From: an uncultured Gammaproteobacteria bacterium
Lineage (GTDB): Bacteria > Patescibacteriota > Microgenomatia > UBA8517
DNA length: 64,000 nucleotides
Assembly: GCA_964395115.1 (NCBI GenBank)
Contig: CAYMZX010000001.1
Location: forward strand, 14,751 to 78,750
Direction of reading: 5' to 3'
In this document: positions 1 to 64,000 of the stretch, piece by piece
How positions within the stretch are numbered: position 1 is the first letter of the stretch
Layout: each line of letters begins with the position of its first letter
Translations under genes and position numbers: made by a program
The notes under the pieces: generated by a model
Database searches by the model: none
Told to the model about the DNA's origin: nothing
What the model saw: only the letters and a program-made list of their open reading frames with translations

Positions 1-479
1 TCCTCTACTCCGAGGTCTATAAGTTTTAAGATTTGGTTTTCAGGATCCGCATCTTTTTCGATAAGCATAAAGCCTTTGTTCTCGAAGTTAAAAGAAACAG
101 ATCCCGGACCCCCAAGTCTCCCCCCTCCCCTTTCAAAAAGGTTTTTTATCTCCTGAGAAGTCCTATTTCTATTATCTGTTAAAACTACAACCATTACGGC
201 AATGCCAGATGGACCAAAACCTTCATAGATGATTTCTTCCAGGGTCTGGACGCTAACCGAGCCGCTCGATATCGCTCTTTCAATATTTTCTTTGGGCATA
301 TTGGCTGTTTTGGCTTTATCCATAGCGACTCTCAATTTAAAATTAGTTTCGGGATTTGGGCCGCCGGATTTAACAGCAACAGCTATTTCTTTGGCAAGCT
401 TTGAGAATATTTTGCCTTTTTGGGCGTCTTTTAGTTCTTTTTGTCTTTTTATTGTAGCGTAGTGTGAGTGTCCGCTCAT
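1..479 (-). CDS. yebC: YebC/PmpR family DNA-binding regulator (partial, C-terminus beyond window start)
   Basis: Minus-strand translation from ATG at 479-477 gives MSGHSHYATIKRQKELKDAQKGKIFSKLAKE..., the hallmark N-terminus of YebC/PmpR. The ORF runs off the window edge. Confidence 0.8.
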   Translation of the reverse strand, partial: MSGHSHYATIKRQKELKDAQKGKIFSKLAKEIAVAVKSGGPNPETNFKLRVAMDKAKTANMPKENIERAISSGSVSVQTLEEIIYEGFGPSGIAVMVVVLTDNRNRTSQEIKNLFERGGGRLGGPGSVSFNFENKGFMLIEKDADPENQILKLIDLGVE

Positions 480-494
480 ACGAAGCAATTATAC

Positions 495-551
495 AACAAA
501 AAAGCGCCCCTTGGCGTTTGGTTTCTTCCGAAACCAAAGCTGCGGGGCGCT
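495..551 (-). terminator. Rho-independent terminator (minus strand)
   Basis: Inverted repeat AGCGCCCC...GGGGCGCT (503-510 / 544-551). On the minus strand it is followed by a U-run (from + strand A-run 495-502), downstream of the 710..901 minus gene. Confidence 0.55.
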
Positions 552-709
552 TACCTTCACTCAAAAAGATCAAACGAGCATTAGGACGAATCCTAAAGCC
601 CAAACAAAGCGGACAAAACCGGCGCGTTCAATGCCGACAGCCGCAATGAACAGGCTCGTGGAAACCAAAATGATCAGACCGACGAACCTTCTGATTAATT
701 CGCTATTCA

Positions 710-901
710 TTATCTCCTCCTGATTGCATCAATGGCAAAAGCTAACGAGATCATCCAGAGAACCATTCCTCCGGGTATCAGGGCGGCAATCACACCCCGA
801 AGAGAATTGGTTACTGGTACATACGGAATCAGAATTGCTCCGATAGCCGAAACCAGAAAGCCATAAATAAACAGCAATATGGCGTTTTCCATTTTGTTCA
901 T
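710..901 (-). CDS. small hydrophobic membrane protein, unknown function
   Basis: 63-aa ORF made almost entirely of two predicted transmembrane helices, followed by the terminator at 495-551. Confidence 0.4.
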   Translation of the reverse strand: MNKMENAILLFIYGFLVSAIGAILIPYVPVTNSLRGVIAALIPGGMVLWMISLAFAIDAIRRR

Positions 902-904
902 AAA

Positions 905-1744
905 ATGACTCCTGTGTATGAAGGTGCAAGATTCCCGATTTTTGTTTCCTTAATTATAACACAAATTCCTTTTAAGTCAAACTATGGGATGATGAATTTA
1001 CTGCCTCTTGACAGCTTTTTTGAGCTCTCTATACTCAAAAAAGTTACTGCCATGGATGTCGATCTTGCCCAAAAAGCGGTTGCCGCTGCTCTCGCCAGGA
1101 ATTGGAAAGAAGCCGTTAAACTGAATCGCGAAATTCTCAAAATAGACCCCAACGATACCGATGCTTTAAATCGAATGGCTAGGTCCCTGGCAGAATTGGG
1201 AAATCGCAAAAGAGCCGTCATGCTTACAAAAAAAGTCCTAAAAATAGACCCTTTTAATGGTATCGCCCTAAAGGCTCTAAAAAAATATCAAGAATCATCG
1301 GAGGGAAAATCACCGCCTCTTACTAAACCCAACGCCGAAGCCTTTCTGGAAGAACCGGGTAAAACCAAAATAGTGACTTTGCTTCATTTAGGAGATCCTT
1401 CGCTTCTTTCTAAACTTTACTGCGGCGATGAAGTCAAATTTTCCATTGGCAGCCACAGAATATCAGTAGTCACTCTGGACAACAAATATATTGGACGGCT
1501 CTCGGATGATGTTTCTGCCCACTTGCGAAAACTTATCAAGGAAGGTAATGTGTACAGGGTGCTTATTAAATCAATCCAGCCTCGCAAGGTTAAAGTTTTT
1601 ATCAAAGAAATAAAGAGAGCCAAAAAACTGGCGAATATTCCCTCTTTTTTGCCAGAAAAAGTCGACTACATTTCTTTTACCCCGCCTGAATTAGTGACCA
1701 AAAGGAATGACCTAACCTTGAATTTTCCGGAAGAGGAAATCTAA
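905..1744 (+). CDS. TPR-repeat protein (true start possibly at Met near 1053)
   Basis: Tandem TPR-like helical repeats (AVKLNREILKIDPNDTDALNRMARSLAELGNRKRAVMLTKKVLKIDPFNGIALKAL). Confidence 0.6.
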   Translation: MTPVYEGARFPIFVSLIITQIPFKSNYGMMNLLPLDSFFELSILKKVTAMDVDLAQKAVAAALARNWKEAVKLNREILKIDPNDTDALNRMARSLAELGNRKRAVMLTKKVLKIDPFNGIALKALKKYQESSEGKSPPLTKPNAEAFLEEPGKTKIVTLLHLGDPSLLSKLYCGDEVKFSIGSHRISVVTLDNKYIGRLSDDVSAHLRKLIKEGNVYRVLIKSIQPRKVKVFIKEIKRAKKLANIPSFLPEKVDYISFTPPELVTKRNDLTLNFPEEEI

Positions 1745-1745
1745 T

Positions 1746-2672
1746 TTAATAGCGCCCGGCAAAAGTCTTTCCTATTTTGACGACGGCGTCAAAGTTGGCG
1801 GCCCTTTCCTTCTTAGATGTCGAACATGAATATACCAAGGAAATAAGGTTTACCAGTTTTCGGTGTCTTCCAAACACTTCGCAGTCGGTATCTTCCTCTG
1901 TCATTTTGTTGACGGCCGACACTTTGGCTCCTAAAACTTCGATTACCTTTCCCACCTCTTGGGCAATCTTCGTCTTCCCGGTTGCATCTCTTATTTCCAC
2001 CCTTAAGTTTTGGTTTGAAATTTCATTATCGGTAAAATAAACGATAAACTTTTCCATTCCCGATCCGCTGATAAGATAGCCCTCTTCCCCACCTGGTAAT
2101 TTAGTTTTTTTAAGATTGCCCCCATCCCTCAAATCAAAATCTACTCTCTTTGGATTTTTGATTGAGAGCGAAAAAAAGGCCAGCTTTATCTTGTCCCCTA
2201 TTTTAAGATTAGTTTCAAATGGAGTCACAACCGCCTTCAATATTCCAGCAAAATCACCGCGACTGTAAGCCAAAGCTGTTTCCTCCCCCCAAGAAACAAC
2301 CGGAAAGTAAAAATTCTTAACAATTGTTTCCCGCAAAAGTGTACCTCCCAATTTTTCATTCTCGCCCAATTGCCAAAGACTTTTGGCTTTCCAGCTCCCC
2401 AATTGCCGGGAAGCAATCAACTGGGTTGACCCAGGAATAAAAATGTTGACAATCGATTCTGTCTTAGGGTCAAAGGAAGAAACTATAACATCACCGTTTT
2501 TAGTAGCAACGGCCAGTATTAATTTCGACCTGCCGTCCCAAAATCTGTCAGAAAAAGCCAGTAGAATAAAAACCATTACCACGACAAGAAGAGCTATAAC
2601 TATCCCAATCCAGCCGACTTGTGGCTTCTTTTTTCTTATTAAGCCGAGTCTTCTTTTTTGGGCAGTAACCAT
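1746..2672 (-). CDS. membrane-anchored extracytoplasmic protein, possibly LytR-CpsA-Psr (LCP) family
   Basis: N-terminal basic segment plus one transmembrane helix, then a ~270-aa extracytoplasmic domain. LCP-like architecture but weak motif match. Confidence 0.35.
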   Translation of the reverse strand: MVTAQKRRLGLIRKKKPQVGWIGIVIALLVVVMVFILLAFSDRFWDGRSKLILAVATKNGDVIVSSFDPKTESIVNIFIPGSTQLIASRQLGSWKAKSLWQLGENEKLGGTLLRETIVKNFYFPVVSWGEETALAYSRGDFAGILKAVVTPFETNLKIGDKIKLAFFSLSIKNPKRVDFDLRDGGNLKKTKLPGGEEGYLISGSGMEKFIVYFTDNEISNQNLRVEIRDATGKTKIAQEVGKVIEVLGAKVSAVNKMTEEDTDCEVFGRHRKLVNLISLVYSCSTSKKERAANFDAVVKIGKTFAGRY

Positions 2673-2681
2673 TTTTATATT

Positions 2682-4379
2682 TTAAGTTTTCGATTTTAAT
2701 AACCTTAATTTTCGTATTCTTTCGCTGATTTCCTCTTTAGATTTCCCCATCGATGAAAAAATTCCCCTAACAATAGCTACTGCCGCTTCAAATTCGGGTT
2801 GAATTACCCTATCTACCCCAAGAACTTTCAATTTATCAACATCTTCGTCCAGATGTGCCCGAGAAACAATTTTTACGGATGGGGCGATAGTCTGCACTTG
2901 AGTAATAACCTCCTCTTGAGCAACCCGATCCGGAATAGCTAAAACGATTGCCTTTGCCTCCCTTATACCAGCCGCCTCAAGAACTTCGATCTCTGTTGGA
3001 TCCCCATAAATAACTTCCCGGCCCTCTTTTTTTAAATTATTAACAATCTTTTGATTATATTCGACCGCAATAAAGGAGGTATTGGCTAAATCAAGAGCTT
3101 TTCCTACCCATCCGCCAATTCGACCAAACCCACAAACAATAATGTGGTTTTTAAAATTTTCACGCCTAATGAGGTTTCTTCTGTCCCAACCAAGAAGGAA
3201 TTTATTAAATACAGGCAACTTCGTAGAAATGTTTCTTATTTTTTTCCAAAAAGGAAGAATACTTCTGAATAAAAAGGGGGTCAATATCAATGTTAAAAGG
3301 GCGGTGGCAATTCCTACGGATATCATTTCAGCCGATAGTAGTTTCAAAACTCCTGCCTTGGAGAAAATGATGAAGGAGAATTCTCCAACCTGGCTCAGAC
3401 CAAGACCGGCGGCAACCGCCGTTTTTCCATGGTAACCCAAAAAAAGAGAAACAAAAAAAACAACGACAAATTTAACTAAAAGAACCAAAATTACCAAAGC
3501 CAAAATGAGACCGAAGTGATTAAATATTGTCAAAGGAGAAACCAAAAATCCCATGGTCACAAAGAAGACTGATACAAAAAGATCTCGCAAAGGCCTTGTT
3601 TCGGCAAAAACAGCATGATTTTCCTGGCTTTCCGAAATGACCACTCCGGCTAGGAAAGCCCCGAGGGCCGCGGAGACTCCGAAAAGGGAAGTTATTCCAG
3701 CTGTTCCCAAAGCCAAAGCCACCGCAGCCAAAACCAAAAGTTCTCTAGAGTTAGTAGCCGCAATTCGATGGATTACAAAAGGGGCGGCGATTTTACCAGC
3801 AACAACGGCGATGGCTACCAGCGTTGAAGCAAGAACAAGGGCCTTCAGTGCGGTAATAATAACTGCTCCTTCGAATAGCGCTAGCGATGAAACGATTACC
3901 ATAATCGGAACCACCGCCAAGTCTTGGACCAAAAGCCAACCTATCATTACTTCTCCGTGAGCGGTGTCGGTTTCTCCCCTATCGGCCAGTATCTTTACTA
4001 CAACGGCTGTTGAGGAAAGAGAAAATCCAAGTCCAAGGATTAAAGCGGCTAGAGAGTCAATACCCAAAAAAATCAGGAGAAAATAACTGAATAAGGAAAC
4101 TAAAACGATTTGGATCGAGGCCCCCAGAAGAGCAACCTTTAAGACTCTGCCTAAACGGGTCAAAGAAAGTTCCAGTCCAATTGAAAAAAGAAGAAGAATC
4201 GCTCCAATCTCCGCCAGTTTTTCTACACCCGAACCGGCAAAGGGAAAAGTAGCTCCAAATACAACACCGGCAATAATATATCCCAAAAGTGGTTGAAGTT
4301 TCATCAATCTAGCTATCAAGCCGCCAGAAAGCGCGGCGATCAAGACCAAGAAGAGACCTCGGAAAAAGGCAGGATCCAT
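2682..4379 (-). CDS. CPA2-family cation:proton antiporter (Kef-type) with C-terminal TrkA-N/RCK domain
   Basis: Polytopic N-terminal Na+/H+ exchanger-like membrane domain. C-terminal Rossmann motif IIVCGFGRIGGWVGKAL...EYNQKIV typical of TrkA-N. Confidence 0.8.
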   Translation of the reverse strand: MDPAFFRGLFLVLIAALSGGLIARLMKLQPLLGYIIAGVVFGATFPFAGSGVEKLAEIGAILLLFSIGLELSLTRLGRVLKVALLGASIQIVLVSLFSYFLLIFLGIDSLAALILGLGFSLSSTAVVVKILADRGETDTAHGEVMIGWLLVQDLAVVPIMVIVSSLALFEGAVIITALKALVLASTLVAIAVVAGKIAAPFVIHRIAATNSRELLVLAAVALALGTAGITSLFGVSAALGAFLAGVVISESQENHAVFAETRPLRDLFVSVFFVTMGFLVSPLTIFNHFGLILALVILVLLVKFVVVFFVSLFLGYHGKTAVAAGLGLSQVGEFSFIIFSKAGVLKLLSAEMISVGIATALLTLILTPFLFRSILPFWKKIRNISTKLPVFNKFLLGWDRRNLIRRENFKNHIIVCGFGRIGGWVGKALDLANTSFIAVEYNQKIVNNLKKEGREVIYGDPTEIEVLEAAGIREAKAIVLAIPDRVAQEEVITQVQTIAPSVKIVSRAHLDEDVDKLKVLGVDRVIQPEFEAAVAIVRGIFSSMGKSKEEISERIRKLRLLKSKT

Positions 4380-4430
4380 TCTCTTTTAGTTTAAGAAAGA
4401 TTCGTTAACGTGTAAAGAGGTTGTGAAATT

Positions 4431-5168
4431 TTAGGCTTTCGCCGATAGATTTCCCAATGCCAATTTCAGTACCACCGGCAAATCAGATTTAAAAGACCTT
4501 TTCTTCCCATCAAGAACAAATTCTATAGCGGCGGCGTGCAAAAAAAGCCTCGGGCACCAAGTTCTATCTTGTCGACTTGTTTTACGACCAGCATAAAATT
4601 CATCGGCAACAACGGGATGGGCGAGAAACTTGAAGTGCACCCTTATTTGGTGGGTTCTGCCAGTAATCGGCCGGATTTCCACCAATGAGTATTCCTGGTT
4701 GTCTTTTGTGAAATATCTATTTATTTGATAAGCGGTTTCAGCTGATCTACCTCCGGGCAGTACGCCGAATCGGTCCCGCCGCCAAGGCAGTCTGCCAATC
4801 GGAGCTTTTATTTTCCCTCTTTCGGGTTCCAATCTCCCATGGATTAAGGCTAGGTAGGTTTTCTTTATTTTTCCTTTTTTAAATTGTTCCTGAAGTTTTC
4901 TAAAAATGTCTGCCGTTTTCGCTACCAGTAAGAGACCGCTTGTTTCTTTGTCTAACCGATGAACAATGCCCGAACGTTTTTCTTTGTTTTTCGCCAAGGG
5001 ATAGTCAAATCTTGTCAACCATTTTTGAATTATCTTTTGTCCCTTGGCCGTTTCTGCCTCGTTTACTGTCCAACCCGCTGGTTTGTTCAAAACAAGAATT
5101 TGCGAATCTTGAAAGACTACCTTAGGTTCCACTTTACTGCTCTTCTCTTTTGGCGGCGTCCTTGGCAC
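4431..5168 (-). CDS. RluA-family 23S rRNA/tRNA pseudouridine synthase
   Basis: Catalytic motif HRLDKETSGLLLVAKT with conserved Asp and surrounding RluA-type fold motifs. Confidence 0.85.
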   Translation of the reverse strand: MPRTPPKEKSSKVEPKVVFQDSQILVLNKPAGWTVNEAETAKGQKIIQKWLTRFDYPLAKNKEKRSGIVHRLDKETSGLLLVAKTADIFRKLQEQFKKGKIKKTYLALIHGRLEPERGKIKAPIGRLPWRRDRFGVLPGGRSAETAYQINRYFTKDNQEYSLVEIRPITGRTHQIRVHFKFLAHPVVADEFYAGRKTSRQDRTWCPRLFLHAAAIEFVLDGKKRSFKSDLPVVLKLALGNLSAKA

Positions 5169-5538
5169 AAAGAGTGGTTTCTGGATAAACCATCAATCTG
5201 TCGGTATCGATAAGCTGACCGCAATCCTCGCAAACCCCGTATTTCCCTATCTTAATTCTTGATAAAGCTTTCCTTGTTTGAATGATATTCCGTTGAAGTT
5301 GCTGCTTTATGGCCGAAGCTCTTGCGTGACCAAACTGCTCTGCCGCTTCGGTGTCGGGTGAAGCGTTATCAATGATTCTATTGGTATCTTTGAATGGATC
5401 TTCTTTTTCAATTTCTTTTTTTCTTTTCTGAAGGCTTTTCAGCCGCTCCTGCAAAAATTGAGCAACCGGGTTTAGAACAGTCGCCGGAAATCTTATTTCT
5501 GAATTTCTATTTATTATTTCCTTTTTATTTTTACTCAT
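5134..5538 (-). CDS. DksA/TraR-family C4 zinc-finger protein
   Basis: C-terminal CEDCGQLIDTDRLMVYPETTLCAKD (C-x2-C...C-x2-C) zinc finger after a coiled-coil-like N-terminus. Confidence 0.7.
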   Translation of the reverse strand: MSKNKKEIINRNSEIRFPATVLNPVAQFLQERLKSLQKRKKEIEKEDPFKDTNRIIDNASPDTEAAEQFGHARASAIKQQLQRNIIQTRKALSRIKIGKYGVCEDCGQLIDTDRLMVYPETTLCAKDAAKREEQ

Positions 5539-6137
5539 GGGCTCTTCCTTGCCAGATTATATACGATGAGAAAGATAATAAAAGCCATCGTCCCAGAAAT
5601 TGCAGTCTCCCATTTTCCACTAAAGGATATCACATTTGGGAAAAAGGGGGCAAATCCAGCTCTGAGAAGGAAAAAAAAGAATATCGTAACTAAACCCGAA
5701 AAGCCTAATTTACCGGATTTATACCAGGCAAAGTATTTATAATGCGAGTCTAAAAAGGCAAAAAGGGTGAGTAAACAAACAACACTGAAAAAAGCCAGGA
5801 ATGAAGATAAACTCGACCTAACAATTGAATCCTTAAAGAAAACCAATCCCAGCCATGGCAAGAGGGCTAAAATTGCCGCTTCGATTGCCTCGTAGGGCCT
5901 GAACTTATACTTTAATAAACCGGCCGTCACTCCCAAAAGAGATCCCGCAAATTCGGACCAAAACCACCAATGGGGGAAAAATTTCAATGAAATCAAATAT
6001 CCTAGTCCTATTCCAAAAAGCAAATAAAAACAGATGCTAAAGATTGAACTTGAAGGATAATCTTCTTTAAGTTTTTTCCAAAAAAGGTAGAAAAAAAGAA
6101 ATGCGCCAAAAAAATTGATAACAATATTGATTATCAT
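5535..6137 (-). CDS. polytopic integral membrane protein, unknown function
   Basis: 200 aa with ~6 hydrophobic helices and no recognisable catalytic motif. Confidence 0.45.
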   Translation of the reverse strand: MIINIVINFFGAFLFFYLFWKKLKEDYPSSSIFSICFYLLFGIGLGYLISLKFFPHWWFWSEFAGSLLGVTAGLLKYKFRPYEAIEAAILALLPWLGLVFFKDSIVRSSLSSFLAFFSVVCLLTLFAFLDSHYKYFAWYKSGKLGFSGLVTIFFFFLLRAGFAPFFPNVISFSGKWETAISGTMAFIIFLIVYNLARKSP

Positions 6138-6172
6138 CTTTTTATTATATCAGCAGATTTATTTGACATAGT

Positions 6173-6664
6173 TTGTTGTTAAAGGCTAAGATGGTTCTTA
6201 CTGTGTTAGAGACTCCTCATGTTATTGTAGGGGCGGCAATAGCAACAAAAGTAGGCAACCCTCTTCTGGCAATACCATTGGCATTTACAAGCCATTTTAT
6301 TTTAGAAAAGGTTCCGCACTGGAATCCTCATTTAAATACCGAGACAGAAAAATATGGCAAACCTACCAAAAAGTCTACCTATATTGTAATTGCAGATTCT
6401 ACTTTGGCGCTTTTAAGCGGCCTCGTTATTGCTCAACAGGCACTTCCTAATCTGTTATCTTTCCTGACTATTCTTGCGTCTTCTTTCGTGGCCGTCCTCC
6501 CCGATCTAGTTGAAGCCCCTTATTTTTTCTTAAATTTAAGAAGTCGAAAAATCAGGCGGTGGATAAATTTCCAAAAATCGCTTCAGGTCGACGCTCCGTT
6601 TTTCCCTGGCATTTTGTCTCAAGTAGCAGTTATCCTAGCCAGTTTGTGGTGGCTAGCTACTTAA
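6173..6664 (+). CDS. integral membrane protein, unknown function
   Basis: 163 aa, several hydrophobic helices. Confidence 0.4.
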   Translation: MLLKAKMVLTVLETPHVIVGAAIATKVGNPLLAIPLAFTSHFILEKVPHWNPHLNTETEKYGKPTKKSTYIVIADSTLALLSGLVIAQQALPNLLSFLTILASSFVAVLPDLVEAPYFFLNLRSRKIRRWINFQKSLQVDAPFFPGILSQVAVILASLWWLAT

Positions 6665-7217
6665 CTCTTTCAACATATTCCCCATTTTTGGTATTAATCT
6701 TTATCAGGTCACCGGCGTTTATGAATAACGGTACTTTTATTTTCATCCCGTTTTCCAAGATAGCCGATTTGTAGATATTAGTAGCCGAGTCGCCTTTAAC
6801 CCCAACATCGCATTCAATCACTTTAAGGATAACCTTTGGCGGAAGTTCAAAACTCAAGGGGCGATCCTCCCAAAAAAGCACTCCGATAATTTCGCCTTCT
6901 TTTATAAAATTAACCGCATCTCCCAATAATTTAGCGGGAATTTCTGTTTGTTCGAACGTTTTAGGATCCATAAAAACGCAAGAACGGTCGTCTTTGTAAA
7001 GAAACTGAAAATTTTTTTTGAAAGTATTAACTTCTTCTACTTTGGCATCCGAACCAAATGTTTTTTGTTCGATTCCTCCTGACTCCAAATTTCTTGCCGT
7101 AATCCTGACGGTCGCCCCTCCTCGACCAAGCTTTATATGCTCGTACTTAACTACTTGGTAGGGTTTACCCGAATGAAAAAAAGTAGTCCCATTTTTGAGA
7201 TCGCTAACGGCAATCAT
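6657..7217 (-). CDS. efp: translation elongation factor P
   Basis: MIAVSDLKNGTTFFHSGKPYQVVKYEHIKLGRGGATVRITARNLESG... is canonical EF-P including the KPGKG-like loop region. Start trimmed to Met at 7217, directly abutting the tRNA-Leu gene. Confidence 0.9.
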   Translation of the reverse strand: MIAVSDLKNGTTFFHSGKPYQVVKYEHIKLGRGGATVRITARNLESGGIEQKTFGSDAKVEEVNTFKKNFQFLYKDDRSCVFMDPKTFEQTEIPAKLLGDAVNFIKEGEIIGVLFWEDRPLSFELPPKVILKVIECDVGVKGDSATNIYKSAILENGMKIKVPLFINAGDLIKINTKNGEYVERVK

Positions 7218-7220
7218 ATG

Positions 7221-7305
7221 TGCCGAGGGTGGGAGTCGAACCCACATGGGTTGTTACGCCCACAGGTTTTTGAGACCTGCGCGTCTACCATTCCGCCACC
7301 TCGGC
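7221..7305 (-). tRNA. tRNA-Leu (anticodon CAA)
   Basis: Reverse complement folds as a cloverleaf: acceptor GCCGAGG/CCTCGGC, anticodon stem CAGGT/ACCTG with loop CUCAAAA (CAA), long variable arm, T-loop GGTTCGACTCC. Confidence 0.85.
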
Positions 7306-7443
7306 TTACAGCTTGGTATTTTATCAGATTAATAATAGGTTACGCCAATAGGGATATCTGCGGGTTGATAGGTCCGGAATAAAATTTTCCGGACCCGCGA
7401 ACTCTGGATTGTTGAGAACTCTCAGCGCCAAGCATAAACTTTT

Positions 7444-8766
7444 TTACTTTTCTCGTTTGGTTTCCCGACCATAAAACTTGATTCTGTCCCCTTTAAAAAA
7501 CAATTCGATGCTTCTAAGTGGGCCGTTTCTGTGTTTAGCTACATCCAACATTATATTTTCAGGCTTATTTTCATCTTCGCGCCAAATAAACATTACCACA
7601 TCGGCATCCTGTTCAATACTCCCCGATTCTCTTAAATCGGCCAATTGTGGTCTTCGGGAGCCTCTTTGCTCAACAGCCCGAGAAAGTTGAGAAATTGCCA
7701 ATACAGGAATTTTCAATTCTCGAGCCAAGTTTTTAAGCCCCTGGGATATTTCCGAGACTTCTTGAACCCTATTTTCTAATTGTCTACTTCTAGCTAACTG
7801 AAGATAATCAACGATTAGTAAATCTATCCCCGCCTCTACTTGAAGTCTCCGAGCCTTAGTTCTCATTTCCAGTATTGAAAGGGCGGGGGTATCGTCAATA
7901 AACAGCGGTGCTTCAGCTAATTCGCCCATTGCATTGCTTAATCTCGTAAAATCTTCCTCATTTAATTTTCCGGTTTTAAGCCTCCAGGCATCGATATCCG
8001 CTTGGGAAACCAACAGCCTGTCCACCAACTCTTCCTTGCTCATTTCTAAAGAAAAAAATCCCACCGGTCTCTTGTACTTAACCGCAACGTTTTGGGCGAT
8101 GTTAAGGGCCAAAGAAGTTTTTCCTATTCCCGGCCTAGAAGCTAAAATAAGAAGATTGGATCTTTGCATTCCCGCCAGAGTATCATCCAGATCCTTAAAA
8201 CCGGTCGGCACCCCTCTTAGTCCGGCTGCTTCCTTATGCAGTTCGTCCAATCTGTCAAAGCTCTCCGCCAGTGCGTCCCTAACAGGAATAAAGCTTTGTT
8301 TTAAATGTCTTTGTGTAAGCGCAAATACATCTGCCTCCGCCCTATCTAAAAGCTCGTCAGCCGCCAAACTGTCATCCATCGACAAATCAAGAAGTTTGCT
8401 AGCGGCCGTCATCAAGGATCGCTTGGTTGCCGCGTCTTTAACAATTTTTCCATAATGTTCTACATGAGCCGCAGTTGGGACTTTGTTGGTGATCTCGGCT
8501 AAATAAGTTGCCCCGCCTATTCTTTTCAATAATTTTTTCTTTTTAAGCCTCTCGGCCATTGTCAAAACATCGATAGGGATTCTCTCTTCATAAAGCTCCA
8601 GACAACATTCATAAATAGCTTTATGCCTTTCGTCGTAAAAATCTTCGGGGTCCAGGAACTCTGCCACCGCAATAATGGCGTCTTTATCTAAAAGAAGCGC
8701 TCCCAAGACCGATTCTTCTCCCTCATTTGAATGGGGCGGGATGCGGATTGAAAACTGCTGTGCCAT
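7444..8766 (-). CDS. dnaB: replicative DNA helicase DnaB
   Basis: N-terminal DnaB domain (EESVLGALLLDKDAI), Walker A GIGKTSLALN, and RecA-like C-terminal motifs. Confidence 0.9.
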   Translation of the reverse strand: MAQQFSIRIPPHSNEGEESVLGALLLDKDAIIAVAEFLDPEDFYDERHKAIYECCLELYEERIPIDVLTMAERLKKKKLLKRIGGATYLAEITNKVPTAAHVEHYGKIVKDAATKRSLMTAASKLLDLSMDDSLAADELLDRAEADVFALTQRHLKQSFIPVRDALAESFDRLDELHKEAAGLRGVPTGFKDLDDTLAGMQRSNLLILASRPGIGKTSLALNIAQNVAVKYKRPVGFFSLEMSKEELVDRLLVSQADIDAWRLKTGKLNEEDFTRLSNAMGELAEAPLFIDDTPALSILEMRTKARRLQVEAGIDLLIVDYLQLARSRQLENRVQEVSEISQGLKNLARELKIPVLAISQLSRAVEQRGSRRPQLADLRESGSIEQDADVVMFIWREDENKPENIMLDVAKHRNGPLRSIELFFKGDRIKFYGRETKREK

Positions 8767-8816
8767 TTTCGCTCCCCTTTTTCTAGCAATATCTGTTCTG
8801 AATGTAAAGAGGAAAA

Positions 8817-9470
8817 TTACTTCTTTTCCAGTACCACTATTTTTGGCTCTTCTCCAAGTTCTTCTTTCTTAACCGAAAGTTTATGAACGTTCTCTACCCT
8901 CAATCCTACTTCTTTTAAGAACTCCTCGACGGGGGCCAATTTAGCAAAAATCTCGGGATTCAACCCGGGAACTTGGTAATGCATAGGAATTACAATCATC
9001 GGCTCGATTTCCTGAATAACGGCCACCGCTCCCGAAGGACCTATGGTATATTCTCCACCAACCGGAATAAGCAGAATATCTATATGACTAAGGTCCTCTA
9101 AAAGGTTCTCTGAAAGTTTATGTCCCAAATCGCCAAGATGGCAAATTCTTAAACCGTCTATCTCCAAAACATAGATGGTATTTTTGCCTCGATTAGCTCC
9201 TTCTTTCTCGTCGTGATAGGAAGGGAGCCCCAAGATTGAAATTCCCATGACTTCGTATTCCCCTGGGCCAGAGATTACCTTCTTTACCCCATTAACCAGC
9301 GCCGCCCGATTGTGATCCTGGTGATCGTGAGAGATGGTCACAATATCAGCTTTAACTGAAGAAAATTTGAATCCAACCATTTTGGGGTCAAAGGGATCAC
9401 AAACAACCGTTCCTGTTTTTCCCCTAAGAAGGAAGGAAGAGTGACCCAAATAGTTGATATCCATTACCAC
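8817..9470 (-). CDS. MBL-fold metallo-hydrolase
   Basis: HxHxDH-type motif ISHDHQDHN and downstream His/Asp ligands typical of the beta-lactamase superfamily. Confidence 0.7.
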   Translation of the reverse strand: MVMDINYLGHSSFLLRGKTGTVVCDPFDPKMVGFKFSSVKADIVTISHDHQDHNRAALVNGVKKVISGPGEYEVMGISILGLPSYHDEKEGANRGKNTIYVLEIDGLRICHLGDLGHKLSENLLEDLSHIDILLIPVGGEYTIGPSGAVAVIQEIEPMIVIPMHYQVPGLNPEIFAKLAPVEEFLKEVGLRVENVHKLSVKKEELGEEPKIVVLEKK

Positions 9471-9495
9471 TGAATATTAACAAGTGTGGTTTTTC

Positions 9496-9525
9496 TTGAC
9501 AAGAGGCTTGCATTTTCCCTATATT
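9496..9525 (+). promoter_or_regulatory. putative sigma70-type promoter (TTGACA-18-TATATT)
   Basis: TTGACA at 9496-9501 and TATATT at 9520-9525, immediately upstream of the 9538 start. Confidence 0.3.
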
Positions 9526-9537
9526 TAGGAACATTTA

Positions 9538-10539
9538 ATGAGAAAAGAGGCCTTGTATGCGATTTTGGCTGGAAGTGTTTTGGGTCTTGTTATCGCTTTC
9601 GGAGTCTGGCGAGCTAATATTGCCTTCTCCCCGGGAAAGGAATCTCCCAAAACGGTTTTTTCTCCTTCCCCAAAACCGGAGTTTGCCATTACTTTGGTAA
9701 AGCCCCAATCGAATGCGGTCATCACTGAGGATTCGGTTATTTTAAGTGGCATTTCCAAGCCAAATTCCCATATCGTGATTTTGGGAGAGAAGAGAGACTA
9801 TTACACCAAATCTGACACTAAAGGCGAGTTTGAAATTGAAATTGAACTATTACCTGCCGTCAATCAAATAATAATTACCGCCTTTGACGATCAAGGAACA
9901 GAAACATCATTAAATCTTCTGCTTGTTTATTCTTCAGAATTCAAAAAATACTTAGGGGATATCTCTTCTTCTGAACCTATTAGCGATGGTTCAGTCCGGA
10001 GCAGGGTCGAACAAAAGGTCAAAGAAACTTTTGCCTCTCCCTCCGCCACCCTGGGTACGGTAACCGATATCTCCGAAGGAACTATTCAAATAAAAAGTCC
10101 GGTTGGTGAAATTGAACAATTATCAATCAGCGAAGACATCTCGGTTATTAAAAAAAGTGGTAAAACTAGCAAAGAAGTCAAACTTTTAGACGTAGCAATC
10201 GGAGACTTTATTGTAGCGATGGGTTTTAAAAATGGGAATGGAGTCATAAACACAAAAAGAATTCTCATCACTGATCCTTTGCCGCCGGTTTTCCGCCGGT
10301 CGGTATTTGCTAAAGTCGTAAAAAACGATAAAAAAGAGGTCGTCACTCAGTTGGTCAGGTCACAAGAAGAACAGAAAATCGTTCCCTCGAGTGAAATCTC
10401 TGCTTATCTATTGACCGAAGGTAAATATTCGAAAATTAAATTTAGCGAAATTAAAATTGATGATTTAATCATTGCCGCTGGAGAAGGGCCAGGTGGATCT
10501 CTTCAAACAAGAACCATTTTCGTCGTTCGCCGCCCCTAA
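9538..10539 (+). CDS. membrane-anchored exported protein, unknown function
   Basis: N-terminal transmembrane anchor (ALYAILAGSVLGLVIAFGVW) then a ~300-aa beta-rich domain. Confidence 0.45.
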   Translation: MRKEALYAILAGSVLGLVIAFGVWRANIAFSPGKESPKTVFSPSPKPEFAITLVKPQSNAVITEDSVILSGISKPNSHIVILGEKRDYYTKSDTKGEFEIEIELLPAVNQIIITAFDDQGTETSLNLLLVYSSEFKKYLGDISSSEPISDGSVRSRVEQKVKETFASPSATLGTVTDISEGTIQIKSPVGEIEQLSISEDISVIKKSGKTSKEVKLLDVAIGDFIVAMGFKNGNGVINTKRILITDPLPPVFRRSVFAKVVKNDKKEVVTQLVRSQEEQKIVPSSEISAYLLTEGKYSKIKFSEIKIDDLIIAAGEGPGGSLQTRTIFVVRRP

Positions 10540-10632
10540 ATCGACGGATTTACTTCCTTGCTAGAAGATGGTTAACATTACGACTGGCTGTAAGACTGGT
10601 TTTTTGTATCTAGAAAGGATACTATTAGAAAA

Positions 10633-11538
10633 ATGAGGAAAGGACCTTTAACTCCGAAGGGATTCCGAGACATCGAACCGGTGTTGGCAAAAAAACGTCG
10701 GCAGGTAGTTTCTACGCTCGGTGACGTTTTAGAAAAGTTCGGCTTTGTACCCTTGGAGACTCCCACCATCGAATTTGCCGATACGCTTTTGGGTAAATAT
10801 GGCGAGGAAGAAAAATTAATTTACCAATTCAAAGATAAGGGCGGACGAAAACTGGCATTAAGATACGATTTGACGGTACCCCTCGCTCGCTACGTAGCCA
10901 ATAACCTCGGCGTTCTTAACCCCACATTTCTGCGATACCAGGTCGGCCAGGTTTTTAGGGGCGAGAATCCTCAAAAAGGGCGATACCGAGAATTCACTCA
11001 GTTTGATTTCGACTCGGTAGGCAGCGACGATCTTGAGGAAGACGCCAAGGTAATTGCGGCTGCGATTACATGCCTTCGAGTTTTAGGTTTGAAAAGTGCC
11101 AAAATGGCAATAAACGATAGAAAAAACTTTATCGGTTTAGCGCCGGAAATTGTCCGAGCTATAGACAAAATAGAAAAGATCGGCAAAGAAATAGTTAAAA
11201 AAGATCTTTCGAATAAGGGTTTCTCTGATAAAGATGTCGCCGCCATTGATGAGATAGAAAATATCAAACCTAACCAAAATCTTAATAAAATATTCTCAAT
11301 ATTGGAAAACAAATATACTTTCAAGAACGGGAAAGATTTCTTTTTCGACCCGACGTTAGCTCGTGGACTCGATTACTACACTGGGGCTATTTTTGAGCTG
11401 AAACCTACGGGTAAGAAAAAAGGACTTTCTATTGGTGGCGGAGGCAGATACGACAATCTGATCGGAATATTCGCTAACCGAAACATTCCGGCGGTCGGCT
11501 TCTCATTCGGAATAGATAGACTAGTAGAATTGGTTTGA
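10633..11538 (+). CDS. hisS: HisRS-like class II aaRS catalytic core (HisS/HisZ family) lacking anticodon-binding domain
   Basis: Motif 1 region (RDIEPVLAKKRRQVVSTLGDVLEKFGFVPLETP), HisRS motif 2 (FRGENPQKGRYREFTQFDFD), motif 3 (GGGGRYDNLIGIF...[15 protein letters not shown]). The protein ends right after motif 3 at 301 aa. Confidence 0.75.
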   Translation: MRKGPLTPKGFRDIEPVLAKKRRQVVSTLGDVLEKFGFVPLETPTIEFADTLLGKYGEEEKLIYQFKDKGGRKLALRYDLTVPLARYVANNLGVLNPTFLRYQVGQVFRGENPQKGRYREFTQFDFDSVGSDDLEEDAKVIAAAITCLRVLGLKSAKMAINDRKNFIGLAPEIVRAIDKIEKIGKEIVKKDLSNKGFSDKDVAAIDEIENIKPNQNLNKIFSILENKYTFKNGKDFFFDPTLARGLDYYTGAIFELKPTGKKKGLSIGGGGRYDNLIGIFANRNIPAVGFSFGIDRLVELV

Positions 11539-12452
11539 AAATGAACCCCTATCGCCTACATGCCTATTTACTCCTCCTAATTGTTTCTTTCATTTGGGGC
11601 ATTGCTGGAGTGGTCATAAAATTTACCCTAGCCGCTTTCCCTCCTCTTATCTTTCTGGCTTACCGTTTTGCCCTTTCTGCTCTTATCGCTTTGGTTTCTT
11701 TTTTAATCATCGGTTACAAAATCCCCGATGATAAAAAAATTTTTTGGGCGTCGCTTGTCTACGGCTTCTTAACCTCGACCATAGCCTTGGGTCTTCTATT
11801 TTTCGGCACCGAAGAAACTACAGCAGTCGACGCAACCCTAATTTCAGCCATTGCCCCGATAACCATCGCGGCCGCCGGAGCGATTTTTTTAAAAGAACAT
11901 ATAACCTTTAGGGAAGGGGCAGGAATAACCATCGCTCTCTCGGGAACTATCATTACAATCGCCGAACCAATTCTTAAAAACGGCGCTAGTTATTCCGGTT
12001 TGGGAGGAAACCTTTTAGTCTTCGCTTCGGTCTTAACAAGTACAATAACCGCAGTCCTGGCCAAAATAATTTTGAGAAAGAAAGTCAATCCTCTGTATGC
12101 AACAAACGTTGCCTTCATTGTTGGTTTTGTTACCACTACCCCAATTGCTTTCTTAGTTCATGGTCCGTCTGAGATTTTTAAAACAATTGTTTCCGCTCCT
12201 TTATCCTACCAGTTAGGAGTTGCCTATATGGCCCTAATTTCTGGCACCTTAGGCTATACTCTGTGGCATAAAGCTGTAAAAACAATTGAGATTGGCGAAG
12301 CCGGTCTTTTTGCTTACCTTTATCCTGTTTTTGGAACCCCGCTAGCAGTTTTTTGGCTTAAAGAAAAAATAACCCTTCCTTTCCTTGTTGGTGCCTTAGT
12401 TATTTTAATTGGTGTTTTGATTGCCGAATACAAGAAAAAAAGATATAATTGA
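11535..12452 (+). CDS. EamA/DMT-family transporter
   Basis: Ten predicted transmembrane helices in two EamA-like halves. ATGA overlap with upstream gene. Confidence 0.7.
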
Positions 12453-12484
12453 CCAAGTTTATAAACGGTTTGGAATTAACAATT

Positions 12485-12799
12485 ATGAAGGCTCAAATTC
12501 ACCCCTATTGGTATCCAGAAGCAAAAGTTATCTGTGCTTGTGGAAATACTTTTTTAGTAGGAGCGACTGTTCCCGAAATAAGGGTTGAGGTCTGTTCCCA
12601 TTGTCATCCCTTTTATACGGGCCAGATGAAATATGTTGATACGGCGGGCCGGGTTGAATCTTTTAAATCGAAACGGGCTAAGGCTTCGCAAATAAAGATT
12701 TCCAAAAAAGAGAAAAGGCGGTTGAAAAAACTTAAAAGAATTGAGGAAGAATTGGAAAGGCCAGATACCCTGGAAGCTCTCCGGGCCAAGAAAAAATAA
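12485..12799 (+). CDS. rpmE: 50S ribosomal protein L31 with Lys-rich C-terminal extension
   Basis: [47 protein letters not shown] matches L31 including the CxxC...CxxC zinc motif. Start trimmed to internal Met. Confidence 0.85.
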
Positions 12800-12808
12800 C
12801 TCTCACTT

Positions 12809-13510
12809 ATGGATGGGTCTCTTCAGAATCTTTATTTGGAAGTACGTGGGGCAACTGGCGGGAATGAAGCCAAGATTTGGTCGATGGACCTTCTCCGAAT
12901 GTATTTAAGATACGCTTCTAGGAAAGGGTGGAAAGTAACCCCAATCGACGCCAATGTTCTCAAAATCTCTGGGTTCCAAGCTTTTGACCTTCTCAAGAAT
13001 GAGGCGGGTGTTCATCGTGTTCAAAGAATTCCTGTTACCGAACGGAGGGGTAGAATTCATACTTCAACGGCTACGGTAGTTGTTTTGCCCGAAATTAAAG
13101 ATTCGGAAATAAGAATCCCTCTAGATGATATCCATATAGAATTTTTTAGAGCCAGCTCTCAGGGCGGACAAAATGTCCAGAAAGTTTCAACGGCAGTCCG
13201 GATCAAACATATCCCCAGCGGGATCGTGATCAGCGCCCAACGAGAAAGATCCCAAGAACAGAATAGAAAAATTGCCATGGATCTTTTACGGGCTAAACTT
13301 TGGGAGAGAAAAGAAGAGGAAAAAATGCGAACTATCGCGGGTTACCGATCAGTCATCGGCCGTGGCATGAGAGCCGAGAAAATAAGAACTTATAATTTCC
13401 CCCAAAACAGGGTTACCGATCATCGAATTGGAAAGTCTTGGGGAAATCTTGAAAACATTATGGATGGTGATTTGAGTAAAATAATTCTCGCCTGTCAAGG
13501 GATCGATTGA
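12809..13510 (+). CDS. class I peptide chain release factor, RF1-like, lacking N-terminal domain 1
   Basis: Codon-recognition tripeptide P-V-T in RIPVTERRGRIHTS (RF1 PxT motif) and GGQ motif (SSQGGQNVQKVSTAVRIKHIPSGIV). An in-frame TAA lies 9 nt upstream of the ATG, so no N-terminal extension is possible in this frame. Confidence 0.75.
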   Translation: MDGSLQNLYLEVRGATGGNEAKIWSMDLLRMYLRYASRKGWKVTPIDANVLKISGFQAFDLLKNEAGVHRVQRIPVTERRGRIHTSTATVVVLPEIKDSEIRIPLDDIHIEFFRASSQGGQNVQKVSTAVRIKHIPSGIVISAQRERSQEQNRKIAMDLLRAKLWERKEEEKMRTIAGYRSVIGRGMRAEKIRTYNFPQNRVTDHRIGKSWGNLENIMDGDLSKIILACQGID

Positions 13511-13516
13511 CGTCGA

Positions 13517-14662
13517 TTATTGAGAAAATTCGGAGAGAAGAACCGAAAGATTCAATTTTTGACCATTTCTCCAAATTTCCAAATTTACCTGCTCGCCAGG
13601 TTTCTTTTTCTTAATCTCGTCTGCCAAGGTATTGTTTTCACTTAGCTCTTGGCCGGCAAACTTAGTAATGATATCATCGGCCAATATTCCTGCAGATTCC
13701 GCGGGGGAACCTGTAATTACTTCCACCACATACGCCCCGGTTGGAATATTATTCAAAATAGCCATTCGTCTCGAAATCATTTGATATTGAACACCAAGAT
13801 ACGGCTTGGGAGCGAATCTCCCCGTTTCCTTAAATGTCTTTAGAGCTTCTTTAACTATATTAATAGGAAGGGCGAAGCCGATATTTTGGGCTTCTTGAGC
13901 AACTGCTACATTTACCCCAATTACTTGGCCGGCAGAATTTAGAAGCGGCCCGCCCGAATTACCCGGATTGATAGCCGCATCGGTTTGAATAACATCATCT
14001 AATTTTTCCACATAACCCTCCAGTATACTGCCCGCAATAATTCCCCTCCCAAGACCGGAAATAACGCCGGTGGTTACCGTATGGCGAAATTCTCCCAGAG
14101 CGGTGCCAATAGCTATCACGAACTGACCGACTTTAAGACTACTTGAGTCTCCGAGTTCCAACGGTTTGAGACCAAGGGCATCTATTTTGAGAATAGCAAT
14201 GTCGTTCGACGGATCCCGGCTTATTTGTTTCACATCATATTCCTTTCCATCTTTGGTAATTACTTTGTAGGTAGCCCGGGTATCGGAAACAACGTGTTTA
14301 TTAGTCACTATAAGCCCATCTGATGAAACAACAAACCCCGTACCAATATCTTCTGGAATCCCGCCTTCAATCCTTTGCGTCAGCCCGCGAAAAGGTGAAA
14401 ATTGGAAAATTCTCCTAGCGGGACTCTGCTTAGAAACTGTTACAACCGAGGGTGAAGCCTTTTCGGCAACTTCGATGACTACTGATTCTTCGTTTAATAT
14501 TTTTTGGTCGAGCCGGAAACTACTGGAACGCGGAATAAGTTTATCAAGAGGTTTAATACCCCAAAGCCTGTCGGCTACCACTCCTCCACTAACGGCGGCT
14601 AAAACAATTAGGGTTAATGCTACTCCGATCAAAAATTTACGAATATTTAATCGTTTTTTCAT
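13517..14662 (-). CDS. HtrA/DegP-family serine protease with PDZ domain
   Basis: Trypsin-like motifs (TNKHVV His, D, GNSGGPLLN Ser) and C-terminal PDZ. N-terminal transmembrane anchor. Confidence 0.85.
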   Translation of the reverse strand: MKKRLNIRKFLIGVALTLIVLAAVSGGVVADRLWGIKPLDKLIPRSSSFRLDQKILNEESVVIEVAEKASPSVVTVSKQSPARRIFQFSPFRGLTQRIEGGIPEDIGTGFVVSSDGLIVTNKHVVSDTRATYKVITKDGKEYDVKQISRDPSNDIAILKIDALGLKPLELGDSSSLKVGQFVIAIGTALGEFRHTVTTGVISGLGRGIIAGSILEGYVEKLDDVIQTDAAINPGNSGGPLLNSAGQVIGVNVAVAQEAQNIGFALPINIVKEALKTFKETGRFAPKPYLGVQYQMISRRMAILNNIPTGAYVVEVITGSPAESAGILADDIITKFAGQELSENNTLADEIKKKKPGEQVNLEIWRNGQKLNLSVLLSEFSQ

Positions 14663-14680
14663 ATTCCTGTAACACTTTAA

Positions 14681-15961
14681 TTATAAAGATTGAGTCACTT
14701 CTATTGCTTTGTCAAGTTGTTCGTCTGCGGGCGTTTTTGGATCATCCGCAATTTCTATATCCGGCTCAAGCCCTTTTTCGTTTACCCAAAACCCGCTTGG
14801 ATTAAGCCATCTGGCAATCGTTATATGCAACCCGCTACCCCCCTCTAATTGGATGGGTTCTTGGATTGTTCCTTTTCCAAAGGTTTTCTGTCCAATCAGT
14901 TTTATCTTCCGAATATCTCTAAGGGCGCCAGCTAAAATTTCCGAAGCCGAAGCGCTTCCTTCATTAATTAATACCACCACCGGTATGTTATTAAGCAATC
15001 CCTGTCTTTCCACTTTGAATTCCTTTTTCGAGCCATCGTATTTCTCCTCAATCACTACCACTGATCCTATTTTAAGGAACTCCGAAGCAACATCGACCGC
15101 TCCCTGTAGATAACCACCGGGGTTGTTCCTTAAATCTAAGATTATGGCTTTTATTTCTCTTTTCTTCAAAATTTCCCTTACCGCCTTTCCCCATTCACCA
15201 TTGGTCTCACCGCCAAACTTAAGAAGTTTTATGTGGGCTATTTCTCCTCTTTCTCCAATATAGGAAAGAATAAGAGTTGGCACCTCCAATTTCTCCCGAA
15301 TCAACTCCTTGATCATGGGCTCTGTGTCCTCGTCTCGCAAAAGAGTCAAAGTTACTTTTGTCCCCGCCTTTCCTCTTATTAGCTGAACCGCTTCTGTGAG
15401 AGTAATCCCCGCTGTTGCTCGATCTATATTTCTGCCTTCGTCCTTGATGTTGATAATGTAATCTCCTGGTTTAACTCCCGCCTTTTCCGCGGGCGAATTT
15501 GGCAAAGGTGCTATTACGACCAACTGTTTTCCTTTAAACCCTATTTGGATTCCTACTCCCTCAAATTGGCCACTTAAATCCTCCTGGACTATTTTATTTT
15601 CGGACGGCGGTAGAAAGGTAGTGTAGGGGTCTTCAACGGCCGCCACCATTCCTTTGATAGCCCCGTAAACCATGTTCGCCGGAATAATTTTGGTTTTGTC
15701 GTAGTATTGAGAGGTTAATGTATCCCAAACTTGCCAGAATAGGGAAAAATCCAAATCGGTTTTGTCTGGGGGCATTTCTCTAACAATATTGACCTTAGGA
15801 AACTTTTTGATAGATACACGGTAGCCCTGAACACCAAAATAATAGCCGCCGCCAAAGAGAAGGAGCGAAACTAGTAAAACTAAGAAATATTTTCGGAAAG
15901 AAGCTAAGGTAAGTTTAGGTAACAAAGATTTAAAAATCATATAATGAGACCGTCTCAGCAT
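14681..15961 (-). CDS. C-terminal processing peptidase (S41, CtpA-like)
   Basis: PDZ domain plus S41 catalytic region LDLRNNPGGYLQ...; N-terminal membrane anchor. Confidence 0.85.
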   Translation of the reverse strand: MLRRSHYMIFKSLLPKLTLASFRKYFLVLLVSLLLFGGGYYFGVQGYRVSIKKFPKVNIVREMPPDKTDLDFSLFWQVWDTLTSQYYDKTKIIPANMVYGAIKGMVAAVEDPYTTFLPPSENKIVQEDLSGQFEGVGIQIGFKGKQLVVIAPLPNSPAEKAGVKPGDYIINIKDEGRNIDRATAGITLTEAVQLIRGKAGTKVTLTLLRDEDTEPMIKELIREKLEVPTLILSYIGERGEIAHIKLLKFGGETNGEWGKAVREILKKREIKAIILDLRNNPGGYLQGAVDVASEFLKIGSVVVIEEKYDGSKKEFKVERQGLLNNIPVVVLINEGSASASEILAGALRDIRKIKLIGQKTFGKGTIQEPIQLEGGSGLHITIARWLNPSGFWVNEKGLEPDIEIADDPKTPADEQLDKAIEVTQSL

Positions 15962-15969
15962 TATTTATA

Positions 15970-16209
15970 TTAGAGGCTATCGGAGAAAGGAAGAAGCCCC
16001 AAATGACGGGCCCTCTTAATCTCAATAGCCAATCTTCTCTGGTGTTTTGGACACACACCGCTCCTATTTCTTCCAATAATTTTAGCCCTATCTGAGATAA
16101 ATTTTGCGAGTTCTGTATAATTTTTATAATCGGGTTCTCCTGCATTTCTACAAAATGGGCAATTTCCCGATACGGCTTTTATCTTGGAGTGTAACCTTTT
16201 GGCGGCCAT
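15970..16209 (-). CDS. rpsR: 30S ribosomal protein S18
   Basis: CPFCRNAGEPDYKNYTELAKFISDRAKIIGRNRSGVCPKHQRRLAIEIKRAR is the S18 signature. Confidence 0.9.
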   Translation of the reverse strand: MAAKRLHSKIKAVSGNCPFCRNAGEPDYKNYTELAKFISDRAKIIGRNRSGVCPKHQRRLAIEIKRARHLGLLPFSDSL

Positions 16210-16221
16210 AGAGATTGATTT

Positions 16222-16746
16222 TTAGAAGGGAATTTCTTCGTCTTCTTCTTTTTCTTCTTTATTCTCTTCTTTGGTCTTTTTGGGTTGTTCTTTCTCTGCC
16301 TTTTCCGCTTCTAAATTCGCTTCCGCCGGTTCTTCTTCGACTATTGGCGGCTCTATTTGAGATTCGATTGGTTCCTCTGGTAATTCAATTTCTTCCCCTT
16401 GCCCGGCCTGAATACGGGAATCCAAAATTATCATGTCAGAAATTACAATCTCGGTTGAAGTGCGCTGAGTTCCATCTTGTCCTGTCCAACTCCTGGTTTG
16501 AAGTCGGCCTTCGACATAGACTTTTCTTCCTTTTGTTAAAAGCTGCGAACAAATTTCGGCTAATTTATTCCAAGCGACAAGACGGTGGAACTCTGCTTCC
16601 TCTTTCTTTTCCCCAGCCTCAGTTACCCATTGCCTGTTAGTTGCCAGGCCGAAAGTGCAAACCGCCGTTCCTTGGGGTGTATAACGAAGCTCCGGATCCC
16701 TCGTTAAATTCCCAATTAAAATTACCTTATTTAGACTTCTTGCCAT
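16222..16746 (-). CDS. ssb: single-stranded DNA-binding protein
   Basis: OB-fold N-terminus (KVILIGNLTRDPELRYTPQGTAVCTFGLATN), acidic C-terminal tail ending DEEIPF. Confidence 0.9.
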   Translation of the reverse strand: MARSLNKVILIGNLTRDPELRYTPQGTAVCTFGLATNRQWVTEAGEKKEEAEFHRLVAWNKLAEICSQLLTKGRKVYVEGRLQTRSWTGQDGTQRTSTEIVISDMIILDSRIQAGQGEEIELPEEPIESQIEPPIVEEEPAEANLEAEKAEKEQPKKTKEENKEEKEEDEEIPF

Positions 16747-16749
16747 ATA

Positions 16750-17034
16750 TTAATCTTTCTTTACTAATAAATAGCGAATAATGTCGTCGTTCGCCTTTAA
16801 CTTGTTAATTAAATTCTTCACCCCCTCGCTTTCTAATTCTACGACAAAGTGCAAAAAAAGACCAGAGGTGGATTTTCTAATCCTGTAGGCCAGGTCTTTA
16901 ATCCCCCATTCTTCAACCCTTATGTTTTTCCCGTTGGAAACAGCGACAAGTTTTTCTATGGTCCGAGCCATCGTGTTTTTCTTAGTAGACGATGTTTTAC
17001 CATCTAGGACAATCGTTAATTCGTATTTTCGCAT
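16750..17034 (-). CDS. rpsF: 30S ribosomal protein S6
   Basis: MRKYELTIVLD... S6 fold and the conserved rpsF-ssb-rpsR order. Confidence 0.85.
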   Translation of the reverse strand: MRKYELTIVLDGKTSSTKKNTMARTIEKLVAVSNGKNIRVEEWGIKDLAYRIRKSTSGLFLHFVVELESEGVKNLINKLKANDDIIRYLLVKKD

Positions 17035-17088
17035 AAACGGTAAAGTATAACATTTGAAAGTTTCGGCTTCAATTGTTAAAATCGCCCC

Positions 17089-17289
17089 ATGAACAAAGAG
17101 GCCAGGGTGGTGAAAAACCCATTGAGAGAGATTTCTTCGAAATCGCTTAGGGAATTAGCCGGCCACCTAGCCAGCCAATTTGGAACAGAAGTCTCTCTGT
17201 TTAAAGATTTGATGGCGGCCGCAAATGCCCTCGACGAAGGAGAACCTGAAAAAGCTTGTAGAATTCTAGGGGTTAAAATCCAACCTTAA
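17089..17289 (+). CDS. small hypothetical protein
   Basis: 66-aa ORF in an otherwise gene-free gap between rpsF and ychF. No motif. Confidence 0.25.
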   Translation: MNKEARVVKNPLREISSKSLRELAGHLASQFGTEVSLFKDLMAAANALDEGEPEKACRILGVKIQP

Positions 17290-18208
17290 ATTCAACTACG
17301 TCTTTGTCTTGTACAATGTAATCTCTTCCTTCGAGACGTATTTTCCCTTTTTCTTTAGCTTCTTTCCAACCCCCCACCCTCAATAATTCCAGAAGGTTTA
17401 CCACTTCTGCTTTGATAAAATTTTTGGCGAAATCGGTGTGGACTTCTCCGGCCGCATCAATTGCTGTTGAGCCGCTTTTTATACTCCATGCATGAACTTC
17501 TTTTCCCCTTTTAATCGTATAAAAAGTAATCAGGTTTAAAAGACTGTAAGTATGAAGTATAAGTCTTTCCAGCCCTGACTTTTCAATCCCCAACTGTCCT
17601 AAATAATCTTTTCTTTCTTGCTCGTTCAAATCGATTAGCTCCTCTTCGAGCTTTGCCGAAATAAGGAGAGCTTTTTCCTTGAACTTTTGTTCAACTTGGG
17701 CCAATAAGTCGATATTATTCAAGTCATTTTCATCAACATTTAAAACAAAGATTTCGGGTTTACCTGTTATTCCACCCAATTCAAGCTCTAGGTTAACTAC
17801 TTCTATATCCTCAAGGACCTGCTCCCGCGAACCGGGCTCATGGGTTGGATGTTGATGGGAAACACCCGGATCTTCAAACGCACGGACCACATGAACAATC
17901 GCATCCACTTCCCTAATTTTTGCCAAAAATTGGTTTCCTAACCCTTCGCCTTTATGAGCTCCTCTAACCAATCCGGCAATGTCAATAAAAGTGATCGTTG
18001 CCGGGACAGTTTTTTCGGGCTTAACTAGTTTCGATAGAGAAACCAGATCACCATCCGGAACAGATATAACAGCCTCGTGTGGCTTAATGGTAGTAAACGG
18101 ACGGGGTGCTGTTTCCGCCAATCGCCTGCTTGCCAAAGCATTAAAAAGTGTCGACTTGCCTGCGTTTGGCAACCCTACTATTCCAACCGATAGGCTCGCG
18201 GTGGACAT
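17273..18208 (-). CDS. ychF: ribosome-binding ATPase YchF (Obg-family)
   Basis: G1 GIVGLPNAGKSTLFNAL, TFTT, DIAGLV G3 motif, C-terminal TGS domain ending DYIVQDKDVVEFKVGF. Confidence 0.85.
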   Translation of the reverse strand: MSTASLSVGIVGLPNAGKSTLFNALASRRLAETAPRPFTTIKPHEAVISVPDGDLVSLSKLVKPEKTVPATITFIDIAGLVRGAHKGEGLGNQFLAKIREVDAIVHVVRAFEDPGVSHQHPTHEPGSREQVLEDIEVVNLELELGGITGKPEIFVLNVDENDLNNIDLLAQVEQKFKEKALLISAKLEEELIDLNEQERKDYLGQLGIEKSGLERLILHTYSLLNLITFYTIKRGKEVHAWSIKSGSTAIDAAGEVHTDFAKNFIKAEVVNLLELLRVGGWKEAKEKGKIRLEGRDYIVQDKDVVEFKVGF

Positions 18209-18211
18209 TTT

Positions 18212-18691
18212 TTATTTTCTCTCGATTAGTCCATCAAGGATTAAATAATCTTCGCTTGCTTTCTTTAGCTGTGGGTTTGTATTCCTAATATTCACCAGCC
18301 AATTTTTGGCGTCTTCTCGCCAAAGTTGGTATGCTTCCTCAAAACCCTCTTCGGTTGTCCAATCAATTTCTTGCATTTTCTTCAAAATCTTTCCAAGTTG
18401 TTCCTTTACTTCAGGCGGAGTCTCCGGGCGGTCAATCTCCCAATTAAGCCGCCAAGAAATCGTCTCCCACGCAAGAATTGAATTCTCCCGGTTGAAGCTT
18501 CCGAGTCGAGTGGGCCCGAAAGCGTTGCCGTCGTCTCCAATAATGTTTTCTATAATATAGCCCCGGGCAATATGTTCAGGGTCCAACCCAACTTCTTTTG
18601 CTTTTTGTCTAATCTCTTCAATTTTTTTTTGGGGGTATTCTATCCACTCTCGCTGTTTCTCTTCTAATTCTGAATCTTTAAGTTCTGTCAT
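18212..18691 (-). CDS. hypothetical protein
   Basis: 159-aa acidic/helical ORF between ychF and the HAD hydrolase. No recognisable motif. Confidence 0.4.
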   Translation of the reverse strand: MTELKDSELEEKQREWIEYPQKKIEEIRQKAKEVGLDPEHIARGYIIENIIGDDGNAFGPTRLGSFNRENSILAWETISWRLNWEIDRPETPPEVKEQLGKILKKMQEIDWTTEEGFEEAYQLWREDAKNWLVNIRNTNPQLKKASEDYLILDGLIERK

Positions 18692-18693
18692 TT

Positions 18694-19347
18694 TTATATT
18701 TTTTCGATAGCCATAGAATTAAGCTGATCATAACCTCTGATTACTAAGTCGGCTTTCTTTAAAGACATAGCGTGTTTGCTATCTCGACTAAGAGCGATTA
18801 CCTTCATTCCCGCTTGGTGAGCTGCTTCGATCCCCGATTCCGAATCTTCAATAACTAAACAGTGTTCCGGTTTAACATCAATTTTGTCGGCCGCCACCAA
18901 AAATAGATCAGGGGCGGGTTTTTTAAGGATAACCTCTTCACCTGTGGTAATGCTATCAAAAAGATCCTGCAATTTAGGAATTTTTTTGAAGGCCGCCTCA
19001 ACAACAAACCAAACGCTCGATGTTGCCAAAGCTGTTTTTATTCCACTTTTTTTTAATTCTTCAATAAATTTCTCTAACCCCTTTTTTATCCTTATTTTGG
19101 GAAGAAGTTTTAGATACTCTTCCTGAGTTTCACTCGCCAGTTCATCCAAAGATTTCTTGGTCTTAACTTTGTATTTCCTGAGAAGCCCCGGCCAATTTTC
19201 TTTGACTCCTATTCCTCCTGTTTGCGGATAATCGGTATGAACTTTTGCCCCCAATCTACCCAAAACTTTTTTGAAGGCTAGACCGTATTCGTCTTCATTT
19301 GAAAGCACCGTTCCGTCTAAATCAAAAATAACTGCCGCAATTTTCAT
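18694..19347 (-). CDS. HAD-IA family hydrolase (beta-phosphoglucomutase-like)
   Basis: HAD motif I IFDLDGTVL, motif II (ATSS), motif III/IV (K...EDSESGIEAAHQAGM). Confidence 0.75.
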   Translation of the reverse strand: MKIAAVIFDLDGTVLSNEDEYGLAFKKVLGRLGAKVHTDYPQTGGIGVKENWPGLLRKYKVKTKKSLDELASETQEEYLKLLPKIRIKKGLEKFIEELKKSGIKTALATSSVWFVVEAAFKKIPKLQDLFDSITTGEEVILKKPAPDLFLVAADKIDVKPEHCLVIEDSESGIEAAHQAGMKVIALSRDSKHAMSLKKADLVIRGYDQLNSMAIEKI

Positions 19348-20864
19348 CTCTTTTTTTTTATTCTCGCTCCCTTGGAAGTATCTTCAACCTTAAATCCTTT
19401 TTCTTCAATTTTCTTTCTAATCTCATCGGCCTTCTCGAAATTTCCCTCTTTTCTCAATATTTCTCTTTCGTCAACCAATTCTTGGATCTCCTGAGGGATT
19501 TCAAACTGAACAATTTCAGCCAACTTCAAACCCAGAATTTCATCAAAATATATCGCTAGTTCATATTTATCGTATGAAGGAATATTGCTTTTAATCATCT
19601 CCCAGAGAACCGCCAAGGCTTTTGGAGTATTTAAATCATTGTTAATTTCTGCAAGAAAACGATTCCTGTAAATTTCCACTTTCGCACTTTTTTCCAGCGA
19701 GAGCATTGTCCTCTGGTTTTCACTTTTAAAACTTAACAGTTGGCCGCGAAGGTTATCAAGCGCCTTCTGACTGGCAGAAAGCGCCTCCCAGGTAAAGTTT
19801 AAAGTATCGCGATAGTGAGCTGTTAAATACAGGTATTTCAGGGCCAATGGATCAAAACCTTTTTCTTCGATGTCGGAAACCGTAAAAACGTTTCCTAAAC
19901 TTTTGCTCATTTTTTCTCCATTAACCGTCAAAAAAGTTACATGTAGCCAATATTTTACGAACGGTTTGCCGGTCGCCGCTTCTGCTTGGGCAATTTCATT
20001 TGGATGGTGGATCTGTCTCAAGTCTTCTCCTCCGACATGAATATCAAAAGTTTCTCCAAGATATTTCATACTCATAGCCGAACACTCAATATGCCAACCT
20101 GGAAATCCTACCCCCCACGGACTGTTCCATTCCATTTGTCTTTTCTCATTTTTGGACGAAAATTTCCAAAGAGCGAAGTCTCTGGGGTTTTTCTTTTCTG
20201 GATTGGTTTCAACCCTAGCTCCTTCTTTTAGAACATCCATTGTTGAAAGCTTTCCATATTTCTCCCCTGTTTTTCTCTCAAAAACAACAGTATCAAAATA
20301 AATCCCATCAGATATTCTGTAAGTAAATCCTTTTTCCTCGAGTTTTTTAATCAATTCTATCTGCTCTTTTATATGGTCGGTTGCCTTAACGAGTTTATCA
20401 GGAGGGGTAAGATTCAATTTTTCGTAATCTCTAAGAAAAGCTTCGGTGTAAAAATTGGCAATATCCCAAGCGGTCCGCCTTTCTTTTCTGGCCGCCTTTT
20501 CAATTCGATCCTCACCTAAATCAGCATCTCCTAAGTTATCTCCCGTCAAATGGCCGACATCGGTAATATTCATAACAAAAACGACATCAAAATCTTGGAA
20601 TTTTAAGGTTCGCACTAAAGTATCCGTTAAAGTATAGGTTCGAAAGTTGCCTATAGAGGCGTAATCATAGACGGTCGGGCCACAAGAATAAACACCCGCT
20701 TTTCCTTCCTTTAGGGGCAAAAATTTTTCCTTTCTACGACTAAGAGAGTTTAATAAAAAGAGACTAGCCACAATTTTATTGTAGCAAATTTTATGGTTAG
20801 CCTGTCGGCGGAAGAGGTTTCTCGACTCTAGTCTTAAGACTTTCGGCTTTTTGCTTGGCTCCAA
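19344..20864 (-). CDS. cysS: cysteinyl-tRNA synthetase (annotated N-terminus probably over-extended)
   Basis: Class I motifs: CGPTVYDYASIGN (HIGH region context), KMSKSLGN, zinc-binding Cys, C-terminal DALR-like domain. The first ~45 aa overlap the upstream ORF, so the true start is probably internal. Confidence 0.9.
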   Translation of the reverse strand: MEPSKKPKVLRLESRNLFRRQANHKICYNKIVASLFLLNSLSRRKEKFLPLKEGKAGVYSCGPTVYDYASIGNFRTYTLTDTLVRTLKFQDFDVVFVMNITDVGHLTGDNLGDADLGEDRIEKAARKERRTAWDIANFYTEAFLRDYEKLNLTPPDKLVKATDHIKEQIELIKKLEEKGFTYRISDGIYFDTVVFERKTGEKYGKLSTMDVLKEGARVETNPEKKNPRDFALWKFSSKNEKRQMEWNSPWGVGFPGWHIECSAMSMKYLGETFDIHVGGEDLRQIHHPNEIAQAEAATGKPFVKYWLHVTFLTVNGEKMSKSLGNVFTVSDIEEKGFDPLALKYLYLTAHYRDTLNFTWEALSASQKALDNLRGQLLSFKSENQRTMLSLEKSAKVEIYRNRFLAEINNDLNTPKALAVLWEMIKSNIPSYDKYELAIYFDEILGLKLAEIVQFEIPQEIQELVDEREILRKEGNFEKADEIRKKIEEKGFKVEDTSKGARIKKKR

Positions 20865-21246
20865 AACTAAAGAGCTTTCTCGAGGGCTTTGTCGAAATTG
20901 GCGGTATTTCTTTTTTCTTTATTAACCTTTCTTCTGCAATTAGTTTTTCCTGTTGTTCTGCCTTTTCCTGTTCTTCTCGCTTTTGCCTCTGAATTTCCTT
21001 AAGCTCCTGTTCGAGAGCCATAATAAGTCGACTATCTCTTCTTAAGATTCTCTCTTCTTCTGTCGGGGAAATCCCTTCTCCGGCAACAACGGTTTTCGGC
21101 CTCCTATTGGTGGTTAACTCAGCTTTTCTGCCTATCACCTGTTCTCTCGCCTGTTTCAAAACTTCTAATGGCTCCTGTGCTACTTGTCTGGCCGCCTGCA
21201 GGGCGATCGTTTTTGCCATTTTTGTTGTATCGGTCGCAACTTTCAT
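20797..21246 (-). CDS. hypothetical charged coiled-coil protein
   Basis: 149 aa, K/E/Q-rich helical. No motif. Confidence 0.35.
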   Translation of the reverse strand: MKVATDTTKMAKTIALQAARQVAQEPLEVLKQAREQVIGRKAELTTNRRPKTVVAGEGISPTEEERILRRDSRLIMALEQELKEIQRQKREEQEKAEQQEKLIAEERLIKKKEIPPISTKPSRKLFSFGAKQKAESLKTRVEKPLPPTG

Positions 21247-21851
21247 ATTTCTTTTCTTCCTTGAAGGGATGAAATTAAGGTCGTTTCGTCGGCATACTCC
21301 AAATCTGCCCCCGTTGGAATCCCCATCCCTAATCGAGTAATTTTCAGTTCTTTATTGCCGGTGTTTAATTCTTTTAATTTTTTACTCAAAAACATTGCCG
21401 TTGCCTCACCTTCCATTGTCGGATTGGTAGCAATAATTACTTCTTTTATTTTTTTATTTACTCTTTTTATCAAATCTTTGACATAAAGTTCATCCGGCCC
21501 AATGTTTTCTAATGGTGAAATACTACCATGAAGCACATGGTAAACCCCCTTGTATTTCCCTGTTTTTTCGAAAGCTAAAATGTCGAGGGGTTCCTCTACC
21601 ACCATTATAACTTCTTGATTGCGATTTCTATCGCTACATATATGGCAAGGGTCTTGCTCGTCTATGTTTTTGCATATGGAGCACAGAATAGTGTCCTTTT
21701 TGAGACGGCCGAGAGACTTCGAAAAACTGTCAAGCTCAGTCTGAGGAACACGAAGAAGATAGAAGGACAATCTTTGAGCGGTTTTGGGTCCTATTCCAGG
21801 AAGTTTTTGAAAAGACTCTATTAGGGCAACAAGTGGTTTGGCAATTTTCAT
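21243..21851 (-). CDS. recR: recombination protein RecR
   Basis: HhH (LPGIGPKTAQRL), C4 zinc finger (CSICKN...CHIC), Toprim domain. Confidence 0.9.
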   Translation of the reverse strand: MKIAKPLVALIESFQKLPGIGPKTAQRLSFYLLRVPQTELDSFSKSLGRLKKDTILCSICKNIDEQDPCHICSDRNRNQEVIMVVEEPLDILAFEKTGKYKGVYHVLHGSISPLENIGPDELYVKDLIKRVNKKIKEVIIATNPTMEGEATAMFLSKKLKELNTGNKELKITRLGMGIPTGADLEYADETTLISSLQGRKEI

Positions 21852-21859
21852 TCTCTGGC

Positions 21860-22141
21860 TTACACCTTGCCTAGAAGTCCGGAAAGTCCCCCTCCCATTT
21901 CGACCATCTTCTTAGCTGCTTCTTTTTGAACCTTTTTCAGAGCCTCGTTAATCAACTCGACCAAATCTCGTCTTTCTTCTCCATTCATCTCTATATATTG
22001 AATTTTCTGATCCCCAGAGACAACTACTTTAATTCCCCCTTTTTCGGCCGACTCCCTGATTTTTTCCAGCTCTTTCTGTAACGCAATAGCCTGAGAGCGC
22101 ATCTTTCTTAATTCGTTTAATTGCCTTACTTTGCCAAACAT
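21860..22141 (-). CDS. ybaB: nucleoid-associated protein YbaB/EbfC
   Basis: 93 aa, YbaB helix pattern, and position between dnaX and recR. Confidence 0.8.
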   Translation of the reverse strand: MFGKVRQLNELRKMRSQAIALQKELEKIRESAEKGGIKVVVSGDQKIQYIEMNGEERRDLVELINEALKKVQKEAAKKMVEMGGGLSGLLGKV

Positions 22142-22142
22142 T

Positions 22143-23624
22143 TTAATTTCCGAATATCTCCTCGGCGACCTTAATTATATCTTTATCTTCTTCTTCGGTC
22201 AAAATAGTCTCTTGCTTTTCAGCCTTTGGTATTTTTTTAGACGGCGGTTCTGTCAGTGTGCAGATTACTCTGATGCTGGGATGGCCCAAAACATGGGCCG
22301 CCACTTCCTCTAGTATCTTCCGGTGCATCCCCTCTTCAAGTTTTTCTTTATGAAAACGATAATAAACCCCTAAAGTTAAATCTTTACCGTCAAAACTGAT
22401 TGGCTTGGCAGCCCGGAGAAGAGCTTCTATCGAAGTATTGATGGGTTTAATAGTTGCTAGAAGCTCTCGCCAAACCTCTTCGGATAATTCTTTCAAATCT
22501 TTAATTGGCCGTTTCTCTTTTTCTGGTTCGGATTTCGGTACGGAGGTGTTCGCCGAAGAAGTTGATCTAATGCTTTTCTCCGGGGAGGTCACTCCAGATG
22601 TGCACCACTCAACAACGGCCAGTTCCAATGGCAATTGTTCAATCAGGGCTCCTTTTAGTTCTACTCCAGCCCTAGAAAAAAGATTAATCATAAACACTAT
22701 TTCATCTTTGCCTAGCTCCGGCAGAGTCTCTTCTCCTATCCCCATTTTAGCCAAAAGAGAGACTCTTAAATTCGCGAGGACATTTTCTGTGAGTTCCTGC
22801 ATCGAGACACCTTTAAGGGCAGCTCCTTCGATCAACGAAAGGCATTTTTTAGTGTCTTTAGCCAATAATGCCGCAATAAGGTCGTCAATATTGAAAACAG
22901 CGTGCTGAAGCAAATATTCCTTGATATCTTCGGATTTAAGAGAGCGTTTCTCAACAATAAGCTGTTCGAGAATCTTCACTGCATCTCTGAAAGAGCCTTC
23001 CGATTTCTCTGCAATAATTTCAAGCGATTCGTCATCTACTTTAATTTTTTCACCTTTAACCACCCTGGTTAGAGATCTCTTTATTTCTCCTACTGAGGCC
23101 TTTTTAAACAATACTTGGGTTGTTCTCGACCGAATTGTCTCTATCAGTTTTTCGGGATTAGTGGTAGCAAGAATGAAAACGACATGGTTTGGAGGTTCCT
23201 CCAAAGTTTTAAGGAGGGCGTTAGAGGCTTCGGTAGTCAACATGTGCGCCTCGTCGATAATATATATTTTTTTACGAGCTTTCGCTGGTGCTAGTTTTAC
23301 AGCTTCCCGCAAAGCTCTAATATCTTCGATCCCTCTATGGCTTGCAGCGTCAAGTTCAATTACATCCAAATTAGATCCTTTAGCAATTGACTTACACTGT
23401 TCACACTGGTCGCACGGTTCTTTTAATTCTTTTTGATTGTTCTCGCAGTTTACTATCTTAGCAATAATTCTGGCAGCCGAAGTCTTGCCGGTTCCTTTCG
23501 GACCTGCAAATAAAAATGCCTGAGGTATCTTTCCAGAAGAGACTATCTTTTTTAGAGATTCCCGAACATTTTCGGAATCTAGTTCCTCAAGTTTTTGTGG
23601 CCGATATTTTAAATAGTAGGTCAT
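22143..23624 (-). CDS. dnaX: DNA polymerase III subunit gamma/tau
   Basis: YRPQKLEEL..., Walker A GPKGTGKTS, zinc module C-x-x-C, SRC/sensor motifs. Conserved dnaX-ybaB-recR order. Confidence 0.9.
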   Translation of the reverse strand: MTYYLKYRPQKLEELDSENVRESLKKIVSSGKIPQAFLFAGPKGTGKTSAARIIAKIVNCENNQKELKEPCDQCEQCKSIAKGSNLDVIELDAASHRGIEDIRALREAVKLAPAKARKKIYIIDEAHMLTTEASNALLKTLEEPPNHVVFILATTNPEKLIETIRSRTTQVLFKKASVGEIKRSLTRVVKGEKIKVDDESLEIIAEKSEGSFRDAVKILEQLIVEKRSLKSEDIKEYLLQHAVFNIDDLIAALLAKDTKKCLSLIEGAALKGVSMQELTENVLANLRVSLLAKMGIGEETLPELGKDEIVFMINLFSRAGVELKGALIEQLPLELAVVEWCTSGVTSPEKSIRSTSSANTSVPKSEPEKEKRPIKDLKELSEEVWRELLATIKPINTSIEALLRAAKPISFDGKDLTLGVYYRFHKEKLEEGMHRKILEEVAAHVLGHPSIRVICTLTEPPSKKIPKAEKQETILTEEEDKDIIKVAEEIFGN

Positions 23625-24011
23625 TTACTGGTGATGAATTCCTAAAAGGTGCTGGGCACCGTGTTTAACTAACTCAATTGCTTTTTGGTCAATCAATTTT
23701 CCCTCTTTTTTTGCTGCCTCAACTATTAAAGGATAACATACTATAATTTCTCCTAGGTGTACCACTCCGTCTGGCGGGTAGACAAATTTTAGGTCTTCTT
23801 CGCTCGAAACGAAAGATAAAACCTCGTGTAAGTTTTTGTCGTCAAGATATCTTTTCCCTATTTCTAGCATCTTTTTTCTGCCCACCACCGCTACTGACAC
23901 TTCGGCATCGGAAACGATTCCTTCTCTAGAAAAGAAATCTTCAAGGAAATCTTTAATTTTTTTTGAATCCACCGGGTAGTTGCCCTCCTTTTTGATACCG
24001 ACCTTGATCAT
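23625..24011 (-). CDS. ybeY: rRNA maturation endoribonuclease YbeY
   Basis: C-terminal metal-binding H-x-x-x-H-L-x-G-x-H-H (HGAQHLLGIHHQ). Size ~130 aa. Confidence 0.7.
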   Translation of the reverse strand: MIKVGIKKEGNYPVDSKKIKDFLEDFFSREGIVSDAEVSVAVVGRKKMLEIGKRYLDDKNLHEVLSFVSSEEDLKFVYPPDGVVHLGEIIVCYPLIVEAAKKEGKLIDQKAIELVKHGAQHLLGIHHQ

Positions 24012-24451
24012 TTTTGAAGCTTTTTGCGTACTAGTTCCGATACGCGTACCCCCTCCGCCCTACCACGAACTTCTGCCATAACTGCCCCCATAACTTTACC
24101 TATATCGGCCAGACTAAAGGCCTTAGTCTTCCTGATAACTTGGTTTACTATTTTTTCCAACTCTCCATCCGATAACTGCTCGGGTAAAAATTCAGAAAGG
24201 ATGGATATTTCCTGCTTTTCTTTCTCTACCCTCTCCGTCGCCCCCGCTTTTTGATAAGCTTCGATTGCCTCTCTCCTTTTTTTTATTTCTTTTTGAACAA
24301 CGGCTATTTCTTCTTCGTCACTCAATTTATGTTGCTTGGTAATAAATTCATAATTAAGAGCCGAGGATAAAAGACGAAGAGTAGAAAGCCGAAGAGTATC
24401 TTTAGCTTTTAGCGCCTCGGCAATCTTTTCCTGGAGAGTTTCGGTAATCAT
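24008..24451 (-). CDS. GatB/YqeY-domain protein
   Basis: N-terminus LQEKIAEALKAKDTLRLSTLRLLSSALNYEFITK... typical of the YqeY family. Confidence 0.75.
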   Translation of the reverse strand: MITETLQEKIAEALKAKDTLRLSTLRLLSSALNYEFITKQHKLSDEEEIAVVQKEIKKRREAIEAYQKAGATERVEKEKQEISILSEFLPEQLSDGELEKIVNQVIRKTKAFSLADIGKVMGAVMAEVRGRAEGVRVSELVRKKLQK

Positions 24452-24813
24452 ACTTCTCTGTCTGCTTTTACTCCTCCCAGAAGATGTACGTGCATATGGG
24501 GGACAATTGCCGCTTCTCCCGCGTTATGAACCAGTCTAAAGCCTTTGATATTTTTTTCTTTTGCGATATCGAGAGCGACTTTTCTTATCTCTTCCCAAAT
24601 TTTTTCGTCAGCCTCGGTAATATCTCGGTAGTGGGTTTTTGGAACTAAAAGAAGGTGGATCGGGGCTTTGGGAGAAATATCCGAAAAAACTAAAAGACTC
24701 TCTGTTTCTTTTTCTATTTTTGCTGGAATTTCTCTTTTTATTATTCGACAGAAAACGCAGTTTTCCATATCGGCATCAGTATAAACACTTCTGGAAGTCT
24801 CGACAAGGGCCAC
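24448..24813 (-). CDS. HIT-family (histidine triad) nucleotide hydrolase, GTG start
   Basis: Histidine triad HMHVHLLGG near the C-terminus. Confidence 0.8.
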   Translation of the reverse strand: MALVETSRSVYTDADMENCVFCRIIKREIPAKIEKETESLLVFSDISPKAPIHLLLVPKTHYRDITEADEKIWEEIRKVALDIAKEKNIKGFRLVHNAGEAAIVPHMHVHLLGGVKADREV

Positions 24814-25249
24814 GAAAAGGCCCCAAGCCCTAGTTCTATCAAGGCTTGGGGCCCAACCCTATTTGCCATCTAAATACCGTTTTTCCTCGCCCGCTTTCTG
24901 AGCAGGTATCGGTATCGGAGGGGCTTCAGACAACCGCTTGTACCACATCGCTCAAACTGAACTTCTCCTCTATTCGGGGTCTGTCCAAGGATCCGTCTGG
25001 AGAAGTCTTTTCTTCATTTTCAAATGTTCCTCCTCCAAATTCGGTTCATCTTCGGACTCAAATAGGAATTTCCAGAAAATAAACGAGCACCACATAAGCG
25101 TGCATGCACCGATAATTAATGTAATGCGACCCGATATAACGAGATAAGCCTGTCGTCTACAATGCCCATCTTGACATCCTCCGTGTTCAGTAACTTTATG
25201 GAAAGAGCGACAGTTTGTAAGCCTATTATATACGATAGTAAGCGGGAAA

Positions 25250-26239
25250 TCAAATTAGGGAAACTATGGCTTTGGCAAGCTTTATGGGGCTATGGCGAAA
25301 AAAAGTGGTCGTATCGGTGAAGTTACCCGCTAAGACTTTATAAGAAGGACGTTCGGGTTTTGCGAATAATCTGGAAAGGTCATTGACAACAGGAATTGAA
25401 CCGTATTTTTTATACCACGCCGAGATTTTTGAATCGCTCCCGTTGGTTTTTTTATTAACAATAATATAAGTAAGTTTCCTTTTACTGTCCCCTAAATATT
25501 CTTCGATAGTTTCTACAAAGTCCGAGGCCGCGAAGCCGTCGGTCTCCCCTTTTTTGGTCATCAGATTAACTACATAAACAAGTTTTGCCTTGGATAAGTA
25601 AATGGCTTTATTTACCCCCTCTACCAAAAGGATAGGAACTAAACTTGTATATAAATCTCCGGGTCCAAGTACAATAAGGTCCGCGTTAGTAATCACCTCC
25701 GTCGTACCTTTAAAAATCTTTGCCTTGGGGTTTAGATATACCTTTTTTATAGGTATCTCGGGCTTTATTTTTCTTCTGTCTATTTTTGATTCTCCATAGA
25801 TTCTTGTCCCATCCTCCAAAACGGCTACCAGATTCGTTTTGTCCAAAGTAACGGGAAAAACTCTTCCTGAAGCGTTTAATATCCTTGCAGCTTCATCGAT
25901 AGCTCGATCCATACTTCCCGTAATTTGTACCAACGCCGCAAGCAAAATATTTCCAAGAGAATGTCCAGCCAGAGTTCTACCACCTTCGAACCGAAAATCA
26001 AATATCTCCTCGAGTGTCTTTTGGGCAAAAGGTAAATCCGAAAGGGCCAGTATGGCTCGTCTGACATCTCCCGGAGGTAATATTCCCAACTCTTTACGAA
26101 GTCTTCCGGTTGAGCCGCCAGAATCACACATAGAGATAACTGCCGAAAGCTCAATTGAGGGATAATTTTTTAAACCCGACAATACTTGATATGTTCCCGT
26201 ACCCCCTCCAACAACTACTATTTTCTTTTTTTTACCCAT
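25250..26239 (-). CDS. YvcK/CofD-like (UPF0052) gluconeogenesis-factor family protein
   Basis: N-terminus KIVVVGGGTGTYQVLSGLK...VISMCDSGGSTGRLR is the family signature. Confidence 0.8.
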   Translation of the reverse strand: MGKKKKIVVVGGGTGTYQVLSGLKNYPSIELSAVISMCDSGGSTGRLRKELGILPPGDVRRAILALSDLPFAQKTLEEIFDFRFEGGRTLAGHSLGNILLAALVQITGSMDRAIDEAARILNASGRVFPVTLDKTNLVAVLEDGTRIYGESKIDRRKIKPEIPIKKVYLNPKAKIFKGTTEVITNADLIVLGPGDLYTSLVPILLVEGVNKAIYLSKAKLVYVVNLMTKKGETDGFAASDFVETIEEYLGDSKRKLTYIIVNKKTNGSDSKISAWYKKYGSIPVVNDLSRLFAKPERPSYKVLAGNFTDTTTFFRHSPIKLAKAIVSLI

Positions 26240-27697
26240 TTAATAAGCTTGGCCGAAGTACCATGTTTTTTCAGCCACATTTCCGCAATAAATACATTTT
26301 CCACTTTGCCGTGAAGCATCTAGCGGAAGAAGCCTGGTAGAAGCTTTCGTTTCTTCTTTAATTTTTCTTTCGCACTCCGGCGATTCGCACCAAAAGGCCT
26401 GAATAAAACCTCTTTGTTTTTCTATTACCTCTTTGAAATCGTTATAATTATCTACTTTCCGAATGTTAGTATTAAGAAAATTTTTGGCCTTCTGATAGAT
26501 AATCTCCTGAATTTTCTCCAGAAGTTCCTCGACTTTGGCAGCAACATCGGAAGTTCTAGCCAAGCAACCTCCCACTTCGTCAATCCTCGAATTGATCGAA
26601 ACAACTCTTTCTTGAAACTCTCGGGGGCCGATGGTAATTCTTAACGGAATTCCTCTTATTTCGGCCCGGTTGACTTTCCAGCCGAAACTTTTCTCGGGAT
26701 TATCATCGATTTCAACTTTCCCGGGAAATACACTTTGTTTTTCCTCAATTACTTTTTTAATTTTAGCGCAATATTTGAGTATCTCTTGATCTTTTTTGCC
26801 TAGTATAGGAATTATGGCAACTTTTATGGGTGCGAGTTTGGGAGGAAGAACTAAACCTCGATCGTCTCCATGCATAAGAATCATTCCCCCTATTGAACGA
26901 GTCGATAATCCCCATGATGTCTGTTGTACAAAAACAGTTTTTCCGTCTTTATTCTGATATTTGATATCGAAACCTCTTGAGAAATTATCTCCTAGATGGT
27001 GAGAGGTTGCCCCCTGAAGAACTTTTCCGTCGGGCATTAAAAATTCAATTGTGTAAGTGTGATCAGCACCGGCAAATTTTTCGGCCTGACTTTTCAACCC
27101 TACTAACCCCGGCATGGCAAAAACCTCCTTGTAGAGTTCTCTGTAGACCTTAATGGCAAAAAGGGCCATCTCTTCAGCCTCTTTTTTCGTGGCATGGGCC
27201 GTATGTCCTTCTTGCCATAAAAATTCAAGTGTTCTTAAAAAAAAGTACGTCCTTTTTTCCCATCGGACAACATTATTCCATTGGTTAATCTTTAACGGCA
27301 AATCTCGCCAAGAGTTTATCCATTTGGCATACATCTCATACATTATTGTCTCTGAGGTTGGCCTGACGGCTAATGGCTCTTCCAGTTTTTTGCCACCACC
27401 GTGGGTAACAATAGCTAATTCCGGCGAAAAACCTTTTACATGCTCTTTTTCCTTTTCCAAAAGATGCATAGGGATGAATAAAGGAAAATAGGCGTTTTGT
27501 ACTCCTTCAACGGCGATTCTTTTATCGAACTCCCTCTGGCAAAACTCCCAAATGGCGTATCCGTAAGGTCGAATTACCATTGTTCCTCTGACCGGACCAT
27601 AATCCGCTAGCTCGGCAAGTTGGATAACCTCCGTGTACCAGCGGGGAATGTTCTTGCTTTTTTTGGTCAACAACTTTTTTTCAAAATCGACGGTCAT
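26240..27697 (-). CDS. proS: prolyl-tRNA synthetase, archaeal/eukaryotic-type
   Basis: Class II core, no bacterial INS editing domain, C-terminal zinc-binding domain (CESPECE...CIYCG) ending in Tyr. Confidence 0.9.
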   Translation of the reverse strand: MTVDFEKKLLTKKSKNIPRWYTEVIQLAELADYGPVRGTMVIRPYGYAIWEFCQREFDKRIAVEGVQNAYFPLFIPMHLLEKEKEHVKGFSPELAIVTHGGGKKLEEPLAVRPTSETIMYEMYAKWINSWRDLPLKINQWNNVVRWEKRTYFFLRTLEFLWQEGHTAHATKKEAEEMALFAIKVYRELYKEVFAMPGLVGLKSQAEKFAGADHTYTIEFLMPDGKVLQGATSHHLGDNFSRGFDIKYQNKDGKTVFVQQTSWGLSTRSIGGMILMHGDDRGLVLPPKLAPIKVAIIPILGKKDQEILKYCAKIKKVIEEKQSVFPGKVEIDDNPEKSFGWKVNRAEIRGIPLRITIGPREFQERVVSINSRIDEVGGCLARTSDVAAKVEELLEKIQEIIYQKAKNFLNTNIRKVDNYNDFKEVIEKQRGFIQAFWCESPECERKIKEETKASTRLLPLDASRQSGKCIYCGNVAEKTWYFGQAY

Positions 27698-27704
27698 TTT
27701 TGGT

Positions 27705-28817
27705 TTATTTTATCACCGACTCAATAAATTTTGGGATTGATCCAGCAATAATCAGCCGTTGGATATCATGGGCTGTAATGGCCAGTAAAGCAAAAAGGAG
27801 TATCAACATTCCAATCGTGTGAGCAATGTTTTCAATTTTAGGGATGACCCTTCTTCCTAAAAAGACCTCTAAACCGATAAAAGCTACTCGACCACCGTCA
27901 AGCGCGGGAAAAGGAATAATATTCAGGATGGCCAAATTGACAGATAGAATTCCTATGAAGTTAATTAGAGACAGTATTCCGGCTTTGGTCGCTTCGCTAG
28001 TAACTGCAAAAATTCCGACCGGCCCAGCAACGTCTGTCGGCAAGCGTCCACCGAAAAGATCGCTAAAAATCTTTAAAAAACCTAATGTAACCGTCTTTCC
28101 CCAGAATAAGGCTTCTTTCGTTCCGTAGTATATCCCAAGAAAAGGCCTTATAAAAAGTGGTGGAAAATAAATCTGAATGTCTGTAATCGTAACTCCTAAT
28201 GGCCCTTCGCCCTCCGGTGGTGACTCTCTAGGAATCAAAGTTATCTTTTTGGTTTCATTCTTTTCTTCACCTTCCCTTATAACTTCAAGGGATATTTTTT
28301 CCCCTTTTTCTTTTTCAACCAACTTGATAAATTGCCTATTCGAGGTTATTTCCTCGTCGCCCACTTTCTTAACAATATCTCCAACAATTATTCCTGCAGT
28401 CTGAGCCGGCGAACCGCTAGCAATTTCAACTACTTTTACCGTATTGGTTTGGCGAGGAATTCCAGAAATAGAATAGACAATAGCAAAAGCCAGTATCCCG
28501 AGGACAAAATTCATTAGTACCCCCGCAATTATAATAGCCAGTCGTGTTTTTTTGCTTTTTTTGGAAAAGGAATTTTGGGAGTAAGTCGCTTTGTCACCCC
28601 CCGATTCTCCATAAAGTTTGACAAATCCACCGAATGGCAAAAGATTAATGGAATAAATTGTTTTTCCTTTTTTTATTCCAAAAAGCCTGGGTGGTAGTCC
28701 AAAGCCAAATTCTTCCACCAAAACCCCGCTGTGTCTGGCCATTAGAAAATGACCAAGTTCGTGGGCCAAAATTAAAATTGAGAGAACTGCCAGAAATGCC
28801 AAAATCGAGCCAACCAT
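27705..28817 (-). CDS. rseP: RIP metalloprotease RseP (site-2 protease, M50)
   Basis: HELGHFLMARHSGV (HExxH) in the first transmembrane helix, central PDZ, C-terminal LDGG motif (PFPALDGG). Confidence 0.8.
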   Translation of the reverse strand: MVGSILAFLAVLSILILAHELGHFLMARHSGVLVEEFGFGLPPRLFGIKKGKTIYSINLLPFGGFVKLYGESGGDKATYSQNSFSKKSKKTRLAIIIAGVLMNFVLGILAFAIVYSISGIPRQTNTVKVVEIASGSPAQTAGIIVGDIVKKVGDEEITSNRQFIKLVEKEKGEKISLEVIREGEEKNETKKITLIPRESPPEGEGPLGVTITDIQIYFPPLFIRPFLGIYYGTKEALFWGKTVTLGFLKIFSDLFGGRLPTDVAGPVGIFAVTSEATKAGILSLINFIGILSVNLAILNIIPFPALDGGRVAFIGLEVFLGRRVIPKIENIAHTIGMLILLFALLAITAHDIQRLIIAGSIPKFIESVIK

Positions 28818-28841
28818 AGCCTAATGATATCCCAAATCCTT

Positions 28842-29420
28842 CTAAAGCGTAAGCAGTTCTTTCTTCTTCTTCAATCCTATTTCCTCGATACTATTAGTAA
28901 ACTCGTCGGTAATCTCCTGTAATTTCTTTTCATTGCCAAACTTTTCATCCTCGGAAATTTCCTTGGCCTCAAACCTTTTTTTAATTTCACGCATCGCTTC
29001 CGCCCTCACCTGCCTGATCATTATTCGACCACTCTCTAATTTTGCAGCCAAAAGTTTGATATACCTTTCCCTATCTTCGGTTGTCATCGGAGGGAATGAT
29101 ATTCTGATTATTCCGCCATCTATGGAAGGGTTCATTCCGATATTGGCCGCTTGTATTCCTTGTCTTATTTCACCGATAATGGACTTGTCCCACGGGTCAA
29201 TAATCAATGTTTGTGGATCAGAAGTTGAAATAGTTGCCAATTCCTTTATTTTGAGCTTCTGGGTTCCACCATACACAGGAATTTCTATGTTTTCAACCAG
29301 AGAAGGAGTCGCCCGACCGGTCCTAATTGATCCAACGTCGGAAACTAGCAGATCAAGAGCCTGTTGCATTTTTGAACGAATATAAACTTCGTCCATATGA
29401 GATTTATTTACCGTTCTCAC
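28842..29420 (-). CDS. frr: ribosome recycling factor
   Basis: Canonical RRF sequence (IRTGRATPSLVENIEIPVYG...). Confidence 0.9.
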   Translation of the reverse strand: MRTVNKSHMDEVYIRSKMQQALDLLVSDVGSIRTGRATPSLVENIEIPVYGGTQKLKIKELATISTSDPQTLIIDPWDKSIIGEIRQGIQAANIGMNPSIDGGIIRISFPPMTTEDRERYIKLLAAKLESGRIMIRQVRAEAMREIKKRFEAKEISEDEKFGNEKKLQEITDEFTNSIEEIGLKKKKELLTL

Positions 29421-29871
29421 CTAATCTTATGCGAAAAACTCTTCCGACGCGAACATTTTCTCCGGTCTTGGCTATGATTTCTTTAACCAAGTCCCCAACC
29501 TTTTTGGTCGGATCTTTGATAAATTCCTGTTCTAAAAGCTCCTCGGAATTTTTTGCTCCCGAAGAAGCAGCTTGGAGCGCCAAATTATGGGCTAACTCAC
29601 GAAAAAGTTCGTTCCTAGCGACAAAATCAGTCTCGCAAAAAAGTTCAACTAGGCTGGCAACTTTACCGGAGTGGTGAACATAGGTCTCGATCAGCCCCTG
29701 AGTAGTTTCTCTATTTTTTCTTTTCTCAGCTTTTTCAAAACCTTCTTTCTGTAAAATCTCGAAGGCTTTTTTTTCATTCCCAGCAACCTCTTCTAGAACT
29801 TTCTTGACCCTGATGACTGGAGCCCCTGTTCGTTCTCTTAACTTTCTAATGAGATCAATGGAAATTTTCAT
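29404..29871 (-). CDS. tsf: translation elongation factor Ts (short form)
   Basis: N-terminal UBA-like IRKLRERTGAPVIRVKKVLEE, core TDFVARNELF. Confidence 0.85.
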   Translation of the reverse strand: MKISIDLIRKLRERTGAPVIRVKKVLEEVAGNEKKAFEILQKEGFEKAEKRKNRETTQGLIETYVHHSGKVASLVELFCETDFVARNELFRELAHNLALQAASSGAKNSEELLEQEFIKDPTKKVGDLVKEIIAKTGENVRVGRVFRIRLGENGK

Positions 29872-30587
29872 TCTTTTCCCTTCTTTTTTTGTCTACTTTT
29901 TAATTTTTTCTTTCCTTCCAAAATCGCCTCTTTGATTAATCCTAGCACATATTCAATAGCTTTGGCGGCATCATCATTCATGGGGATTGGGTAATCAACT
30001 AAAGTAGGATCGGCGTTCGAATCGACAATGCCGACAATTTCTATATTGGCTTTCCTCGCTTCTTTTACCGCCCCCAGTTCTTTATGGGTATCAATGATAA
30101 TTAAAATGTCGGGGAGTTTTTCTAATGAAACGATTCCGCCAAAAAACCTATCCAAATGGTCAATTTCCTTTTCCAACAATAACCTTTCTTTTTTTGTGTA
30201 TTTGTCATACTCGCCAGCTGCCATTTTAGCTTTCATCTCTGTAATTTTTTTCAAGGATTTTTTAATTTGATCAAAATTTGTCAAAGTGCCTCCTAGCCAT
30301 CTTTCAGAAACGTACGGAGTATTTGTCTCTCTCCCTATTTCCATAATTTTTTCCTTTGCTTGTTTTTTAGTCCCCACAAGAAGAAGGACCTTACCTTCCA
30401 GGACTGCCTTGGTAATCACCTCCAGTGCCTCCTCTAAGGCCTCCTTAGTCTTCACTAAATCAAAAATATGGATGCCTTCCTGTACGCCATAAATATAAGG
30501 GGCCATTTTAGGGTTCCAACGTTTCGCCTGATGCCCAAAATGAGCACCTCTCTCGAATAGTTCTTTAAGTGAAATCTGAATCGGCAT
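29868..30587 (-). CDS. rpsB: 30S ribosomal protein S2
   Basis: LFERGAHFGHQAKRWNPKMAPYIYG... canonical S2 N-terminus. Confidence 0.9.
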   Translation of the reverse strand: MPIQISLKELFERGAHFGHQAKRWNPKMAPYIYGVQEGIHIFDLVKTKEALEEALEVITKAVLEGKVLLLVGTKKQAKEKIMEIGRETNTPYVSERWLGGTLTNFDQIKKSLKKITEMKAKMAAGEYDKYTKKERLLLEKEIDHLDRFFGGIVSLEKLPDILIIIDTHKELGAVKEARKANIEIVGIVDSNADPTLVDYPIPMNDDAAKAIEYVLGLIKEAILEGKKKLKSRQKKKGKE

Positions 30588-30673
30588 TTATATCGTGCTC
30601 CCTTAGGCCGCGACTAGTCGGAGGATCCAGGGAGCGGTGACTAGTCTGTGTCTGAAATCGTATTCTATCAAAA

Positions 30674-31183
30674 CTAGGAAATGGCCGCAAGGGCCCTCAA
30701 ATTTATCTTTACATTTTCCAAGGCCGCTGCTCGAGATGCTTTGGCTAGGTAGAATGCACTTTTAGTGTCGGAAATTGCATTTTTGTTTCCGATTACAATC
30801 ACCCTCTTTGCCAAAGATATTATTTCTTCGCCTAATTTAGCAACCTTTGCCGGAACATCGGCGGCATTCTTCAACGCTGTTCTAATTTTTTTTCTGTCCT
30901 TTTCTCTATAAGCCAACATTACCCGACTAAAAGCATTTACATCTTCATCTGTCAATTTGAGAAGTTCCTTTTTGATTTTCGTTGCCTTAACTTTTATTCG
31001 CTTTATTTCTAATTGTTCAGCATTGTACCCCGCCTTTCCAATTGTTAGGTTGCAAACCATCTCTATTAAGGCGGCGGCAATCGCCCCCGACAAACCAGCG
31101 GCTGCTCCTCCCCCAGGAATTGGAGATTTACTCGCTAAATCTTCAAGGAACTTTTCGATTTTTAGATTTTTTATCTTACTCAT
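30674..31183 (-). CDS. formimidoyltetrahydrofolate cyclodeaminase / methenyl-THF cyclohydrolase-like protein (FTCD C-terminal domain)
   Basis: 169 aa all-helical; PIPGGGAAAGLSGAIAAALIEMV motif typical of the cyclodeaminase domain. Confidence 0.65.
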   Translation of the reverse strand: MSKIKNLKIEKFLEDLASKSPIPGGGAAAGLSGAIAAALIEMVCNLTIGKAGYNAEQLEIKRIKVKATKIKKELLKLTDEDVNAFSRVMLAYREKDRKKIRTALKNAADVPAKVAKLGEEIISLAKRVIVIGNKNAISDTKSAFYLAKASRAAALENVKINLRALAAIS

Positions 31184-32069
31184 ATAATCTCTTTTCCAAT
31201 ACCTGGTCCGACTTAAAATCTTTGATTTTAAAGGTGGTTTTTACGGCTCTGACTAGTGCTTCCAAAGGAATCATTCCGTAAATCTCCGAGCTCTTTATGC
31301 CGACTCTAAATTTTTGGGCTTCTTTCTGAATCACCCGATATGCTTCATCAAAATTTGTTTTTTCGAAATCCACCAAATTCATCGATACTTGAGCAAAACC
31401 TCCTACTTTAAATCCTAAAGCCTTAACGCTTGGCAATCCTCCTCCTTTTTCCCTTATTCGCGCCGCTATTTTCTTGGCTATATCAATGTTTTTGGTATCA
31501 AGATTGACATTGAACGCTACCAAGTATTTCCTAGCTCCGATTACTATTGCTCCAGCTGTTGGATGCATTTTTGAAGGACCGTAATCTGGTCTCCTATCAG
31601 GATTTGTTTCTATTTCTTTTGACAATCCTTCATATTCGCCTTTTCTAATATCGGCAAGGTTTACCCTGTCCTTTCTTTTAGCAGCCGCCTCATAAAGATA
31701 GACTGGAATTTCTAATTCTCTGGCCACCTGTTTAGCTAGTTTATTCGATAAAACTACGCATTCGGAAAGGGTCACTCCGGCAATCGGAACGAACGGGACA
31801 ACATCCGTCGCCCCTATTCTTGGGTGTTCTCCTTTGTGCTTCCTCATGTCGATAAGCTTGGTAGCTCTCTTTATCATTTCGAAAGCAGCAGCCATCACCT
31901 TGTTTGGAGCTCCAACGATAGTTACAAGTGAGCGGTTATGCGATTTATCCCACTCGATATCCAGAATTTTAACTCCCTTAATTTTCTTGGCGGAGTTGGC
32001 AATCTTTTTGATTTTTGAAAGATTTTTACCCTCCGAAAAATTTGGTACACACTCAACCAGTTTTTGCAT
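31176..32069 (-). CDS. glutamate formimidoyltransferase (FTCD N-terminal domain)
   Basis: MQKLVECVPNFSEGKN... at the N-terminus is the formiminotransferase signature. ~300 aa, two subdomains. Confidence 0.7.
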   Translation of the reverse strand: MQKLVECVPNFSEGKNLSKIKKIANSAKKIKGVKILDIEWDKSHNRSLVTIVGAPNKVMAAAFEMIKRATKLIDMRKHKGEHPRIGATDVVPFVPIAGVTLSECVVLSNKLAKQVARELEIPVYLYEAAAKRKDRVNLADIRKGEYEGLSKEIETNPDRRPDYGPSKMHPTAGAIVIGARKYLVAFNVNLDTKNIDIAKKIAARIREKGGGLPSVKALGFKVGGFAQVSMNLVDFEKTNFDEAYRVIQKEAQKFRVGIKSSEIYGMIPLEALVRAVKTTFKIKDFKSDQVLEKRLYE

Positions 32070-32095
32070 ATTGTGGATATTATATCTAATCTAAA

Positions 32096-32455
32096 GTCTC
32101 GATGCTAGAACTTAATCTCTCTATAAACCCATTGGCGATTAGTCTTTCCTGAATAATCCTTTTTGTTTCAGCTAAGACTTCCTCGTAGGGACAATTGGCA
32201 TTAATTATTTCCCAACGACCATTATCATTAGCTCGAGCAAGAGTGAGGTAGGCCACCTCACCTCCCGATGAAATTTTTTAGCTTCTCTATCAAGTCGGTC
32301 TAAGTTTCCTGCCTTACTTCTTCTTCTTAAACCGACTTCAGGGGGCAAGTCAAAAAGTAGAGTTAAATCCGGGATAAGGTCTTGGGTTGACCAATCATTT
32401 TTTCCCCTCCGCCCTCGGGTCCTTCTAAGGTAATTAGATATTCTGGATATTTCAT
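32096..32455 (-). pseudogene. tmk: thymidylate kinase remnant (two frameshifts plus ~95-aa internal deletion)
   Basis: Minus-strand frames give MKYPEYLITLEGPEGGG (P-loop start), then after a shift DLTLLFDLPPEVGLRRRSKAGNLDRLDREAKKFHREVR, then after another shift YLTLARANDNGRWEIINANCPYEEVLAETKRIIQERL. The DRY and LID regions are absent. Start overlaps the upstream stop as ATGA. Confidence 0.75.
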
Positions 32456-33237
32456 CTTAAATACCCTCGCGGCCTGTAGTTTTGTATTTCTGATGGAACA
32501 ATCAAATAATCAGGAATTCTCCTTTCTTCGCCCTTGAAAAGGGCATATCGGACCTGGTTCATAAACTCCTCATATAAAAGTGCTTTGCCTGTTTTTTCGC
32601 TCCCAATCCTAACAAAGTTAAATCCGTCTCCTTTTATTGTTATAATCCTTACATGGTCGGAGTGTTGTCTAACCCAATCTTCGTGCAGACCAATAAGCTT
32701 CGTCCAAAATTCTACCTTTTCTTCTAATTCTACTTTTCGACCCGGGTCTTTAGCAGCCCGCTGATTAAGTCTTATTATCATTTCAGTTAAAGACAGCTGG
32801 AGATAAACAACCAAATCAGGAACGGGTAGTTTTCTCGTAAGACCGTCATAATATCTTTCGTATTTTTCCATTAAAGCATTGTTCTTACCCAACCGAAGAA
32901 GAGCATAAAATCTGTGCTGCCAAGGAGGGGGTTCAGAAACAACCGGTCCGTTTTCTAAAAGGTTCGGTAATTGAATAAGTTTTCTATAAGAGTCGTCAAA
33001 AAAAAGAGTTTGGACAGCATAAGAATGATGGTCGGGATCTCGGTAATAATCCTCAAACTTACCAAGCTCATCAGGAGAAAGTTCCCTAAGATGGGTAAAC
33101 CCAAGTCTCTCGCTAATAATTTCTCCTAAGATAGATTTCCCTGAAGTGGGAACTCCCATAATGGTAATCCAAAGATGGCGTTTTTCTCGCTCTGGCGACA
33201 TTAAACTTTCCCCGTTTACTAAATCTTCTTTGCTCAT
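32452..33237 (-). CDS. P-loop kinase of the deoxynucleoside kinase (dNK/dCK/dGK) family
   Basis: P-loop ITIMGVPTSGKS, and DP-x-x-H-S-Y-A-x-Q-T-L-F resembling the dNK substrate-binding segment (…DPKKWAMPFQSY…). Confidence 0.5.
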   Translation of the reverse strand: MSKEDLVNGESLMSPEREKRHLWITIMGVPTSGKSILGEIISERLGFTHLRELSPDELGKFEDYYRDPDHHSYAVQTLFFDDSYRKLIQLPNLLENGPVVSEPPPWQHRFYALLRLGKNNALMEKYERYYDGLTRKLPVPDLVVYLQLSLTEMIIRLNQRAAKDPGRKVELEEKVEFWTKLIGLHEDWVRQHSDHVRIITIKGDGFNFVRIGSEKTGKALLYEEFMNQVRYALFKGEERRIPDYLIVPSEIQNYRPRGYLR

Positions 33238-33239
33238 TT

Positions 33240-34157
33240 TCAGACTTTCGGATATGGCGTTTTTAGTGTATGCGTCCCATCCGGCATATGTACTGGCTCA
33301 AAGTCGCCAAATAGAATAGGTGATACCGTCACCAAACATCTCCAAATATTAAACGCCACTTTTCTTATCATTAGGGCCGAATGTTCGCTGGCACGCATAT
33401 TAATAATATGCCTCCAAGCCCGGGCGTTGCCGGAAACAATTATTGGCGCTTCCGTCTCGTTAGGAAGACAATCCCGAGCTTCCTGTTGAATTTTCTTTCG
33501 CAGATCCACTTTTGATCCGCCCGCCAGCAATGATAGGCCTTCTTTCTGAAGTTCCAGAAGCCTCTGGGCTCTTTTTTTATATTCTCCGGCCACCAAATCG
33601 ATCCAGTTTTCAAACATTCGATGTAAGATTTCGTCATTTTGATATACTTCCCCTTCAACAAACCTTAACGTTTCCCCGGAAACATAGCGCTGGCTCACCT
33701 GGGAATAAGCCATACCTGCCCGATGGCGTACCAATTCATGGGTAAAAGCCCGGTTTACCCCATAAATCAAAAAGGTAAAGTTAGCATGTTCTAAAATTGA
33801 ACCATGACCGGAATTTTTAGCATTTTCAAAATATTTAATAGCCTGGTCATTTAGGGTTCTATTAGGTCCAAAACTCAAATAACAAAGTTGACCGGCGGCT
33901 TTGCAAAGAGTTTCCGCGGAAGGAAGAGGGGTCGTGTCTTCGAGATAATTAATAAATTTAAAATCTTCGGGAAAGCTTTTTAGAAACCCTGCCATTCCCC
34001 TAAGATCAACCCAGGGAACAGAAAGAAGAGCTAATCCAGCTCGCTTAAAATAAGGAGTTTTCTTTTCTGTATAAAAGACTTCGGAGTCTATCACCGGCAA
34101 ATACCCTTCTTTGGTTTCTATGGTGTATCCGCCTAACTTTAAATCTCTCTCTACCAT
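33240..34157 (-). CDS. thyX: flavin-dependent thymidylate synthase ThyX (with ~70-aa N-terminal extension)
   Basis: ThyX signature RHRAGMAYSQVSQRY (RHR-x7-8-S) plus HGSILEH and ARDCLP motifs. Confidence 0.85.
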   Translation of the reverse strand: MVERDLKLGGYTIETKEGYLPVIDSEVFYTEKKTPYFKRAGLALLSVPWVDLRGMAGFLKSFPEDFKFINYLEDTTPLPSAETLCKAAGQLCYLSFGPNRTLNDQAIKYFENAKNSGHGSILEHANFTFLIYGVNRAFTHELVRHRAGMAYSQVSQRYVSGETLRFVEGEVYQNDEILHRMFENWIDLVAGEYKKRAQRLLELQKEGLSLLAGGSKVDLRKKIQQEARDCLPNETEAPIIVSGNARAWRHIINMRASEHSALMIRKVAFNIWRCLVTVSPILFGDFEPVHMPDGTHTLKTPYPKV

Positions 34158-34220
34158 TTCATTCAGGATGAATTATTTTGTGGTTTTAACAAGTAGGGAA
34201 ACCTAAGTCAATATGTAAAG

Positions 34221-36272
34221 TTACCCAACCCGATTTCTGATATTATTTTCGGTTTCTCCCCGCTTAGGATTCTTCCAGCTGGCCCATTTACAAGCGGGAA
34301 AGCGTGAACAGCCAAAAAATTTTTTGCCCTTCAGGGTCTTCTTTACAATCACCTCACCTTTATTACAGTTCGGGCATTTCAGCCCAATTTTTTCAAGAAA
34401 TTTTTCCGAATAATCGCATTTCGGGAAAAGTGAGCAAGAAACAAATTTTCCAAACTTTCCTATCCTTACAACTAATTCTCCTTTTCTGCATTTTGGGCAT
34501 TTTTGACCGAGTTTTTCAACTTCTATTTTTATTCTTTCCGAATGTTTTCCTACCATTTCCAACTTTTTTGAGAAAGGGTGCCAAAATTTTTTTATAGTTA
34601 CTACCCACCGTATTTGTCCGTTTGCTATTTTATCCAGATCATCCTCCATTTCTGCAGTAAAGCGATAGTCGAAAATGTCGGGAAAGTTTTCTACCAAAAA
34701 ATCATTTACTGCCACGCCAACTGGTGTCGGAACGAATTTACCGTCTTCTTTTTCGACATAGTTTCTGACTTGAATAGTTGAAATTATCGGCGCGTAAGTA
34801 GAAGGTCTACCAATCCCCAATTTTTCTAAAGTTTTGATAAGCGAGGCCTCATTATATCTTGGCGGAAATTCTGTAAATTTTTGCGACGAATCTATTTTTA
34901 CAAGCTTTAGGGCTTCGCCAACTGAAACTTGCGGTAGGTGGTTAGCTTTTTCTTCATTTTTTTTGTGGGGAATAACTTTTCGCCAACCATCAAATTTAAT
35001 TACCTGTCCTTTCGCCTTAAGCAGATATTCTTGAGAGCTTTTTGCCAGAACATTAATAACGGTTTCGTCATAAAGACTGGAAACCATTTGACTAGCTACC
35101 AATCTTCTCCAAATGAGGCCATAGAGAACTTGGGCATCACGGCCATATTTCTTGCTTTTTATTTTGTCGGACATCAGAGACAGTTTGGTCGGCCTGATTG
35201 CCTCGTGAGCCTCTTGAGCGACTTTAGATGTTGCCTTATAAAGTCGGGGTCTTTGGGACAAATAATCTTGGCCGTATAAATCTTTTATCAGTTTTCTGGC
35301 TTTTATCAAAGCGGTTTTGGAAATTGCCATGGAGTCAGTTCGGTGATAGGTAATAAGTCCTTTTTCGTATAGCCTTTGGGCAATAGCCATGGTCTTTTTG
35401 GCAGACCAGCCAAAAATCCTGGCCGCCGCCTGAGTCATGGTTGATGTGGTAAAGGGAGGGTACGGATTTTTTCTTATTTCCTTCTGGCTGATATCTAGAA
35501 TTGAGTATTCGGCTTTTTTTAGTTGTTCGGTAATCTTTTTTGCTTCTTCAGAATTTCTTACTTCAATCTTCTTGGTTTTAGTACCAATGAACCTCACAAT
35601 AAAGTTTTTATCTTTCCTATTTTTGGGTTTTACTTCACAAGTTATTTCCCAAAATTCTTCGGGTTTAAATTTTTCAATTTCTCTCTCTTTTTCAACAATA
35701 AGTCTGACTGCCACCGATTGGACCCTTCCTGCCGAAAGACCCCGTCTAATCTTTCTCCAAAGAAGGGGGGATAGTTTGTACCCCACTAATCTGTCCAAAA
35801 CTCTTCTCGCCATTTGGGCCTCAATCAGGTTTTTATCGAGATTCCTTGGTTTTGTAATCGCTTCTTCCACCGAATCTTTAGTAATCTCATGGAAGACAAT
35901 ACGCTGTAAAGTTAAGAACCGGGGAACTGAAGAATCTAGAAGGTTTTCTTTTGTTTCTTGTCTCCTGGGTTCTTTAGTCTCGCTAAGTATCTCTGCAACA
36001 TGCGAGGCAATTGCTTCTCCTTCCCGGTCCGGATCGGTGGCCAAATAAATCTTGTCGGCTTTTTGTGCCAACTTTTTAATTCTTTCGACAGACGCTTGAG
36101 CTTTAGCCACAGGTAAATATTTCGGTTTGAAATTATTCTGTATATCGATTCCTAATTCGCTTTTGGGGAGGTCCATAACATGACCCAGTGTCGCTTCTAC
36201 CGAATAGTCGTTACCTAAAAATTTTGATATGGTCCGAGCCTTAGTTGGAGACTCAACAATGATAAGATGCAT
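34221..36272 (-). CDS. topA: DNA topoisomerase I with C-terminal zinc ribbons
   Basis: Toprim N-terminus (LIIVESPTKARTISKFLG), catalytic Tyr region, three C4 zinc-ribbon repeats (CPKCRKGELV..., CPNCNKGEVIV..., GCSRFPACK). Confidence 0.9.
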   Translation of the reverse strand: MHLIIVESPTKARTISKFLGNDYSVEATLGHVMDLPKSELGIDIQNNFKPKYLPVAKAQASVERIKKLAQKADKIYLATDPDREGEAIASHVAEILSETKEPRRQETKENLLDSSVPRFLTLQRIVFHEITKDSVEEAITKPRNLDKNLIEAQMARRVLDRLVGYKLSPLLWRKIRRGLSAGRVQSVAVRLIVEKEREIEKFKPEEFWEITCEVKPKNRKDKNFIVRFIGTKTKKIEVRNSEEAKKITEQLKKAEYSILDISQKEIRKNPYPPFTTSTMTQAAARIFGWSAKKTMAIAQRLYEKGLITYHRTDSMAISKTALIKARKLIKDLYGQDYLSQRPRLYKATSKVAQEAHEAIRPTKLSLMSDKIKSKKYGRDAQVLYGLIWRRLVASQMVSSLYDETVINVLAKSSQEYLLKAKGQVIKFDGWRKVIPHKKNEEKANHLPQVSVGEALKLVKIDSSQKFTEFPPRYNEASLIKTLEKLGIGRPSTYAPIISTIQVRNYVEKEDGKFVPTPVGVAVNDFLVENFPDIFDYRFTAEMEDDLDKIANGQIRWVVTIKKFWHPFSKKLEMVGKHSERIKIEVEKLGQKCPKCRKGELVVRIGKFGKFVSCSLFPKCDYSEKFLEKIGLKCPNCNKGEVIVKKTLKGKKFFGCSRFPACKWASWKNPKRGETENNIRNRVG

Positions 36273-36825
36273 TGAAATACTCTATTATGTCGATGGGGTC
36301 TCTTGCAACATTGGCTCCCTGTTCTATCAACCAATCAGTTGCTTCAGAGCCTGGAATGGCGAAAACTTCTTTTCCGCCATTTGCTGCCCAAGAAGCTGTT
36401 GACAAAGTTCCGCTACGCCTTTTGCCTTCGACAACCAGAACCCCCTTTGCCAGAGCAACAATTGTCCTGTTTCTGACCAGAAAATTCTTAGCTAAAGGTT
36501 TTGTTCCTTTGGGGAAAATCGTAACGACGGCTCCTCTTTTAGCAATCTCCGCAGCCAGACCTTTGTTTTCCATAGGATAAATAATATCAAGACCAGATCC
36601 TAAAACAGCTATTGTTCTTCCTCCTAAAGAAAGTGCTGTCTGGTGCGCCACAGTATCCACCCCTTTCGCCAATCCTGAAACAATTGTATATCCTGCTTTT
36701 ACAAGCTCTGTAACAAATTTCTTTGTGAGTTTTTCCCCCCGCTTTGTCATTTTTCTTGCCCCAACTACCGCGATCGCCTTAGAATCGGACTTCAAAATTT
36801 TTCCTAAAATATAAAGTTTTTTCAT
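36253..36825 (-). CDS. dprA: DNA-processing protein DprA (Rossmann-fold core only)
   Basis: GARKMTKRGE...GLAKGVDTVAH...GSGLD...P.EN motifs of the DprA/Smf Rossmann domain. Conserved dprA-topA adjacency. Confidence 0.75.
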   Translation of the reverse strand: MKKLYILGKILKSDSKAIAVVGARKMTKRGEKLTKKFVTELVKAGYTIVSGLAKGVDTVAHQTALSLGGRTIAVLGSGLDIIYPMENKGLAAEIAKRGAVVTIFPKGTKPLAKNFLVRNRTIVALAKGVLVVEGKRRSGTLSTASWAANGGKEVFAIPGSEATDWLIEQGANVARDPIDIIEYFNASYHC

Positions 36826-38432
36826 CGCTTAAACCAATAATCAAAAATTTCTCTAGCGATGGGACCAGCAACTTTTGAGCCCTCTCCTCCTCCTTCTACT
36901 AAAACAGTGGCCACTATTTCAGGGAAATCCGCTGGCCCAAAAACCACGAACCAGGCGTGGGTTTTCCCATCTTCATTCGTTTCAGCAGTTCCGGTTTTAC
37001 AGGCAACTCGAGGAGTAAAATCAAAAAATGTAAACCCCGTTCCCCCCGGTGAACACGCCCCTATCATTCCTTCTTTTATTAATTCCAAATAATCTTTTTT
37101 TATTTTTAAATCTATGCACCTTCCTTCTTCGTAAGCAATTTTAGGGCGGCAAAGATTACCTCCAAAAGCGATAGCCGAAATGGCCCGATTTATTTCAATC
37201 GGCGTAACTGCTAAATCCCCTTGGCCAATAGAAACATGATAGGTATTGCCCAAAAACCACGGCTCTTTTTTTACTTTTTCTTTCCACTCAGGCGTAGGAA
37301 CAAGACCAGAAATCTCCCCCGGGATATCAATCCCAGTTTTTTCATTTAAACCAAACCTGTTTGCCCACTCTACAATCTTCCCGATTCCAAGATATTCGCC
37401 TATTTTATAAAAAAAGGTATCTGTTGAACGAGCTATGGCTTTAATAATATTTATTTTGCCCTCCGTCTTTCCGTACTGAAGGTAATACCAATTCCCATAC
37501 GAGAAACGATCCCCTATAGTAATCACCCCGGGGTCATCGAAAACGAAATTTTTGTCTATCTTTTCCTCCGCCAAGACGGCGATGGCGACAATAGGCTTAA
37601 ATACGCTTCCGGGATGAAAAAGTCCGCCGATTGCCCTGTTGAAAAGAGGAAGGTTGACATCGGTTAAGGTTTCTGAAATTTTAACTGAGTCTTTCCTTTC
37701 AGAAAAAATCGCCGGATCGAATGACGGAGAGGAGTAAAGAGCCATTACCTTTCCATTGGGCTCCGTTACAATCACCGCTCCCTTTTTTCCATCAAGAGCA
37801 TCGACTACTTTATTTTGAAGACCAATATGAATAAATGTTTTTATATCACTGCCAGGAATGGGTTCCCTTCTTCCCAAAGTGCGGATTCTTTTACCCCTAG
37901 TATCAACCTCGACTAATTCCTCACCATCAACTCCTGCTAATTGACAATCATATTCTTCTTCTAATCCAGCCCGACCAACCAGACTTCCGGCTTGGCGCGG
38001 GCCTCTTTCCGGACAGGCGGGATTAATTTTACCCACCTCTTGTTGATTGACTTCCCCTAGATAACCGCTAATGTGGGCAAATTTCTCTCCTAAGGGATAG
38101 TCTCTTTCGTATTCGGTAACGATATCGTCCTCGCTGGCTCCTTCCAAATCATCGGTTTTTTCGTATCCTCCTTCCGGAGTAAAAACAATTCTTTTTTTTA
38201 CTTCCCTATTTCCCACCAATACTTCTCCCCCTCTGGCTAAAATTTTTCCCCTGGGCGCCTCGATGGGGATCCTTCGGATCCTATTTCCTTCAGCCAAAGC
38301 CCTAAAATAACCTCCCTTGATAACCATCAGTTCGATTAGTCGGGCAAAAAGAATAAGAAATCCCAAAATCAGGATTCCCCTGAAAAACCAAAAAAGCCAA
38401 CTTTGGGTTTTAATTCCGGCCAAGGTTTCCAT
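36822..38432 (-). CDS. penicillin-binding protein 2 (class B transpeptidase)
   Basis: N-terminal transmembrane anchor, dimerisation domain, transpeptidase SxxK (SVFKP), SxN and KTGT (KTGTAE) motifs. Confidence 0.85.
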   Translation of the reverse strand: METLAGIKTQSWLFWFFRGILILGFLILFARLIELMVIKGGYFRALAEGNRIRRIPIEAPRGKILARGGEVLVGNREVKKRIVFTPEGGYEKTDDLEGASEDDIVTEYERDYPLGEKFAHISGYLGEVNQQEVGKINPACPERGPRQAGSLVGRAGLEEEYDCQLAGVDGEELVEVDTRGKRIRTLGRREPIPGSDIKTFIHIGLQNKVVDALDGKKGAVIVTEPNGKVMALYSSPSFDPAIFSERKDSVKISETLTDVNLPLFNRAIGGLFHPGSVFKPIVAIAVLAEEKIDKNFVFDDPGVITIGDRFSYGNWYYLQYGKTEGKINIIKAIARSTDTFFYKIGEYLGIGKIVEWANRFGLNEKTGIDIPGEISGLVPTPEWKEKVKKEPWFLGNTYHVSIGQGDLAVTPIEINRAISAIAFGGNLCRPKIAYEEGRCIDLKIKKDYLELIKEGMIGACSPGGTGFTFFDFTPRVACKTGTAETNEDGKTHAWFVVFGPADFPEIVATVLVEGGGEGSKVAGPIAREIFDYWFKR

Positions 38433-38439
38433 TATATCT

Positions 38440-39492
38440 TCAAATTTTTTTTGAAACTCTAATCTTTTTCAAAAGCGAAGAGTTTTCCAGCACCTTTCCG
38501 CAGCCTCTGACCACACAAGTAAGGGGGTCATTGGCAATCCAAACGGGCACTTTTGTTACCTCAGATATCATTTTATCGATCCCGGGAAGAAGCGAGCCGC
38601 CTCCGGCTAAAACAATACCTCTTTCCATTATATCGGACATGAGCTCTGGCGGAGTCTCCTCTATGGTATCGGCAATATTGCTGATAATTTCTTGAACAAC
38701 TGATGCTAACGCTTCCCTTATTTCGCTTGAGGAAAGTTTGATAGATTTTGGCAACCCAGATTCCAAGTCTCGGCCCCTGACAACTTCGAATTTTTCTTTT
38801 CCTACTATTCCCGCCCCAATATTTATTTTGACCGACTCAGCTGTTGGTTGTCCAAGAAGAAGAGAATATTTCAATTTGACATAATTAATGATCGCCTCGT
38901 CCATCTCATCCCCGGCAATTCTAATTGAGCGCCCCAAGACTAGGCCCCCCAAGGAAATAACCGCCATTTCTGATGTCCCGCCGCCGATATCGACAATAAA
39001 AATTCCCTCAGCGCCTAAAATAGGAAGCCCAGCTCCAATGGCAGCGGCCATAGGCTCTTCGATAAGGTGGGCCTCTCGGGCACCGGCGTCCATAGCCGCA
39101 TCGGCAACCGCCCGTCTTTCAACCTCCGTTACGCCCGACGGAATGCCGATAACCACTCGAGGTCGGGGAATTTTAGGAATTATCGTTCCTGATTCGTGCA
39201 CTCGCCTTATATAAAAAGACAGCATGGCCGCCGTCGCATCAAAGTCGGCGATTACTCCGTCCTTCAATGGTCTAATCGTTTCGATCGTGGCCGGCGCTCT
39301 CCCGAGCATTTTTTTGGCGGAACCGCCGATAGCTAAAATTTCTTTTGTTTTTTTATGGCGTGCAACCACTGAGGGCTCCCTAATAACTACGCCCTTACCT
39401 TGGACCCAAACCAAAGTATTGGCTGTCCCCAAATCTATACCAATATCGTGCGAAAAAAGGCCCAGCAAAGGATTTAAAAGAAAGTATCTCAT
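38440..39492 (-). CDS. mreB: rod-shape determining protein MreB
   Basis: Actin-fold motifs DIGIDLGTANT, GGGTS, and MreB length. Confidence 0.9.
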   Translation of the reverse strand: MRYFLLNPLLGLFSHDIGIDLGTANTLVWVQGKGVVIREPSVVARHKKTKEILAIGGSAKKMLGRAPATIETIRPLKDGVIADFDATAAMLSFYIRRVHESGTIIPKIPRPRVVIGIPSGVTEVERRAVADAAMDAGAREAHLIEEPMAAAIGAGLPILGAEGIFIVDIGGGTSEMAVISLGGLVLGRSIRIAGDEMDEAIINYVKLKYSLLLGQPTAESVKINIGAGIVGKEKFEVVRGRDLESGLPKSIKLSSSEIREALASVVQEIISNIADTIEETPPELMSDIMERGIVLAGGGSLLPGIDKMISEVTKVPVWIANDPLTCVVRGCGKVLENSSLLKKIRVSKKI

Positions 39493-39530
39493 ATGACTTT
39501 CACAGCGCAGTATAACTTTTTAATAATAAG

Positions 39531-41606
39531 TTGCAAAGAGTAGTTTGGTGGGGCAAAATTAGTCAGATGTTTTTATTGCTAGATAAGGCTATCTCTTTTC
39601 TTTTTTATATTCTTTTCTTTCTCGTCCCGTTGATTTTTTGTCCGTTAACCTCGGAGTTGTTTGAATTTAATAAAATGGTCACAGTTTATCTTCTGACAGT
39701 TTTAATCTTGACCTGCTGGTTCGGAAAAATGATTCTTGCCAAAAAAATAGTCTTCCGTCGCACAATCTTTGACTACCCTTTATTGATCTTTTTGTTTTCC
39801 CAGGGCCTCTCAACCATCTTTTCGATAGATTTCCGCACCTCTCTTCTAGGTTATTATTCCCGATTCCATGGCGGTTTCTTATCTTATCTTTGTTATTCTC
39901 TATTATATTGGGCATATGTCTCTAATTTGGAAAAGGAAAAGACAGTCAAATCTTTGCGTTTTCTGTTATTATCCGCAGTTTTAGTTTCTTTTTACGGCGT
40001 GCTTCAGCATTTTGGCATCGATAAGGATTATTGGGTCCAAGATGTCGTTAGCCGCGTTTTCTCCACCTTTGGCCAACCTAATTGGCTTGCCTCTTGGCTA
40101 GTCGTAATCCTCCCAGTCTCTTGGGCAATGATGTTATCGTGGAAGGAAAAATATTTTGACATCAAACACCGTTGGTTATTATTCGCAATTTCTGGACTAT
40201 ACTTTTTAGTCCTTCTTTATACCAAATCGCGTTCGGGCCTTTTAGCTTTTCTCGTCTCCTGGGTCGTCTTCTGGTTCCCAATACTATTTTATTATCTAAG
40301 AGGGACGGAGTTTGCCGAGTCCCAACTGTTGAAAAAGTTTTTTATCTTAAATTTTTCATACTTGGTTATTTTTTTATTAACTCCTACTCCCTACTTTGCC
40401 GGTCTTCCCGCTTTTCTCCAAAAAAGAAGCGTTCCGGATGAAACGATGGTAAAAGGACCAGCATTGGAAATCGGAGGTACTGAATCGGGAACAATCCGAA
40501 AAATAGTCTGGAAAGGGGCTGTCGATATTTGGAAACATTACCCAATCTTGGGAACAGGAGTAGAAACTTTCGCTTATTCTTATTATCAATTCAGGCCTGT
40601 TGAACATAATCTTGTTTCCGAATGGGACTTTCTTTACAACAAAGCCCATAATGAGTTTCTTAATTTCGCCGCCACCACCGGAACTCTAGGCTTAGGAGCT
40701 TATTTATTTCTAATCGGAAGTTTTATTTACTTTCTGATAAAAAACTGGCGGGTTTCTTTTTTTCATCTAGCTTTTCTCTCAGGAATTATTGGTTTAGAGG
40801 TTAGTTATTTTTTTGGCTTTTCCGTAGTTCCCACTTCTCTTCTTCTTTTCTTAATCCCAGGGATGGCAATCGCTTTTTCGGAAACCAAATCGCGCAAAGA
40901 AAAAGAACCAAAAGGGCTATCTTTGGGGCAAAAGCTTGGACTTATATTGCTTATAATTGTTACGGCCTGGTTTGTTATTTCTATAGGAAAATATTGGTTG
41001 GCCGACCTCAATTATTCCCGCGGCAAATCTGCAAATTCTTCTGATAATTTTAATGCCGCCCGAGAATACCTTTCGCAAGCAATTAAACTTTCACCCAATG
41101 AAAGTATTTTTTGGGACGAGTTATCCGAGACCGATGCCCAACTGGCAATTGCTCTATCGGAAAGTGGTCAGAAAGAACAAGCTTCTATATTTATTGAGAC
41201 CGCCATCAGGGAATCAGACCGGGCAATCTTTTTGTCCCCAAAAAATGTCAATATTAAAAGAAATCGAGCCTCGACTTTTATTAAGCTTTCGGCGTTTGAT
41301 CCTAACTTTCTCAAAAGGGCTCGTGACGTTCTCCAGGAAACAATTCTCTTGGCTCCGACCGAGGCAAAGCTTTTTTATAATCTTGGCTTAACCTATCTGC
41401 GTTTGGGAGATTATGAGAATTCGATAAAGACCCTAGGAAAAACGGTCACTATGAAGCCCAACTACCGAGATGCCAGACTGGCAATGGCTTTCGCCCTTAT
41501 TGATGTCGGAGAAAAAAACCGCGCCAAAGAACAGTTAAATTATATCTTGGAAAAAATTTATCCCGAAGACCCAATTACCAGGCAAACATTGGAAGACTTG
41601 GAATAA
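39531..41606 (+). CDS. O-antigen ligase/polymerase-like membrane protein with C-terminal TPR repeats
   Basis: ~12 transmembrane helices with a Wzy_C-like loop (NKAHNEFLNFAATTGTLGLGAYL), then TPR repeats (LGLTYLRLGDYENSIKTLGK...). Confidence 0.65.
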   Translation: MQRVVWWGKISQMFLLLDKAISFLFYILFFLVPLIFCPLTSELFEFNKMVTVYLLTVLILTCWFGKMILAKKIVFRRTIFDYPLLIFLFSQGLSTIFSIDFRTSLLGYYSRFHGGFLSYLCYSLLYWAYVSNLEKEKTVKSLRFLLLSAVLVSFYGVLQHFGIDKDYWVQDVVSRVFSTFGQPNWLASWLVVILPVSWAMMLSWKEKYFDIKHRWLLFAISGLYFLVLLYTKSRSGLLAFLVSWVVFWFPILFYYLRGTEFAESQLLKKFFILNFSYLVIFLLTPTPYFAGLPAFLQKRSVPDETMVKGPALEIGGTESGTIRKIVWKGAVDIWKHYPILGTGVETFAYSYYQFRPVEHNLVSEWDFLYNKAHNEFLNFAATTGTLGLGAYLFLIGSFIYFLIKNWRVSFFHLAFLSGIIGLEVSYFFGFSVVPTSLLLFLIPGMAIAFSETKSRKEKEPKGLSLGQKLGLILLIIVTAWFVISIGKYWLADLNYSRGKSANSSDNFNAAREYLSQAIKLSPNESIFWDELSETDAQLAIALSESGQKEQASIFIETAIRESDRAIFLSPKNVNIKRNRASTFIKLSAFDPNFLKRARDVLQETILLAPTEAKLFYNLGLTYLRLGDYENSIKTLGKTVTMKPNYRDARLAMAFALIDVGEKNRAKEQLNYILEKIYPEDPITRQTLEDLE

Positions 41607-42136
41607 TGATTAGAAAAATTTTGCCTACCAATGACCCCAGATTAAGAATCCCTTCGAAGCCGGTTGCTAAAATTGATAAAAAAGTGCTCTCAATCATCAG
41701 AGACCTAAAAGATACTTTGGCCGCCCAAAAAGATCCGGAGGGGGTAGGATTAGCCGCCCCCCAAATCGGTAAAAACTTAAGAATTTTTGTAATGAGGGAC
41801 GCCGGGGAAACAAGAGCTGTCATCAACCCTAAAATAATAAAAATCTCCGAACCGAAAGGAACGAATAAGAAAGCGGGGAAAGGAACCCTTTTGGAGGGAT
41901 GTCTTTCTTTACCCCATTATTACGGACCTTTAAGACGACCCTCTCTGGTTACTCTTAAATTTACAACCCCTGAAGGGAAAGAGATGGTGGAAGAGTTTGT
42001 CGGATTCACTAGCCAAATAGTCCAGCATGAAATCGACCACCTTGACGGCACTCTTTTTATAGACCGGCTCCTAAAAGCAAAAAAACCGTTATTTAAACTA
42101 AAAAAAGATGGCTGGGAAAAGGTGGACTTGACTTAA
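41606..42136 (+). CDS. def: peptide deformylase
   Basis: Motifs GVGLAAPQIG, EGCLSLP, HEIDHLDG. Confidence 0.9.
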   Translation: MIRKILPTNDPRLRIPSKPVAKIDKKVLSIIRDLKDTLAAQKDPEGVGLAAPQIGKNLRIFVMRDAGETRAVINPKIIKISEPKGTNKKAGKGTLLEGCLSLPHYYGPLRRPSLVTLKFTTPEGKEMVEEFVGFTSQIVQHEIDHLDGTLFIDRLLKAKKPLFKLKKDGWEKVDLT

Positions 42137-43096
42137 ATGAGAATTGTTTTTTTCGGAACCCCCGAATATGTTCTCCCAATTGTGGAGAAAATTTATAAGG
42201 AGTTTAGAAGTCGAGTTTCAAGACTTTCGCCAATTGTTGCGGTGGTAACTCAAAAGCCGAAACCAGTTGGCAGAAAGCATTTTTTTGAGTACTCGGCGAT
42301 TGACAGTTGGTCTCACAAAAAACAAATCCCGGTTTTTTACTCTCCTCAAGATTTGCTAAAAAGCGGAGTGGAAGCCGATTTAGGAATCCTAGCGGCTTAC
42401 GGCGAGATCATTCCCCCAGAGATAATTGATCATTTTCCTCACGGAATTCTTAATATTCACCCCTCGCTCCTCCCTAAATATCGAGGGCCCTCCCCCATTC
42501 AAGCAGCCCTTCTCTCTCCAAATCCTAAAACGGGGGTGACCATTATTAAAATCGACGAAAAGATGGATCATGGACCTATTGTTTCTCAATTTAAAGAAGA
42601 CATCAAAGAAAAGGATACTTTGGAAACACTAAGGAATCGGCTTTTTGAAAGAGCGGCCAATGTTCTTGTCGCTCTTCTCAACCCCTATCTCCAACGAAAG
42701 ATTGTCTTAAGGGAACAAAAACACCGAGAAGCTTCCTATACCACCTTAATTAATAAAGGGCACGGTTTCATTTCTGCCGAAATCCTGAGTACCGTCCTTA
42801 AGGGAGGGACGCATAAAAATCTCTGGAAAATTCCCTTTATAAAAAACCGCACTGTTAGACCAGATCCCATTTTTATTGAAAAATTTATTAGGGCTCTCTA
42901 TCCTTGGCCGGGAGCTTGGACAATAGTCAAACTAGGTTCGGGGTGGAACTTTAAAGAAAGAAGGCTTAAACTTTTAAAAGCGCATTTAGAAAGTGGGCGG
43001 CTAATCTTGGATAAAGTCCAACTAGAAGGGAAAAAGCCGGTTTCTTGGAAAGAATTTATCTCTGGTTACCCCAATGTTACTCTGGGAAAAGATTGA
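42137..43096 (+). CDS. fmt: methionyl-tRNA formyltransferase
   Basis: N-terminal formyltransferase (IVFFGTPE...NIHPSLLPKYRGPSPIQ) plus C-terminal domain. def-fmt operon. Confidence 0.9.
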   Translation: MRIVFFGTPEYVLPIVEKIYKEFRSRVSRLSPIVAVVTQKPKPVGRKHFFEYSAIDSWSHKKQIPVFYSPQDLLKSGVEADLGILAAYGEIIPPEIIDHFPHGILNIHPSLLPKYRGPSPIQAALLSPNPKTGVTIIKIDEKMDHGPIVSQFKEDIKEKDTLETLRNRLFERAANVLVALLNPYLQRKIVLREQKHREASYTTLINKGHGFISAEILSTVLKGGTHKNLWKIPFIKNRTVRPDPIFIEKFIRALYPWPGAWTIVKLGSGWNFKERRLKLLKAHLESGRLILDKVQLEGKKPVSWKEFISGYPNVTLGKD

Positions 43097-43317
43097 AGTT
43101 TTTTAGTTTTCTTAAATTTTTTCAGACATTTAGTGCACAGTTTCAAACTTGTCTTTTTACCGGAGATGACAACCGAGATTTTTTGAAGATTCGGCTTAAA
43201 TACCCTTGTTGTTACTTGAGCTCTTTTTTTCCATCTTTTACCGGCCACGCCTCTTTGATGGCGCTGAGAGCGTCCAATGACCGTTCCTTTCCCACAGTTG
43301 TCACAAACAAATGCCAT
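43066..43317 (-). CDS. rpmB: 50S ribosomal protein L28
   Basis: MAFVCDNCGKGTVIGRSQRHQ...KRWKKRAQ...FKPNL matches the L28 family (Cys-containing variant). Confidence 0.7.
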   Translation of the reverse strand: MAFVCDNCGKGTVIGRSQRHQRGVAGKRWKKRAQVTTRVFKPNLQKISVVISGKKTSLKLCTKCLKKFKKTKKLQSFPRVTLG

Positions 43318-44017
43318 AAAACTTTTAACTTTGGATGTAACAGATTATACTATATTGTATTTAGATATGACAATCATTTTCTGGCTTTTGGCTTTTGCCG
43401 TCGCCATCACTATTCATGAGGCCGCTCACGCCTGGATGGCTGACCGGCTTGGAGACCCAACACCTAGACTAACGGGGAGACTCTCGTTAAACCCGATCGT
43501 TCATTACGATCCAGTGGGTACAACTTTGCTTTTGATTTTAGTCATCCTTCGGTCGATGGGGGTACCAGTTATTCCTTTCGGCTGGGCAAAACCCGTTGTT
43601 TTCGATCCTTACAATTTGGCAAATCCGAGGCGGGACACCGCTCTAATTTCTCTTGCCGGCCCCAGCGCCAACATTATATTGGCGATCGTACTTTCCCTTG
43701 TTTTGAGAATCGGTTTCTCTCCTCTTTCGCCCCTCAATTTTTTAACTGGAATTTTCTATCCATTGATTATTCTTAATATCGCTCTGGCAGTTTTTAATTT
43801 AATTCCCACCCACCCTTTGGATGGGGGGAAAATCCTGGTGGGACTCCTTCCTCAAAAAGAAGCTCGAACGGTAGATCTTTTCTTGAGCCGTTACGGGATT
43901 TTGGTTCTCTTTTTCCTGATTTTTCCTGTTGGGGGGATCTCGTTTCTAAATCTTTTCGTTGCCCCTCTCATTTCCTTAATTATTAAGCTTCTTATCCCCG
44001 GAGGCCAAATCGTTTAA
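43277..44017 (+). CDS. M50-family (site-2 protease-like) membrane metalloprotease; probable start near 43370
   Basis: HEAAHAWMADRLGD (HExxH in a transmembrane helix) and a later NLIPTHPLDGG motif. Confidence 0.7.
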   Translation: MTVPFPQLSQTNAIKLLTLDVTDYTILYLDMTIIFWLLAFAVAITIHEAAHAWMADRLGDPTPRLTGRLSLNPIVHYDPVGTTLLLILVILRSMGVPVIPFGWAKPVVFDPYNLANPRRDTALISLAGPSANIILAIVLSLVLRIGFSPLSPLNFLTGIFYPLIILNIALAVFNLIPTHPLDGGKILVGLLPQKEARTVDLFLSRYGILVLFFLIFPVGGISFLNLFVAPLISLIIKLLIPGGQIV

Positions 44018-44022
44018 AAAAG

Positions 44023-44107
44023 TGCTGGGAGTAGGATTCGAACCTACGAAGCCCTTTCGGGCGCCAGATTTACAGTCTGGTGCGTTTGTCCGCTCCGCCA
44101 TCCCAGC
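44023..44107 (-). tRNA. tRNA-Tyr (anticodon GUA)
   Basis: Reverse complement: acceptor GCTGGGA/TCCCAGC, anticodon stem CCAGA/TCTGG with loop CUGUAAA (GUA), long variable arm, T-loop GGTTCGAATCC. Confidence 0.85.
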
Positions 44108-44133
44108 ATTAAAACCAGTAAAGACCTATAATG

Positions 44134-44205
44134 AGCCGACGAGTGGATTCGAACCACTGACTTGCTGTTTACAAAACAGCTACTCTACCGCTGAGTTACG
44201 TCGGC
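44134..44205 (-). tRNA. tRNA-Thr (anticodon UGU)
   Basis: Reverse complement: acceptor GCCGACG/CGTCGGC, D-arm ACTC-AGCGGTA-GAGT, anticodon stem GCTGT/ACAGC with loop UUUGUAA (UGU), T-loop GGTTCGAATCC. Confidence 0.85.
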
Positions 44206-44404
44206 TTGCAAGCACATTATACCAAAAAATCGGCGACCCTGCCGCAAAGAGCCCGGTGATTTTCCTGGAAAAATTCCAGGTGGGTGAGCTGCCTGAAAAC
44301 CCACGGGTTTTCAAGACTCCGCCCTCCCATTAATAACTCTTCGGTCAGGAAAGTCTCCCGACGCTCTTCACATGCAGGGTCTACTATAATTTTAGCAGGG
44401 AAAG

Positions 44405-45313
44405 TCAATATTGAACAAACTCCGGCTGGCCCCAGTCTGACATATAAGTAAGCAGTTTTTCTTCTTTTATCAACTGCCCGTTCCGAAAAGTGGCTCTTAA
44501 AATTAATCCTTTTCTGGTCTTTTCCGACCCCATTTGATCAAAGACAAAGTTTCCTAAGGAATAATATACAGGCTTTCCATCAATTCTCTCTTCGTTTTGA
44601 ACCCAATGTGGATGATATCCAATAACAATATCGGCCCCTGATTGAACCAGTTTGAAGGCCCACAAACATTGCTTATCGTTAGCTTTATCACGATATTCTT
44701 CACCCCAATGCACTCCTATTATTAATACGTCTACCTGTTTGTCCGAATCTAAAACCAACTTGATATCAGAATCTTTCGGAGCTTTAGATACAAAATTGAA
44801 GCCGAGAAAGCCGAATTTTATTCCTTTCACCTTTTTGATAGCTAAGTTTCCTAAACCCGTCGTTTCAATACCCCTATCTTTTAGAAGTTTGGTTGTTTCT
44901 TTCAGTCCTTTTTCCCCGTAATCTTTAGAATGGTTATTGGCAAGGTTAACTATATCCACGCCGGCAAAAACCAGGCCCTGAATCATTTTGGGGTCAGCGC
45001 AAAATACAAAACCCGAATTTGACCGCGGACAATCGGAAACAAAGAGGTTCTCAAGATTGATAAAGACGATATCGGCCGATCGAAGTATATCGCCTACCTT
45101 AGCAAAAGGATAGGCTGGATCTTTCAAATCAAGGCTTTTGGTCATAACCGACCTTCCCAACATTACGTCCCCGGTTAGAATTATTACGACGTCCCGACTG
45201 AAAACTTTCAAAGGATTTTCCTCTCTCTTTTTTGGCAAGGTGGTAGCAAAATACAGAAGAAGTCCCAAAAAAGAGGCCGCCAAAACCAAAAGGAATGACT
45301 GCCGTTTTTCCAT
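44405..45313 (-). CDS. CapA/PGA_cap-family metallophosphatase-like protein
   Basis: N-terminal anchor, motifs ILTGDVMLGRSV, FINLEN, VHWGEEY characteristic of CapA. Confidence 0.75.
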   Translation of the reverse strand: MEKRQSFLLVLAASFLGLLLYFATTLPKKREENPLKVFSRDVVIILTGDVMLGRSVMTKSLDLKDPAYPFAKVGDILRSADIVFINLENLFVSDCPRSNSGFVFCADPKMIQGLVFAGVDIVNLANNHSKDYGEKGLKETTKLLKDRGIETTGLGNLAIKKVKGIKFGFLGFNFVSKAPKDSDIKLVLDSDKQVDVLIIGVHWGEEYRDKANDKQCLWAFKLVQSGADIVIGYHPHWVQNEERIDGKPVYYSLGNFVFDQMGSEKTRKGLILRATFRNGQLIKEEKLLTYMSDWGQPEFVQY

Positions 45314-45358
45314 TCCTTTAATCAGTATAGCAACTTCTGATATAATTCATTTCTAACT

Positions 45359-45431
45359 GCCGAGGTAGCTCAGTCGGTAGAGCATGCCCTTGGTAAGGGC
45401 AAGGTCATGGGTTCGATTCCCATCCTCGGCT
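45359..45431 (+). tRNA. tRNA-Thr (anticodon GGU)
   Basis: GCCGAGGTAGCTCAGTCGGTAGAGCA-TGCCC-TTGGTAA-GGGCA-AGGTC-ATGGGTTCGATTCCCAT-CCTCGGCT; cloverleaf with anticodon GGT. Confidence 0.9.
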
Positions 45432-45436
45432 CTTGT

Positions 45437-45610
45437 ATGGCAAAAAAGGGCGCGCGGGAGATTGTCGCTTTAATCTGTTCTATTTGTAAAAATCAAAACT
45501 ACATCACGGAACGGAATAAGGTTAATATGGAAGGAAAGTTGGAGATTAAAAAATTTTGCCAATTCTGCAGGAAACACCAACTTCATAAAGAATCCTCAAA
45601 ACTCAAATAA
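45437..45610 (+). CDS. rpmG: 50S ribosomal protein L33
   Basis: MAKKGAREIVALICSICKNQNYITERNKVN...KFCQFCRKHQLHKE; L33 with C4 zinc ribbon. Start trimmed to internal Met. Confidence 0.85.
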   Translation: MAKKGAREIVALICSICKNQNYITERNKVNMEGKLEIKKFCQFCRKHQLHKESSKLK

Positions 45611-45651
45611 ATCGCTTCTAGGATAAAAAATTGGTATAATTTGGCTTGTTT

Positions 45652-45722
45652 AGGGGCGTCGTTCAATGGAAGGACAGAGGTCTCCAAAACCTCTAATGGG
45701 AGTTCGATTCTCTCCGCCCCTG
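45652..45722 (+). tRNA. tRNA-Trp (anticodon CCA)
   Basis: AGGGGCG acceptor, anticodon stem GAGGT/ACCTC with loop CUCCAAA (CCA), T-loop GGAGTTCGATTCTCTCC. Classic position next to rpmG. Confidence 0.85.
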
Positions 45723-45866
45723 CTAGTTCAGTCTTCATGAACCCGTTGGGCCTCAATCTTTCCAATGAGCTTCGAAGTGCACCTTACCACAATTATATAA
45801 ACCTATCCAAACCACGAGAAGGCTTGCTTTAATTTACTATAGGTAGTATAATTCCAATCCTAACAA

Positions 45867-47810
45867 ATGGAAAAAGAATCTTTGTCACGCCGAGAGTTCT
45901 TAAAGTTTTTGGGGGCAACAAGTGCAGCAGCAGTTTATGGTCTTTCCCCCACCCCTCTTCGTGCTGGTGTTGAAACTGTTTTACAAGCTCCAGAGGAAGG
46001 CGATCCTATTTTAGCCAAAGATTTACTCCTATTACCCGAAAAAACCGAGGAATGTATGGCACCAGTCACTTTTGAGTCTCCAGTAACGGTGGTGGATTTT
46101 CCCTTATATCGTTACCGTTCACACGGTCCGGGCACTTTCGACTATAATCTGGAACTACCCATAAACTTTTTTGTCTTACCCCCTGGTTTTAATACTTTTT
46201 GCAAGGATTTTTATTATTTTCGAGACCCCTCCTGTAGAAACGAGGAGGAGGAAATTATCAGAACGACAATTTTGCCGGATACGATGGGAACACACAATTT
46301 ATTGATAGCCTTTCTTGATAGAGGGAAATTTAACAGGCTTGATGGCTATGTTCCTTCTACTGTTGCCTGTAATAGAAATCAAGAAGTTTTGGGAACAATG
46401 ACTTATTGGGTTGGCGAAGACGGAAAAAGAATTTATCCAAACAAAATAGGAAATTTACTTATTGCTTTCGAGGAACTTCTTAAGTGGCAGGAAAGAAATG
46501 GTCCGCTAAAAGCTGGCAAAACATATTCGTACCTTAATCTTATAGGGCTCTCAACTTCGGAGGTTTCTTATCTTCCCGGTTATAATAGCGGGCATGCTGT
46601 CGTAAGAGCGGGGGGTGTTTGCGCTGGAGCAACTGCATTAGCGAATGCTTTTTGGAGATTAAGTCAAAACCTCGGAATGCCTTTTGAACAAGTATGTGTT
46701 GGGGGAAGGGAATCTCATGACAATCCATATGCTTTAGGCCCTTTTGCCCCCCCTTTTGATATAACCGACACTACTGTTTATATAAGCCCTGGAAGTAGAG
46801 CTGACTTGTTAATGCGCCCGCCTTGTGATTGTTACATTTCGCCTCTTTTTGCTATTGTTCCAAATCGAGTTCCGACATCGGAAACTGCTCCTGATGGGTT
46901 AGGCGTAAGGGATCCTCAAACAGGTCGAATTCTTTTGCGATCAGACGCAACACTTATAATGAATGTTGCGATTACACGCATACCTCCAAGAGTAACTTCA
47001 GAGGATTTAAGAGAGATGAGAGAGGCTTATTTTGCTTTTCGCCAAAGAAGAAATGCTAGGACACTTGAGATAATGGGTCGGGGGGCACGGTTTGTAGAAG
47101 ATCACCAATGGAGAGAAAATAGTAACCCCCCCAATTATGTTGTTGAGTCGATATATCCCGCTATTAATTTTAGACCAGACGTGTTTGAACATGAGATGGA
47201 AACATCCCCTTATTTGCAAGATGTGAAAGCTTTAATGGAGATTTTAAATTCAGTAGACCAATATTCTTATCCTGATATGGCGGCTTTGGTGCGAAATTCT
47301 AGTTGGTACCACGACAAAATGCAAAGAGGTTTACTAACGCCAAAGATAGAAAGAGGAATCGATCAGTTGAATTTTACAAGAGTAGAGGGCCAACCTGTAC
47401 AATGTGTTCAATGGGCTATTTTATTGGCCTCTTTGAATTATGGGGATTCTCCTCTGACAATCGGAGCCGCTATTAGAGGTCCTAACGATTTGATACCCTC
47501 ACATCTACTTGCGGGCCGGTATCGTGCGGTAGCTCCAAGTCTGATAGGAGGCTCTCTAATTGCGGACCCAAACTTAAAGATTGAGGAAATAAATCCGGGA
47601 GATTTGTTATTGATTAAAAACACTAGAGTAGGTCATGTAGGGGTTTTCTTGGCCGTAAAAGACGTTGGAGGTAAACGTTATGTCTTGGGTACCGATGCTA
47701 ATCGCCAAAGTACTGGAAGAATTGTTACTTTTGTTCTTACAGACGAGAATTTTGATTTTTTTTGGGGTCCACCGCCAAATAAAAAGATAATTTTGACTAA
47801 AAATAGATAA
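45867..47810 (+). CDS. Tat-signal exported protein with C-terminal CHAP/NlpC-P60-like cysteine peptidase domain
   Basis: N-terminal twin-arginine motif SRREFLKFLGATSAAAVYG. The C-terminus has a Cys...His pair in papain-like context (PVQCVQWAILLAS ... GDLLLIKNTRVGHVGVFLAV ... VLGTDAN). Confidence 0.45.
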   Translation: MEKESLSRREFLKFLGATSAAAVYGLSPTPLRAGVETVLQAPEEGDPILAKDLLLLPEKTEECMAPVTFESPVTVVDFPLYRYRSHGPGTFDYNLELPINFFVLPPGFNTFCKDFYYFRDPSCRNEEEEIIRTTILPDTMGTHNLLIAFLDRGKFNRLDGYVPSTVACNRNQEVLGTMTYWVGEDGKRIYPNKIGNLLIAFEELLKWQERNGPLKAGKTYSYLNLIGLSTSEVSYLPGYNSGHAVVRAGGVCAGATALANAFWRLSQNLGMPFEQVCVGGRESHDNPYALGPFAPPFDITDTTVYISPGSRADLLMRPPCDCYISPLFAIVPNRVPTSETAPDGLGVRDPQTGRILLRSDATLIMNVAITRIPPRVTSEDLREMREAYFAFRQRRNARTLEIMGRGARFVEDHQWRENSNPPNYVVESIYPAINFRPDVFEHEMETSPYLQDVKALMEILNSVDQYSYPDMAALVRNSSWYHDKMQRGLLTPKIERGIDQLNFTRVEGQPVQCVQWAILLASLNYGDSPLTIGAAIRGPNDLIPSHLLAGRYRAVAPSLIGGSLIADPNLKIEEINPGDLLLIKNTRVGHVGVFLAVKDVGGKRYVLGTDANRQSTGRIVTFVLTDENFDFFWGPPPNKKIILTKNR

Positions 47811-47940
47811 TTAGCCTTCGCGTCCAAAAAAACAGGTCGTCTAGAATTATTCATTGTCATAATTGTAAAACGGCTCGAATTTTTAGGTACAGGTCTGCCT
47901 GATTTGACTTTTTGAAAACACCCTTATATCATCTTGCCTA

Positions 47941-48756
47941 ATGGATGAGGAACACGTAATTCCTGCCTCCGAAAACCCCGAGCCGGCGGAAAATGAAATC
48001 AAAGGCATAAATCGGCTTTTTATTCCTCTTTTTATTATCTTAATTTTGTTAGTCGGAGCGGGAGCTTTCTTTATAGGAAGCCAGAAAGCCGGCCAAACTC
48101 CTAGCCCCTCTCCTTCGCCTTTGGCAACTCCTGAAACAACCCTAGAACCGAGTCCGACTGTTTCACCCACGCCGACTCCGAAAGCAACAAAAACTCCTCC
48201 GCCCACTCCAACCCCAACACCTACCCCCACTCCCGCAATTCAAACAAAAACAATAAACTCCACCGCTTCCCTTGATGGCTGGAGGGCCAGTAATGGTGGT
48301 GGGAATACAACTTGGTATATAGAAATCGGGAGAAATACCACCCTTACCACTCGGGGTTATGTAAGCTTCGACCTAAGCTCTATTCCCGCGGGTGCAACCA
48401 TTACCGAGGCAACCCTTAGGCTTTATCAAAAAACGGTCATTGGAACTCCTTACACTGGAAATAGCCTTGTCGTTGACCATGTAGATTACGGCTCCTCTTT
48501 AGGATCCGAGGACTATGCCCTTACCCCTTTAGCGGCGGCTGTAGGGACCTTGACCAACAACGCCTCAATCGAGTGGAAAGATTTGGTAGTCACAAGTTAT
48601 GTTAAAAACGATATTTCCGCCGGTCGGACCGGAAGTCAGTTTAGAATTAGGTTTCTAACCGAGGTGACTGGTCCCGATGCCTGGGTCAGATTTGAATCAG
48701 GAGATAACTACATGGGAACCGGAAATCTTCCTCAACTTGTAGTTAGATATTATTAA
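47941..48756 (+). CDS. membrane-anchored protein with Pro/Thr-rich linker and C-terminal beta-rich domain
   Basis: Transmembrane helix (LFIPLFIILILLVGAGAFFIG), (P-S/T) linker PSPSPSPLATPETTLEPSPTVSPTPTPKATKTPPPTPTPTPTPTPA, then a ~170-aa domain. Confidence 0.5.
   Translation: MDEEHVIPASENPEPAENEIKGINRLFIPLFIILILLVGAGAFFIGSQKAGQTPSPSPSPLATPETTLEPSPTVSPTPTPKATKTPPPTPTPTPTPTPAIQTKTINSTASLDGWRASNGGGNTTWYIEIGRNTTLTTRGYVSFDLSSIPAGATITEATLRLYQKTVIGTPYTGNSLVVDHVDYGSSLGSEDYALTPLAAAVGTLTNNASIEWKDLVVTSYVKNDISAGRTGSQFRIRFLTEVTGPDAWVRFESGDNYMGTGNLPQLVVRYY
48097..48240 (+). repeat. low-complexity Pro/Thr/Ser codon repeat (linker-coding)
   Basis: Degenerate (CCN-ACN/TCN)n run. The antisense strand yields a spurious GV-repeat ORF. 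Confidence 0.8.
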
Positions 48757-48784
48757 AAGTCTTTATCCTGTATAATTAATTTGT

Positions 48785-49078
48785 ATGACGGAGCCGCCCA
48801 AAGATCTGCAATCTTTAACCGCCCGTATAATCGCAAGTCAGTCGCAAAGGATTACTAAATCTCTATCAGAGGCTAAACTCACACCCCAACAAAAAAAGGA
48901 AATTCACCAAGAAGAAAGAATCAGTAAAATGCCGTGGGGTCCGGCCATTCCGTTTCACCAAAGAGAGGCGGAGATAAGAACAATAAAGGCGGTCGCCAGC
49001 AGGGAAACCCAAAGAACTCAAACCGTGAAAGGACAAGCTACCTTAGTTGGTCAGCCCCCTAAAGGCCCTGATAGATAA
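48785..49078 (+). CDS. hypothetical protein
   Basis: 97-aa ORF followed by a strong terminator hairpin. No motif. Confidence 0.35.
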   Translation: MTEPPKDLQSLTARIIASQSQRITKSLSEAKLTPQQKKEIHQEERISKMPWGPAIPFHQREAEIRTIKAVASRETQRTQTVKGQATLVGQPPKGPDR

Positions 49079-49082
49079 AAAT

Positions 49083-49139
49083 GGGGGGGCAAATGATCTC
49101 TTCTCGAGAATAGCGAACATTCGCCCCCCCTTCTTGCTT
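49083..49139. terminator. bidirectional intrinsic terminator between convergent genes
   Basis: G7-C-rich stem GGGGGGGCAAATG...CATTCGCCCCCCC followed by a T-rich tract. Confidence 0.6.
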
Positions 49140-49362
49140 ACCAGAATTCTACCATTTCAACCTGGGTTGACGGTACAGAAGGACATCCTTTTATGGGAAT
49201 GCCTGCGATGGCCTTTGGAAGACCGTTTGAAAGGCATTCCGGATTCACTCGAATGCCGACCGGGTTTTTCCCCCACCGCCAACTCTTGAACTCCTCGATT
49301 GCTTTAAGTATATCGTCCTCTGTTGGGTGGTGCCCGATTTCGAACGGCTTGACGACTGGCAT
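49138..49362 (-). CDS. small hypothetical protein downstream of gmd
   Basis: 74 aa. GGAGGA Shine-Dalgarno 5 nt upstream of the ATG. Confidence 0.4.
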   Translation of the reverse strand: MPVVKPFEIGHHPTEDDILKAIEEFKSWRWGKNPVGIRVNPECLSNGLPKAIAGIPIKGCPSVPSTQVEMVEFW

Positions 49363-49516
49363 TGGGTCCTCCGGCCCTTTCTAATCTTAGATCGGGGAAT
49401 CTGATTGAAAAGTGCTACCTCCTTCGATAGAACCTCCTTCGCTTCTGAAAGAGATCTTCGCCGGATTGCTATAGGTTTATAATAGCATAAAGTTGAAGCC
49501 AATTCAATGGGAAGTT

Positions 49517-50536
49517 TTACTTAAGTCTCGCTATATGAGCGTTAACCATTATTTGTATTAGCTCTTCGAATTTTACCTTTGGTTTCCACCCCAAAATTTT
49601 CTTAGCCTTTGACCAATCGGCAATCAATGGTCCGGTCTCTGTCGGCCTGATAAATCTTTTATCCACCTCTACATATTTTTTCCAATCTAATCCCACGCAT
49701 CTAAAAGCTTCTTCGCATAAATCTCGAACGGTGTGGGTTTCTCCCGTTCCAATCACATAATCGTCGGGCTTTTTCTGTTGCATCATCAGCCAGATTGCCT
49801 CGACAAAGTCTTTCGCATAGCCCCAATCTCTCTTGGCGTCAAGATTTCCCAAAGCCACTTTCCCGTTTTTTACAATTGGCTCTCCTTCTTCGTTTAAATC
49901 TTCGGAGTTTTTGATTCCCAACTTTGCACAAGCAGCAGCGTAACAAACTTTCTGGGTAACAAAACTCAAGTGGCGCCTTGGAGATTCGTGATTAAAAAGT
50001 ATGCCATTTACGCAGAACATGCCGTAACTTTCCCTATATATTTTAGCCATCGAGTAAGCATAAACTTTGGCGACTGCATAGGGATTCGCCGGATTAAATG
50101 GAGTCCTCTCGTTTTGAGGAATTTCCCTTACCCAGCCGAACATCTCGCTGCTTGAGGCTTGGTAAAATTTTGCTTTGGGAACCACATCGTATGTTGCATC
50201 CAAAACTCGGTGAGCCCCGATTCCCGTCACCTCGGCGGTATGAATTGGTTGTCTAAATGACTCCCTAGGGTGGGACTGGCTAGCTAAATTGTAGACCTCA
50301 TCTGGTTTAACTGATTGAATTGCTTCACGAATGGAAATCGGATCTAAAAGATCGGCTTGAATCAAATTAAGTCGGTGCTGAATGTGTCCAATATTTTGAT
50401 AAGATCTTGCACTAGTTCTTCTCACCAATCCCGCCACTTCATACCCTTTTTCGAGAAGAAGTTCGGCTAAATACGACCCGTCTTGGCCGGTTATTCCTGT
50501 AATCAAGGCTACCTTTTTTCTTTTTCTTTTTGTCAT
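49517..50536 (-). CDS. gmd: GDP-mannose 4,6-dehydratase
   Basis: ALITGITGQDGSYLAELLLEKGYEV (NAD Rossmann), SDR catalytic S/Y/K, and Gmd-specific C-terminal region. Confidence 0.9.
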   Translation of the reverse strand: MTKRKRKKVALITGITGQDGSYLAELLLEKGYEVAGLVRRTSARSYQNIGHIQHRLNLIQADLLDPISIREAIQSVKPDEVYNLASQSHPRESFRQPIHTAEVTGIGAHRVLDATYDVVPKAKFYQASSSEMFGWVREIPQNERTPFNPANPYAVAKVYAYSMAKIYRESYGMFCVNGILFNHESPRRHLSFVTQKVCYAAACAKLGIKNSEDLNEEGEPIVKNGKVALGNLDAKRDWGYAKDFVEAIWLMMQQKKPDDYVIGTGETHTVRDLCEEAFRCVGLDWKKYVEVDKRFIRPTETGPLIADWSKAKKILGWKPKVKFEELIQIMVNAHIARLK

Positions 50537-50661
50537 ATGGCAATGATAGCATCAGAGGGTAAAAATTTCCAATTTATTTCTCTTGCTGGTTTTGTTACAA
50601 TATTTACGGTGGTTATCGATGACTAACTTTATGTCATTCTGGAAGGGGGCGATTATGCTTC

Positions 50662-50856
50662 ATGTTTGTCGTCAAAAAGAAAAAGGGCGAATCGGAGGAC
50701 AGGTTGATTGCCCGTTTCCGAAAGAAAACCTTAAATGAGGGAATTTTATTGGAACTTAGAGAGAGGGAAAGATACAAAAAACCTGCCGAAAGGAGAAAAG
50801 AGAAAAAATACCGCCTTGAATATCTTCGAGAGCTAGAAAAGAAAAGGAATTATTAG
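50662..50856 (+). CDS. rpsU: 30S ribosomal protein S21
   Basis: 64-aa basic protein with S21-like pattern (…LIARFRKKTLNEGILLELRERERYKKPAERRKEKK…). Strong GGAAGGGGG RBS. Confidence 0.65.
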   Translation: MFVVKKKKGESEDRLIARFRKKTLNEGILLELRERERYKKPAERRKEKKYRLEYLRELEKKRNY

Positions 50857-51519
50857 TTATTTAAGGAGTAAGCTCCTTACAAATTCCCTTCGATGAAAAC
50901 GAGTAATGCCGTATTTTCTGATAGCCTCCTGGTGTTTTTTAGTACCATAACCTTTATTTCTTCCCCAATCGTACTTTCTAAAATTCGGCCTTTTCCCTAG
51001 TCGAACCATTATTTTGTCCCGATAAACTTTGGCAATTATCGATGCGGCAGCAATGCTTAGGGACTTTTCGTCTCCGTCAACTATCGCCAGTTGCCTGCTT
51101 TTCGGGTTTCCCCTAACATAGGGTACAAAAAAGGCATCTATGAGTAAATAATCTATACTTTTCCCAAGATTTTTTCGGGCTTCTGAGATAGCCTTTCTAA
51201 AAGCCATCTTTGTTGCTTTTGCCATCCCTAAACGATTGATAACCGCGTTAGAAACTTCCCCTACTCCCCAACTTATTACATTTCTCTTAATCCATTTGGC
51301 TCCTTTTTCTCTTTGTCTCGGAGTCAATTTTTTGGAATCATCAATTCTCACATTACTTTGCATTTTTAAATTTGCATTTTTAATTTGCGGTCTAAAAACT
51401 ACGCAACCCGCGACCACCGGTCCGGCTAAACAGCCTCTTCCTACCTCATCCACTCCTGCCACGAGCCTGTATCCCTTTTGCCAAAGTTTCTTCTCGTATC
51501 TGAAATTGGGAAGAGTCAT
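50857..51519 (-). CDS. rnhB: ribonuclease HII
   Basis: AGVDEVGRGCLAGPVVAG catalytic DEVG motif and RNase HII fold. Confidence 0.9.
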   Translation of the reverse strand: MTLPNFRYEKKLWQKGYRLVAGVDEVGRGCLAGPVVAGCVVFRPQIKNANLKMQSNVRIDDSKKLTPRQREKGAKWIKRNVISWGVGEVSNAVINRLGMAKATKMAFRKAISEARKNLGKSIDYLLIDAFFVPYVRGNPKSRQLAIVDGDEKSLSIAAASIIAKVYRDKIMVRLGKRPNFRKYDWGRNKGYGTKKHQEAIRKYGITRFHRREFVRSLLLK

Positions 51520-51983
51520 TTCTTTCGGGGGCGACGCGGCCTAACTTCCGTTGTTTCTACATATAACTCGCGTACAACCTCCGATGCTTCATCTAAAAGT
51601 TGTTGAATAAACCCTTTATCTTCCCTTTCCGGGGTAGTTCCCGAAAGTTTAATCATCCTTCTTACTATCTCCTGACCTACAACCCTTGAGGAAAATCCCT
51701 CTCTTCTTAAAGTAATGACTGCCTGCTGTGGTGTTAAGGTGGCACTTTCTTGAAGGTTAAGCCAAAAATCCCCGGTGTCCGGTCCAACTATACCCGGAAA
51801 CCTGGAGGCAACCCTCTCCATTAAGGGAAGGAGTGATTCAATTGCCCCTTCGGGGAATTCTCGTTCTTCATTTTTTCTTAAAATCCTGATTGTTCTTTCT
51901 TCGCCCGAGGGCATTTGCACTCTAATCCTTCCCCTTCGAGCACTAACAATTTTTAAAGTTTCTCCTCTCTCGATGCCCTTCAT
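51516..51983 (-). CDS. hypothetical protein (possible small beta-barrel plus helical domain)
   Basis: 155-aa ORF, ATGA-coupled to rnhB. No confident family assignment. Confidence 0.4.
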   Translation of the reverse strand: MKGIERGETLKIVSARRGRIRVQMPSGEERTIRILRKNEEREFPEGAIESLLPLMERVASRFPGIVGPDTGDFWLNLQESATLTPQQAVITLRREGFSSRVVGQEIVRRMIKLSGTTPEREDKGFIQQLLDEASEVVRELYVETTEVRPRRPRKK

Positions 51984-52046
51984 AAGTAAGTGTTATTATA
52001 ACATCGTTTTTCTAGAAGCGAGGCTTCTTGTTTATTTGACCAAGTT

Positions 52047-52250
52047 TTGCTAAAATTGGAGTCCGTGAAGAATATTTTAGGTTACTTGGCCGAAGTAAGG
52101 CTTGAGCTCTCCAAGGTCACCTGGCCCAAAAGAAACGAAGTAATTAAACTTACCTTGACGGTGTTTATTATTTCGATTATTGTGGGTCTTTATACAGGAG
52201 CCTTAGACTATATCTTTACGAAAATGTTGGGGGTTCTTTTTAGTAAATGA
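52047..52250 (+). CDS. secE: preprotein translocase subunit SecE
   Basis: 67 aa. Conserved EVRLELSKVTWP...transmembrane helix pattern. Precedes nusG. Confidence 0.75.
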   Translation: MLKLESVKNILGYLAEVRLELSKVTWPKRNEVIKLTLTVFIISIIVGLYTGALDYIFTKMLGVLFSK

Positions 52251-52864
52251 CAAAAAAAGATTCTGACACTTCCGTTTTGGAACGAGGAACTGGGAAGAAA
52301 AAAATTCCCGGTCATATCGTTATTTCCCAAACGTCCGATCCTAAAGCAAAGTGGTATGTTGTTCATACTCAGTCGGGTCATGAAGTTAGAGTCTCCGAGA
52401 CTCTTCGCCAGCGGGTAGAAACAATGGGATTGTCGGGGAAAATTTTCGAACTTTTGGTTCCGACTCAAGACCGGGTTATCATCCGTTCCGGGAAAAAAGC
52501 AACAGTTAAGGAAAAAATATTTCCCGGTTATTTATTGATCAAAATGATATTGGATGATGCTTCTTGGCTGGCTGTACGTACCACTCCTGGAATTACCGGA
52601 TTTGTGGGAACGGGCAATAATCCCACCCCTCTTCTAAATGAAGAAGTTTCTAATATACAAAAATTCGTTTCTGCACCAGCACCAAGATTTAAGACTAAAT
52701 TTTCTGTTGGGGAGGCGGTCAAGATCACAGACGGCCCATTTGCAGATTTTTTGGGAACAATTCATGAATTGGATGAAGAAAAGGGTAAAGTTAAAGTTTT
52801 GGTCTCTATATTTGGAAGAGAAACACCGGTTGAGTTAGATTTTTTACAAATTGCTAAAGTTTAA
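52247..52864 (+). CDS. nusG: transcription antitermination factor NusG (with N-terminal extension)
   Basis: NGN domain KWYVVHTQSGHE and C-terminal KOW (FSVGEAVKITDGPFADFLGTIHELD). Confidence 0.85.
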   Translation: MTKKDSDTSVLERGTGKKKIPGHIVISQTSDPKAKWYVVHTQSGHEVRVSETLRQRVETMGLSGKIFELLVPTQDRVIIRSGKKATVKEKIFPGYLLIKMILDDASWLAVRTTPGITGFVGTGNNPTPLLNEEVSNIQKFVSAPAPRFKTKFSVGEAVKITDGPFADFLGTIHELDEEKGKVKVLVSIFGRETPVELDFLQIAKV

Positions 52865-52870
52865 AGGAAA

Positions 52871-53314
52871 ATGGCCGCCAAAAAAATAAAAACAATCATT
52901 AAAGTAAATCTGCCTGCGGGAGAAGCCACCCCTGCCCCCCCACTTGGACCGGCCCTGGGCCAACATGGAGTTGCAATTATGGATTTTGTCCGCGCCTATA
53001 ATGAAAAAACTGCCGCCCAAAAAGGGTCAATTGTCCCGGCAGTGATCACAATTTACGAAGACAGGAGTTTTGACTTTCAGATTAAAAAAGCACCGGTTTC
53101 CGAGATGATTAAGAGGGAATTGGGTTTAGAAAAAGCCTCGGGAACAACGCCAAAAGAAATTGTCGGGACTTTAACTGAAGCTCAACTTGAAAAAATCGCC
53201 AAGGAAAAACTTTCTGATCTAAATACCGAAGATTTAGAAGCAGCCAAGAAGATCGTTGCCGGTACGGCTAAAAGTATGGGGGTTAAAATTCAGTATCAAA
53301 ATGGGCAAGACTAA
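52871..53314 (+). CDS. rplK: 50S ribosomal protein L11
   Basis: [38 protein letters not shown] is the canonical L11 sequence. Confidence 0.95.
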
Positions 53315-54092
53315 AACAGCTTTTGTTGGCGAACCTCTACCCGAAGAAAAGTCCAGAAAAACTAAGAAAGTTGAGGCGAAAAAAGTTCACATTTCCGGTC
53401 TTAAGGGCGGCCAACGAATCAAAATCGTTGAAGTTGAACCTTTATTGGAAAAGGCCGAAGTTTCACCAGAAGAATCCAAAAAGGTAAAAAGGGGGAAAGG
53501 TCCAAAAGTTAGGACTAAAAGGTATCTAGAAGCAAAGGCCAAAATTGAACCCGGGCGGCTCTATCCTTTAAAAGAAGCAGTAAAACTTGCCCGTGAGGCT
53601 TCATATTCTAGTTTCGACGGTACAATGGAACTTCACTTAACAGTTAAAAAACCGGGTCTTTCGGTTAGCATTACCCTTCCTCACGAAACAGGGAAAGAAA
53701 AAAAGGTGGAGGTGGCCTCAGAGGAAACCATTAAGAAATTAGAAAGTGGCAAAATTGACTTTGATGTTCTAATTTCCACCCCTGATTTCATGCCCAGGTT
53801 GGTTCCCTTTGCTAAAATCTTAGGACCGAGGGGCCTTATGCCAAACCCCAAAAACGGAACATTAGTTAGCCACCTTCAAAAAACCAAGACTTTTTCGGCA
53901 AATACGGTCACTCTAAAGACCGAAAAAGAGGCCCCTCTTATTCATACTATCTTCGGTAAGGTTAGCATGGACGACCAAAAACTTTACGAAAATGCCGAAG
54001 CTATCTTTAGCGCTCTGGGAGGATCAAAACAAATAATCAAGGCTTATACTAAAGCTTCAATGGGCCCTTCGGTAAAAATTGCCATCTCGTAA
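53301..54092 (+). CDS. rplA: 50S ribosomal protein L1 with ~75-aa Lys-rich N-terminal extension
   Basis: L1 core ([28 protein letters not shown]...[11 protein letters not shown]...[12 protein letters not shown]). Start trimmed to MGKTKTAF. Confidence 0.85.
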
Positions 54093-54115
54093 AAACTTTA
54101 TGCTAAAATATCCTC

Positions 54116-54742
54116 ATGGCCGAAGATAATCGAGAGTTTTCTCCAAAAAAGCCTCTCCATGACCGCCAGGCTGCGCTGGCGGCGATTAAAAGAGCGCAGA
54201 AAAAAGGAACTTGGCCTGAAAGAGAGCCCCAAAACGAAGGCAATCCCCGCGAGGAAAAACAGTATCCAACTCCAGAAGAACAGAAAAAAGCCCTTGCCTC
54301 AATCCCCTTTAGTTACGAAACTATTCCCTCTATTATTAAGAAAGAGTTGACAGCAGAAGCAAAAAAACTCAACACTATGATGATGGAAAAGGCAGAGCCA
54401 GAACCGAAAAAGGTTTCTCCACCTAATCCTAATCAACCCATTAGCCAATCAGATAAATACGAAGGAATAGGAATAAAAGAAATTCTCCGCCAAGGAGCAA
54501 CTAAGGCAGAGTCTTTGAAGCGAGTACCTCCACTTCCTGCCAAAGAAGAAGAATCCTTTCCACTACCACCTTCTCAAAGACCTTATGTAAAACCTCCGCC
54601 ACTTAAACCTGTCCCTATCGCGGAACCGCCCCTTCCTCCTGAACAAAGATTGCGACAACAAATAAGAAAGGCTCCAGTAGATGTGTCACCAAATGAATCC
54701 TATCTGAAAAGAATCTGGAAAAAGTTGACAGGAAGAGTATAA
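54116..54742 (+). CDS. hypothetical Pro/Lys/Glu-rich low-complexity protein inserted between rplA and rplJ
   Basis: 208-aa ORF with PPLP/PLPP repeats. No motif. Occupies the slot normally holding the L10 leader. Confidence 0.4.
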   Translation: MAEDNREFSPKKPLHDRQAALAAIKRAQKKGTWPEREPQNEGNPREEKQYPTPEEQKKALASIPFSYETIPSIIKKELTAEAKKLNTMMMEKAEPEPKKVSPPNPNQPISQSDKYEGIGIKEILRQGATKAESLKRVPPLPAKEEESFPLPPSQRPYVKPPPLKPVPIAEPPLPPEQRLRQQIRKAPVDVSPNESYLKRIWKKLTGRV

Positions 54743-54779
54743 TAACTTCGTCCGAAGACAGCATGCACCTAAATAAGTC

Positions 54780-55307
54780 GTGCCGAGGAATATGAAAAAA
54801 CAAGAAAAAATCTTCTTTGTCGAAAACCTCACCGAAGAGTTAAAGTCGGCTAAATCTGTTATTCTGGTTAATTACGCCGGCCTCTCCGTTACCAATCAAC
54901 GGGAACTCGTTAGCCGATTGAAAAAGGTGGGAGCAAAAATGCTGGTAGTTAAAAATACCCTACTTAGACGGGCCGGCCAGGCAGCCAAGATTGATCCTCA
55001 AATCCTCTCGGACTCGGTTTTGACTGGACAAACAGCCCTTGTCATCTCCGAAAGTGATCCGGTGGCGGCCCTATCAATTCTTGGGAAATTTGCCAAGGAA
55101 TTTGAAGTTCCCCAGCTTAAAGTTGGAATTGTGGAAGGATCTTTTCAAGAACAAGAAGCCTTGATTAAGCTTTCCAGTCTTCCCGGCCGCGATGTTTTAT
55201 TGGGGCAGGTCTTGGGAGCTCTGATGTCACCTTCCTACGGTTTGGTGGAAACTTTGAATGCCAACGTCCAGAAATTTTTGTACATTCTTAAAACGAAAGC
55301 GGGGTGA
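54780..55307 (+). CDS. rplJ: 50S ribosomal protein L10
   Basis: L10 N-terminal pattern (K.EKIFFVENLTEELKSAKSVILVNYAGLSV...). Confidence 0.85.
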   Translation: MPRNMKKQEKIFFVENLTEELKSAKSVILVNYAGLSVTNQRELVSRLKKVGAKMLVVKNTLLRRAGQAAKIDPQILSDSVLTGQTALVISESDPVAALSILGKFAKEFEVPQLKVGIVEGSFQEQEALIKLSSLPGRDVLLGQVLGALMSPSYGLVETLNANVQKFLYILKTKAG

Positions 55308-55313
55308 TTATTT

Positions 55314-55820
55314 ATGGCAGATGATAAAGTTCAAGAAGAAATAAAAGAAGAGGTCAAAGCCGAAGAGGCAAAAGAGGAGGTTAGCGAAACCAAAAAAGAG
55401 AAAAAAGGAGAAAAGGCCCTTTCCAGCAAAGTCGGAAAATTGGTTGATGAAATTTCGACTCTTTCCGTACTGGAACTTTCTGAACTTGTAACCGCTTTGC
55501 AGGAAAAGCTGGGTGTCACCGCTCAAGCTCCTGTTATGACCACTGGTCCTTCTAGTACCGCCCTTGCTGGAGAAGCTCCCGCAGAAGGTACAATGGGAGG
55601 GGGCGCAGTTAACCAAACGGTTATCATGACCGACGCTGGAACAAATAAAATCGCCGTTATTAAAGCGCTTCGAGAAATTAATCAAAATTTAACGTTGGTT
55701 GAAGCGAAGAATATGACCGAACAACTTCCGGCTGAAGTACTAAAAGACGCCAAGGCGGAAGATGCAAAAAGTGCTGTTGAAAAACTCAAAGCTGCTGGGG
55801 CAACGGTTGAGGTTAAATAA
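55314..55820 (+). CDS. rplL: 50S ribosomal protein L7/L12 (extended N-terminus)
   Basis: C-terminal domain KIAVIKALREI...LVEAKNMTEQLPAEVLKDAKAEDAKSAVEKLKAAGATVEVK is the canonical L7/L12 CTD. Confidence 0.9.
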   Translation: MADDKVQEEIKEEVKAEEAKEEVSETKKEKKGEKALSSKVGKLVDEISTLSVLELSELVTALQEKLGVTAQAPVMTTGPSSTALAGEAPAEGTMGGGAVNQTVIMTDAGTNKIAVIKALREINQNLTLVEAKNMTEQLPAEVLKDAKAEDAKSAVEKLKAAGATVEVK

Positions 55821-55826
55821 ATTTTG

Positions 55827-55870
55827 GTGCGCGGAAATTTGTCTATACTTACGGACAAGCTCCGCGCACC
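55827..55870. terminator. strong hairpin terminator after rplL (bidirectional)
   Basis: GGTGCGCGGA...TCCGCGCACC 10-bp GC-rich stem, flanked by A/T-rich sequence on both sides, between convergent genes. Confidence 0.6.
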
Positions 55871-55888
55871 ATTAGAGTCTTTCCCTCT

Positions 55889-56164
55889 TCAGCGACTTAG
55901 ATTTTGAATTGCCGCGTAGACGAAAAGACTTATTGCTCCTATTCCGGCAACTGCAAATAATCCGAAAAGGAAGCAGTTCAGGCCTTCGTTTTGTTCTTTC
56001 GATCTAAAAAATAGACCGAGAGCCCCGGCGCAAACCCCCAAAAGAAATTGGAAGCTTGCCAAAAGCGGCCTTCCATAATGAACAGCAGCGATGCTTAAGG
56101 CGAAGCTGATTATCGCCAAATGGCCGAAAACCACTGCCAGCTGATACTCCCTTTGGGAAATCAT
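55889..56164 (-). CDS. small 3-TM membrane protein (last gene of ATP-grasp operon)
   Basis: 91 aa, three hydrophobic helices. Confidence 0.45.
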   Translation of the reverse strand: MISQREYQLAVVFGHLAIISFALSIAAVHYGRPLLASFQFLLGVCAGALGLFFRSKEQNEGLNCFLFGLFAVAGIGAISLFVYAAIQNLSR

Positions 56165-56216
56165 CTGACCCCTCCTTTTTTCCTTTTTTCGGTCAGTTCT
56201 GCCAAAGAGCGCGCGG

Positions 56217-57185
56217 CTATTTTATCACGAAGCGACTAGAAGAATCCAATTTTTTAGCAAAATTGTCTATCAGTTCCTCCAAAAAGGCATCTCTTTGCTT
56301 CATTTCCCAGCGAGGGAACCCAATCTGGTCGTTTATTTCGAAAATCCTGGGAACTCCGTCCTTTCCCATTCCAAAATCAATACTAAAAAGGGGGTTGTCA
56401 TATTTCTTGTAAAAATTTACAGCAATTTTATCGACAATTATTTTAATTTCATCCGGAACCAAACGGTAGTCAATCTCGGTCAAAACCCCACCGCCGGCGG
56501 CGTTGGCTTTAAAACTTCCTGTCGGGGGAACCCTGACATGTGACCAAACGGCTTTTCCATTTACAATGACAACCCTTAAATCGTGCATACTTAATGTGAC
56601 ATTAGAAATTCCGCCTGATGTATCTACAAATTCCTGGGCAATATATTTTGGATACTTTTCTAAAAAATTAAATTTGAGAGCTTTTGATTTTGGACCAATA
56701 AAAATGCCGATCCCTTTCAGACCGTTATACGGTTTCAGAACAACCCAGTCGCTCTTAATAAAAGAGAGCATTTTAGCCAAATTATCTTTCTTCCCCACCC
56801 AAAAAGTTTTGGGCATATATTTGCCGATTTGTCGATAGGCTTTCCATTTATCCCAGGCCAAAATTTTAAAATCCCGTCTATTAACCCAGATAACAGTCTC
56901 GTCATTTTCCGGCGGAAAGGCAATTCCGGCCGAACGGTCGTAAACCAAATCGATCCTGACCGGTTTAGTAATTTTTTCAAATTTACCCCGATAGAAGCGC
57001 CAGCTTTTGAGAAAATGACCATCTCCTTGATATGTCCGCCTCGTTAAAACATAAACTTCCCAACCTCTTTTTTGACACAACTCTAAAAATCGAAGATAAA
57101 CAGGAAGTTTGGCGCCGATATGGGCAAGAGGGAAATTTCCGACAAATGGTCTAGAAAACAGAATTCCGACTTTAGCTTTGGCCAT
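56217..57185 (-). CDS. ATP-grasp fold amidoligase (YheC/YheD or RimK-related)
   Basis: ATP-grasp motifs: LKPYNGLKGIGIFIG (Lys/Gly-loop), QEFVDTSGG, DLRVVIVNGKAV, FKANAAGGG (N-x3-GG), FSIDFGMGKDGVPRIFEIN (Mg/ATP E-x-N). Confidence 0.65.
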   Translation of the reverse strand: MAKAKVGILFSRPFVGNFPLAHIGAKLPVYLRFLELCQKRGWEVYVLTRRTYQGDGHFLKSWRFYRGKFEKITKPVRIDLVYDRSAGIAFPPENDETVIWVNRRDFKILAWDKWKAYRQIGKYMPKTFWVGKKDNLAKMLSFIKSDWVVLKPYNGLKGIGIFIGPKSKALKFNFLEKYPKYIAQEFVDTSGGISNVTLSMHDLRVVIVNGKAVWSHVRVPPTGSFKANAAGGGVLTEIDYRLVPDEIKIIVDKIAVNFYKKYDNPLFSIDFGMGKDGVPRIFEINDQIGFPRWEMKQRDAFLEELIDNFAKKLDSSSRFVIK

Positions 57186-58094
57186 TTATTTACATACTTC
57201 TGCCAAATAATCGGATAATTGGTCAATTTCTGGAGAAATTTTAGTATCATACGTCAAACCAGGTCCCCGGTTAACCTCGATCAACCAAATTTTATTGCTT
57301 CCCTTTTCGATGCCTATATCTACTCCGGCAATTTGAAAATTTAATGTTTTTACCCCTTTAATTGCGACTGAATAAATTTCTTTAGGGATTTTTGAAATTG
57401 GTAAAAACAGTTCTCTCGCCCCTAGGGCAATATTGTGGCGAAATTCATTTTTAGAAGTAATAAGCTTTTTTTCCCAAACCCTGACTTCATTGCCTAAAAC
57501 AAGAAGGCGGTATTCGTCTTTTATTTCGATATACTTTTGAAACATAAATTGATTTTCTTTTCCCTCTTTATCTTTAATCGGCAATTTGGCGAAATCTTTT
57601 TTAGACTTTATTTTGAAAACCCCTTGTCCCCTTTGCATTGAAAGCTCTTTAGCCACCAAAGGAAATCCAAATTTTTTTATTATCCGTGATTGGTATTGCT
57701 CAATGTTTGTTGACCAAACATAAATCGTTGGTACTACCGGCAACCCCGCCAGAGAGAGGCGGACCAAAGAAGTAAGCTTGCTGCCCAAGGGACCAATTTG
57801 AGACCAGCAACGGTCAATAAATTTAATCTTTGATCTTTCGAGAGGGAGAGCCAAAGTTCCGGCCAAATCAGAAAAAATTTTTCCTACCCGACGGAAGTAA
57901 ACCAAATCATAATTATTTATTGGTAATCTTTCAATTTCGACTGAAATATCTCCGTCATCGATTTCGAAATAGAGATCGGAAAATCTCGCCAGGGTGATTT
58001 GAAAATTTCTATCTGCCAATTTTCGGGCGATAAGCTCCGCCAAAAGCTCTTTTTTTGTGCCGATCTTATCTACCAAAATAAGAATTTTTTTCAT
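57186..58094 (-). CDS. RimK-like ATP-grasp ligase
   Basis: FPLVAKELSMQRGQGVFKIKSKKDF, QKYIEIKDEYRLLVLGNEV, RHNIALGA, IAGVDIGIEK...IWLIEVNRGPGL match the RimK/GSH-synthetase-type ATP-grasp. Confidence 0.7.
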   Translation of the reverse strand: MKKILILVDKIGTKKELLAELIARKLADRNFQITLARFSDLYFEIDDGDISVEIERLPINNYDLVYFRRVGKIFSDLAGTLALPLERSKIKFIDRCWSQIGPLGSKLTSLVRLSLAGLPVVPTIYVWSTNIEQYQSRIIKKFGFPLVAKELSMQRGQGVFKIKSKKDFAKLPIKDKEGKENQFMFQKYIEIKDEYRLLVLGNEVRVWEKKLITSKNEFRHNIALGARELFLPISKIPKEIYSVAIKGVKTLNFQIAGVDIGIEKGSNKIWLIEVNRGPGLTYDTKISPEIDQLSDYLAEVCK

Positions 58095-58096
58095 TT

Positions 58097-59392
58097 TTAA
58101 GCTCTGACCAAAAAACCTTTCAAATCCCGCCTTCCAATAATGACCGGCGAACGCAAATGTTCACGATTGGCAACGTTGGCAAGAGTAATAATTTTTCTTC
58201 CCGCCAGATAAAAAGTTAAGTTGACAACCTGTCTTTTCTCCCTACCCAAACCGCTTTTGTAATACTTAGTCCAAAGAACATTGCTTTTTCGAGTAATTCC
58301 GAGTCTTTCTGCCAAAGTTTTATCAATCGAAGTCCTCCAAGCTCCCGTGTCCAATTTCGCCGGTACCTCAATTTTCTTAGCGTTCGCCGAGACAATTTTT
58401 ATCTTTTCCCAGATATCCACTGTTTTTATTCCCTCTTCGGCCGCCACCCTATCAGCAAATCTTCCGGCGAAAAGTGCCTGGCCAATTTTTACACCCTGGT
58501 CTTCTCGACGAACATCTAACCCCTCAACTCTTTCCAATCGTTTTCTTAAACCTTCCATATTTGCCAGCTGGATCTGCAGACCGGGCTGGGCATTTAGTTC
58601 CAACACCATCGGCCCTTTTTCTGGGTGAAGGACAATATCAATCCCGGCATATCCCAATCCCGAGGCTGTACCAGCGGCAACTGCTGTTTCTAGTATCTTT
58701 GTCCAACTGGGTATTTTTATTCCTCGAAGTTTTCTTTTAGTTCCTGGTTTATAAACTATTTGTACTCCGTGCCAAATTGCTCGAGTAGTTATACCAGTGG
58801 CGATATCTATCCCGACTCCAATTGCTCCTTGGTGTAAGTTGGCTCGGCCCTGCGATTCTTTGGTTGGCAGCCTAAGCATCGCCATAATTGGCACCTTATT
58901 AAAAACAATAATCCTAATATCCGGGGTTCCTCTGTACGCATATTTTCTAAAAGTTTTATGACGGCCGACATATTCTTGAATAAACGCCACATCCGGTTCG
59001 TTCCGCATACTGTACGCCCCTTCGAGTATATCCAGTACATGCAACTTTAAATCCTCGATGGTCACTCTTTCTCTTTGGGTCGTAATCCATCCTTCAAAGG
59101 GCGGTTCGGCTTTCTTTTTAACAACAATTATTCCTTCTCCTCCCAAACCTCGGCTTGGTTTTAGAACAAACGAAGCAGGCAGATTTCCCCAATCATAATC
59201 TTCTACATCCGATGGCCGTCTGAACTTTTTAAGTATTTCGGGGTGCGGAATACCGTTGGCTTTAAGAACCCTGGCGGTTTGAATTTTTGAATCGGCAATT
59301 TTTTTGCCTTTCAGGGAATTATATCGGTAGGCGAAAAGCTGAGTGCGAGCGTTGAGGCCAAGAATCGTAGAAACATTCATAAGTTCCATCAA
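58097..59392 (-). CDS. ATP-grasp ligase (RimK-related) fused to C-terminal retropepsin-like aspartic peptidase domain (DUF785-type)
   Basis: N-terminal ~300 aa carry ATP-grasp motifs (VLKPSRGLGGEGIIVV, QEYVGRHKTFRKYAY, RANLHQGAIG, GYAGIDIVL...LELNAQPGL). The C-terminal ~120 aa contain AKLDTGAWRTSID (D-T-G-A aspartic protease signature) and a VIIGRRDLKGFLV flap-like end. Confidence 0.7.
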   Translation of the reverse strand: MMELMNVSTILGLNARTQLFAYRYNSLKGKKIADSKIQTARVLKANGIPHPEILKKFRRPSDVEDYDWGNLPASFVLKPSRGLGGEGIIVVKKKAEPPFEGWITTQRERVTIEDLKLHVLDILEGAYSMRNEPDVAFIQEYVGRHKTFRKYAYRGTPDIRIIVFNKVPIMAMLRLPTKESQGRANLHQGAIGVGIDIATGITTRAIWHGVQIVYKPGTKRKLRGIKIPSWTKILETAVAAGTASGLGYAGIDIVLHPEKGPMVLELNAQPGLQIQLANMEGLRKRLERVEGLDVRREDQGVKIGQALFAGRFADRVAAEEGIKTVDIWEKIKIVSANAKKIEVPAKLDTGAWRTSIDKTLAERLGITRKSNVLWTKYYKSGLGREKRQVVNLTFYLAGRKIITLANVANREHLRSPVIIGRRDLKGFLVRA

Positions 59393-60289
59393 TCAAGTTT
59401 TAATAAGCTTTCTAAATCTCCAAATCTCTAGGATCCTTAACCCAGAATACTTACCCAAGAGATAATCAAGGATCAATAGTCCCACCAGATACCACTCTGG
59501 ATTGAGAAGAGCAAATTCCTGAACCACTTTCAAGGTCAGGAAGAAATAGGACACGAGGGCCAAAATAAGCGTTTCTGTAGTCAGGTTGATGGCCGTTTTT
59601 ATGCTTTTTCCCAACTGAACCCGGATGAAATCTTCGGCCAGCAGAGCCATTATGAGAATTGGGAAAATAGACACATTGGTCAAATCGGGGTAGCGAATTA
59701 CCGGGGTAACAAAAAGAACGGCCATTACCGAAAAAGAAACAACCCAAAGAATAAGGGCCATACGCGGTAAGTACTGAAGTTTTATTTTCAATCTTCTCAA
59801 GAGCATTCTGGTCAGAGTAGAAACGGCAACGATAAGCAAAAAGAGAGCGATTCCCAAAATTGGCCGAGTCGCCAGAAAGACTACCGATAAGGCGGCTGGC
59901 AGGAAAATTCCAAATCCCCTAAGACCAACCAGATGTCTAGCGGCGGCAATAATTAAAGCAACTAAGGGCAGGAGAAGAAGTAAAACGATAGTGTTGGCTG
60001 GAACACCGGTTTTTACGGCTCCCCGTATGGCGTATTTTAAGGGATTGGCAGGCCACACAGGTCCCAATTTTTGGTCTTCTAAAAGTTCCTCCAATGGACC
60101 TAATGTCTCCTTGGTTTTTTGAGTCAAATCCGGCACTGGGGTTGGAAGCGGAGTCGGCTCAAAGATCGGGCTAGCGCTTGGACTCGGGCTGACCACAGCA
60201 AAGACTGGCTCGGTTAAAAAGCCTAAAAAAACCATAAACAACGCCAAAGAAAAAATAAGCCTGCGCATGGGAAATAATTTAGGAGTCAA
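59393..60289 (-). CDS. polytopic membrane protein with Pro-rich N-terminal segment (possibly 7TM partner of RimK-associated systems)
   Basis: Signal/anchor helix, a PSPSASPIFEPTPLPTPVP segment, then ~6-7 transmembrane helices. Assignment by architecture only. Confidence 0.4.
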   Translation of the reverse strand: MTPKLFPMRRLIFSLALFMVFLGFLTEPVFAVVSPSPSASPIFEPTPLPTPVPDLTQKTKETLGPLEELLEDQKLGPVWPANPLKYAIRGAVKTGVPANTIVLLLLLPLVALIIAAARHLVGLRGFGIFLPAALSVVFLATRPILGIALFLLIVAVSTLTRMLLRRLKIKLQYLPRMALILWVVSFSVMAVLFVTPVIRYPDLTNVSIFPILIMALLAEDFIRVQLGKSIKTAINLTTETLILALVSYFFLTLKVVQEFALLNPEWYLVGLLILDYLLGKYSGLRILEIWRFRKLIKT

Positions 60290-60297
60290 TTATACAA

Positions 60298-60597
60298 CTA
60301 CGGGGCGGTTTCTTTCCACCTCATCCTTCCTTTGGGTGAGGATTCGAGGGATTGAAGTCTTAAAGAGGATGTAAGAACTTGTTCGGCAAAAAAAAGACGG
60401 CTTTTTTTATTTTTCATCGAAGAAAGGGGGTCTCTTTTCCCTACAAAGTGTCTTATAATCCTGAATATCTCATCCTTGTTCTTGATATCATTCCAAAGTC
60501 TATTAGCAAGGCCAATTTTCTCTTTCTGGTTTCTGGCCATCCAATTAGCAATTCTTCTTAGGTCAGAGGCAGCATTTAGGTAATCGGCCTTCGTCAT
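60298..60597 (-). CDS. small protein with conserved C-terminal R-M-R-W-K-E-T-A-P tail
   Basis: 99 aa. Its last 9 residues and the underlying ~33 nt are repeated at the end of 60906..62474. ATGA overlap with the upstream 88-aa gene. Confidence 0.45.
   Translation of the reverse strand: MTKADYLNAASDLRRIANWMARNQKEKIGLANRLWNDIKNKDEIFRIIRHFVGKRDPLSSMKNKKSRLFFAEQVLTSSLRLQSLESSPKGRMRWKETAP
60309..60341. repeat. ~33-bp repeat copy A (3' end of 99-aa gene)
   Basis: TTCTTTCCACCTCATCCTTCCTTTGGGTGAGGA, about 85% identical to copy B at 60917-60949. Confidence 0.7.
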
Positions 60598-60860
60598 ATC
60601 AAAAAACGCTTCGCAGTTTTGATAAACTTTTTTCTAATTTCCGGATTTAGAATTTCCATTAGGTCAAATCCCCCGCCCCAGATATTTCTTTGGCGTGACC
60701 CATTTTTTATTAAAATGTTTTCTGAATCGGCATGAAGCTTTCCTCCCATCGCCATAACTTTTCTTTCAATATCAACAACGATTTTTATATAATCTTCAAA
60801 TTCTTCTGCCGCCATCAGGATGTCTTTTTTTGTGGCCTTTTTCTCCAAATAAACAATCAT
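60594..60860 (-). CDS. small hypothetical protein
   Basis: 88 aa, translationally coupled to the 99-aa gene. Confidence 0.4.
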   Translation of the reverse strand: MIVYLEKKATKKDILMAAEEFEDYIKIVVDIERKVMAMGGKLHADSENILIKNGSRQRNIWGGGFDLMEILNPEIRKKFIKTAKRFLI

Positions 60861-60905
60861 TCCTGAGCAATAATATCATAAAATTCGGTAGGGGCGTTTT
60901 TTATG

Positions 60906-62474
60906 TTATGGTGCTACTTCTTTCCACCTCATCCTTCTCTGGGTAAAGACTCTGGGGAAAGTGACAATAATTTCCGGGGCGTATTCAAAAAGTTCAGCCG
61001 GAGTATTCGTATTGGCGTCTCCCAAATCTCTTTCAAGAACAACTCCGTCATAAGCAACGACCGACCCTCTAACATAAAGCTGTTCGGTGCCGGCTCCGGT
61101 GCGGAACTCTCCCTCGGCAAAATAAATGCCTTCAAGCTCGGGGTTTGTTGGTTGGGAAACAGAAGGATCGACAAAAATGTTCCCTTTAAACCCATTGGCG
61201 TCTTTGCCGACTATTACCATAAAGAAGCCGCTTCCCGGATTTTGAATATTGATGCGCCCGTTAAGATAAAGGTCGGCTCCCTCTACAAAAAGAACAACCT
61301 TCCGGCTGCCGGTTAGGTTGACATTGCCGTTAATTGTCAAATCCCCCCGGGTTGCCCCGTTCCAGTGATACCAAACATAGCCCCGCGAAGGTGCCCCTCC
61401 CGAATTAAAAGTTCCCCCAGTAACCGGCGGGGTGAGTTCGTTGATAATGACATCGTCGGGAATTTGTCTCTTGAAATACGAGTAGTCGTAGGCTCTGCCG
61501 GTATATCTGGAGTTAACCAGCCAATTATAGGGATCTTCGGCCGCCCTTCCCGTTCCGGCTCCAGCTTGAAAATCGGCGATGGCCCCTCCGTAAGCCGGCA
61601 CTCCAGGAAATCCTCCGGCCCCCCTTAATCCAAAAACCGGATTACAGGCAGGGATAGTGCAAATAGTGGGAATTAACGAAATGATATTCCCGTTGGTGGT
61701 TACATCCGCATCTTTTACCTGCCACCAAGGACCGGGGGGGGTAACATTAACGGTTGAAGTGTCGTTGCAACGGGAAGATCCGCCCATAATGACATCGGCC
61801 CTGACGGTGGTTGAGCCGGGGAAAACCCCGGTGGCCGAAGTGGAATAGACAGCGGTTGTGTCCGAAGCGGGGTTAACCGTCGCAATCCCGGTATTTGCCG
61901 AAGCGAAGTTTACCTGGCTGACGGTGCCTGAACCTATGGTTACGCTGGCGGTAAGTTCAACAGCCGAACCCACCTGGGTGGTAACGGTATTGGGAGTCAA
62001 ATCAACCGTGCAAGAAGGAGTGGGGGTAGGAGCTGGGGTTGGAGTGGGCGCGGGAGTATCTTCTCTGAGACAGCAACCTGTTGTGTAGGAAAATTCTGGG
62101 GCGCACGTGGTTTTACTCGAATTAATAATACAACCTGATTGCCATTGCGTTCCTGCTCTTTGAAGGTAGGACACAGGGTAAATTGTAACACGACACGATA
62201 TATTGTTAGGACTACTTAAACAGTTCCTACTACCACCCCCCATACAGGACCACCACCCATTGCAGCCCCATAATTCATTATTAGAGCATTGAAATGTGTT
62301 ACCATTTAAAAAACATTTCTTTGCATTTATATTCACCCTAATGGTATAATCAGGAATACCGCAATACCAACCTACTCCACATGCTTGGTCGGCAAAAACG
62401 GTATTAGCTCGATTTATAAAAAAGAAAAGGATTAATACTAAGACCTTTAATAAAGCAGAATATATTCGCCTCAT
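60906..62474 (-). CDS. secreted Cys-rich protein with Pro/Thr linker, Ig-like (Big_2-type) domain, beta-rich C-terminal domain and R-M-R-W-K-E-V-A-P tail
   Basis: Signal peptide MRRIYSALLKVLVLILFFFINRANTVFA, a ~140-aa region with more than 16 Cys, TPAPTPTPAPTPTPS linker, an Ig-like segment (TVDLTPNTVTTQVGSAVELTASV...), repetitive beta-helix-like G/N-rich segment. Confidence 0.5.
   Translation of the reverse strand: MRRIYSALLKVLVLILFFFINRANTVFADQACGVGWYCGIPDYTIRVNINAKKCFLNGNTFQCSNNELWGCNGWWSCMGGGSRNCLSSPNNISCRVTIYPVSYLQRAGTQWQSGCIINSSKTTCAPEFSYTTGCCLREDTPAPTPTPAPTPTPSCTVDLTPNTVTTQVGSAVELTASVTIGSGTVSQVNFASANTGIATVNPASDTTAVYSTSATGVFPGSTTVRADVIMGGSSRCNDTSTVNVTPPGPWWQVKDADVTTNGNIISLIPTICTIPACNPVFGLRGAGGFPGVPAYGGAIADFQAGAGTGRAAEDPYNWLVNSRYTGRAYDYSYFKRQIPDDVIINELTPPVTGGTFNSGGAPSRGYVWYHWNGATRGDLTINGNVNLTGSRKVVLFVEGADLYLNGRINIQNPGSGFFMVIVGKDANGFKGNIFVDPSVSQPTNPELEGIYFAEGEFRTGAGTEQLYVRGSVVAYDGVVLERDLGDANTNTPAELFEYAPEIIVTFPRVFTQRRMRWKEVAP
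60917..60949. repeat. ~33-bp repeat copy B (3' end of 522-aa gene)
   Basis: CTTCTTTCCACCTCATCCTTCTCTGGGTAAAGA; encodes the ...RRMRWKEVAP C-terminus. Confidence 0.7.
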
Positions 62475-62485
62475 GTTTTTTAACT

Positions 62486-63091
62486 TTAAAGACTAATCTG
62501 GGAAATTTGAATGAAATATTCGCCTTTAGGAAATCCACTTTTTTCCAATAATGCTTTCTTCAGCTTTTCAATAAAAATCAGATAAGATTCTGTCTGCTCA
62601 CTACTATCTAACATTTGAAAGTTTTTATCCTGCGTCACGATAAAAAGCTCGAGTAAATCTCCCCTCTTGATATTACTAATAACTTCTCCCGGGGGGGTAA
62701 GCTCACATCCTTTTGTGTTCGCACACACTCCAACTAAGGGATTTCTTCCTCCCAGCCTAGCATTATAAGCGTGCATCCTCCCGAATTTGTCGAAATACCC
62801 TATTTTTAGGAAAGCCTCATTCTCTGAAATATTTTGAACTTTTGCGATGCAAGCAATTGTAGTCCACGCTTGAAACTCTGCATCCCCAAACTCATAGACA
62901 TTGGACAATACTCCTGTAGAATAAGGCCGGCCAAAGATATCTCTACATACTAGTACTTTTTCCGTAACCAAAATTCCTAAAATGAAGAAAAAAATAACCA
63001 AAAATAATAACGCCCCAATAATCAGTAAAGTCGCTTTACTAGATTTGTCCTTAGATTGTTCGGAGCTAATGTTTTTTCCGATTTCCATCAA
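62486..63091 (-). CDS. membrane-anchored hypothetical protein
   Basis: N-terminal transmembrane helix (LLIIGALLFLVIFFFILGILV) then a ~150-aa domain with several Cys. Confidence 0.4.
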   Translation of the reverse strand: MMEIGKNISSEQSKDKSSKATLLIIGALLFLVIFFFILGILVTEKVLVCRDIFGRPYSTGVLSNVYEFGDAEFQAWTTIACIAKVQNISENEAFLKIGYFDKFGRMHAYNARLGGRNPLVGVCANTKGCELTPPGEVISNIKRGDLLELFIVTQDKNFQMLDSSEQTESYLIFIEKLKKALLEKSGFPKGEYFIQISQISL

Positions 63092-63268
63092 TTTTTAGTA
63101 TGACGAAAACCTGGAACGATTTCAATAGTTTTTAATTTTAATTTTTGAATATTGAAGATTTACCCGCGCTCTTTAGGAGATATCGTATCACTACCCCTTT
63201 TTTCCTGCATTCCTAAAAGCCAGGGGGGCCGGCTTCCTTTTTATGCGCGGAGCGAGTTAAGAAAGAAG

Positions 63269-63490
63269 TTACTCTGTTTTCTCTTGCATTCCTAATAACC
63301 AGAGTACTGCTTCTTTCTTATAGCGCCGGTCGCCTCGTGAATTAATCCTGATTGCCGGTAGCTTTCCTCGCTTTCCCCAGCGCTTGATGGTCAAGGGTGA
63401 AACGCGCAGAAGCTCGGCCACCTCCCGCACCGTAAGAAGGTCAGGAAGTTCTTCGAGTCTTATCTTTTTCTTCATCCCCTCTTCAGTCAT
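63269..63490 (-). CDS. excisionase/MerR-superfamily helix-turn-helix DNA-binding protein
   Basis: LLTVREVAELLRVSPLTIKRWGKRGKLPAIRI matches the excisionase-family HTH. Confidence 0.6.
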   Translation of the reverse strand: MTEEGMKKKIRLEELPDLLTVREVAELLRVSPLTIKRWGKRGKLPAIRINSRGDRRYKKEAVLWLLGMQEKTE

Positions 63491-63563
63491 ATTCTTTTAA
63501 ACTATTTCGACCTTTTCTGATATAGTCCTAAGCCCATCTTATAACTTTCTTAGTCAGAAGATA

Positions 63564-64000
63564 TCAAAGGGGTTCAGGAGTGTCAAGGCCCATTTTGGAC
63601 AAGAAAACAAGAAAAGGAAAGACAACAACCGCATTTATTATCCTTTTGATCCTTGACGGCTGGATGAGCAGTCTCCATAACCACTCAAGCCCTCTTTCAG
63701 CCATCCATTTTGGCGGCATTCTGACATTTCCAGCGAGATAATCAAAAGCGCCACCAACAACCATTGCGCCACCAACATTGAGCTCATGAAGGTTTCTAGC
63801 GAGCCATTTCTCTTGTTTTGGGGCTCCGAATCCGACAAAAAGAAGTTCTGGTTTAAAACGATTGATCGCTTTTTTCGTATTCTCCTCAATTATCTTATTC
63901 CTTCTATTCAGGGGTTCTCCCTCCAAATTAAGATCAGGGCCGGCAGCGAATCCTATTTTTACTTTTTTCAAACTTCTTTTCAAGATTTCGGCCGCTTTTT
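63564..64000 (-). CDS. WecB/TagA/CpsF-family glycosyltransferase (partial, N-terminus beyond window end)
   Basis: C-terminal family motifs FVGFGAPKQEKWLARNLHEL...GGAFDYLAGNVRMPPKWMAERGLEWLWRLLIQP. Confidence 0.7.
   Translation of the reverse strand, partial: KAAEILKRSLKKVKIGFAAGPDLNLEGEPLNRRNKIIEENTKKAINRFKPELLFVGFGAPKQEKWLARNLHELNVGGAMVVGGAFDYLAGNVRMPPKWMAERGLEWLWRLLIQPSRIKRIINAVVVFPFLVFLSKMGLDTPEPL

Follow-up and report, generated by a model that had tools for sequence, protein, structure and literature searches.

Thymidylate kinase (Tmk), which phosphorylates dTMP, is regarded as a universal and essential step in DNA-precursor supply, and its gene serves as a marker gene. Mitochondrial thymidine kinase (TK) is a member of the deoxynucleoside kinase (dNK) family. 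Two described systems show how this step may be taken over by another enzyme. In P. putida KT2440, tmk is a pseudogene whose function is supplied by an unrelated dNMP kinase gained by horizontal transfer (Wirth et al. 2023, PMC10653934). This substitute, proven by genetics, is the island-encoded T4-like dNMP kinase PP_1964 (PMC10653934). The type-1 TKs of HSV-1 and VZV, which have been grouped with mitochondrial TK, act as thymidine kinases and also as thymidylate kinases (PMC1636055).

The locus described here lies in a 64-kb stretch (hereafter the window) of a Candidatus Woesebacteria genome and ends in a genuine, recently inactivated tmk pseudogene. As in P. putida KT2440, a bacterial tmk has become a pseudogene though dTMP kinase activity is essential, another kinase, probably of horizontal origin, must supply the function, and the replacement is linked to this very locus. 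However, the tmk of P. putida is split by a 65-kb island whereas that of the window carries an internal deletion and a frameshift, and P. putida has a T4-type kinase while the only kinase neighbouring the pseudogene here is by its sequence a member of the dNK family. The herpesvirus type-1 TKs, leading from dT over dTMP to dTDP in one enzyme, offer a model for the replacement of Tmk, although the window kinase lacks both a match to the herpesvirus TK Pfam family and the DRH/ERS arginine.

The tmk pseudogene and its cassette

The cassette is encoded on the minus strand, as are all features given below. It is flanked upstream by topA (34221..36272; Pfam Topoisom_bac, Toprim and Zn_ribbon_Top1) and begins with an intact thyX of 305 aa (33240..34157; Pfam Thy1, E 3e-39), the product of which passes the TIGR02170 equivalog (115.9 bits against a cutoff of 87.9), contains the RHR motif VRHRAGMAYSQVSQRY in its translation and is 71% identical to ThyX of the related locus L003. 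The thyX stop is placed 2 nt ahead of the ATG of an intact dNK-family kinase gene of 261 aa (32452..33237; PF01712, E 7.8e-17, 62.1 bits against a cutoff of 27). The kinase stop TGA (32454..32452) is in turn overlapped, as ATGA, by the tmk ATG at 32455, an overlap that had been read correctly from the sequence alone. Downstream follow ftcD, encoding glutamate formiminotransferase (31176..32069; FTCD_N/FTCD, Pfam E 5e-73), and the gene for formiminotetrahydrofolate cyclodeaminase (30674..31183; FTCD_C, Pfam E 8e-48). A TATAAT box (32079..32084), located right after the tmk stop and 9 nt upstream of the ftcD ATG, recurs at the same place in 8 of the 10 related loci, and was missed by a simple promoter scan because it has no -35 match. 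The tmk is the former last gene of a tightly coupled thyX-kinase-tmk unit, situated between topA and an ftcD with a promoter of its own. A foreign island was rejected on compositional grounds, the GC content of the cassette being 39.8-42.7% against 41.9% in the window, and an excess of promoters or terminators was likewise rejected, with counts equal to those in shuffled sequences.

The tmk remnant (32455..32086) comprises 370 nt with the stop codon included, compared with 672-690 nt in intact orthologs; the sequence-only reading had let it end at 32096. It retains 121 of about 224 codons, split over three frames by a deletion of about 304 nt and a further 1-nt deletion. Fragment A (32405..32455; MKYPEYLITLEGPEGGG) contains 17 codons, running from the start codon into the Walker A loop as far as its glycines, and is 82% identical (14/17) to the start of the Tmk of locus L002. 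The junction of the large deletion, placed by codon-level comparison with the tmk genes of L002, L003 and L021, falls on GAAAA (32400..32404) inside a G4A6 run. Fragment B (32256..32399; NDWSTQDLIPDLTLLFDLPPEVGLRRRSKAGNLDRLDREAKKFHREVR) continues in a second frame with NDW...PDLT..LD and the LID-like segment RRRSKAGNLDRLD as far as FHREVR, and shares 63% identity with the L002 Tmk over 54 aa (tblastn). The extra 1-nt deletion (32255..32256), where the window reads GTG AGG TGG CC against GTA AGG GAA GAG in L002, shifts the frame between B and C. Fragment C (32086..32255; ..AYLTLARANDNGRW...SSSIETLD, then a stop) holds the C-terminal third and the original stop in the third frame, appears as a 56-aa ORF and is 52% identical to the L002 Tmk over 52 aa (tblastn).

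About 102 codons, corresponding to ortholog residues 18-119/120, have been removed, rather than the estimated 95 or so, and with them the Walker lysine, REPGG, DRY and YQG. The Walker A pattern GxxxxGK[ST] is no longer intact, as the window reads EGPEGGGEK and the lysine codon was lost at the junction. The earlier view that the whole middle with DRY and LID is missing holds for DRY; the LID is not deleted, its arginine-rich equivalent being kept in fragment B, where it aligns with intact Tmks as does the C-terminal third. That these are the remains of a tmk, as first proposed from the sequence alone, is borne out by profile and homology searches. In the three-frame comparison with the Tmk profile that had been suggested at that stage, the joined fragments match PF02223 (E 1.2e-9, positions 113-183 of 185), and a relative's orthologous Tmk recovers fragments B and C at E 4e-25 and fragment A at E 1e-3 (tblastn), and matches nothing else in the 64 kb. 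TIGR00041 gives 38.3 bits, below its cutoff of 83.25, and the remnant does not form one uninterrupted ORF of about 200-230 codons. It derives from the canonical dTMP kinase family (PF02223/TIGR00041) and occupies the same position as the intact tmk of relatives, but differs from that family in its three frames and in the absence of the Walker lysine, DRY and YQG. An active Tmk cannot be made from it.

Three other interpretations of the remnant were rejected. A programmed frameshift or a split functional Tmk is contradicted by the physical absence of about 102 codons, among them those for the Walker Lys and DRY, there is no plus-strand ORF of at least 30 aa within 32100-32450 that could represent a gene on the opposite strand, and a riboswitch or other RNA upstream of the folate genes finds no Rfam match at E<=1.

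Related loci, and the age and authenticity of the loss

The related loci L003 and L004, which share the gene order MreB-PBP-DprA-TopA...FTCD-RpsB-Tsf-Frr with the window, carry thyX (305 aa), kinase (288 aa) and an intact tmk (223 aa) that starts with the same 4-nt ATGA overlap, which confirms the former thyX-kinase-tmk operon previously suspected. An intact tmk with a 4-nt overlap is found between the kinase and ftcD in L003/L004, in L021/22 and in L023/24. The arrangement thyX-kinase-intact tmk, as seen in L003/L004, represents the ancestral state of this cassette type.

The tmk has been disrupted independently in at least three lineages carrying this kinase subfamily. In L002 (SRR22387954) it has a 1-nt frameshift at a site different from that of the window, while in L005/6/7 a near-total deletion has left a stub of 16 codons, MRNKSFTYTYKFATNI followed by a stop, which matches the start of the L008 Tmk. 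The stub does not differ between the three contigs, each of which comes from another sample (ERZ27254791, ERZ27254851 and JGI 3300025313). In all three tmk-broken lineages, kinase and thyX-type gene are intact.

The topA-ftcD slot is a hypervariable thymidylate cassette, which contains thyX or thyA, a dNK, a TK or a dNK::TK fusion, and tmk or none. The arrangements include thyA-dNK-TK (L015), thyX-TK-tmk (L016), thyX with a dNK::TK fusion (L018-20), a long thyX-dNK-tmk (L021) and a long ThyX-like gene-dNK-tmk (L023). Despite such changes within the slot the flanks of the cassette remain 65-85% identical, topA being 65-69% identical across all related loci and FTCD 74-85% among them. In these bacteria the cassette is a hot spot of swap, fusion and loss of thymidylate genes. 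Between the window and L002, the kinases are closer at synonymous sites than the flanking genes. Two lineages lack any tmk in the slot, and any tmk of theirs must therefore be located elsewhere in the genome. A genome whose cassette is without tmk is GCA_001792155.1.

The recent loss of tmk, earlier offered as one of two readings of the overlapping start, finds support in codon-position asymmetry and in a relative-rate comparison. Compared with the tmk of L002 the remnant is about 73% identical at codon positions 1+2 and 41% at position 3 (dN 0.33, dS saturated), and it is barely further from outgroup Tmks (41-44% identity) than is the L002 Tmk (44-48%). These substitution patterns show that the inactivation is recent.

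The deletion and the frameshift could in principle represent assembly or sequencing errors, or a defective subpopulation, in a real population with an intact tmk. This would be in line with evidence that comes from assemblies, reads aside, and with an L002 frameshift known from a single Logan contig. However, the same damage recurs in three separately assembled contigs, namely that of the window, JGI Ga0209102_1010527 and JGI Ga0212092_1000462, which argues against assembly error; these contigs of 79 kb, 49 kb and 2.4 kb are base-for-base identical over the remnant, and the 2.4-kb contig occurs in two samples. Losses of 304 nt and 1 nt at two places are also atypical of assembler error, and the recurrence of the L005/6/7 stub across samples weighs in the same direction. 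An artefact is accordingly extremely improbable.

The adjacent kinase

The AF2 model of the window kinase (pLDDT 89.3) and its sequence profile both identify it as a dNK. Its best PDB matches are deoxyadenosine kinases (dAKs; 8puu and 2jaq/2jas/2jat), with a profile E of 5e-28 to 2jas compared with a weak 2e-4 for thymidylate kinases (TMPKs). With Foldseek, the model matches 8puu at E 9e-11 and TM 0.78 (0.78-0.86 on target for dAKs), and the top matches are 8puu, 2jat/2jas/2jaq, Dm-dNK and dCK, while TMPKs rank 46th or lower and reach TM 0.48-0.6. Pfam matches at E<=1 are restricted to dNK and generic AAA domains, none of them to the herpesvirus TK family. Derivation as a diverged Tmk paralog was rejected, both profile and fold being those of a dNK.

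The Walker A motif is present (GVPTSGKS), and the Glu, Tyr and Gln that bind the nucleoside are conserved. Y64/Y65 correspond to YY in the M. mycoides dAK, and E52, Q76, R115, R160, R167 and E170 do not vary within the subfamily. Walker A, the catalytic Glu, Tyr, Gln and the LID arginines align with the dAKs of M. mycoides (2JAQ/2JAS/2JAT) and Giardia (8PUU). There are also differences from these dAKs. Identity is only 18-23%, the LID, with the invariant R160, R167 and E170, is 5 residues longer, and translational coupling ties the window kinase gene to thyX and tmk. A structured C-terminal extension of about 50 aa (pLDDT >90 at residues 220-250) lies outside the aligned regions of solved dNKs, the PDB alignments stopping near residue 212-216, and carries the subfamily motif 'IPxxIxNxRP' (P248..P256, 32470..32496), conserved in alignments A1 and A3. 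The ERS/DRY arginine, which serves the acceptor site in both dNKs and TMPKs, is missing, since the dCK ERS and the Mm-dAK DRT align with N-G-P and the Giardia dAK DRS with S-E-P, and no subfamily-conserved Arg is found at either alignment position.

The subfamily is rare, with about 12-25 clusters (12 at E<=1e-30) among 1.84 billion representative proteins, and all its occurrences so far fall in the topA-ftcD slot of Woesebacteria-type loci. A scan of GTDB representative genomes with the kinase alignments returned no relative, metagenome scans returned nothing or distant generic dNKs of 25-41% identity in unrelated contexts, a viral-contig scan returned one distant dNK, and a word-indexed protein search gave only two close homologs. 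Literature searches on tmk or dNK in Patescibacteria, CPR or Woesebacteria and on a dNK 'ERS motif' found nothing relevant to the former and nothing on the latter.

One explanation for the repeated loss of tmk is that the window-type kinase phosphorylates dT/dU as well as dTMP, in the manner of the herpesvirus type-1 TKs, so that Tmk is redundant and repeatedly decays. All three independent disruptions are directly downstream of this rare subfamily, with the kinase always intact, and in a fourth member, L008, the kinase of the same subfamily is followed by a Tmk in which the Walker lysine is replaced (GIDGAGSTT). The tmk-less cassettes pair a dNK with a TK, in one case as a fusion, and L016 pairs a TK with Tmk; the dNK therefore occupies the place expected of a Tmk partner. 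The longer LID, the invariant R115 and the structured C-terminal extension, all particular to the subfamily, would also fit, and the thymidylate kinase activity of the HSV-1 and VZV type-1 TKs provides a precedent (PMC1636055). However, sequence and fold group the kinase with deoxynucleoside kinases rather than with TMPKs, its nucleoside-binding residues are conserved, the acceptor-site arginine is replaced by NGP or SEP depending on the alignment, and L003/L004 keep an intact tmk beside the same subfamily. Disruption of tmk occurs in 3/5 lineages with the subfamily versus 0/3 of those pairing tmk with other kinases, which hints at a link between the two but is not significant over these 8 lineages (one-sided Fisher about 0.18, rough arithmetic). 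A takeover by the adjacent kinase is hence possible, yet on balance unlikely. That the subfamily as a whole would be a two-step kinase (dT/dU to dTMP to dTDP) making Tmk dispensable, with the three wrecks as snapshots of displacement, is put forward only tentatively and appears doubtful.

Possible sources of dTDP

Within the 64-kb window there is no second tmk, holB-linked tmk or other NMP kinase, and the pseudogene has neither a T4-like dNMP kinase nor any further P-loop NMP kinase in its vicinity; the only four ORFs with a Walker A motif encode the dNK-like kinase, DnaX, YchF and one protein at 46500. Bacteria of the candidate phyla radiation (CPR) have a reduced nucleotide metabolism, and the phosphorylation of dTMP may have been abandoned altogether, dTDP or dTTP being supplied by a host or a partner cell, as one would expect of a dependent CPR episymbiont. 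Such import would be compatible with that general reduction and with the lack of a visible dTMP kinase in the window. However, each of the three lineages with a broken tmk conserves an intact thyX and adjacent kinase although synthesis of dTMP would be pointless if dTMP were unusable, and a nucleotide transporter is not seen near the locus. Import is disfavoured because both genes have been kept intact, and is considered very unlikely.

The best explanation is compensation from elsewhere in the genome. Presumably dTMP is still made by ThyX, and probably also by the kinase via dT/dU salvage; if so, a dTMP kinase must exist. We infer that it is encoded outside the 64-kb window, a reading to which about an even chance is given. 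The putative gene would be a further tmk, a substitute for it or some other (d)NMP kinase, may have arrived through the gene flux by which the cassette itself is reshuffled, and would make the cassette tmk redundant. Against this, redundancy of a whole cassette predicts decay of thyX and the kinase as often as of tmk, whereas tmk alone is affected in 3/3 cases, for which random single hits would give about (1/3)^3 = 0.04 (rough arithmetic). That all three disruptions adjoin the same rare kinase subfamily, an association short of significance, is a further hint against this reading.

In genomes of this kind, automated metabolic reconstructions will call tmk 'absent' or mis-annotate its fragments. 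A clade with at least three tmk breaks beside an intact rare kinase and an intact thyX-type gene constitutes a natural experiment in the replacement of an essential enzyme. Should the neighbouring kinase have taken over, the dNK family would gain a new enzyme activity, and the bifunctional kinases of herpesviruses would have a counterpart in cells; should compensation come from an unlinked gene, the locus would still document a fast-turnover thymidylate cassette in CPR bacteria.

A decayed tmk in a former thyX-kinase-tmk operon

The tmk remnant lies in a minus-strand gene series that opens with topA (36272..34221), followed by thyX (34157..33240; 305 aa; NCBIfam equivalog, 115.9 bits against a cutoff of 87.9), a 261-aa P-loop kinase (33237..32452; Pfam dNK, 62.1 bits against a cutoff of 27), the remnant itself (32455..32086; 370 nt in three reading frames) and, directly past it, ftcD-N (32069..31176). 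Downstream of the latter, ftcD-C, rpsB, tsf, frr, rseP and proS follow in order on the same strand. Only 2 nt separate the thyX stop from the kinase ATG, and the kinase TGA overlaps the tmk ATG in a shared ATGA. The three-frame remnant described in the sequence-only reading is present, as its joined fragments match both PF02223 (E 1.2e-9, profile positions 113-183 of 185) and the Tmk of a relative (E 4e-25). Fragment A (32455..32405, MKYPEYLITLEGPEGGG), fragment B (32399..32256, NDWSTQDLIPDLTLLFDLPPEVGLRRRSKAGNLDRLDREAKKFHREVR) and fragment C (32255..32086, ..AYLTLARANDNGRWEIINANCPYEEVLAETKRIIQERLIANGFIERLSSSIETLD, then a stop) are all on the minus strand, and the end lies at 32086 rather than at 32096 as first given. 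Intact orthologs measure 672-690 nt; the remnant lacks about 304 nt of this in the stretch that separates the Walker glycines from the 'LNDW' segment, the deletion junction being GAAAA (32404..32400) within a G4A6 run, and 1 further nt is absent at 32256/32255. The proposed loss of the middle is real, although it amounts to about 102 codons and not to about 95 aa. The Walker lysine, REPGG, DRY and YQG are gone, whereas the arginine-rich LID segment, earlier listed as missing together with DRY, is kept, as are the PDLT..LD strand and the C-terminal third. The possibility that the frameshifts and deletion are assembly errors, and the broken tmk an artefact, is very remote, since the remnant is identical (0 mismatches) in JGI contigs 3300025794 (2,417 nt, two samples) and 3300022548 (49,093 nt).

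The nearest FtcD-N proteins (70-85% identity) are labelled Candidatus Woesebacteria or Patescibacteria in their source records. In two related loci, L003 and L004, the kinase is 44% identical to that of the window and the gene order is MreB-PBP-DprA-TopA-ThyX(305)-kinase(288)-Tmk(223, intact)-FtcD-RpsB-Tsf-Frr; kinase and tmk again share 4 nt. This intact cassette identifies the window locus as its decayed counterpart, in agreement with the former operon suggested earlier. The window feature is thus a real tmk pseudogene within a former thyX-dNK-tmk operon and belongs to an ordinary type, that of pseudogenes in reduced genomes. Compared to the Tmk of the related contig L002, the remnant retains 61% amino acid identity (dN 0.33, dS saturated), with about 73% identity at codon positions 1+2 and 41% at position 3; identity to outgroup Tmks is 41-44% for the remnant and 44-48% for the L002 Tmk, so that the remnant is scarcely the more distant of the two. 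The identity, the dN, the strong codon-position asymmetry and the outgroup comparison indicate purifying selection over most of the history of this tmk and a recent inactivation, one of the alternatives raised earlier.

Recurrent loss of tmk

Breakage of tmk is found in two further lineages. The L002 kinase is 67% identical to that of the window, and the adjacent full-length tmk is split by one 1-nt deletion (single contig), located between GAGG and CTTGGG within the stretch deleted from the window tmk. In L005, L006 and L007, identical in sequence across three samples, the kinase belongs to the same subfamily (28% identity) and the kinase-ftcD spacer is just 105 nt, opening with MRNKSFTYTYKFATNI and a stop, its start again overlapping the kinase stop. 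This stub matches the first 16 codons of the L008 Tmk (MRRKLFNYTYKFETNP...; PF02223 E 2.6e-25), which adjoins a sister kinase. The kinase is intact in all three broken loci, and so is the upstream thyX-type gene as far as each contig extends. In the branch of L008 (509..1243) and L005 (721..1455), the kinase has GVPASRKTT as its Walker loop, with Arg replacing the second Gly. The kinase-coupled L008 Tmk (1240..1728) reads GIDGAGSTT, without the Walker lysine, and may by its sequence be a fourth compromised tmk.

In 8 of 10 loci a conserved GTATAAT box precedes the ftcD ATG by 8-10 nt. On this basis ftcD seems to be transcribed from a promoter of its own, in which case loss of tmk would carry no polar cost; the arrangement also suggests a nearly leaderless ftcD mRNA. 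The (G)TATAAT box (32079..32084 in the window; same place in L002, L003, L005, L014, L015, L018 and L023) abuts the tmk stop codon and is spared by all three tmk deletions.

The kinase and the phosphorylation of dTMP

The kinase subfamily is rare: of 1.84 billion cluster representatives, 12 are matched at E<=1e-30 and 25 at E<=1e-10. The AF2 model of the window kinase is confident (pLDDT 89.3), and among solved structures the deoxyadenosine kinases of Giardia and M. mycoides come closest, then Dm-dNK and dCK, with TMPKs far lower. Conserved features are Walker A, E52 as the catalytic Glu, the nucleoside-site Tyr-Tyr and Gln (Q76), and R160 and R167 of the LID. The ERS/DRS-motif arginine is not conserved, its position reading NGP or SEP according to the alignment. 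Compared to solved dNKs, the LID is 5 residues longer, and a structured C-terminal extension of about 50 aa with a conserved IPxxIxNxRP motif has no counterpart in those that align. This extension (motif at 32470..32496, residues 248-256) is subfamily-specific and confidently modelled. A type-2 TK occupies the position of the kinase in the related locus L016, which would suit a putative role in supplying ThyX and Tmk as a thymidine/deoxyuridine (deoxynucleoside) kinase.

It is possible, though rather doubtful, that this kinase has taken over dTMP phosphorylation. Only tmk has decayed in all three cases, always beside this subfamily and with partner genes intact, and the HSV and VZV thymidine kinases, which also have thymidylate kinase activity, provide a precedent (PMC1636055); however, the protein has nucleoside-kinase character, lacks the ERS/DRS-motif arginine and stands beside an intact tmk in L003/L004. 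Since both thyX and the kinase have been kept, import of dTDP or dTTP is improbable. There is about an even chance that the loss is compensated by a gene elsewhere in the genome, which would encode the dTMP kinase. Such a gene would fit the flux of cassette genes, the two lineages without tmk in the slot and the P. putida KT2440 precedent, where a tmk pseudogene is complemented by the acquired dNMP kinase PP_1964 (PMC10653934). Across the 64-kb window, tblastn (E<=10) found no other Tmk-like sequence, and the Walker-A ORFs number just four: the kinase, DnaX, YchF and an unrelated one. Scans of GTDB representative genomes with kinase alignments turned up no relative.

A hypervariable thymidylate cassette

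Further loci were gathered by anchoring on FtcD-N. Their flanks resemble the window (TopA 65-69%, FtcD-N 74-85%, RpsB 67-75% identity), whereas kinase identity is only 22-29%, and tblastn at E<=1e-5 did not pick up these kinases. The slot reads thyA-dNK-TK-PEP-utilizer-ftcD, without tmk, in L015; topA-thyX(560)-TK-tmk-x-PIN-ftcD in L016; DCD-DCD-thyX(537)-[698-aa dNK::TK fusion]-ftcD, also without tmk, in L018-20 (Woesebacteria RBG_19FT_COMBO_42_9 plus >20 other contigs); thyX(541)-dNK-tmk-x-PIN-ftcD in L021; and dut-ThyX-like(524)-dNK-tmk-ftcD in L023. Across L014-L024 and the window (32086..34157), the slot holds thyX(305), a long thyX (520-560 aa) or thyA; a window-type dNK, other dNKs, a type-2 TK or both; a tmk that is intact, broken or absent; and occasionally dCTP deaminase/dUTPase or PIN-domain genes. 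The topA-ftcD slot is a hypervariable thymidylate cassette of Woesebacteria with fast turnover. The window and L002 kinase genes (32452..33237 and 498..1289) are 56% identical at third codon positions (dS 1.25), against 46% for ftcD-N and 35% for ftcD-C at synonymous sites, which are saturated. These comparisons suggest that lineages have exchanged cassette genes, and that they did so later than the divergence of the flanks.

The fusion in the widespread lineage lacking tmk (L018 3888..5984; also L019 and L020) joins a dNK domain at residues 115-266 to a type-2 thymidine kinase domain at 354-540, with N- and C-terminal parts without domain assignment. The long ThyX-like proteins (about 520-560 aa) upstream of the kinase (L006 168..1766; L023 2963..4537; L002 2..496) show either no Pfam Thy1 signal or a weak one in the C-terminal half (E 1e-3 to 2e-3). 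An RHR motif is kept in one of them, and these proteins may have arisen by duplication or divergence of ThyX. In L016 (4296..4992) and L021 (5351..6017) a small unannotated ORF and a PIN-domain gene, which look like a toxin-antitoxin pair, are inserted between tmk and ftcD in place of the conserved TATAAT box. The formiminotransferase and cyclodeaminase genes of folate one-carbon metabolism (30674..32069 in the window) adjoin the cassette downstream in every related locus examined, and this may reflect a functional link to the methylene-tetrahydrofolate need of ThyX. The locus is more than a single wreck: an essential gene has been lost repeatedly next to a rare kinase subfamily, and the thymidylate cassette is in rapid turnover.

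Follow-up and report, generated by a model that had tools for sequence, protein, structure and literature searches.

Why do a secreted 522-aa protein and a 99-aa protein, encoded in the same orientation upstream of three ATP-grasp ligase genes, end in nearly the same residues? In a first-pass annotation of the 64-kb stretch of Patescibacterial DNA analysed here (the window), the shared tail was proposed to be a tag for the ligases and the eight genes around it as one apparent operon. The explanation considered probable in this work is an insertion scar behind a surface-protein gene, followed by a separate ligase operon, with a tail that is not a tag.

Layout of the locus and its repeated gene end

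All eight minus-strand ORFs of the first-pass annotation were confirmed, coordinates included. The features of the locus are listed below in the direction of transcription.

62486-63091, minus strand: membrane-anchored 201-aa protein, directly upstream of the 522-aa gene (context)
60906-62474, minus strand: WKEVAP-family secreted protein, 522 aa (N-terminal signal/anchor, variable Cys-rich region, Ig-like Big_2 domain, beta-solenoid, RWKEVAP-COOH)
60906-60958, minus strand: resident, attL-like gene-end copy; last 53 nt of the 522-aa gene, stop codon included
60594-60860, minus strand: DUF5674 protein, 88 aa (Pfam), cassette gene 1
60298-60597, minus strand: p86-family protein, 99 aa, cassette gene 2, overlapping the DUF5674 gene by 4 nt
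60298-60350, minus strand: attR-like orphan, a displaced second copy of the 522-aa gene's 3' end; putative right border of a 608-nt cassette insertion
60289-60318, minus strand: promoter-like site TGGAAA-18 nt-TATAAT, by consensus match only (10/12)
59393-60268 (60289 also given), minus strand: RloB-like 7TM membrane protein (PF14402)
58097-59389 (59392 also given), minus strand: RloC-like fusion of ATP-grasp and PF05618 retropepsin domains (ATPgrasp_ST, TIGR02291)
57186-58094, minus strand: RimK-like ATP-grasp ligase, 302 aa (Pfam RimK, TIGR00768)
56217-57185, minus strand: third ATP-grasp ligase, 322 aa, RimK/ATPgrasp_ST-like (Pfam)
55889-56164, minus strand: 91-aa protein with three hydrophobic segments, last gene of the operon, poorly conserved

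The gaps between the eight ORFs are, in order, 45, -4, 29, 3, 2, 0 and 52 nt; the final stop codon is 68 nt away from that of the convergent rplL gene. For the 201-aa protein, genes of similar size were present at the same position in loci L048 and L052, with no detectable sequence similarity. The 91-aa protein had no match in Pfam or NCBIfam; among related loci its sole match was a 46-aa fragment in L001.

Both tails are encoded in frame and directly followed by a stop codon, as ...RRMRWKEVAP in the 522-aa protein and ...GRMRWKETAP in the 99-aa protein. The repeated 3' segment that encodes them, previously put at about 33 bp, was recovered as a 31-nt repeat with 84% identity and a spacing of 608 nt. 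Its identical 20-nt core, GAAGGATGAGGTGGAAAGAA, occurs exactly twice in the window (0 expected); beyond this core the resident and orphan copies show 6 differences in the final 12 nt. When one 1-nt indel was allowed, the similarity reached 53 nt (41/53), out of frame upstream of the indel. A third copy of the tail was not found in the 64 kb at either the protein or the DNA level.

The W-x-E-V-A-P terminus was present in 119 of 120 homologues of the 522-aa protein, where it closes a conserved beta-solenoid domain of about 370 aa, and residues E519 and P522 are invariant. Judged from these alignments, WKEVAP-COOH is the family-wide C-terminus of a predicted secreted surface-protein family, and it may act as a docking or assembly motif. 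The C-terminal domain resembles ComZ, a competence protein of the pilus tip in Thermus thermophilus (PMC6561018), and the DUF3494 ice-binding beta-solenoids, at an identity of only 11-18%; unlike ComZ, the 522-aa protein has a Sec-type signal instead of a prepilin leader or pilin fold. In other genomes the family often adjoins type IV pilus gene clusters; no pilus genes were found in the 64-kb window. The tail itself was modelled as a low-confidence coil (pLDDT 66 dropping to 47). Such a flexible coil is the look expected of a free recognition motif, which is a point against the explanation favoured here.

The 99-aa protein presented a different picture. Its p86 homologues are 72-95 aa long and end in ...SSLRLQNKF, and the tail was found in none of 21 (eight cluster representatives and 13 further library representatives). 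In loci L083 and L112 the host gene end and an orphan copy enclose the same DUF5674-p86 cassette, with p86 stopping just ahead of the orphan tail; in L073 the p86 stop codon falls within a degenerate orphan tail, in another frame. In L052, L118 and L098 DUF5674-p86 also follows the gene end, and a right-hand orphan was not detectable. In the window the ORF continues into the orphan gene end for about 13 codons, and the 99-aa protein carries the second tail because of this read-through. From these comparisons the tail of the 99-aa protein is likely accidental rather than a mark read by the ligases. The DUF5674 protein (Pfam E 1e-17, profile positions 3-64 of 109) carries a 21-aa internal deletion relative to its aligned homologues. 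In eight genomes its gene lies 17-75 nt behind a WKEVAP gene end, and the DUF5674-p86 pair has a toxin-antitoxin-like architecture.

Orphan gene ends and cassettes in other genomes

Orphan gene ends of 22-148 nt, one to four per locus, were detected in about 14 of 50 distinct other loci for which the downstream sequence spans at least 1 kb. They lie only downstream and on the same strand, where they bracket small cassettes; a control scan (332 kb and 300 kb) returned 18 matches in the downstream same-strand compartment and none in the three others. Most orphans are non-coding, with frames open for only 7-49 codons, and their identity stops at the stop codon. Mismatches between resident and orphan copies fall at third positions in the V, A, P and stop codons (identity 0.32-0.48 compared with at least 0.92 at codon positions 1 and 2); therefore each orphan formerly ended a working gene. 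Orphans match the resident tail of their own genome, which is compatible with in-situ duplication or gene conversion too.

Among the cassette contents are DUF6922+AbiEii, BrnT+CopG, HicA, DUF5678+Asp_protease_2, NUDIX+HIT, radical SAM, and sugar and glycosyltransferase genes; unrelated genomes carry the same cassette types behind the gene end. Between genomes, tail-plus-cassette units are more similar than flanking genes (87.6% vs 79.6% and 91.9% vs 73%). An empty site in L066 and an occupied one in L073 (two cassettes, 1.34 kb) share both flanks, and L058 and L060 diverge from L061 within the last ~12 nt of the gene. Insert sizes range from 0.37 to 5.5 kb. The cassettes scanned and their surroundings yielded no recombinase, so the insertion mechanism is one that we infer. 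Given the orphan gene ends and the recurrent bracketed cassettes, the apparent operon is therefore probably composed of three modules: a surface-protein gene, an inserted cassette and a ligase operon. The ORFs, their orientation and their tight spacing stand as first described; the ligase operon proper, self-contained and of a kind widely conserved in Patescibacteria, is confined to 55889-60268.

Integrative elements that target gene 3' ends, such as tRNA and tmRNA islands or e14 at icd, duplicate that end, and integrase-less CIMEs accrete in tandem. The loci described here share with them direct repeats of the target's 3' end that bracket the inserts, an intact target gene, multi-insert arrays, and relatives with empty and occupied sites. 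What sets them apart is the very small size of the inserts (0.37-5.5 kb), the lack of a recombinase in those scanned, a surface-protein gene of Patescibacteria as the target, and a repeat that measures 22-148 nt. Small, toxin-antitoxin-rich tandem cassettes with a repeated site and a fixed anchor are also reminiscent of chromosomal integron arrays. Unlike in integrons, intI was not observed, the repeat consists of the coding end of a gene and has no attC-like hairpin, and some cassettes hold several genes, which point in both orientations. The cassette hotspot appears to be new to the literature.

For the window, we propose that the 3' end of the 522-aa gene was the exact integration site of a 608-nt mobile DUF5674-p86 cassette. 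Integration would have kept the target gene intact and left a displaced second copy of its end beyond the insert. The p86 ORF, whose usual stop codon is missing in this lineage, would then run in frame into the relic and gain its RMRWKETAP tail by accident.

Alternative readings of the shared tail

The orphan tails might instead be leftovers of tandem surface-gene paralogues, mostly deleted or overwritten, rather than products of site-directed integration. Tandem paralogues do occur (two full genes in L052), synonymous-site mismatches are what ends of former working genes would show, and an integrase was not found with the scanned cassettes. Against this, remnants never exceed ~148 nt and always reach the stop codon, the same cassette types follow the gene end in unrelated genomes, and tail-plus-cassette units are better conserved than the flanking gene. 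Together with the empty and occupied sites between common flanks, and the close strains that part exactly within the last ~12 nt of the gene, this makes an origin from paralogues unlikely. Very unlikely is a DNA or RNA role (promoter -35, 3'-end processing or terminator) for which the repeat is kept, the coding look on the 99-aa ORF being incidental but selected. The promoter-like site reaches from the orphan tail, which holds its -35 box, to the beginning of the 7TM operon, with its -10 box just past the stop codon of the tail; further, TGGTATAAT-like extended -10 boxes lie 5-15 nt behind many tails. However, the spacing from TGGAAA to the -10 box varies among loci from 18 to >30 nt, the region as a whole was not enriched for promoter-like sites over shuffles, no significant secondary structure was found (z -0.3 to -1.3), and mismatches track codon positions rather than a nucleic-acid motif.

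In the first-pass annotation, RMRWKE(T/V)AP was suggested to be a recognition tag on co-encoded substrates: the ligases would extend it, the retropepsin would trim it, and the 7TM protein would couple the process to export. C-terminal modification by RimK-type enzymes is known (PMC12239564), the motif ends both proteins upstream of the ligases in the same orientation, and the invariant E519 and the flexible coil would suit a tag. In eight metagenomic loci besides the window the surface-protein gene precedes the ligase operon, by 86 nt to 4.4 kb. These loci are scattered over the ligase tree, and a looser functional link between surface gene and ligase operon may therefore exist. Nevertheless, the WKEVAP family has the operon downstream in only nine of about 50 of its own loci, no member of the family occurred within 10 kb of any of the 47 species-representative ligase loci, the ligase operon also occurs in lineages without a linked WKEVAP gene, and the family is often found beside pilus clusters instead. 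The ligases are cytoplasmic, unlike the tailed protein with its signal peptide, whose Ala-Pro terminus also contrasts with the acidic C-terminus used by RimK. The annotation itself had named absence of the tail from homologues and missing co-conservation with the ligases as evidence against a tag, and both were observed. A ligase-read tag was rejected as extremely unlikely on the tailless 99-aa homologues, the mostly untranslatable relics elsewhere and the absence near the 47 ligase loci. An insertion scar next to a separate ligase operon is the reading retained below.

The ligase-peptidase-membrane operon

Pfam and NCBIfam searches confirmed the predicted machinery of three ATP-grasp enzymes, a DTG-type retropepsin-like domain and a polytopic membrane partner; the matches to the C-terminal retropepsin domain were weak. 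The 7TM protein matched 7TM_transglut (PF14402; E 1e-24, 87.7 bits), and its match to NCBIfam RloB was confined to positions 312-507 of the 508-position model (53.8 bits against a cut-off of 900). By hydropathy it comprises a signal/anchor segment, a Pro-rich extracytoplasmic stretch and the 7TM domain; a transglutaminase-like domain is absent. In the fusion, an ATP-grasp domain (about 58523-59338; ATPgrasp_ST E 1e-64, TIGR02291 E 2e-79) precedes the PF05618 domain (about 58100-58429). The latter retains the catalytic D348-T-G-A motif, with D348, T349, G350, A351, K346, R387 and R410 invariant, and its profile matched RloA structures (9g59, E 3e-9; 9g58, E 1e-8). Foldseek placed the AF2 model of the fusion with RimK 5zct (E 2e-8) and RloA 9g58 (E 1.5e-6). 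The 302-aa ligase, with nucleotide- and Mg-binding motifs retained, matched Pfam RimK (E 5e-15) and, under the cut-off of 143 bits, TIGR00768 (85 bits); its top PDB sequence match was Pseudomonas RimK 7qyr (E 4e-7). The 322-aa ligase matched Pfam RimK (E 6.5e-9) and ATPgrasp_ST (E 1.7e-8) and nothing at E<0.01 in a PDB sequence search; orthologues with 53-64% identity occur in several Microgenomates loci.

The 7TM gene lay directly upstream of the fusion gene in all 45 informative loci (Microgenomates, Parcubacteria, Saccharibacteria, Gracilibacteria), and one to three extra ATP-grasp genes were present in about 35 of 47 ligase loci. The core has its counterparts in the RimK/RimB and RloABC modules (PMC12239564) and in existing Pfam and TIGRFAM families, and there are more than 4000 homologues of the fusion, named alpha-L-glutamate ligase-like at NCBI; the system is thus not as undescribed as first thought. 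The general idea of a ligase with a trimming peptidase fits. In the Gracilibacteria locus L047 the retropepsin is replaced by a MATCAP-type carboxypeptidase fused to the same ligase. This recalls the tubulin tyrosine ligase/MATCAP cycle, in which a peptidase undoes the addition made by an ATP-grasp ligase; the analogy differs in that the present system is bacterial and the window encodes a retropepsin, not MATCAP.

RloABC is the retropepsin-like osmotic stress tolerance operon of Pseudomonas aeruginosa (Lormand et al. 2025, PMC12239564), for which poly-Glu cleavage by RloA/RimB and rloB/rloC epistasis were reported; RimK-type enzymes act on protein C-termini, and 96% of RloB matches are in Proteobacteria (PMC12239564). 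Like RloABC, the operon co-encodes a TIGR02291/PF14397 ATP-grasp enzyme, a PF14402 7TM protein and a PF05618 retropepsin with a DTG motif. The poly-Glu-binding K46, R114 and R137 of RloA would correspond, by alignment and motif spacing, to K346, R387 and R410. Unlike in RloABC, the protease lacks a signal peptide and is joined to the C-terminus of a cytoplasmic ligase, no inactive transglutaminase domain is present in the 7TM protein (in some relatives a PKD domain takes its place), two additional RimK-like ligases are present, scores fall under curated NCBIfam cut-offs, and the host is a monoderm-like Patescibacterium. With RimK/RimB (RimABK, polyglutamylation of ribosomal protein S6) it shares a cytoplasmic alpha-L-glutamate-ligase-family ATP-grasp enzyme and a cytoplasmic retropepsin-like poly-Glu-trimming peptidase, and the 302-aa ligase is nearest to Pseudomonas RimK; it differs in its membrane partner, the ligase-protease fusion and the RimK-subfamily score below cut-off.

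Judged from its domains, the operon is an uncharacterised Patescibacterial variant of the RimK/RimB and RloABC module. Its cytoplasmic alpha-L-glutamate-ligase-like enzymes would, by family membership, build acidic peptides or tails of the poly-Glu type, a chemistry extrapolated from proteins 19-24% identical to the Patescibacterial ones. The fused retropepsin domain, with its conserved DTG motif and the counterparts of RloA's poly-Glu-binding Lys/Arg residues, would trim or release these products, and the RloB-like 7TM partner would couple the ligase-peptidase process to the membrane.

Locus layout and the repeated gene end

Three modules make up the region: a surface-protein gene of ComZ/IBP-like type, a mobile cassette (DUF5674-p86) with a copy of the duplicated gene end on either side, and an operon of the Rlo/Rim-variant type. 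The eight minus-strand ORFs described in the first-pass annotation were all recovered, with inter-ORF gaps of 45, -4, 29, 3, 2, 0 and 52 nt, and the convergent rplL stop lies 68 nt from the last stop of the run. The genes relevant here are:

60906-62474, minus strand: 522-aa secreted surface protein (WKEVAP family) with a beta-solenoid C-terminal domain
60594-60860, minus strand: DUF5674 gene, first gene of the cassette
60298-60597, minus strand: p86-family gene encoding the 99-aa protein
59393-60289, minus strand: 7TM protein, PF14402 (7TM_transglut), E 1e-24, 87.7 bits
58097-59392, minus strand: ligase-protease fusion, PF14397 (E 1e-64) and TIGR02291 "alpha-L-glutamate ligase-like" (E 2e-79)
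57186-58094 and 56217-57185, minus strand: RimK-like ATP-grasp ligases (Grasp2 and Grasp3), from domain searches

The shared tails were borne out, the 522-aa ORF ending in RRMRWKEVAP and the 99-aa ORF in GRMRWKETAP; the motif was found in no further ORF or frame of the 64-kb window. At the DNA level the repeat comprises 31 nt with 84% identity and a spacing of 608 nt. A 20-nt core is identical in both copies (two exact occurrences in 64 kb versus 0 expected) and is followed by six differences within 12 nt. The repeated GGATGAGGTGG resembles a Shine-Dalgarno sequence, but this reading was rejected because the next start codons are at least 29-45 nt away and the repeat keeps to the reading frame of the gene before it.

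Two genes upstream of the 522-aa gene lies a 73-aa HTH_17/MerR gene with an excisionase-like fold (63269-63490, minus strand). Homologues of 71-86 aa cluster upstream of the 7TM operon in nine GTDB loci devoid of the surface-protein gene, and the one scanned among these (L001) was likewise HTH_17/MerR. As such homologues precede the operon without the surface-protein gene, this gene belongs to the conserved backbone and not to a cassette. On the opposite side, within the rplKAJL cluster, a 208-aa Pro/Glu/Lys-rich ORF is located between rplA and rplJ (54116-54742, plus strand). Its sole detectable relative is a 196-aa ORF at the same position in the related locus L093 (42% identity over 101 aa); in many relatives this position is a gap of 0.4-1.8 kb. 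If its first ATG is used, rplL (55314-55820, plus strand) encodes 168 aa, of which about 40 at the N-terminus form a Glu/Lys-rich extension; ORFs called in the same way in relatives range from 127 to 173 aa.

The ligase-protease operon

Domain searches, profiles and an AF2 model showed the previous enzyme annotation (ATP-grasps, retropepsin and membrane partner) to be correct. The fusion scored 218.7 bits with PF14397, above the cut-off of 31.4, and 266.9 bits with TIGR02291, short of the curated cut-off of 314.2. TIGR00768 gave 85.3, 54.5 and 48.3 bits for the three ligases, none of which reached the cut-off of 143.4; the Pfam RimK domain is present in all three. The best PDB sequence match of Grasp2 was RimK (E 4e-7), and its nucleotide- and metal-binding motifs are intact in an alignment with Pseudomonas RimK. 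Grasp3 had no match in the PDB sequence search; its sequence retains equivalent motifs. The 7TM protein matched NCBIfam RloB at model positions 312-507 of 508 (53.8 bits; cut-off 900), covering the C-terminal 7TM half only.

Domain searches with the C-terminus of the fusion gave weak matches to PF05618, Asp_protease_2 and RloA2/3, and a profile search of the PDB with the whole protein returned RimK only; detection of the retropepsin domain required a separate profile. That profile, built from the C-terminal domains of fusions from 27 Patescibacterial loci, matched the RloA crystal structures 9g59 (E 2.8e-9) and 9g58 (E 1e-8), and residues D348-T-G-A, K346, R387 and R410 were invariant in 36 close homologues. 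Since family conservation and the 27-locus profile replace the weak single-sequence matches, the retropepsin assignment is solid. The AF2 model (pLDDT 72.6 overall, 74-90 in the C-terminal domain) matched both RimK (5zct, E 2e-8) and RloA (9g58, E 1.5e-6), in line with the folds previously proposed. No signal peptide was found on the fusion or before its retropepsin domain.

Conservation was scanned with one genome per GTDB species, which yielded 47 loci encoding the fusion. Identity was 63-77% within Woesebacteria/Microgenomates and 38-51% in Parcubacteria, Falkowbacteria, Moranbacteria, Kaiserbacteria, Saccharibacteria and Gracilibacteria. The 7TM gene was directly upstream in all 45 loci with room for it (45/45), one to three extra ATP-grasp genes followed downstream in about 35 of the 47, and the cluster converged with rplKAJL in 21 Microgenomates loci, as in the window. 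Upstream neighbours included an HTH_17/MerR gene, an ABC transporter, UppS, WecG and MreB.

Several variants were observed. In a Gracilibacteria MAG (L047:1058-3391; DATDAE010000112.1) the RloC-like ATP-grasp is joined to MATCAP (PF08014, tyrosine-carboxypeptidase family) and lacks the retropepsin, which is a swap of the peptidase domain inside an otherwise conserved 7TM and ligase pair. Two RimK-like ATP-grasp domains are fused in tandem in the downstream ligase of two loci, giving a protein of 612-613 aa (L014:11290-13131, L017:11335-13173). Long 7TM partners (517-538 aa) of Parcubacterial and Falkowbacterial origin are encoded at L037:8437-9996 and in L034, L038, L040, L042 and L043; the N-terminal extracytoplasmic part of the L037 protein consists of a PKD domain, in place of an inactive transglutaminase.

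These protein families are said to have been linked first by Iyer et al. in 2009. The claim that the operon represents a system not yet described could not be maintained, as the same three families occur in one operon in RloABC and the fusion has more than 4000 homologues in a large protein database, many of them named "alpha-L-glutamate ligase-like protein" by NCBI/JGI. In RloABC, which is marked by osmotic or envelope phenotypes and described by Lormand et al. 2025, RloA is a secreted retropepsin that cuts stretches of at least eight Glu residues, RloB a 7TM inactive transglutaminase and RloC an ATP-grasp; deletion of rloB or rloC suppresses the defects of a triple protease mutant, and the system is related to RimK/RimB, which add and trim poly-Glu on ribosomal protein S6 (PMC12239564). 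The presence of these families in one conserved operon suggests that the window module would work like a Rlo/Rim module. By alignment and motif spacing, the invariant K346, R387 and R410 look like the counterparts of K46, R114 and R137, the residues of RloA that bind poly-Glu. However, RloA is separately encoded and secreted with a signal peptide, whereas the window retropepsin is the C-terminal domain of a cytoplasmic ligase. In the latter respect the module resembles RimK/RimB, which has a cytoplasmic PF05618 peptidase partner, and the C-terminal domain matches the RloA/RimB family. Moreover, RloB has a transglutaminase domain that is missing from the window 7TM protein, and the window operon contains extra ligases. 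The window operon is thus a Patescibacterial variant of the Rlo/Rim ligase-protease-7TM operon and not an orthodox member, given the fused cytoplasmic protease, the missing transglutaminase, the additional ligases and the equivalog cut-offs that were not reached.

The C-terminal tail and the ligases

All 119 full-length homologues of the 522-aa protein end in ...AE.FEYAPD...FP....R.RWKEVAP, two of them with one extra residue. E519 and P522 are invariant in the family, and W517, V520 and A521 nearly so. Because of this conservation the RWKEVAP tail is a genuine and probably functional C-terminal motif specific to the family, for which we infer a docking role. A complete type IV pilus cluster adjoins a 58%-identical homologue, and at least two prepilin-like ORFs occur within 10 kb at 13 WKEVAP-family loci; neither pilus genes nor prepilin-like ORFs were found in the 64-kb window. 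At L052:2012-9614, upstream of a DUF5674-p86 pair, a three-gene unit is present twice in tandem, consisting of a 341-545-aa protein ending in ...WWD(D/N)N..., a membrane protein of about 220 aa and a WKE(I/V)TP-family protein; the family thus expands by paralogy.

The tail of the 99-aa protein has a different history. Its family is small (72-95 aa) with a strongly conserved N-terminus, and the tail was absent from eight database clusters and from the 13 representatives obtained in an exhaustive HMM search of 1.84 billion proteins, all of which stop a few residues past ...SSLRLQN.... The p86 gene is invariably preceded by DUF5674, the two overlapping by 4 nt, and in eight genomes the pair lies 17-75 nt past the end of a WKEVAP gene. 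In L083 and L112 it is situated, as in the window, between the host gene end and an orphan, i.e. a displaced downstream copy of such a gene end, and p86 stops just before the orphan; in L073 the orphan is degenerate and contains the p86 stop codon in a different frame. Given the tail-less homologues and these stops before or out of frame within the orphan, the in-frame read-through of the window p86 is a lineage-specific accident. A 21-aa internal deletion in the window DUF5674 suggests decay. At L089:7689-8324 an AbiEii-like cassette ORF of 211-221 aa runs into an orphan gene end, terminating in EVEKYNWKEVAP and a stop codon; it is a second accidental tail fusion, parallel to the 99-aa protein. 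PADLOC and PHROGs searches with the DUF5674, p86, 201-aa and 91-aa proteins gave nothing beyond one weak p99 match, a REase_II/HinP1I-like match on p99 (E about 5e-4) being too weak to be trusted, and nothing relevant was found in the literature on DUF5674 or on CPR cassette hotspots.

The first-pass annotation had proposed that the tail is a tag read by the ligases. Such a pathway is unsupported, and it should be dropped as an explanation of the locus: instead of being shared by several unrelated families, the motif is conserved in the WKEVAP family only, and the p86 tail is confined to this lineage. Clustering of tail and ligase genes, which the annotation had named as a check, was not seen, with no tail motif within 10 kb of the 47 species-representative ligase loci. 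At eight WKEVAP-family loci besides this genome the 7TM operon does follow the gene, at a distance of 86 nt to 4.4 kb; these loci are scattered across the ligase tree. We read this proximity as patchy regional synteny in Microgenomates, repeatedly broken at the intervening insertion hotspot, which contrasts with the 45/45 linkage of the core operon genes. A functional link between the surface-protein gene and the ligases is very unlikely.

Cassettes at the 3' end of the surface-protein gene

Orphan gene ends were surveyed in 80 metagenomic loci retrieved via the family alignment and in loci from earlier look-ups. Of 50 distinct loci for which 1 kb or more of downstream sequence was available, about 14 carried one to four extra copies of the last 22-148 nt of the gene. 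Most orphans have frames open over 7-49 codons only and no plausible starts (e.g. L050 at 5342 and 8818). When the last 24 nt of each gene were used in a control scan requiring at least 20 matches, all 18 copies detected lay downstream on the same strand; the opposite strand downstream and both strands upstream had none. Identity of resident and orphan ends was 0.92-1.00 at codon positions 1 and 2 of W-K-E-V-A-P; at position 3 of the V, A, P and stop codons it was 0.32-0.48, and directly past the stop codon it fell to background. Each orphan therefore once terminated a functional gene, and it is the coding end that defines the repeat. Two identical viral-contig matches to the degenerate tail pattern, within an unrelated 771-aa ORF and with one open codon upstream, were dismissed as chance.

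The intervals between gene-end copies span 0.37-5.5 kb and contain the following.

Content of intervals between gene-end copies
DUF6922 and AbiEii: four genomes
BrnT and CopG: two genomes
HicA
DUF5678 and a retropepsin-like protein
NUDIX and HIT
coiled-coil 90-aa gene: three genomes
radical SAM/SPASM
ABC transporter
sugar-modifying and glycosyltransferase genes

Larger intervals (L076:11545-19833, L089:9025-14478, L062:4012-7264) encode glycosyltransferases, DegT aminotransferase, GFO/IDH oxidoreductase, sulfotransferase, epimerase, SDR and PfkB, a content typical of flexible surface-glycan islands. Tail-plus-cassette units were more similar than the adjacent surface-protein genes (87.6% versus 79.6% identity in L050/L061; 91.9% versus 73% in L061/L067). 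L066 and L073 share the gene and its downstream flank, with 1.34 kb and two cassettes lying between them in L073. When L058 and L060 are compared with L061, identity is 96.6% until the final ~12 nt of the gene, after which the sequences are unrelated. The identical core of the window repeat, followed by six differences in 12 nt, is the same signature as in other loci diverging near the gene end. The orphan pattern, the shared units, the breakpoints between strains and the window signature together point to cassettes being inserted and exchanged directionally and at one focal site, the 3' end of the surface-protein gene.

Extended -10-like boxes (TGGTATAAT / TTGTATAAT) often occur 5-15 nt past gene ends or orphans, for example at these positions:

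60289-60318: window, a TGGAAA/TATAAT site
L061:2706-2725
L050:8816-8830
L089:7375-7390

Cassettes and the 7TM operon may hence be transcribed from promoters abutting the repeat.

Integrative elements that target 3' ends resemble this arrangement in that the insert is flanked by direct repeats of the 3' end of the target gene, which stays intact, and in that empty and occupied sites are found in relatives (L066 versus L073; L058 and L060 versus L061). Such elements encode an integrase or recombinase; no recombinase domain was detected in a non-exhaustive scan of 30 cassette ORFs. Integrons differ by their adjacent intI, which was not seen beside the gene-end copies, and by attC sites that fold as imperfect hairpins, whereas single-strand folds of four tail regions (z -0.3 to -1.3) revealed no attC-like folding. 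We tentatively consider the last ~21-30 nt of the WKEVAP gene as a Patescibacterial attachment site for cassette capture, at which toxin-antitoxin, nucleotide-hydrolase and surface-glycan genes would be accumulated and swapped from lineage to lineage. Possibly, such a system is integron-like, without linked integrase or attC hairpins, and so far undescribed. More speculatively, it might draw on DNA imported through the type IV pilus, an apparatus to which the ComZ-like protein seems linked.

As regards the operon, the genes of a Rlo/Rim-type ligase-protease-7TM module are tightly linked and almost universally present in Patescibacteria, in a form with a fused cytoplasmic protease and extra ligases; the minimal CPR module and the MATCAP swap provide comparative constraints on what the module makes. 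The most novel element of the region is the cassette hotspot. Ultrasmall CPR genomes otherwise show few recognisable mobile elements, and in such genomes the 3' end of this conserved, pilus-associated-like surface-protein gene behaves as a site where small cassettes insert recurrently and in one direction, which offers a tangible starting point for understanding how accessory genes are acquired and traded among CPR bacteria.

Follow-up and report, generated by a model that had tools for sequence, protein, structure and literature searches.

Displaced or duplicated 3′ gene ends mark the integration sites of several mobile elements, among them ICESt1/ICESt3 and the CIMEs at fda, and e14 in icd. 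CIMEs are elements that have lost the integrase but retain attL and attR; tandem accretion at an att site located in a gene end is documented as well (PMC5704250). The locus described here resembles the ICE, IME and CIME insertions at fda and other streptococcal targets, and e14 in icd, in that the gene is left intact with a non-functional copy of its end on the far side, several repeats can lie in series as in tandem accretion, and units without an integrase exist between the repeats; the structure, with repeats present and no integrase found, would be compatible with a CIME. It differs from them in that the inserts examined at 16 loci, and the DNA next to them, yielded no integrase, many inserts have no second repeat, and the repeat varies continuously in length, with a sequence conserved at the level of protein only. 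It further differs in its host, a member of the CPR, and in its target, a secreted protein gene linked to pilus genes.

Homology-facilitated illegitimate recombination, reportedly described by de Vries and Wackernagel in 2002, is said to capture foreign DNA through a single anchor and an imprecise joint. It is a phenomenon of laboratory crosses in Acinetobacter and Streptococcus, in which recipient DNA is typically deleted. On the reading preferred below, the present locus would share with it the use of one homologous anchor, the lack of a recombinase of its own, the acceptance of any cargo and an outcome set by the position of the joint. To our knowledge, no natural hotspot has been described at which such events recur and leave duplicated gene ends in series.

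Integron cassette arrays are similar in consisting of small units, often toxin–antitoxin or uncharacterised genes, each closed by a short repeat copy and lying downstream of one fixed point. Here, however, there is no intI, the repeat is not an attC-like imperfect palindrome and stranded copies can be as short as 13–22 nt; the place of attI as fixed point is taken by a structural gene's end, and the cargo includes metabolic clusters of 4–6 kb. The orphan toxin modules of rhs/cdiA and the silent pilS copies of Neisseria likewise comprise truncated 3′ copies downstream of an expressed surface-protein gene, with a shared stretch usable in recombination. There, the shared stretch lies ahead of a variable coding tip, which is swapped in; here, the orphan copy amounts to no more than the unvarying last part of the gene and its stop codon and therefore carries nothing to swap into the protein.

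A duplicated gene end in the window

The DNA analysed (the window) is a 64-kb stretch in which a 20-bp exact core, TTCTTTCCACCTCATCCTTC, occurs twice, at 60310-60329 and 60918-60937 on the + strand. No match was obtained in 100 dinucleotide-preserving shuffles, even with up to three mismatches allowed, which rules out a chance origin. Repeat search lengthens the match to 31 nt (84% identity), the copies being spaced by 608. No third copy could be found in the window, either as DNA or as a peptide tail. The repeat gave no signal for an RNA structure or terminator and has no inverted-repeat or hairpin character, and folding of the orphan and gene-end regions was not above that of shuffled sequence (z = +0.42 and -1.49, respectively). 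The features of the locus are as follows.

59393..60268, minus strand: 7TM_transglut membrane protein gene, first of an operon with ATP-grasp genes (PF14402, E=1e-24)
60289..60318, minus strand: candidate promoter-like site, -35 TGGAAA (60313-60318, inside the orphan), 18-nt spacer, -10 TATAAT (60289-60294); consensus scan, 10/12 matches, a pattern match alone
60298..60353, minus strand: copy A, orphan of about 56 nt left from the 3′ end of a family gene, core 60310-60329 (alignment with nine family gene ends and orphans)
60352..60597, minus strand: body of an 86-aa family gene (residues 1-82, to ...SSLRLQ), second between the repeats (homologues P0122-P0129)
60594..60860, minus strand: DUF5674 gene, 88 aa, first between the repeat copies (PF18924, E=1e-17)
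60906..60949, minus strand: copy B, native 3′ end of the family gene including the stop codon, core 60918-60937 (sequence comparison)
60906..62474, minus strand: WKEVAP-tail family gene, complete, 522 aa (ORF; Big_2 match; homologues; AF2 model)
62486..63091, minus strand: 201-aa gene, conserved upstream partner of the family gene (pair also in L068, 204 aa + 535 aa, and in L006)
60305..63268, minus strand: block missing in the nearest relatives, spanning both small genes, the family gene with its 201-aa partner, and most of the orphan (blastn homology breaks there)

A first-pass annotation had reported a 33-bp repeat here. Its position for copy B, 60917-60949, is correct; copy A had been placed at 60309-60341, one base away from its true position of 60310-60342. 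As had been noted, a minus-strand ORF terminates in each copy: 60298-60597 (99 aa, ending RMRWKETAP) in copy A and 60906-62474 (522 aa, ending RMRWKEVAP) in copy B. The final codons differ in the silent and conservative manner claimed: for copy B and copy A, respectively, the last four are GTA/ACC (V/T), GCA/GCC (silent), CCA/CCG (silent) and the stops TAA/TAG. The remainders of the two proteins are indeed unrelated, one being secreted with an Ig-like domain and the other belonging to a small 86-aa family.

Copy B is the native end of a secreted-protein gene

In the 522-aa protein, a signal/TM helix, a Cys-rich region and an Ig-like (Big_2) domain accompany a conserved C-terminal domain of ∼280-370 aa, which bears the signature PWWQVKDADV ... 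PAELFEYAPD ... and ends in RMRWKEVAP. A search for solved-structure relatives of the C-terminal domain matched only the Ig-like part, both by sequence and by fold. At E ≤ 1e-3 the protein has 144 homologues; among the 120 listed, query coverage was 52-100%, 118 end in W-x-E-x-x-P, and RWKEVAP is the commonest ending (44). The window protein has both the conserved C-terminal domain and the W-x-E-[VI]-x-P ending and is a member of this family. Some members are labelled 'Ig-like domain-containing protein'.

A query comprising the 33-aa tail was searched against 1.84 billion representative proteins and returned 41 matches. In 39 of these the match fell at the last residues of proteins of family-typical length, and the eight short ones inspected were family fragments; the other 2 were repetitive and internal. 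Copy B is the genuine terminus of a secreted-protein gene conserved in Microgenomates/Woesebacteria.

The family gene is a secreted-protein gene in these lineages, often located beside type IV pilus genes. Several paralogues can be found near each other in some genomes, for instance genes of 650 aa and 510 aa in L003.

Copy A is a remnant into which a small gene reads

Two small genes lie between the repeat copies. The first is assigned to DUF5674 with 64.6 bits against a Pfam cut-off of 27, and a DUF5674 gene also follows a family gene in L003, L015 and L022. For the second, the eight homologues of the 99-aa protein (P0122-P0129) are 86-95 aa long and all lack the tail, with a stop ∼13 codons earlier after ...SSLRLQ(N/H/S)xx. 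The window ORF departs from the pattern of this family (∼86 aa, ending ...FFAEQxLxSSLRLQxxx and a stop), its own end and stop being replaced by 17 extra codons that run into the orphan; it belongs to the family but has an altered 3′ end. Only the last 9-18 residues are common to the 99-aa and 522-aa proteins.

Homology of copy A to family gene ends reaches back to ∼60353. In the ancestral frame copy A reads S-IPRILTQRRMRWKETAP followed by a stop, and an extra base at 60329/60330 shifts this frame, such that the 99-aa ORF reads SLESSPKG and then RMRWKETAP. Copy A is a short and already damaged remnant of another family-gene end, and the small gene has lost its own stop at the joint, with reading now continuing into the remnant. 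Because it took a lost stop and a 1-nt insertion that happens to put the last nine codons back into the ancestral frame, the nonapeptide common to both proteins is an accident of a recombination scar and not a module. The silent substitutions would be explained if both copies once ended working family genes in different lineages.

These results bear directly on the original proposal that RMRWKE[TV]AP is a portable C-terminal module, a recognition or sorting tag selected on two unrelated proteins. Conservation of the tail is strong among members of the 522-aa family and, with pLDDT below 50 over the last 10 residues of the AF2 model, the tail is predicted to be flexible, so that it may well be a recognition motif within that family; the identical 99-aa fusion protein is also encoded on contigs from five metagenomic samples. 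Samples in which exactly this locus is present are JGI 3300022548, 3300025794 and 3300010308, ENA ERZ27245602 and SRR5216256. Against this, the tail belongs to one family, with no unrelated bearer among the 41 matches, none of the 8 small-protein homologues has it, and the small ORF could acquire it only through the lost stop and the frameshifting base. Orphans outside the window are mostly unjoined to any gene. Neither LPXTG, PEP-CTERM nor a similar C-terminal sorting signal was found in the 522-aa protein, whose end (...RRMRWKEVAP) has no hydrophobic stretch, and sequence inspection gave no TM helix or other feature of known sorting signals. The proposal is already largely refuted and we consider it very improbable. 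The alternative raised alongside it, a recombination footprint or cassette boundary, is backed by the recurrence of orphans in relatives described below.

The insertion site in related genomes

Ancestrally, the gene next downstream of the family gene is 7TM_transglut, and in L077, L095, L096, L119 and L145 a complete family gene lies directly before it. These sites, together with that of L068, are unoccupied. In the window, copy A holds the position immediately ahead of the 7TM_transglut operon at which, in relatives, a complete family gene terminates. In L072-L074, where the 7TM protein is 86% identical, the block delimited by blastn is missing and the 7TM promoter comes 22 bp after the HTH_17 gene. 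The GC content of the inserted block, at 36-54% compared with 42% for the window, was uninformative.

The -35 element of the candidate promoter lies inside the orphan, which raises the possibility that the orphan has been kept for regulation, as the source of the TGGAAA hexamer of the 7TM_transglut operon promoter. Such an explanation concerns the keeping of the orphan and not its origin, and is compatible with the reading preferred below. The candidate is sigma-70-like (TGGAAA, 18 nt, TATAAT; 10/12 positions), L028 has the same layout (TGGAGA, 17 nt, TATAAT), and extended -10 boxes could be seen 5-25 nt past several orphans. The spacing from stop to -10 is widely different between loci, however, the unoccupied sites of L077 and L096 have their own promoter past the stop codon, and the scan gave about as many matches as shuffled sequence (2 vs 1.6 expected). 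Retention for this purpose is improbable. Promoter carriage as a general cause of the orphans was rejected because the stop-to--10 spacing is too variable across loci.

Orphan gene ends recur downstream of complete genes

Similar orphans, of 13-120 bp, were found in ∼12 other Microgenomates/Woesebacteria genomes, with up to three in series (L001 (3), L008, L009, L010, L011, L013/L028, L015, L035, L036 (3), L039, L045 (2), L047, L053 and L059). With ∼390 kb of flank searched on each side, every orphan proved to lie downstream of a complete gene on the same strand. Control segments taken from deeper in the gene gave chance-level matches only, except where the orphan is long. The right edge of the homology falls at the stop codon or 0-11 bp past it, whereas the left edge varies from 13 to 120 bp, with many orphans at 20-37 bp. 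Orphans adjoin the ancestral neighbour of the gene: in L035 and L047 they border the pilin operon, and in L008, as in the window, 7TM_transglut. In L045, 7TM_transglut is separated from the last orphan by a peptidase M16 gene. Inserts that fill this slot often come without an orphan, as in L124, L125, L097, L117 and the second insert of L013. L013 and L028 form a near-isogenic pair at 92% identity.

Differences between orphans and gene ends comprised 35 synonymous and 13 non-synonymous changes, an excess that is partly inflated since most orphans were found by peptide pattern, the ratio being ∼11:10 outside the six pattern codons by hand tally. Wobble positions vary freely across genomes and no invariant sub-block could be recognised. 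One orphan shared by L035 and L036 is 90% identical, compared with only 78% for their family genes, and the cargo beside it differs, which hints at orphan conservation or reuse.

A decayed tandem paralogue would also leave a gene end behind: a second family gene between the small genes and the 7TM operon would have been deleted save for its last 56 nt, and orphans elsewhere would likewise be deletion remnants. Close paralogues do exist, as in L003, and the window orphan has diverged from the resident gene end beyond the 20-bp core with protein-like substitutions. What speaks against this origin is that remnants never derive from the middle or 5′ part of the gene and occur only downstream of a complete gene. 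Lengths of tail ORFs are bimodal, either 10-74 codons or at least 390 codons; with internal short tail ORFs of 10-74 codons, a longest measured homology of ∼120 bp and genes of at least 390 codons, random deletion end-points would almost never produce the pattern. The orphans of L008, L009 and L047, moreover, are near-identical to the resident gene end over ∼100-120 bp. Taken with these points, the paralogue explanation appears improbable.

Three complete chromosomes carry the family gene, and none of the three has an orphan. In MAGs, contigs seem to break where the gene ends owing to such repeats, and the measured orphan lengths carry a bias against repeats that exceed the assembler's k.

Cargo of the slot and the search for a recombinase

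The cargo between gene and orphan is varied and includes toxin–antitoxins, RiPP-like clusters, sugar-modifying genes and isoprenoid genes, with some inserts being multi-gene metabolic clusters of 4-6 kb. That of L008 and L009 resembles ordinary metabolic genes, and given this cargo some events may be internal rearrangements and not imports. An rSAM-SPASM insert with orphans on both sides is present in both L001 and L045, the two inserts being only ∼70% identical.

Of the two marks of an integrative element, direct repeats that contain the target gene end flank the insert in the window and in ∼12 genomes, while an integrase within or beside the insert was not found. Pfam searches or Pfam-annotated gene calls for the insert ORFs tested at 16 loci, including L008, L009 and L047 with their near-perfect repeats, detected no integrase or transposase. 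No tyrosine recombinase lies beside the family gene in the window or the annotated loci, and a search for a cognate integrase-bearing element at the slot was negative across 57 genome loci, 80 metagenome loci and IMG/VR. Over 1.86 Mb of loci, a motif scan gave only four Xer-like genes, 4.6-6 kb off, and two of these loci have no orphan. The tail pattern was matched twice in IMG/VR viral contigs, compared with ∼3.5 matches by chance on our own estimate, and a phage- or plasmid-borne gene end was rejected on this basis.

The main rival to the reading preferred here is a site-specific system acting in trans, with the 3′ end of the gene as the attachment site and the inserts as integrase-less cassettes or decayed elements moved by a recombinase encoded elsewhere; tandem accumulation would then follow ICE/IME/CIME accretion, or proceed in an integron- or Xer-exploiting manner. 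The right edge fixed at the gene end would suit such a system, as would repeats of 13-120 bp, many of them 20-37 bp, which are typical of att identity blocks. The same rSAM cassette between orphans in L001 and L045, and the small toxin–antitoxin cargo reminiscent of chromosomal integron cassettes, point the same way, and both the loss of integrase from CIMEs with attL/attR kept and tandem accretion at an att site with a gene end are documented (PMC5704250). The recombinase searches weigh against it: nothing in the tested insert ORFs of 16 loci, even at the three with near-perfect repeats, and four distant Xer-like genes of which two are at orphan-free loci. The supposed site varies freely at wobble positions, has no invariant sub-block and shows neither inverted-repeat nor hairpin character; a second repeat is missing from many of the inserts that occupy this slot; and the tail is at chance level in viral contigs. 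Together with its accretion variant, this explanation is judged unlikely, although less so than the paralogue or retention readings.

Three further candidates were rejected: a diversity-generating retroelement (VR/TR), as no RT domain is found among the neighbouring genes and mismatches fall at wobble positions and involve all base types; an integron, as there is no intI and no attC-like structure; and a dif/Xer site at the replication terminus, as the three complete chromosomes have the family gene at ∼0.70-0.75 or 0.30 of the record and so not opposite the start, a weak argument because these positions are relative to the record and not to a mapped origin.

A probable mechanism: import anchored in the conserved gene end

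The best explanation is that the second repeat copy is the stump of a surface-protein gene end, stranded by the insertion of two small genes, and that the slot is a hotspot of foreign-gene capture in about a dozen relatives. As to how this comes about, recombination anchored in the conserved gene end probably imports a new gene end together with its trailing genes by imprecise joining, to which we assign a probability of roughly 0.55. The highly conserved 3′ part of the family gene would act as a homology anchor for incoming DNA of a related lineage. The donor strand would replace the recipient gene up to its end and pull along the donor's downstream genes, and the far end would be joined imprecisely, amounting to homology-facilitated illegitimate recombination. 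Where the joint falls a few to ∼120 bp before the recipient stop codon, the original gene end would survive as an orphan beside its original neighbour. Repeated events would stack inserts, each closed by an orphan, and orphans could then be used as short homologies for insert loss or exchange.

Inserts without a second repeat are expected of an imprecise joint and not of an obligatory att duplication, and mostly synonymous differences between orphan and gene end fit two alleles that each evolved in a working gene. As for the entry of DNA, these bacteria carry DprA and type IV pilus genes, with DprA encoded in the window. Natural competence has been demonstrated in Saccharibacteria, another CPR lineage (PMC10187176), and transformation may be the route in Microgenomates as well. 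The illegitimate joint, with any microhomology at it, is postulated; the variable left edge, the inserts without orphans and the presence of DprA give it indirect support, and no donor–recipient pair was found. Some observations run counter to the anchored-recombination reading: the clustering of lengths at 20-37 bp also suits a defined crossover site, the rSAM-SPASM insert of L001 and L045 looks cassette-like, and the orphan shared by L035 and L036 hints at conservation or reuse.

More tentatively, the conserved gene end could be a recombinase-free capture platform, in which every uptake event anchored there adds cargo and leaves an orphan behind, orphans serve as portable homology for the loss, regain and exchange of cargo among lineages, and an integron-like array is run by general recombination. 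We regard this extension as possible but less probable than anchored import itself.

Implications

For annotation, the tail of the 99-aa 'protein' is a scar, and recording it as a shared domain or tag would be wrong; short ORFs ending ...WKEVAP downstream of a family gene are to be flagged as remnants. For the biology of the group, CPR genomes are very small and their acquisition of accessory genes is poorly known. Here one identifiable slot fills with toxin–antitoxin pairs, RiPP-like clusters, sugar-modifying genes and even isoprenoid genes, and because its scars record the order of events it offers a tractable handle on gene flow in uncultivated lineages. The scars also bear on the route of that flow, whether transformation with general recombination or an unrecognised site-specific system. 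If the capture platform is real, it would amount to integron-like capture run by general recombination in organisms with tiny genomes.

Repeat copies and ownership of the tail

The sequence TTCTTTCCACCTCATCCTTC, 20 nt long, is found at exactly two places in the 64-kb window (60310-60329 and 60918-60937) and gave no match in 100 dinucleotide-preserving shuffles with up to three mismatches allowed; a repeat search returned a 31-nt pair with a spacing of 608 bp. The two copies, A and B, end minus-strand genes as the first-pass annotation had described, with its coordinates for copy A off by one base, and the differences that it listed (two silent codon changes and TAA/TAG) were confirmed. The features concerned are as follows.

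60298-60597, minus strand: 99-aa ORF, stop-proximal end formed by copy A (...RMRWKETAP-stop)
60906-62474, minus strand: 522-aa ORF (the family gene), stop-proximal end formed by copy B (...RMRWKEVAP-stop)
Between the copies: DUF5674 gene (PF18924, E=1e-17)
Between the copies, after the DUF5674 gene: gene of an 86-aa small-protein family, the body of the 99-aa ORF
56217-60268, minus strand: 7TM_transglut/ATP-grasp operon, syntenic across many Microgenomates

Beyond the 20-bp core, the differences between the copies are protein-like substitutions (AGA/CGA, GTC/ATC, TTT/CTC), as expected of two alleles that each once ended a working gene.

The 522-aa protein comprises a signal/TM helix, a Cys-rich stretch, an Ig-like Big_2 domain and a conserved C-terminal domain; structural relatives were found for the Ig-like domain only. 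Its 144 homologues at E ≤ 1e-3 come from Patescibacteria, Microgenomates and Woesebacteria, and 118 of the 120 listed end in W-x-E-x-x-P, most commonly as RWKEVAP. When a 33-residue tail query was searched against 1.84 billion representative proteins, 39 of 41 matches lay at the last residues of proteins with lengths typical of this family, and the other two were repetitive and internal; eight short matches proved on inspection to be fragments of family members. The eight homologues of the 99-aa protein (86-95 aa) all end near ...SSLRLQxxx-stop, and an RMRWKE-type tail is absent from all eight. Being kept across the former family and missing from the latter, the tail is native to the 522-aa protein and foreign to the 99-aa protein.

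In the AlphaFold model of the 522-aa protein, the last ten residues (513-522; 60906-60938), which are invariant, have pLDDT < 50 and the preceding C-terminal domain is confident; on this model, the native tail may act as a flexible peptide in recognition. In several genomes the family gene is convergent with a type IV pilus operon (L068, 11605-21608; L035, 15796 onward; L047, 15510 onward; L numbers denote loci from related genomes or metagenomes) containing six or seven prepilin-like genes, a prepilin peptidase, PilC and PilB/PilT, which suggests that the family protein is pilus-associated.

Anatomy of copy A

Copy A was aligned with a set of nine family gene ends and stranded ends from relatives, and its homology to family gene ends extends over about 56 nt (60298-60353). 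Read in the original frame, this stretch gives S-IPRILTQRRMRWKETAP-stop where the resident gene end reads TFPRVFTQRRMRWKEVAP-stop; a single extra base is present at 60329/60330. The joint falls directly after ...LRLQ of the 86-aa-family gene, whose last codons and stop are gone. The frame of this small gene enters the remnant out of frame as SLESSPKG and, because of the extra base, returns to the old frame for RMRWKETAP-stop; the in-frame nonapeptide is therefore accidental. The portable C-terminal module on two unrelated proteins, as first proposed, was not supported by this comparison, the tail belonging to the 522-aa family alone. Both tail ownership and the anatomy of copy A disfavour a functional tag. 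Copy A is instead a stranded gene end, hereafter an orphan, at the far border of DNA inserted into a hotspot behind a conserved gene.

Neighbourhood and unoccupied relatives

Downstream of copy A lie the 7TM_transglut gene and then the ATP-grasp genes. L077, L095, L096, L119 and L145 have a complete family gene whose end immediately precedes this operon, so copy A occupies the position of a full gene end in those genomes. In L068, the closest full-length orthologue, the family-gene stop overlaps the end of the convergent pilus operon and nothing is inserted. The nearest relatives by 7TM protein (L072-L074, 86% identical) lack block 60305-63268, that is, a 201-aa gene, the family gene, two small genes and most of the orphan; there (e.g. 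L073, 9945-9967) the HTH_17 gene is followed by 22 bp and then the 7TM promoter. A degenerate orphan might be present in this spacer, AAAGTAGAGAATTTACCCCCCGAAGTAG.

A sigma-70-like site is predicted for the operon at 60289-60318 (minus strand; 10/12 positions matched), with the W-K codons of the orphan as -35 (TGGAAA), an 18-nt spacer and TATAAT. Judged from sequence, such a role could help account for retention of the orphan here; the layout is not general across loci.

Other observations concern the flanks. The 7TM_transglut membrane protein weakly matches RloB; the ATP-grasp genes are, in order, ATPgrasp_ST with a C-terminal aspartyl-protease-like part and a RimK-like gene, and the next ORF (56217-57185) looks ATP-grasp-like. 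A 26-nt direct repeat (85% identity, 79 bp apart) lies at 63198-63223, just downstream of an HTH_17/MerR-like gene (63269-63490), and at 63277-63302, overlapping its 3' end.

Recurrence and shape of orphans

In L001, the region downstream of a 681-aa family gene holds sets of unrelated genes separated by three orphan ends (...RWKEVAP-stop). The survey was then widened to 57 genome loci fetched around family genes. Scanned in six frames for the tail peptide, these gave additional orphans in L009, L010, L011, L013/L028, L015, L035, L036 (three), L039, L045 (two), L047, L053 and L059, and an independent blastn-short scan added L008. Every orphan lies downstream of a complete gene on the same strand; upstream matches in the blastn-short scan were complete paralogues only, and queries taken as controls from more internal parts of the gene matched solely where the orphan was long. 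Homology ends on the right at the stop codon or ≤11 bp past it, except in L015, and begins on the left at variable positions, spanning 13 to 120 bp. Tail-ORF lengths are bimodal (10-74 or ≥390 codons), and the orphan length distribution speaks against random decay of paralogues, which is disfavoured.

The L015 exception is a direct repeat of ~115 bp (11106-11220 and 11766-11880) made up of 26 bp of gene end, the entire 76-bp spacer and 14 nt from the start of the next gene, ATGATTGTTTATTT; this start is common to the DUF5674 and His_Phos_1 genes of L015, both of which begin MIVY. Elsewhere the ancestral neighbour adjoins the orphan, either the pilin operon (L035, L047) or 7TM_transglut (window, L008), and in L045 the last orphan is separated from 7TM_transglut by a peptidase M16 gene.

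The loci are mostly MAG contigs, and these under-represent repeats that exceed the assembler's k. Four contigs begin or end inside the tail (L005, 1-189; L051, 7-384; L053, 3-137; L060, 2-103), each starting in the final 100-400 bp of a family gene; assemblies that break at repeated gene ends exceeding k would give this pattern.

Cargo and search for recombinases

Cargo, the inserted genes, varied by locus.

L001: DUF6922 + AbiEii; radical SAM/SPASM cluster (1573-4211)
L045: radical SAM/SPASM cluster (16970-19590; = L070, 17675-20217); sugar-modifying genes
L035: sugar-modifying genes
L010: MNT/HepT toxin-antitoxin pair (NTase only identified)
L036: MNT/HepT pairs, twice; Fic, VTC-domain, CYTH, HIT, NUDIX, glycosyltransferase, deacetylase
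L013: DUF5678 + aspartyl-protease-like
L011: YcaO + nitroreductase
L047: AMP-binding, C39 peptidase, arginine deiminase-like genes
L009: nucleotide-metabolism genes
L008: isoprenoid genes

The radical SAM/SPASM unit, orphan-flanked on both sides in each case, consists of the enzyme, a small Cys/Pro-rich ORF and an opposite-strand protein of 293-319 aa, and looks like a RiPP-type cluster; the L001 and L045 inserts are ~70% identical. Inserts in the same slot are frequently without an orphan (L124, L125, L097, L117 and an indel in L013). Between L013 (11736-13208) and L028 (7972-7986), from genomes 92% identical, a 1473-bp indel starts exactly past the orphan stop; its contents are DUF5674, a 71-aa gene and, on the opposite strand, three small genes, with no second orphan.

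No integrase or transposase was found in the cargo listed for these ten loci (L001, L008-L011, L013, L035, L036, L045, L047), and a motif scan of 1.86 Mb of loci found as recombinases four Xer-like genes only, several kb off. In IMG/VR the tail pattern occurred at chance level (2 matches vs ~3.5 expected, our own estimate). The Xer-like tyrosine recombinase genes belong to one subclade, where they lie downstream of the family gene at a distance of 4.6-6 kb, with or without orphans:

L013, about 17104
L021, about 16086
L028, about 11910
L038, about 15639

Proposed mechanism

We infer homology-anchored recombination with an imprecise distal joint: the conserved gene end would serve as anchor, and the distal end of the incoming DNA would be joined imprecisely. 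This would account for the one-sidedness of orphans, for inserts without them, and for arbitrary cargo free of recombinases; the left edge would vary and the right edge stay fixed because donor-recipient homology stops where the coding sequence stops. The model would also account for the excess of synonymous over non-synonymous differences between gene end and orphan, 35 vs 13 for orphans detected partly by peptide pattern and about 11 vs 10 (hand tally) outside the codons used for detection. Such an event would be homology-facilitated illegitimate recombination (HFIR), reportedly described by de Vries and Wackernagel in 2002. DprA is encoded in the window (36253-36825, minus strand; PF02481, E=3e-57), and natural competence has been documented in Saccharibacteria (PMC10187176). 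By sequence inspection, an orphan array in L053 (2379-4520) adjoins ComM-, YraN- and DprA-like genes.

The main alternative is site-specific recombination by which integrase-less units accrete, with CIMEs at gene 3' ends as the model (PMC5704250). It draws support from orphan lengths that cluster at 20-37 bp, from the orphan-flanked radical SAM cassette common to two genomes, and from the orphan KLGFRxTRWSEVAP-stop of L035 (15745-15792) and L036 (6900-6947), which is 90% identical where the family genes are 78% identical; on neither side of this orphan do the two genomes carry the same cargo. The variable left edge and the inserts without orphans are what homology-anchored recombination would explain. 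In structure the arrangement is like displaced gene ends at integration sites and like tandem accretion; in outcome it is like an integron array. It does not qualify as an integrase-bearing element, nor as an integron. A limited literature search found no published account of such a hotspot in CPR bacteria. The finding points to a recurrent gene-capture slot in Microgenomates.
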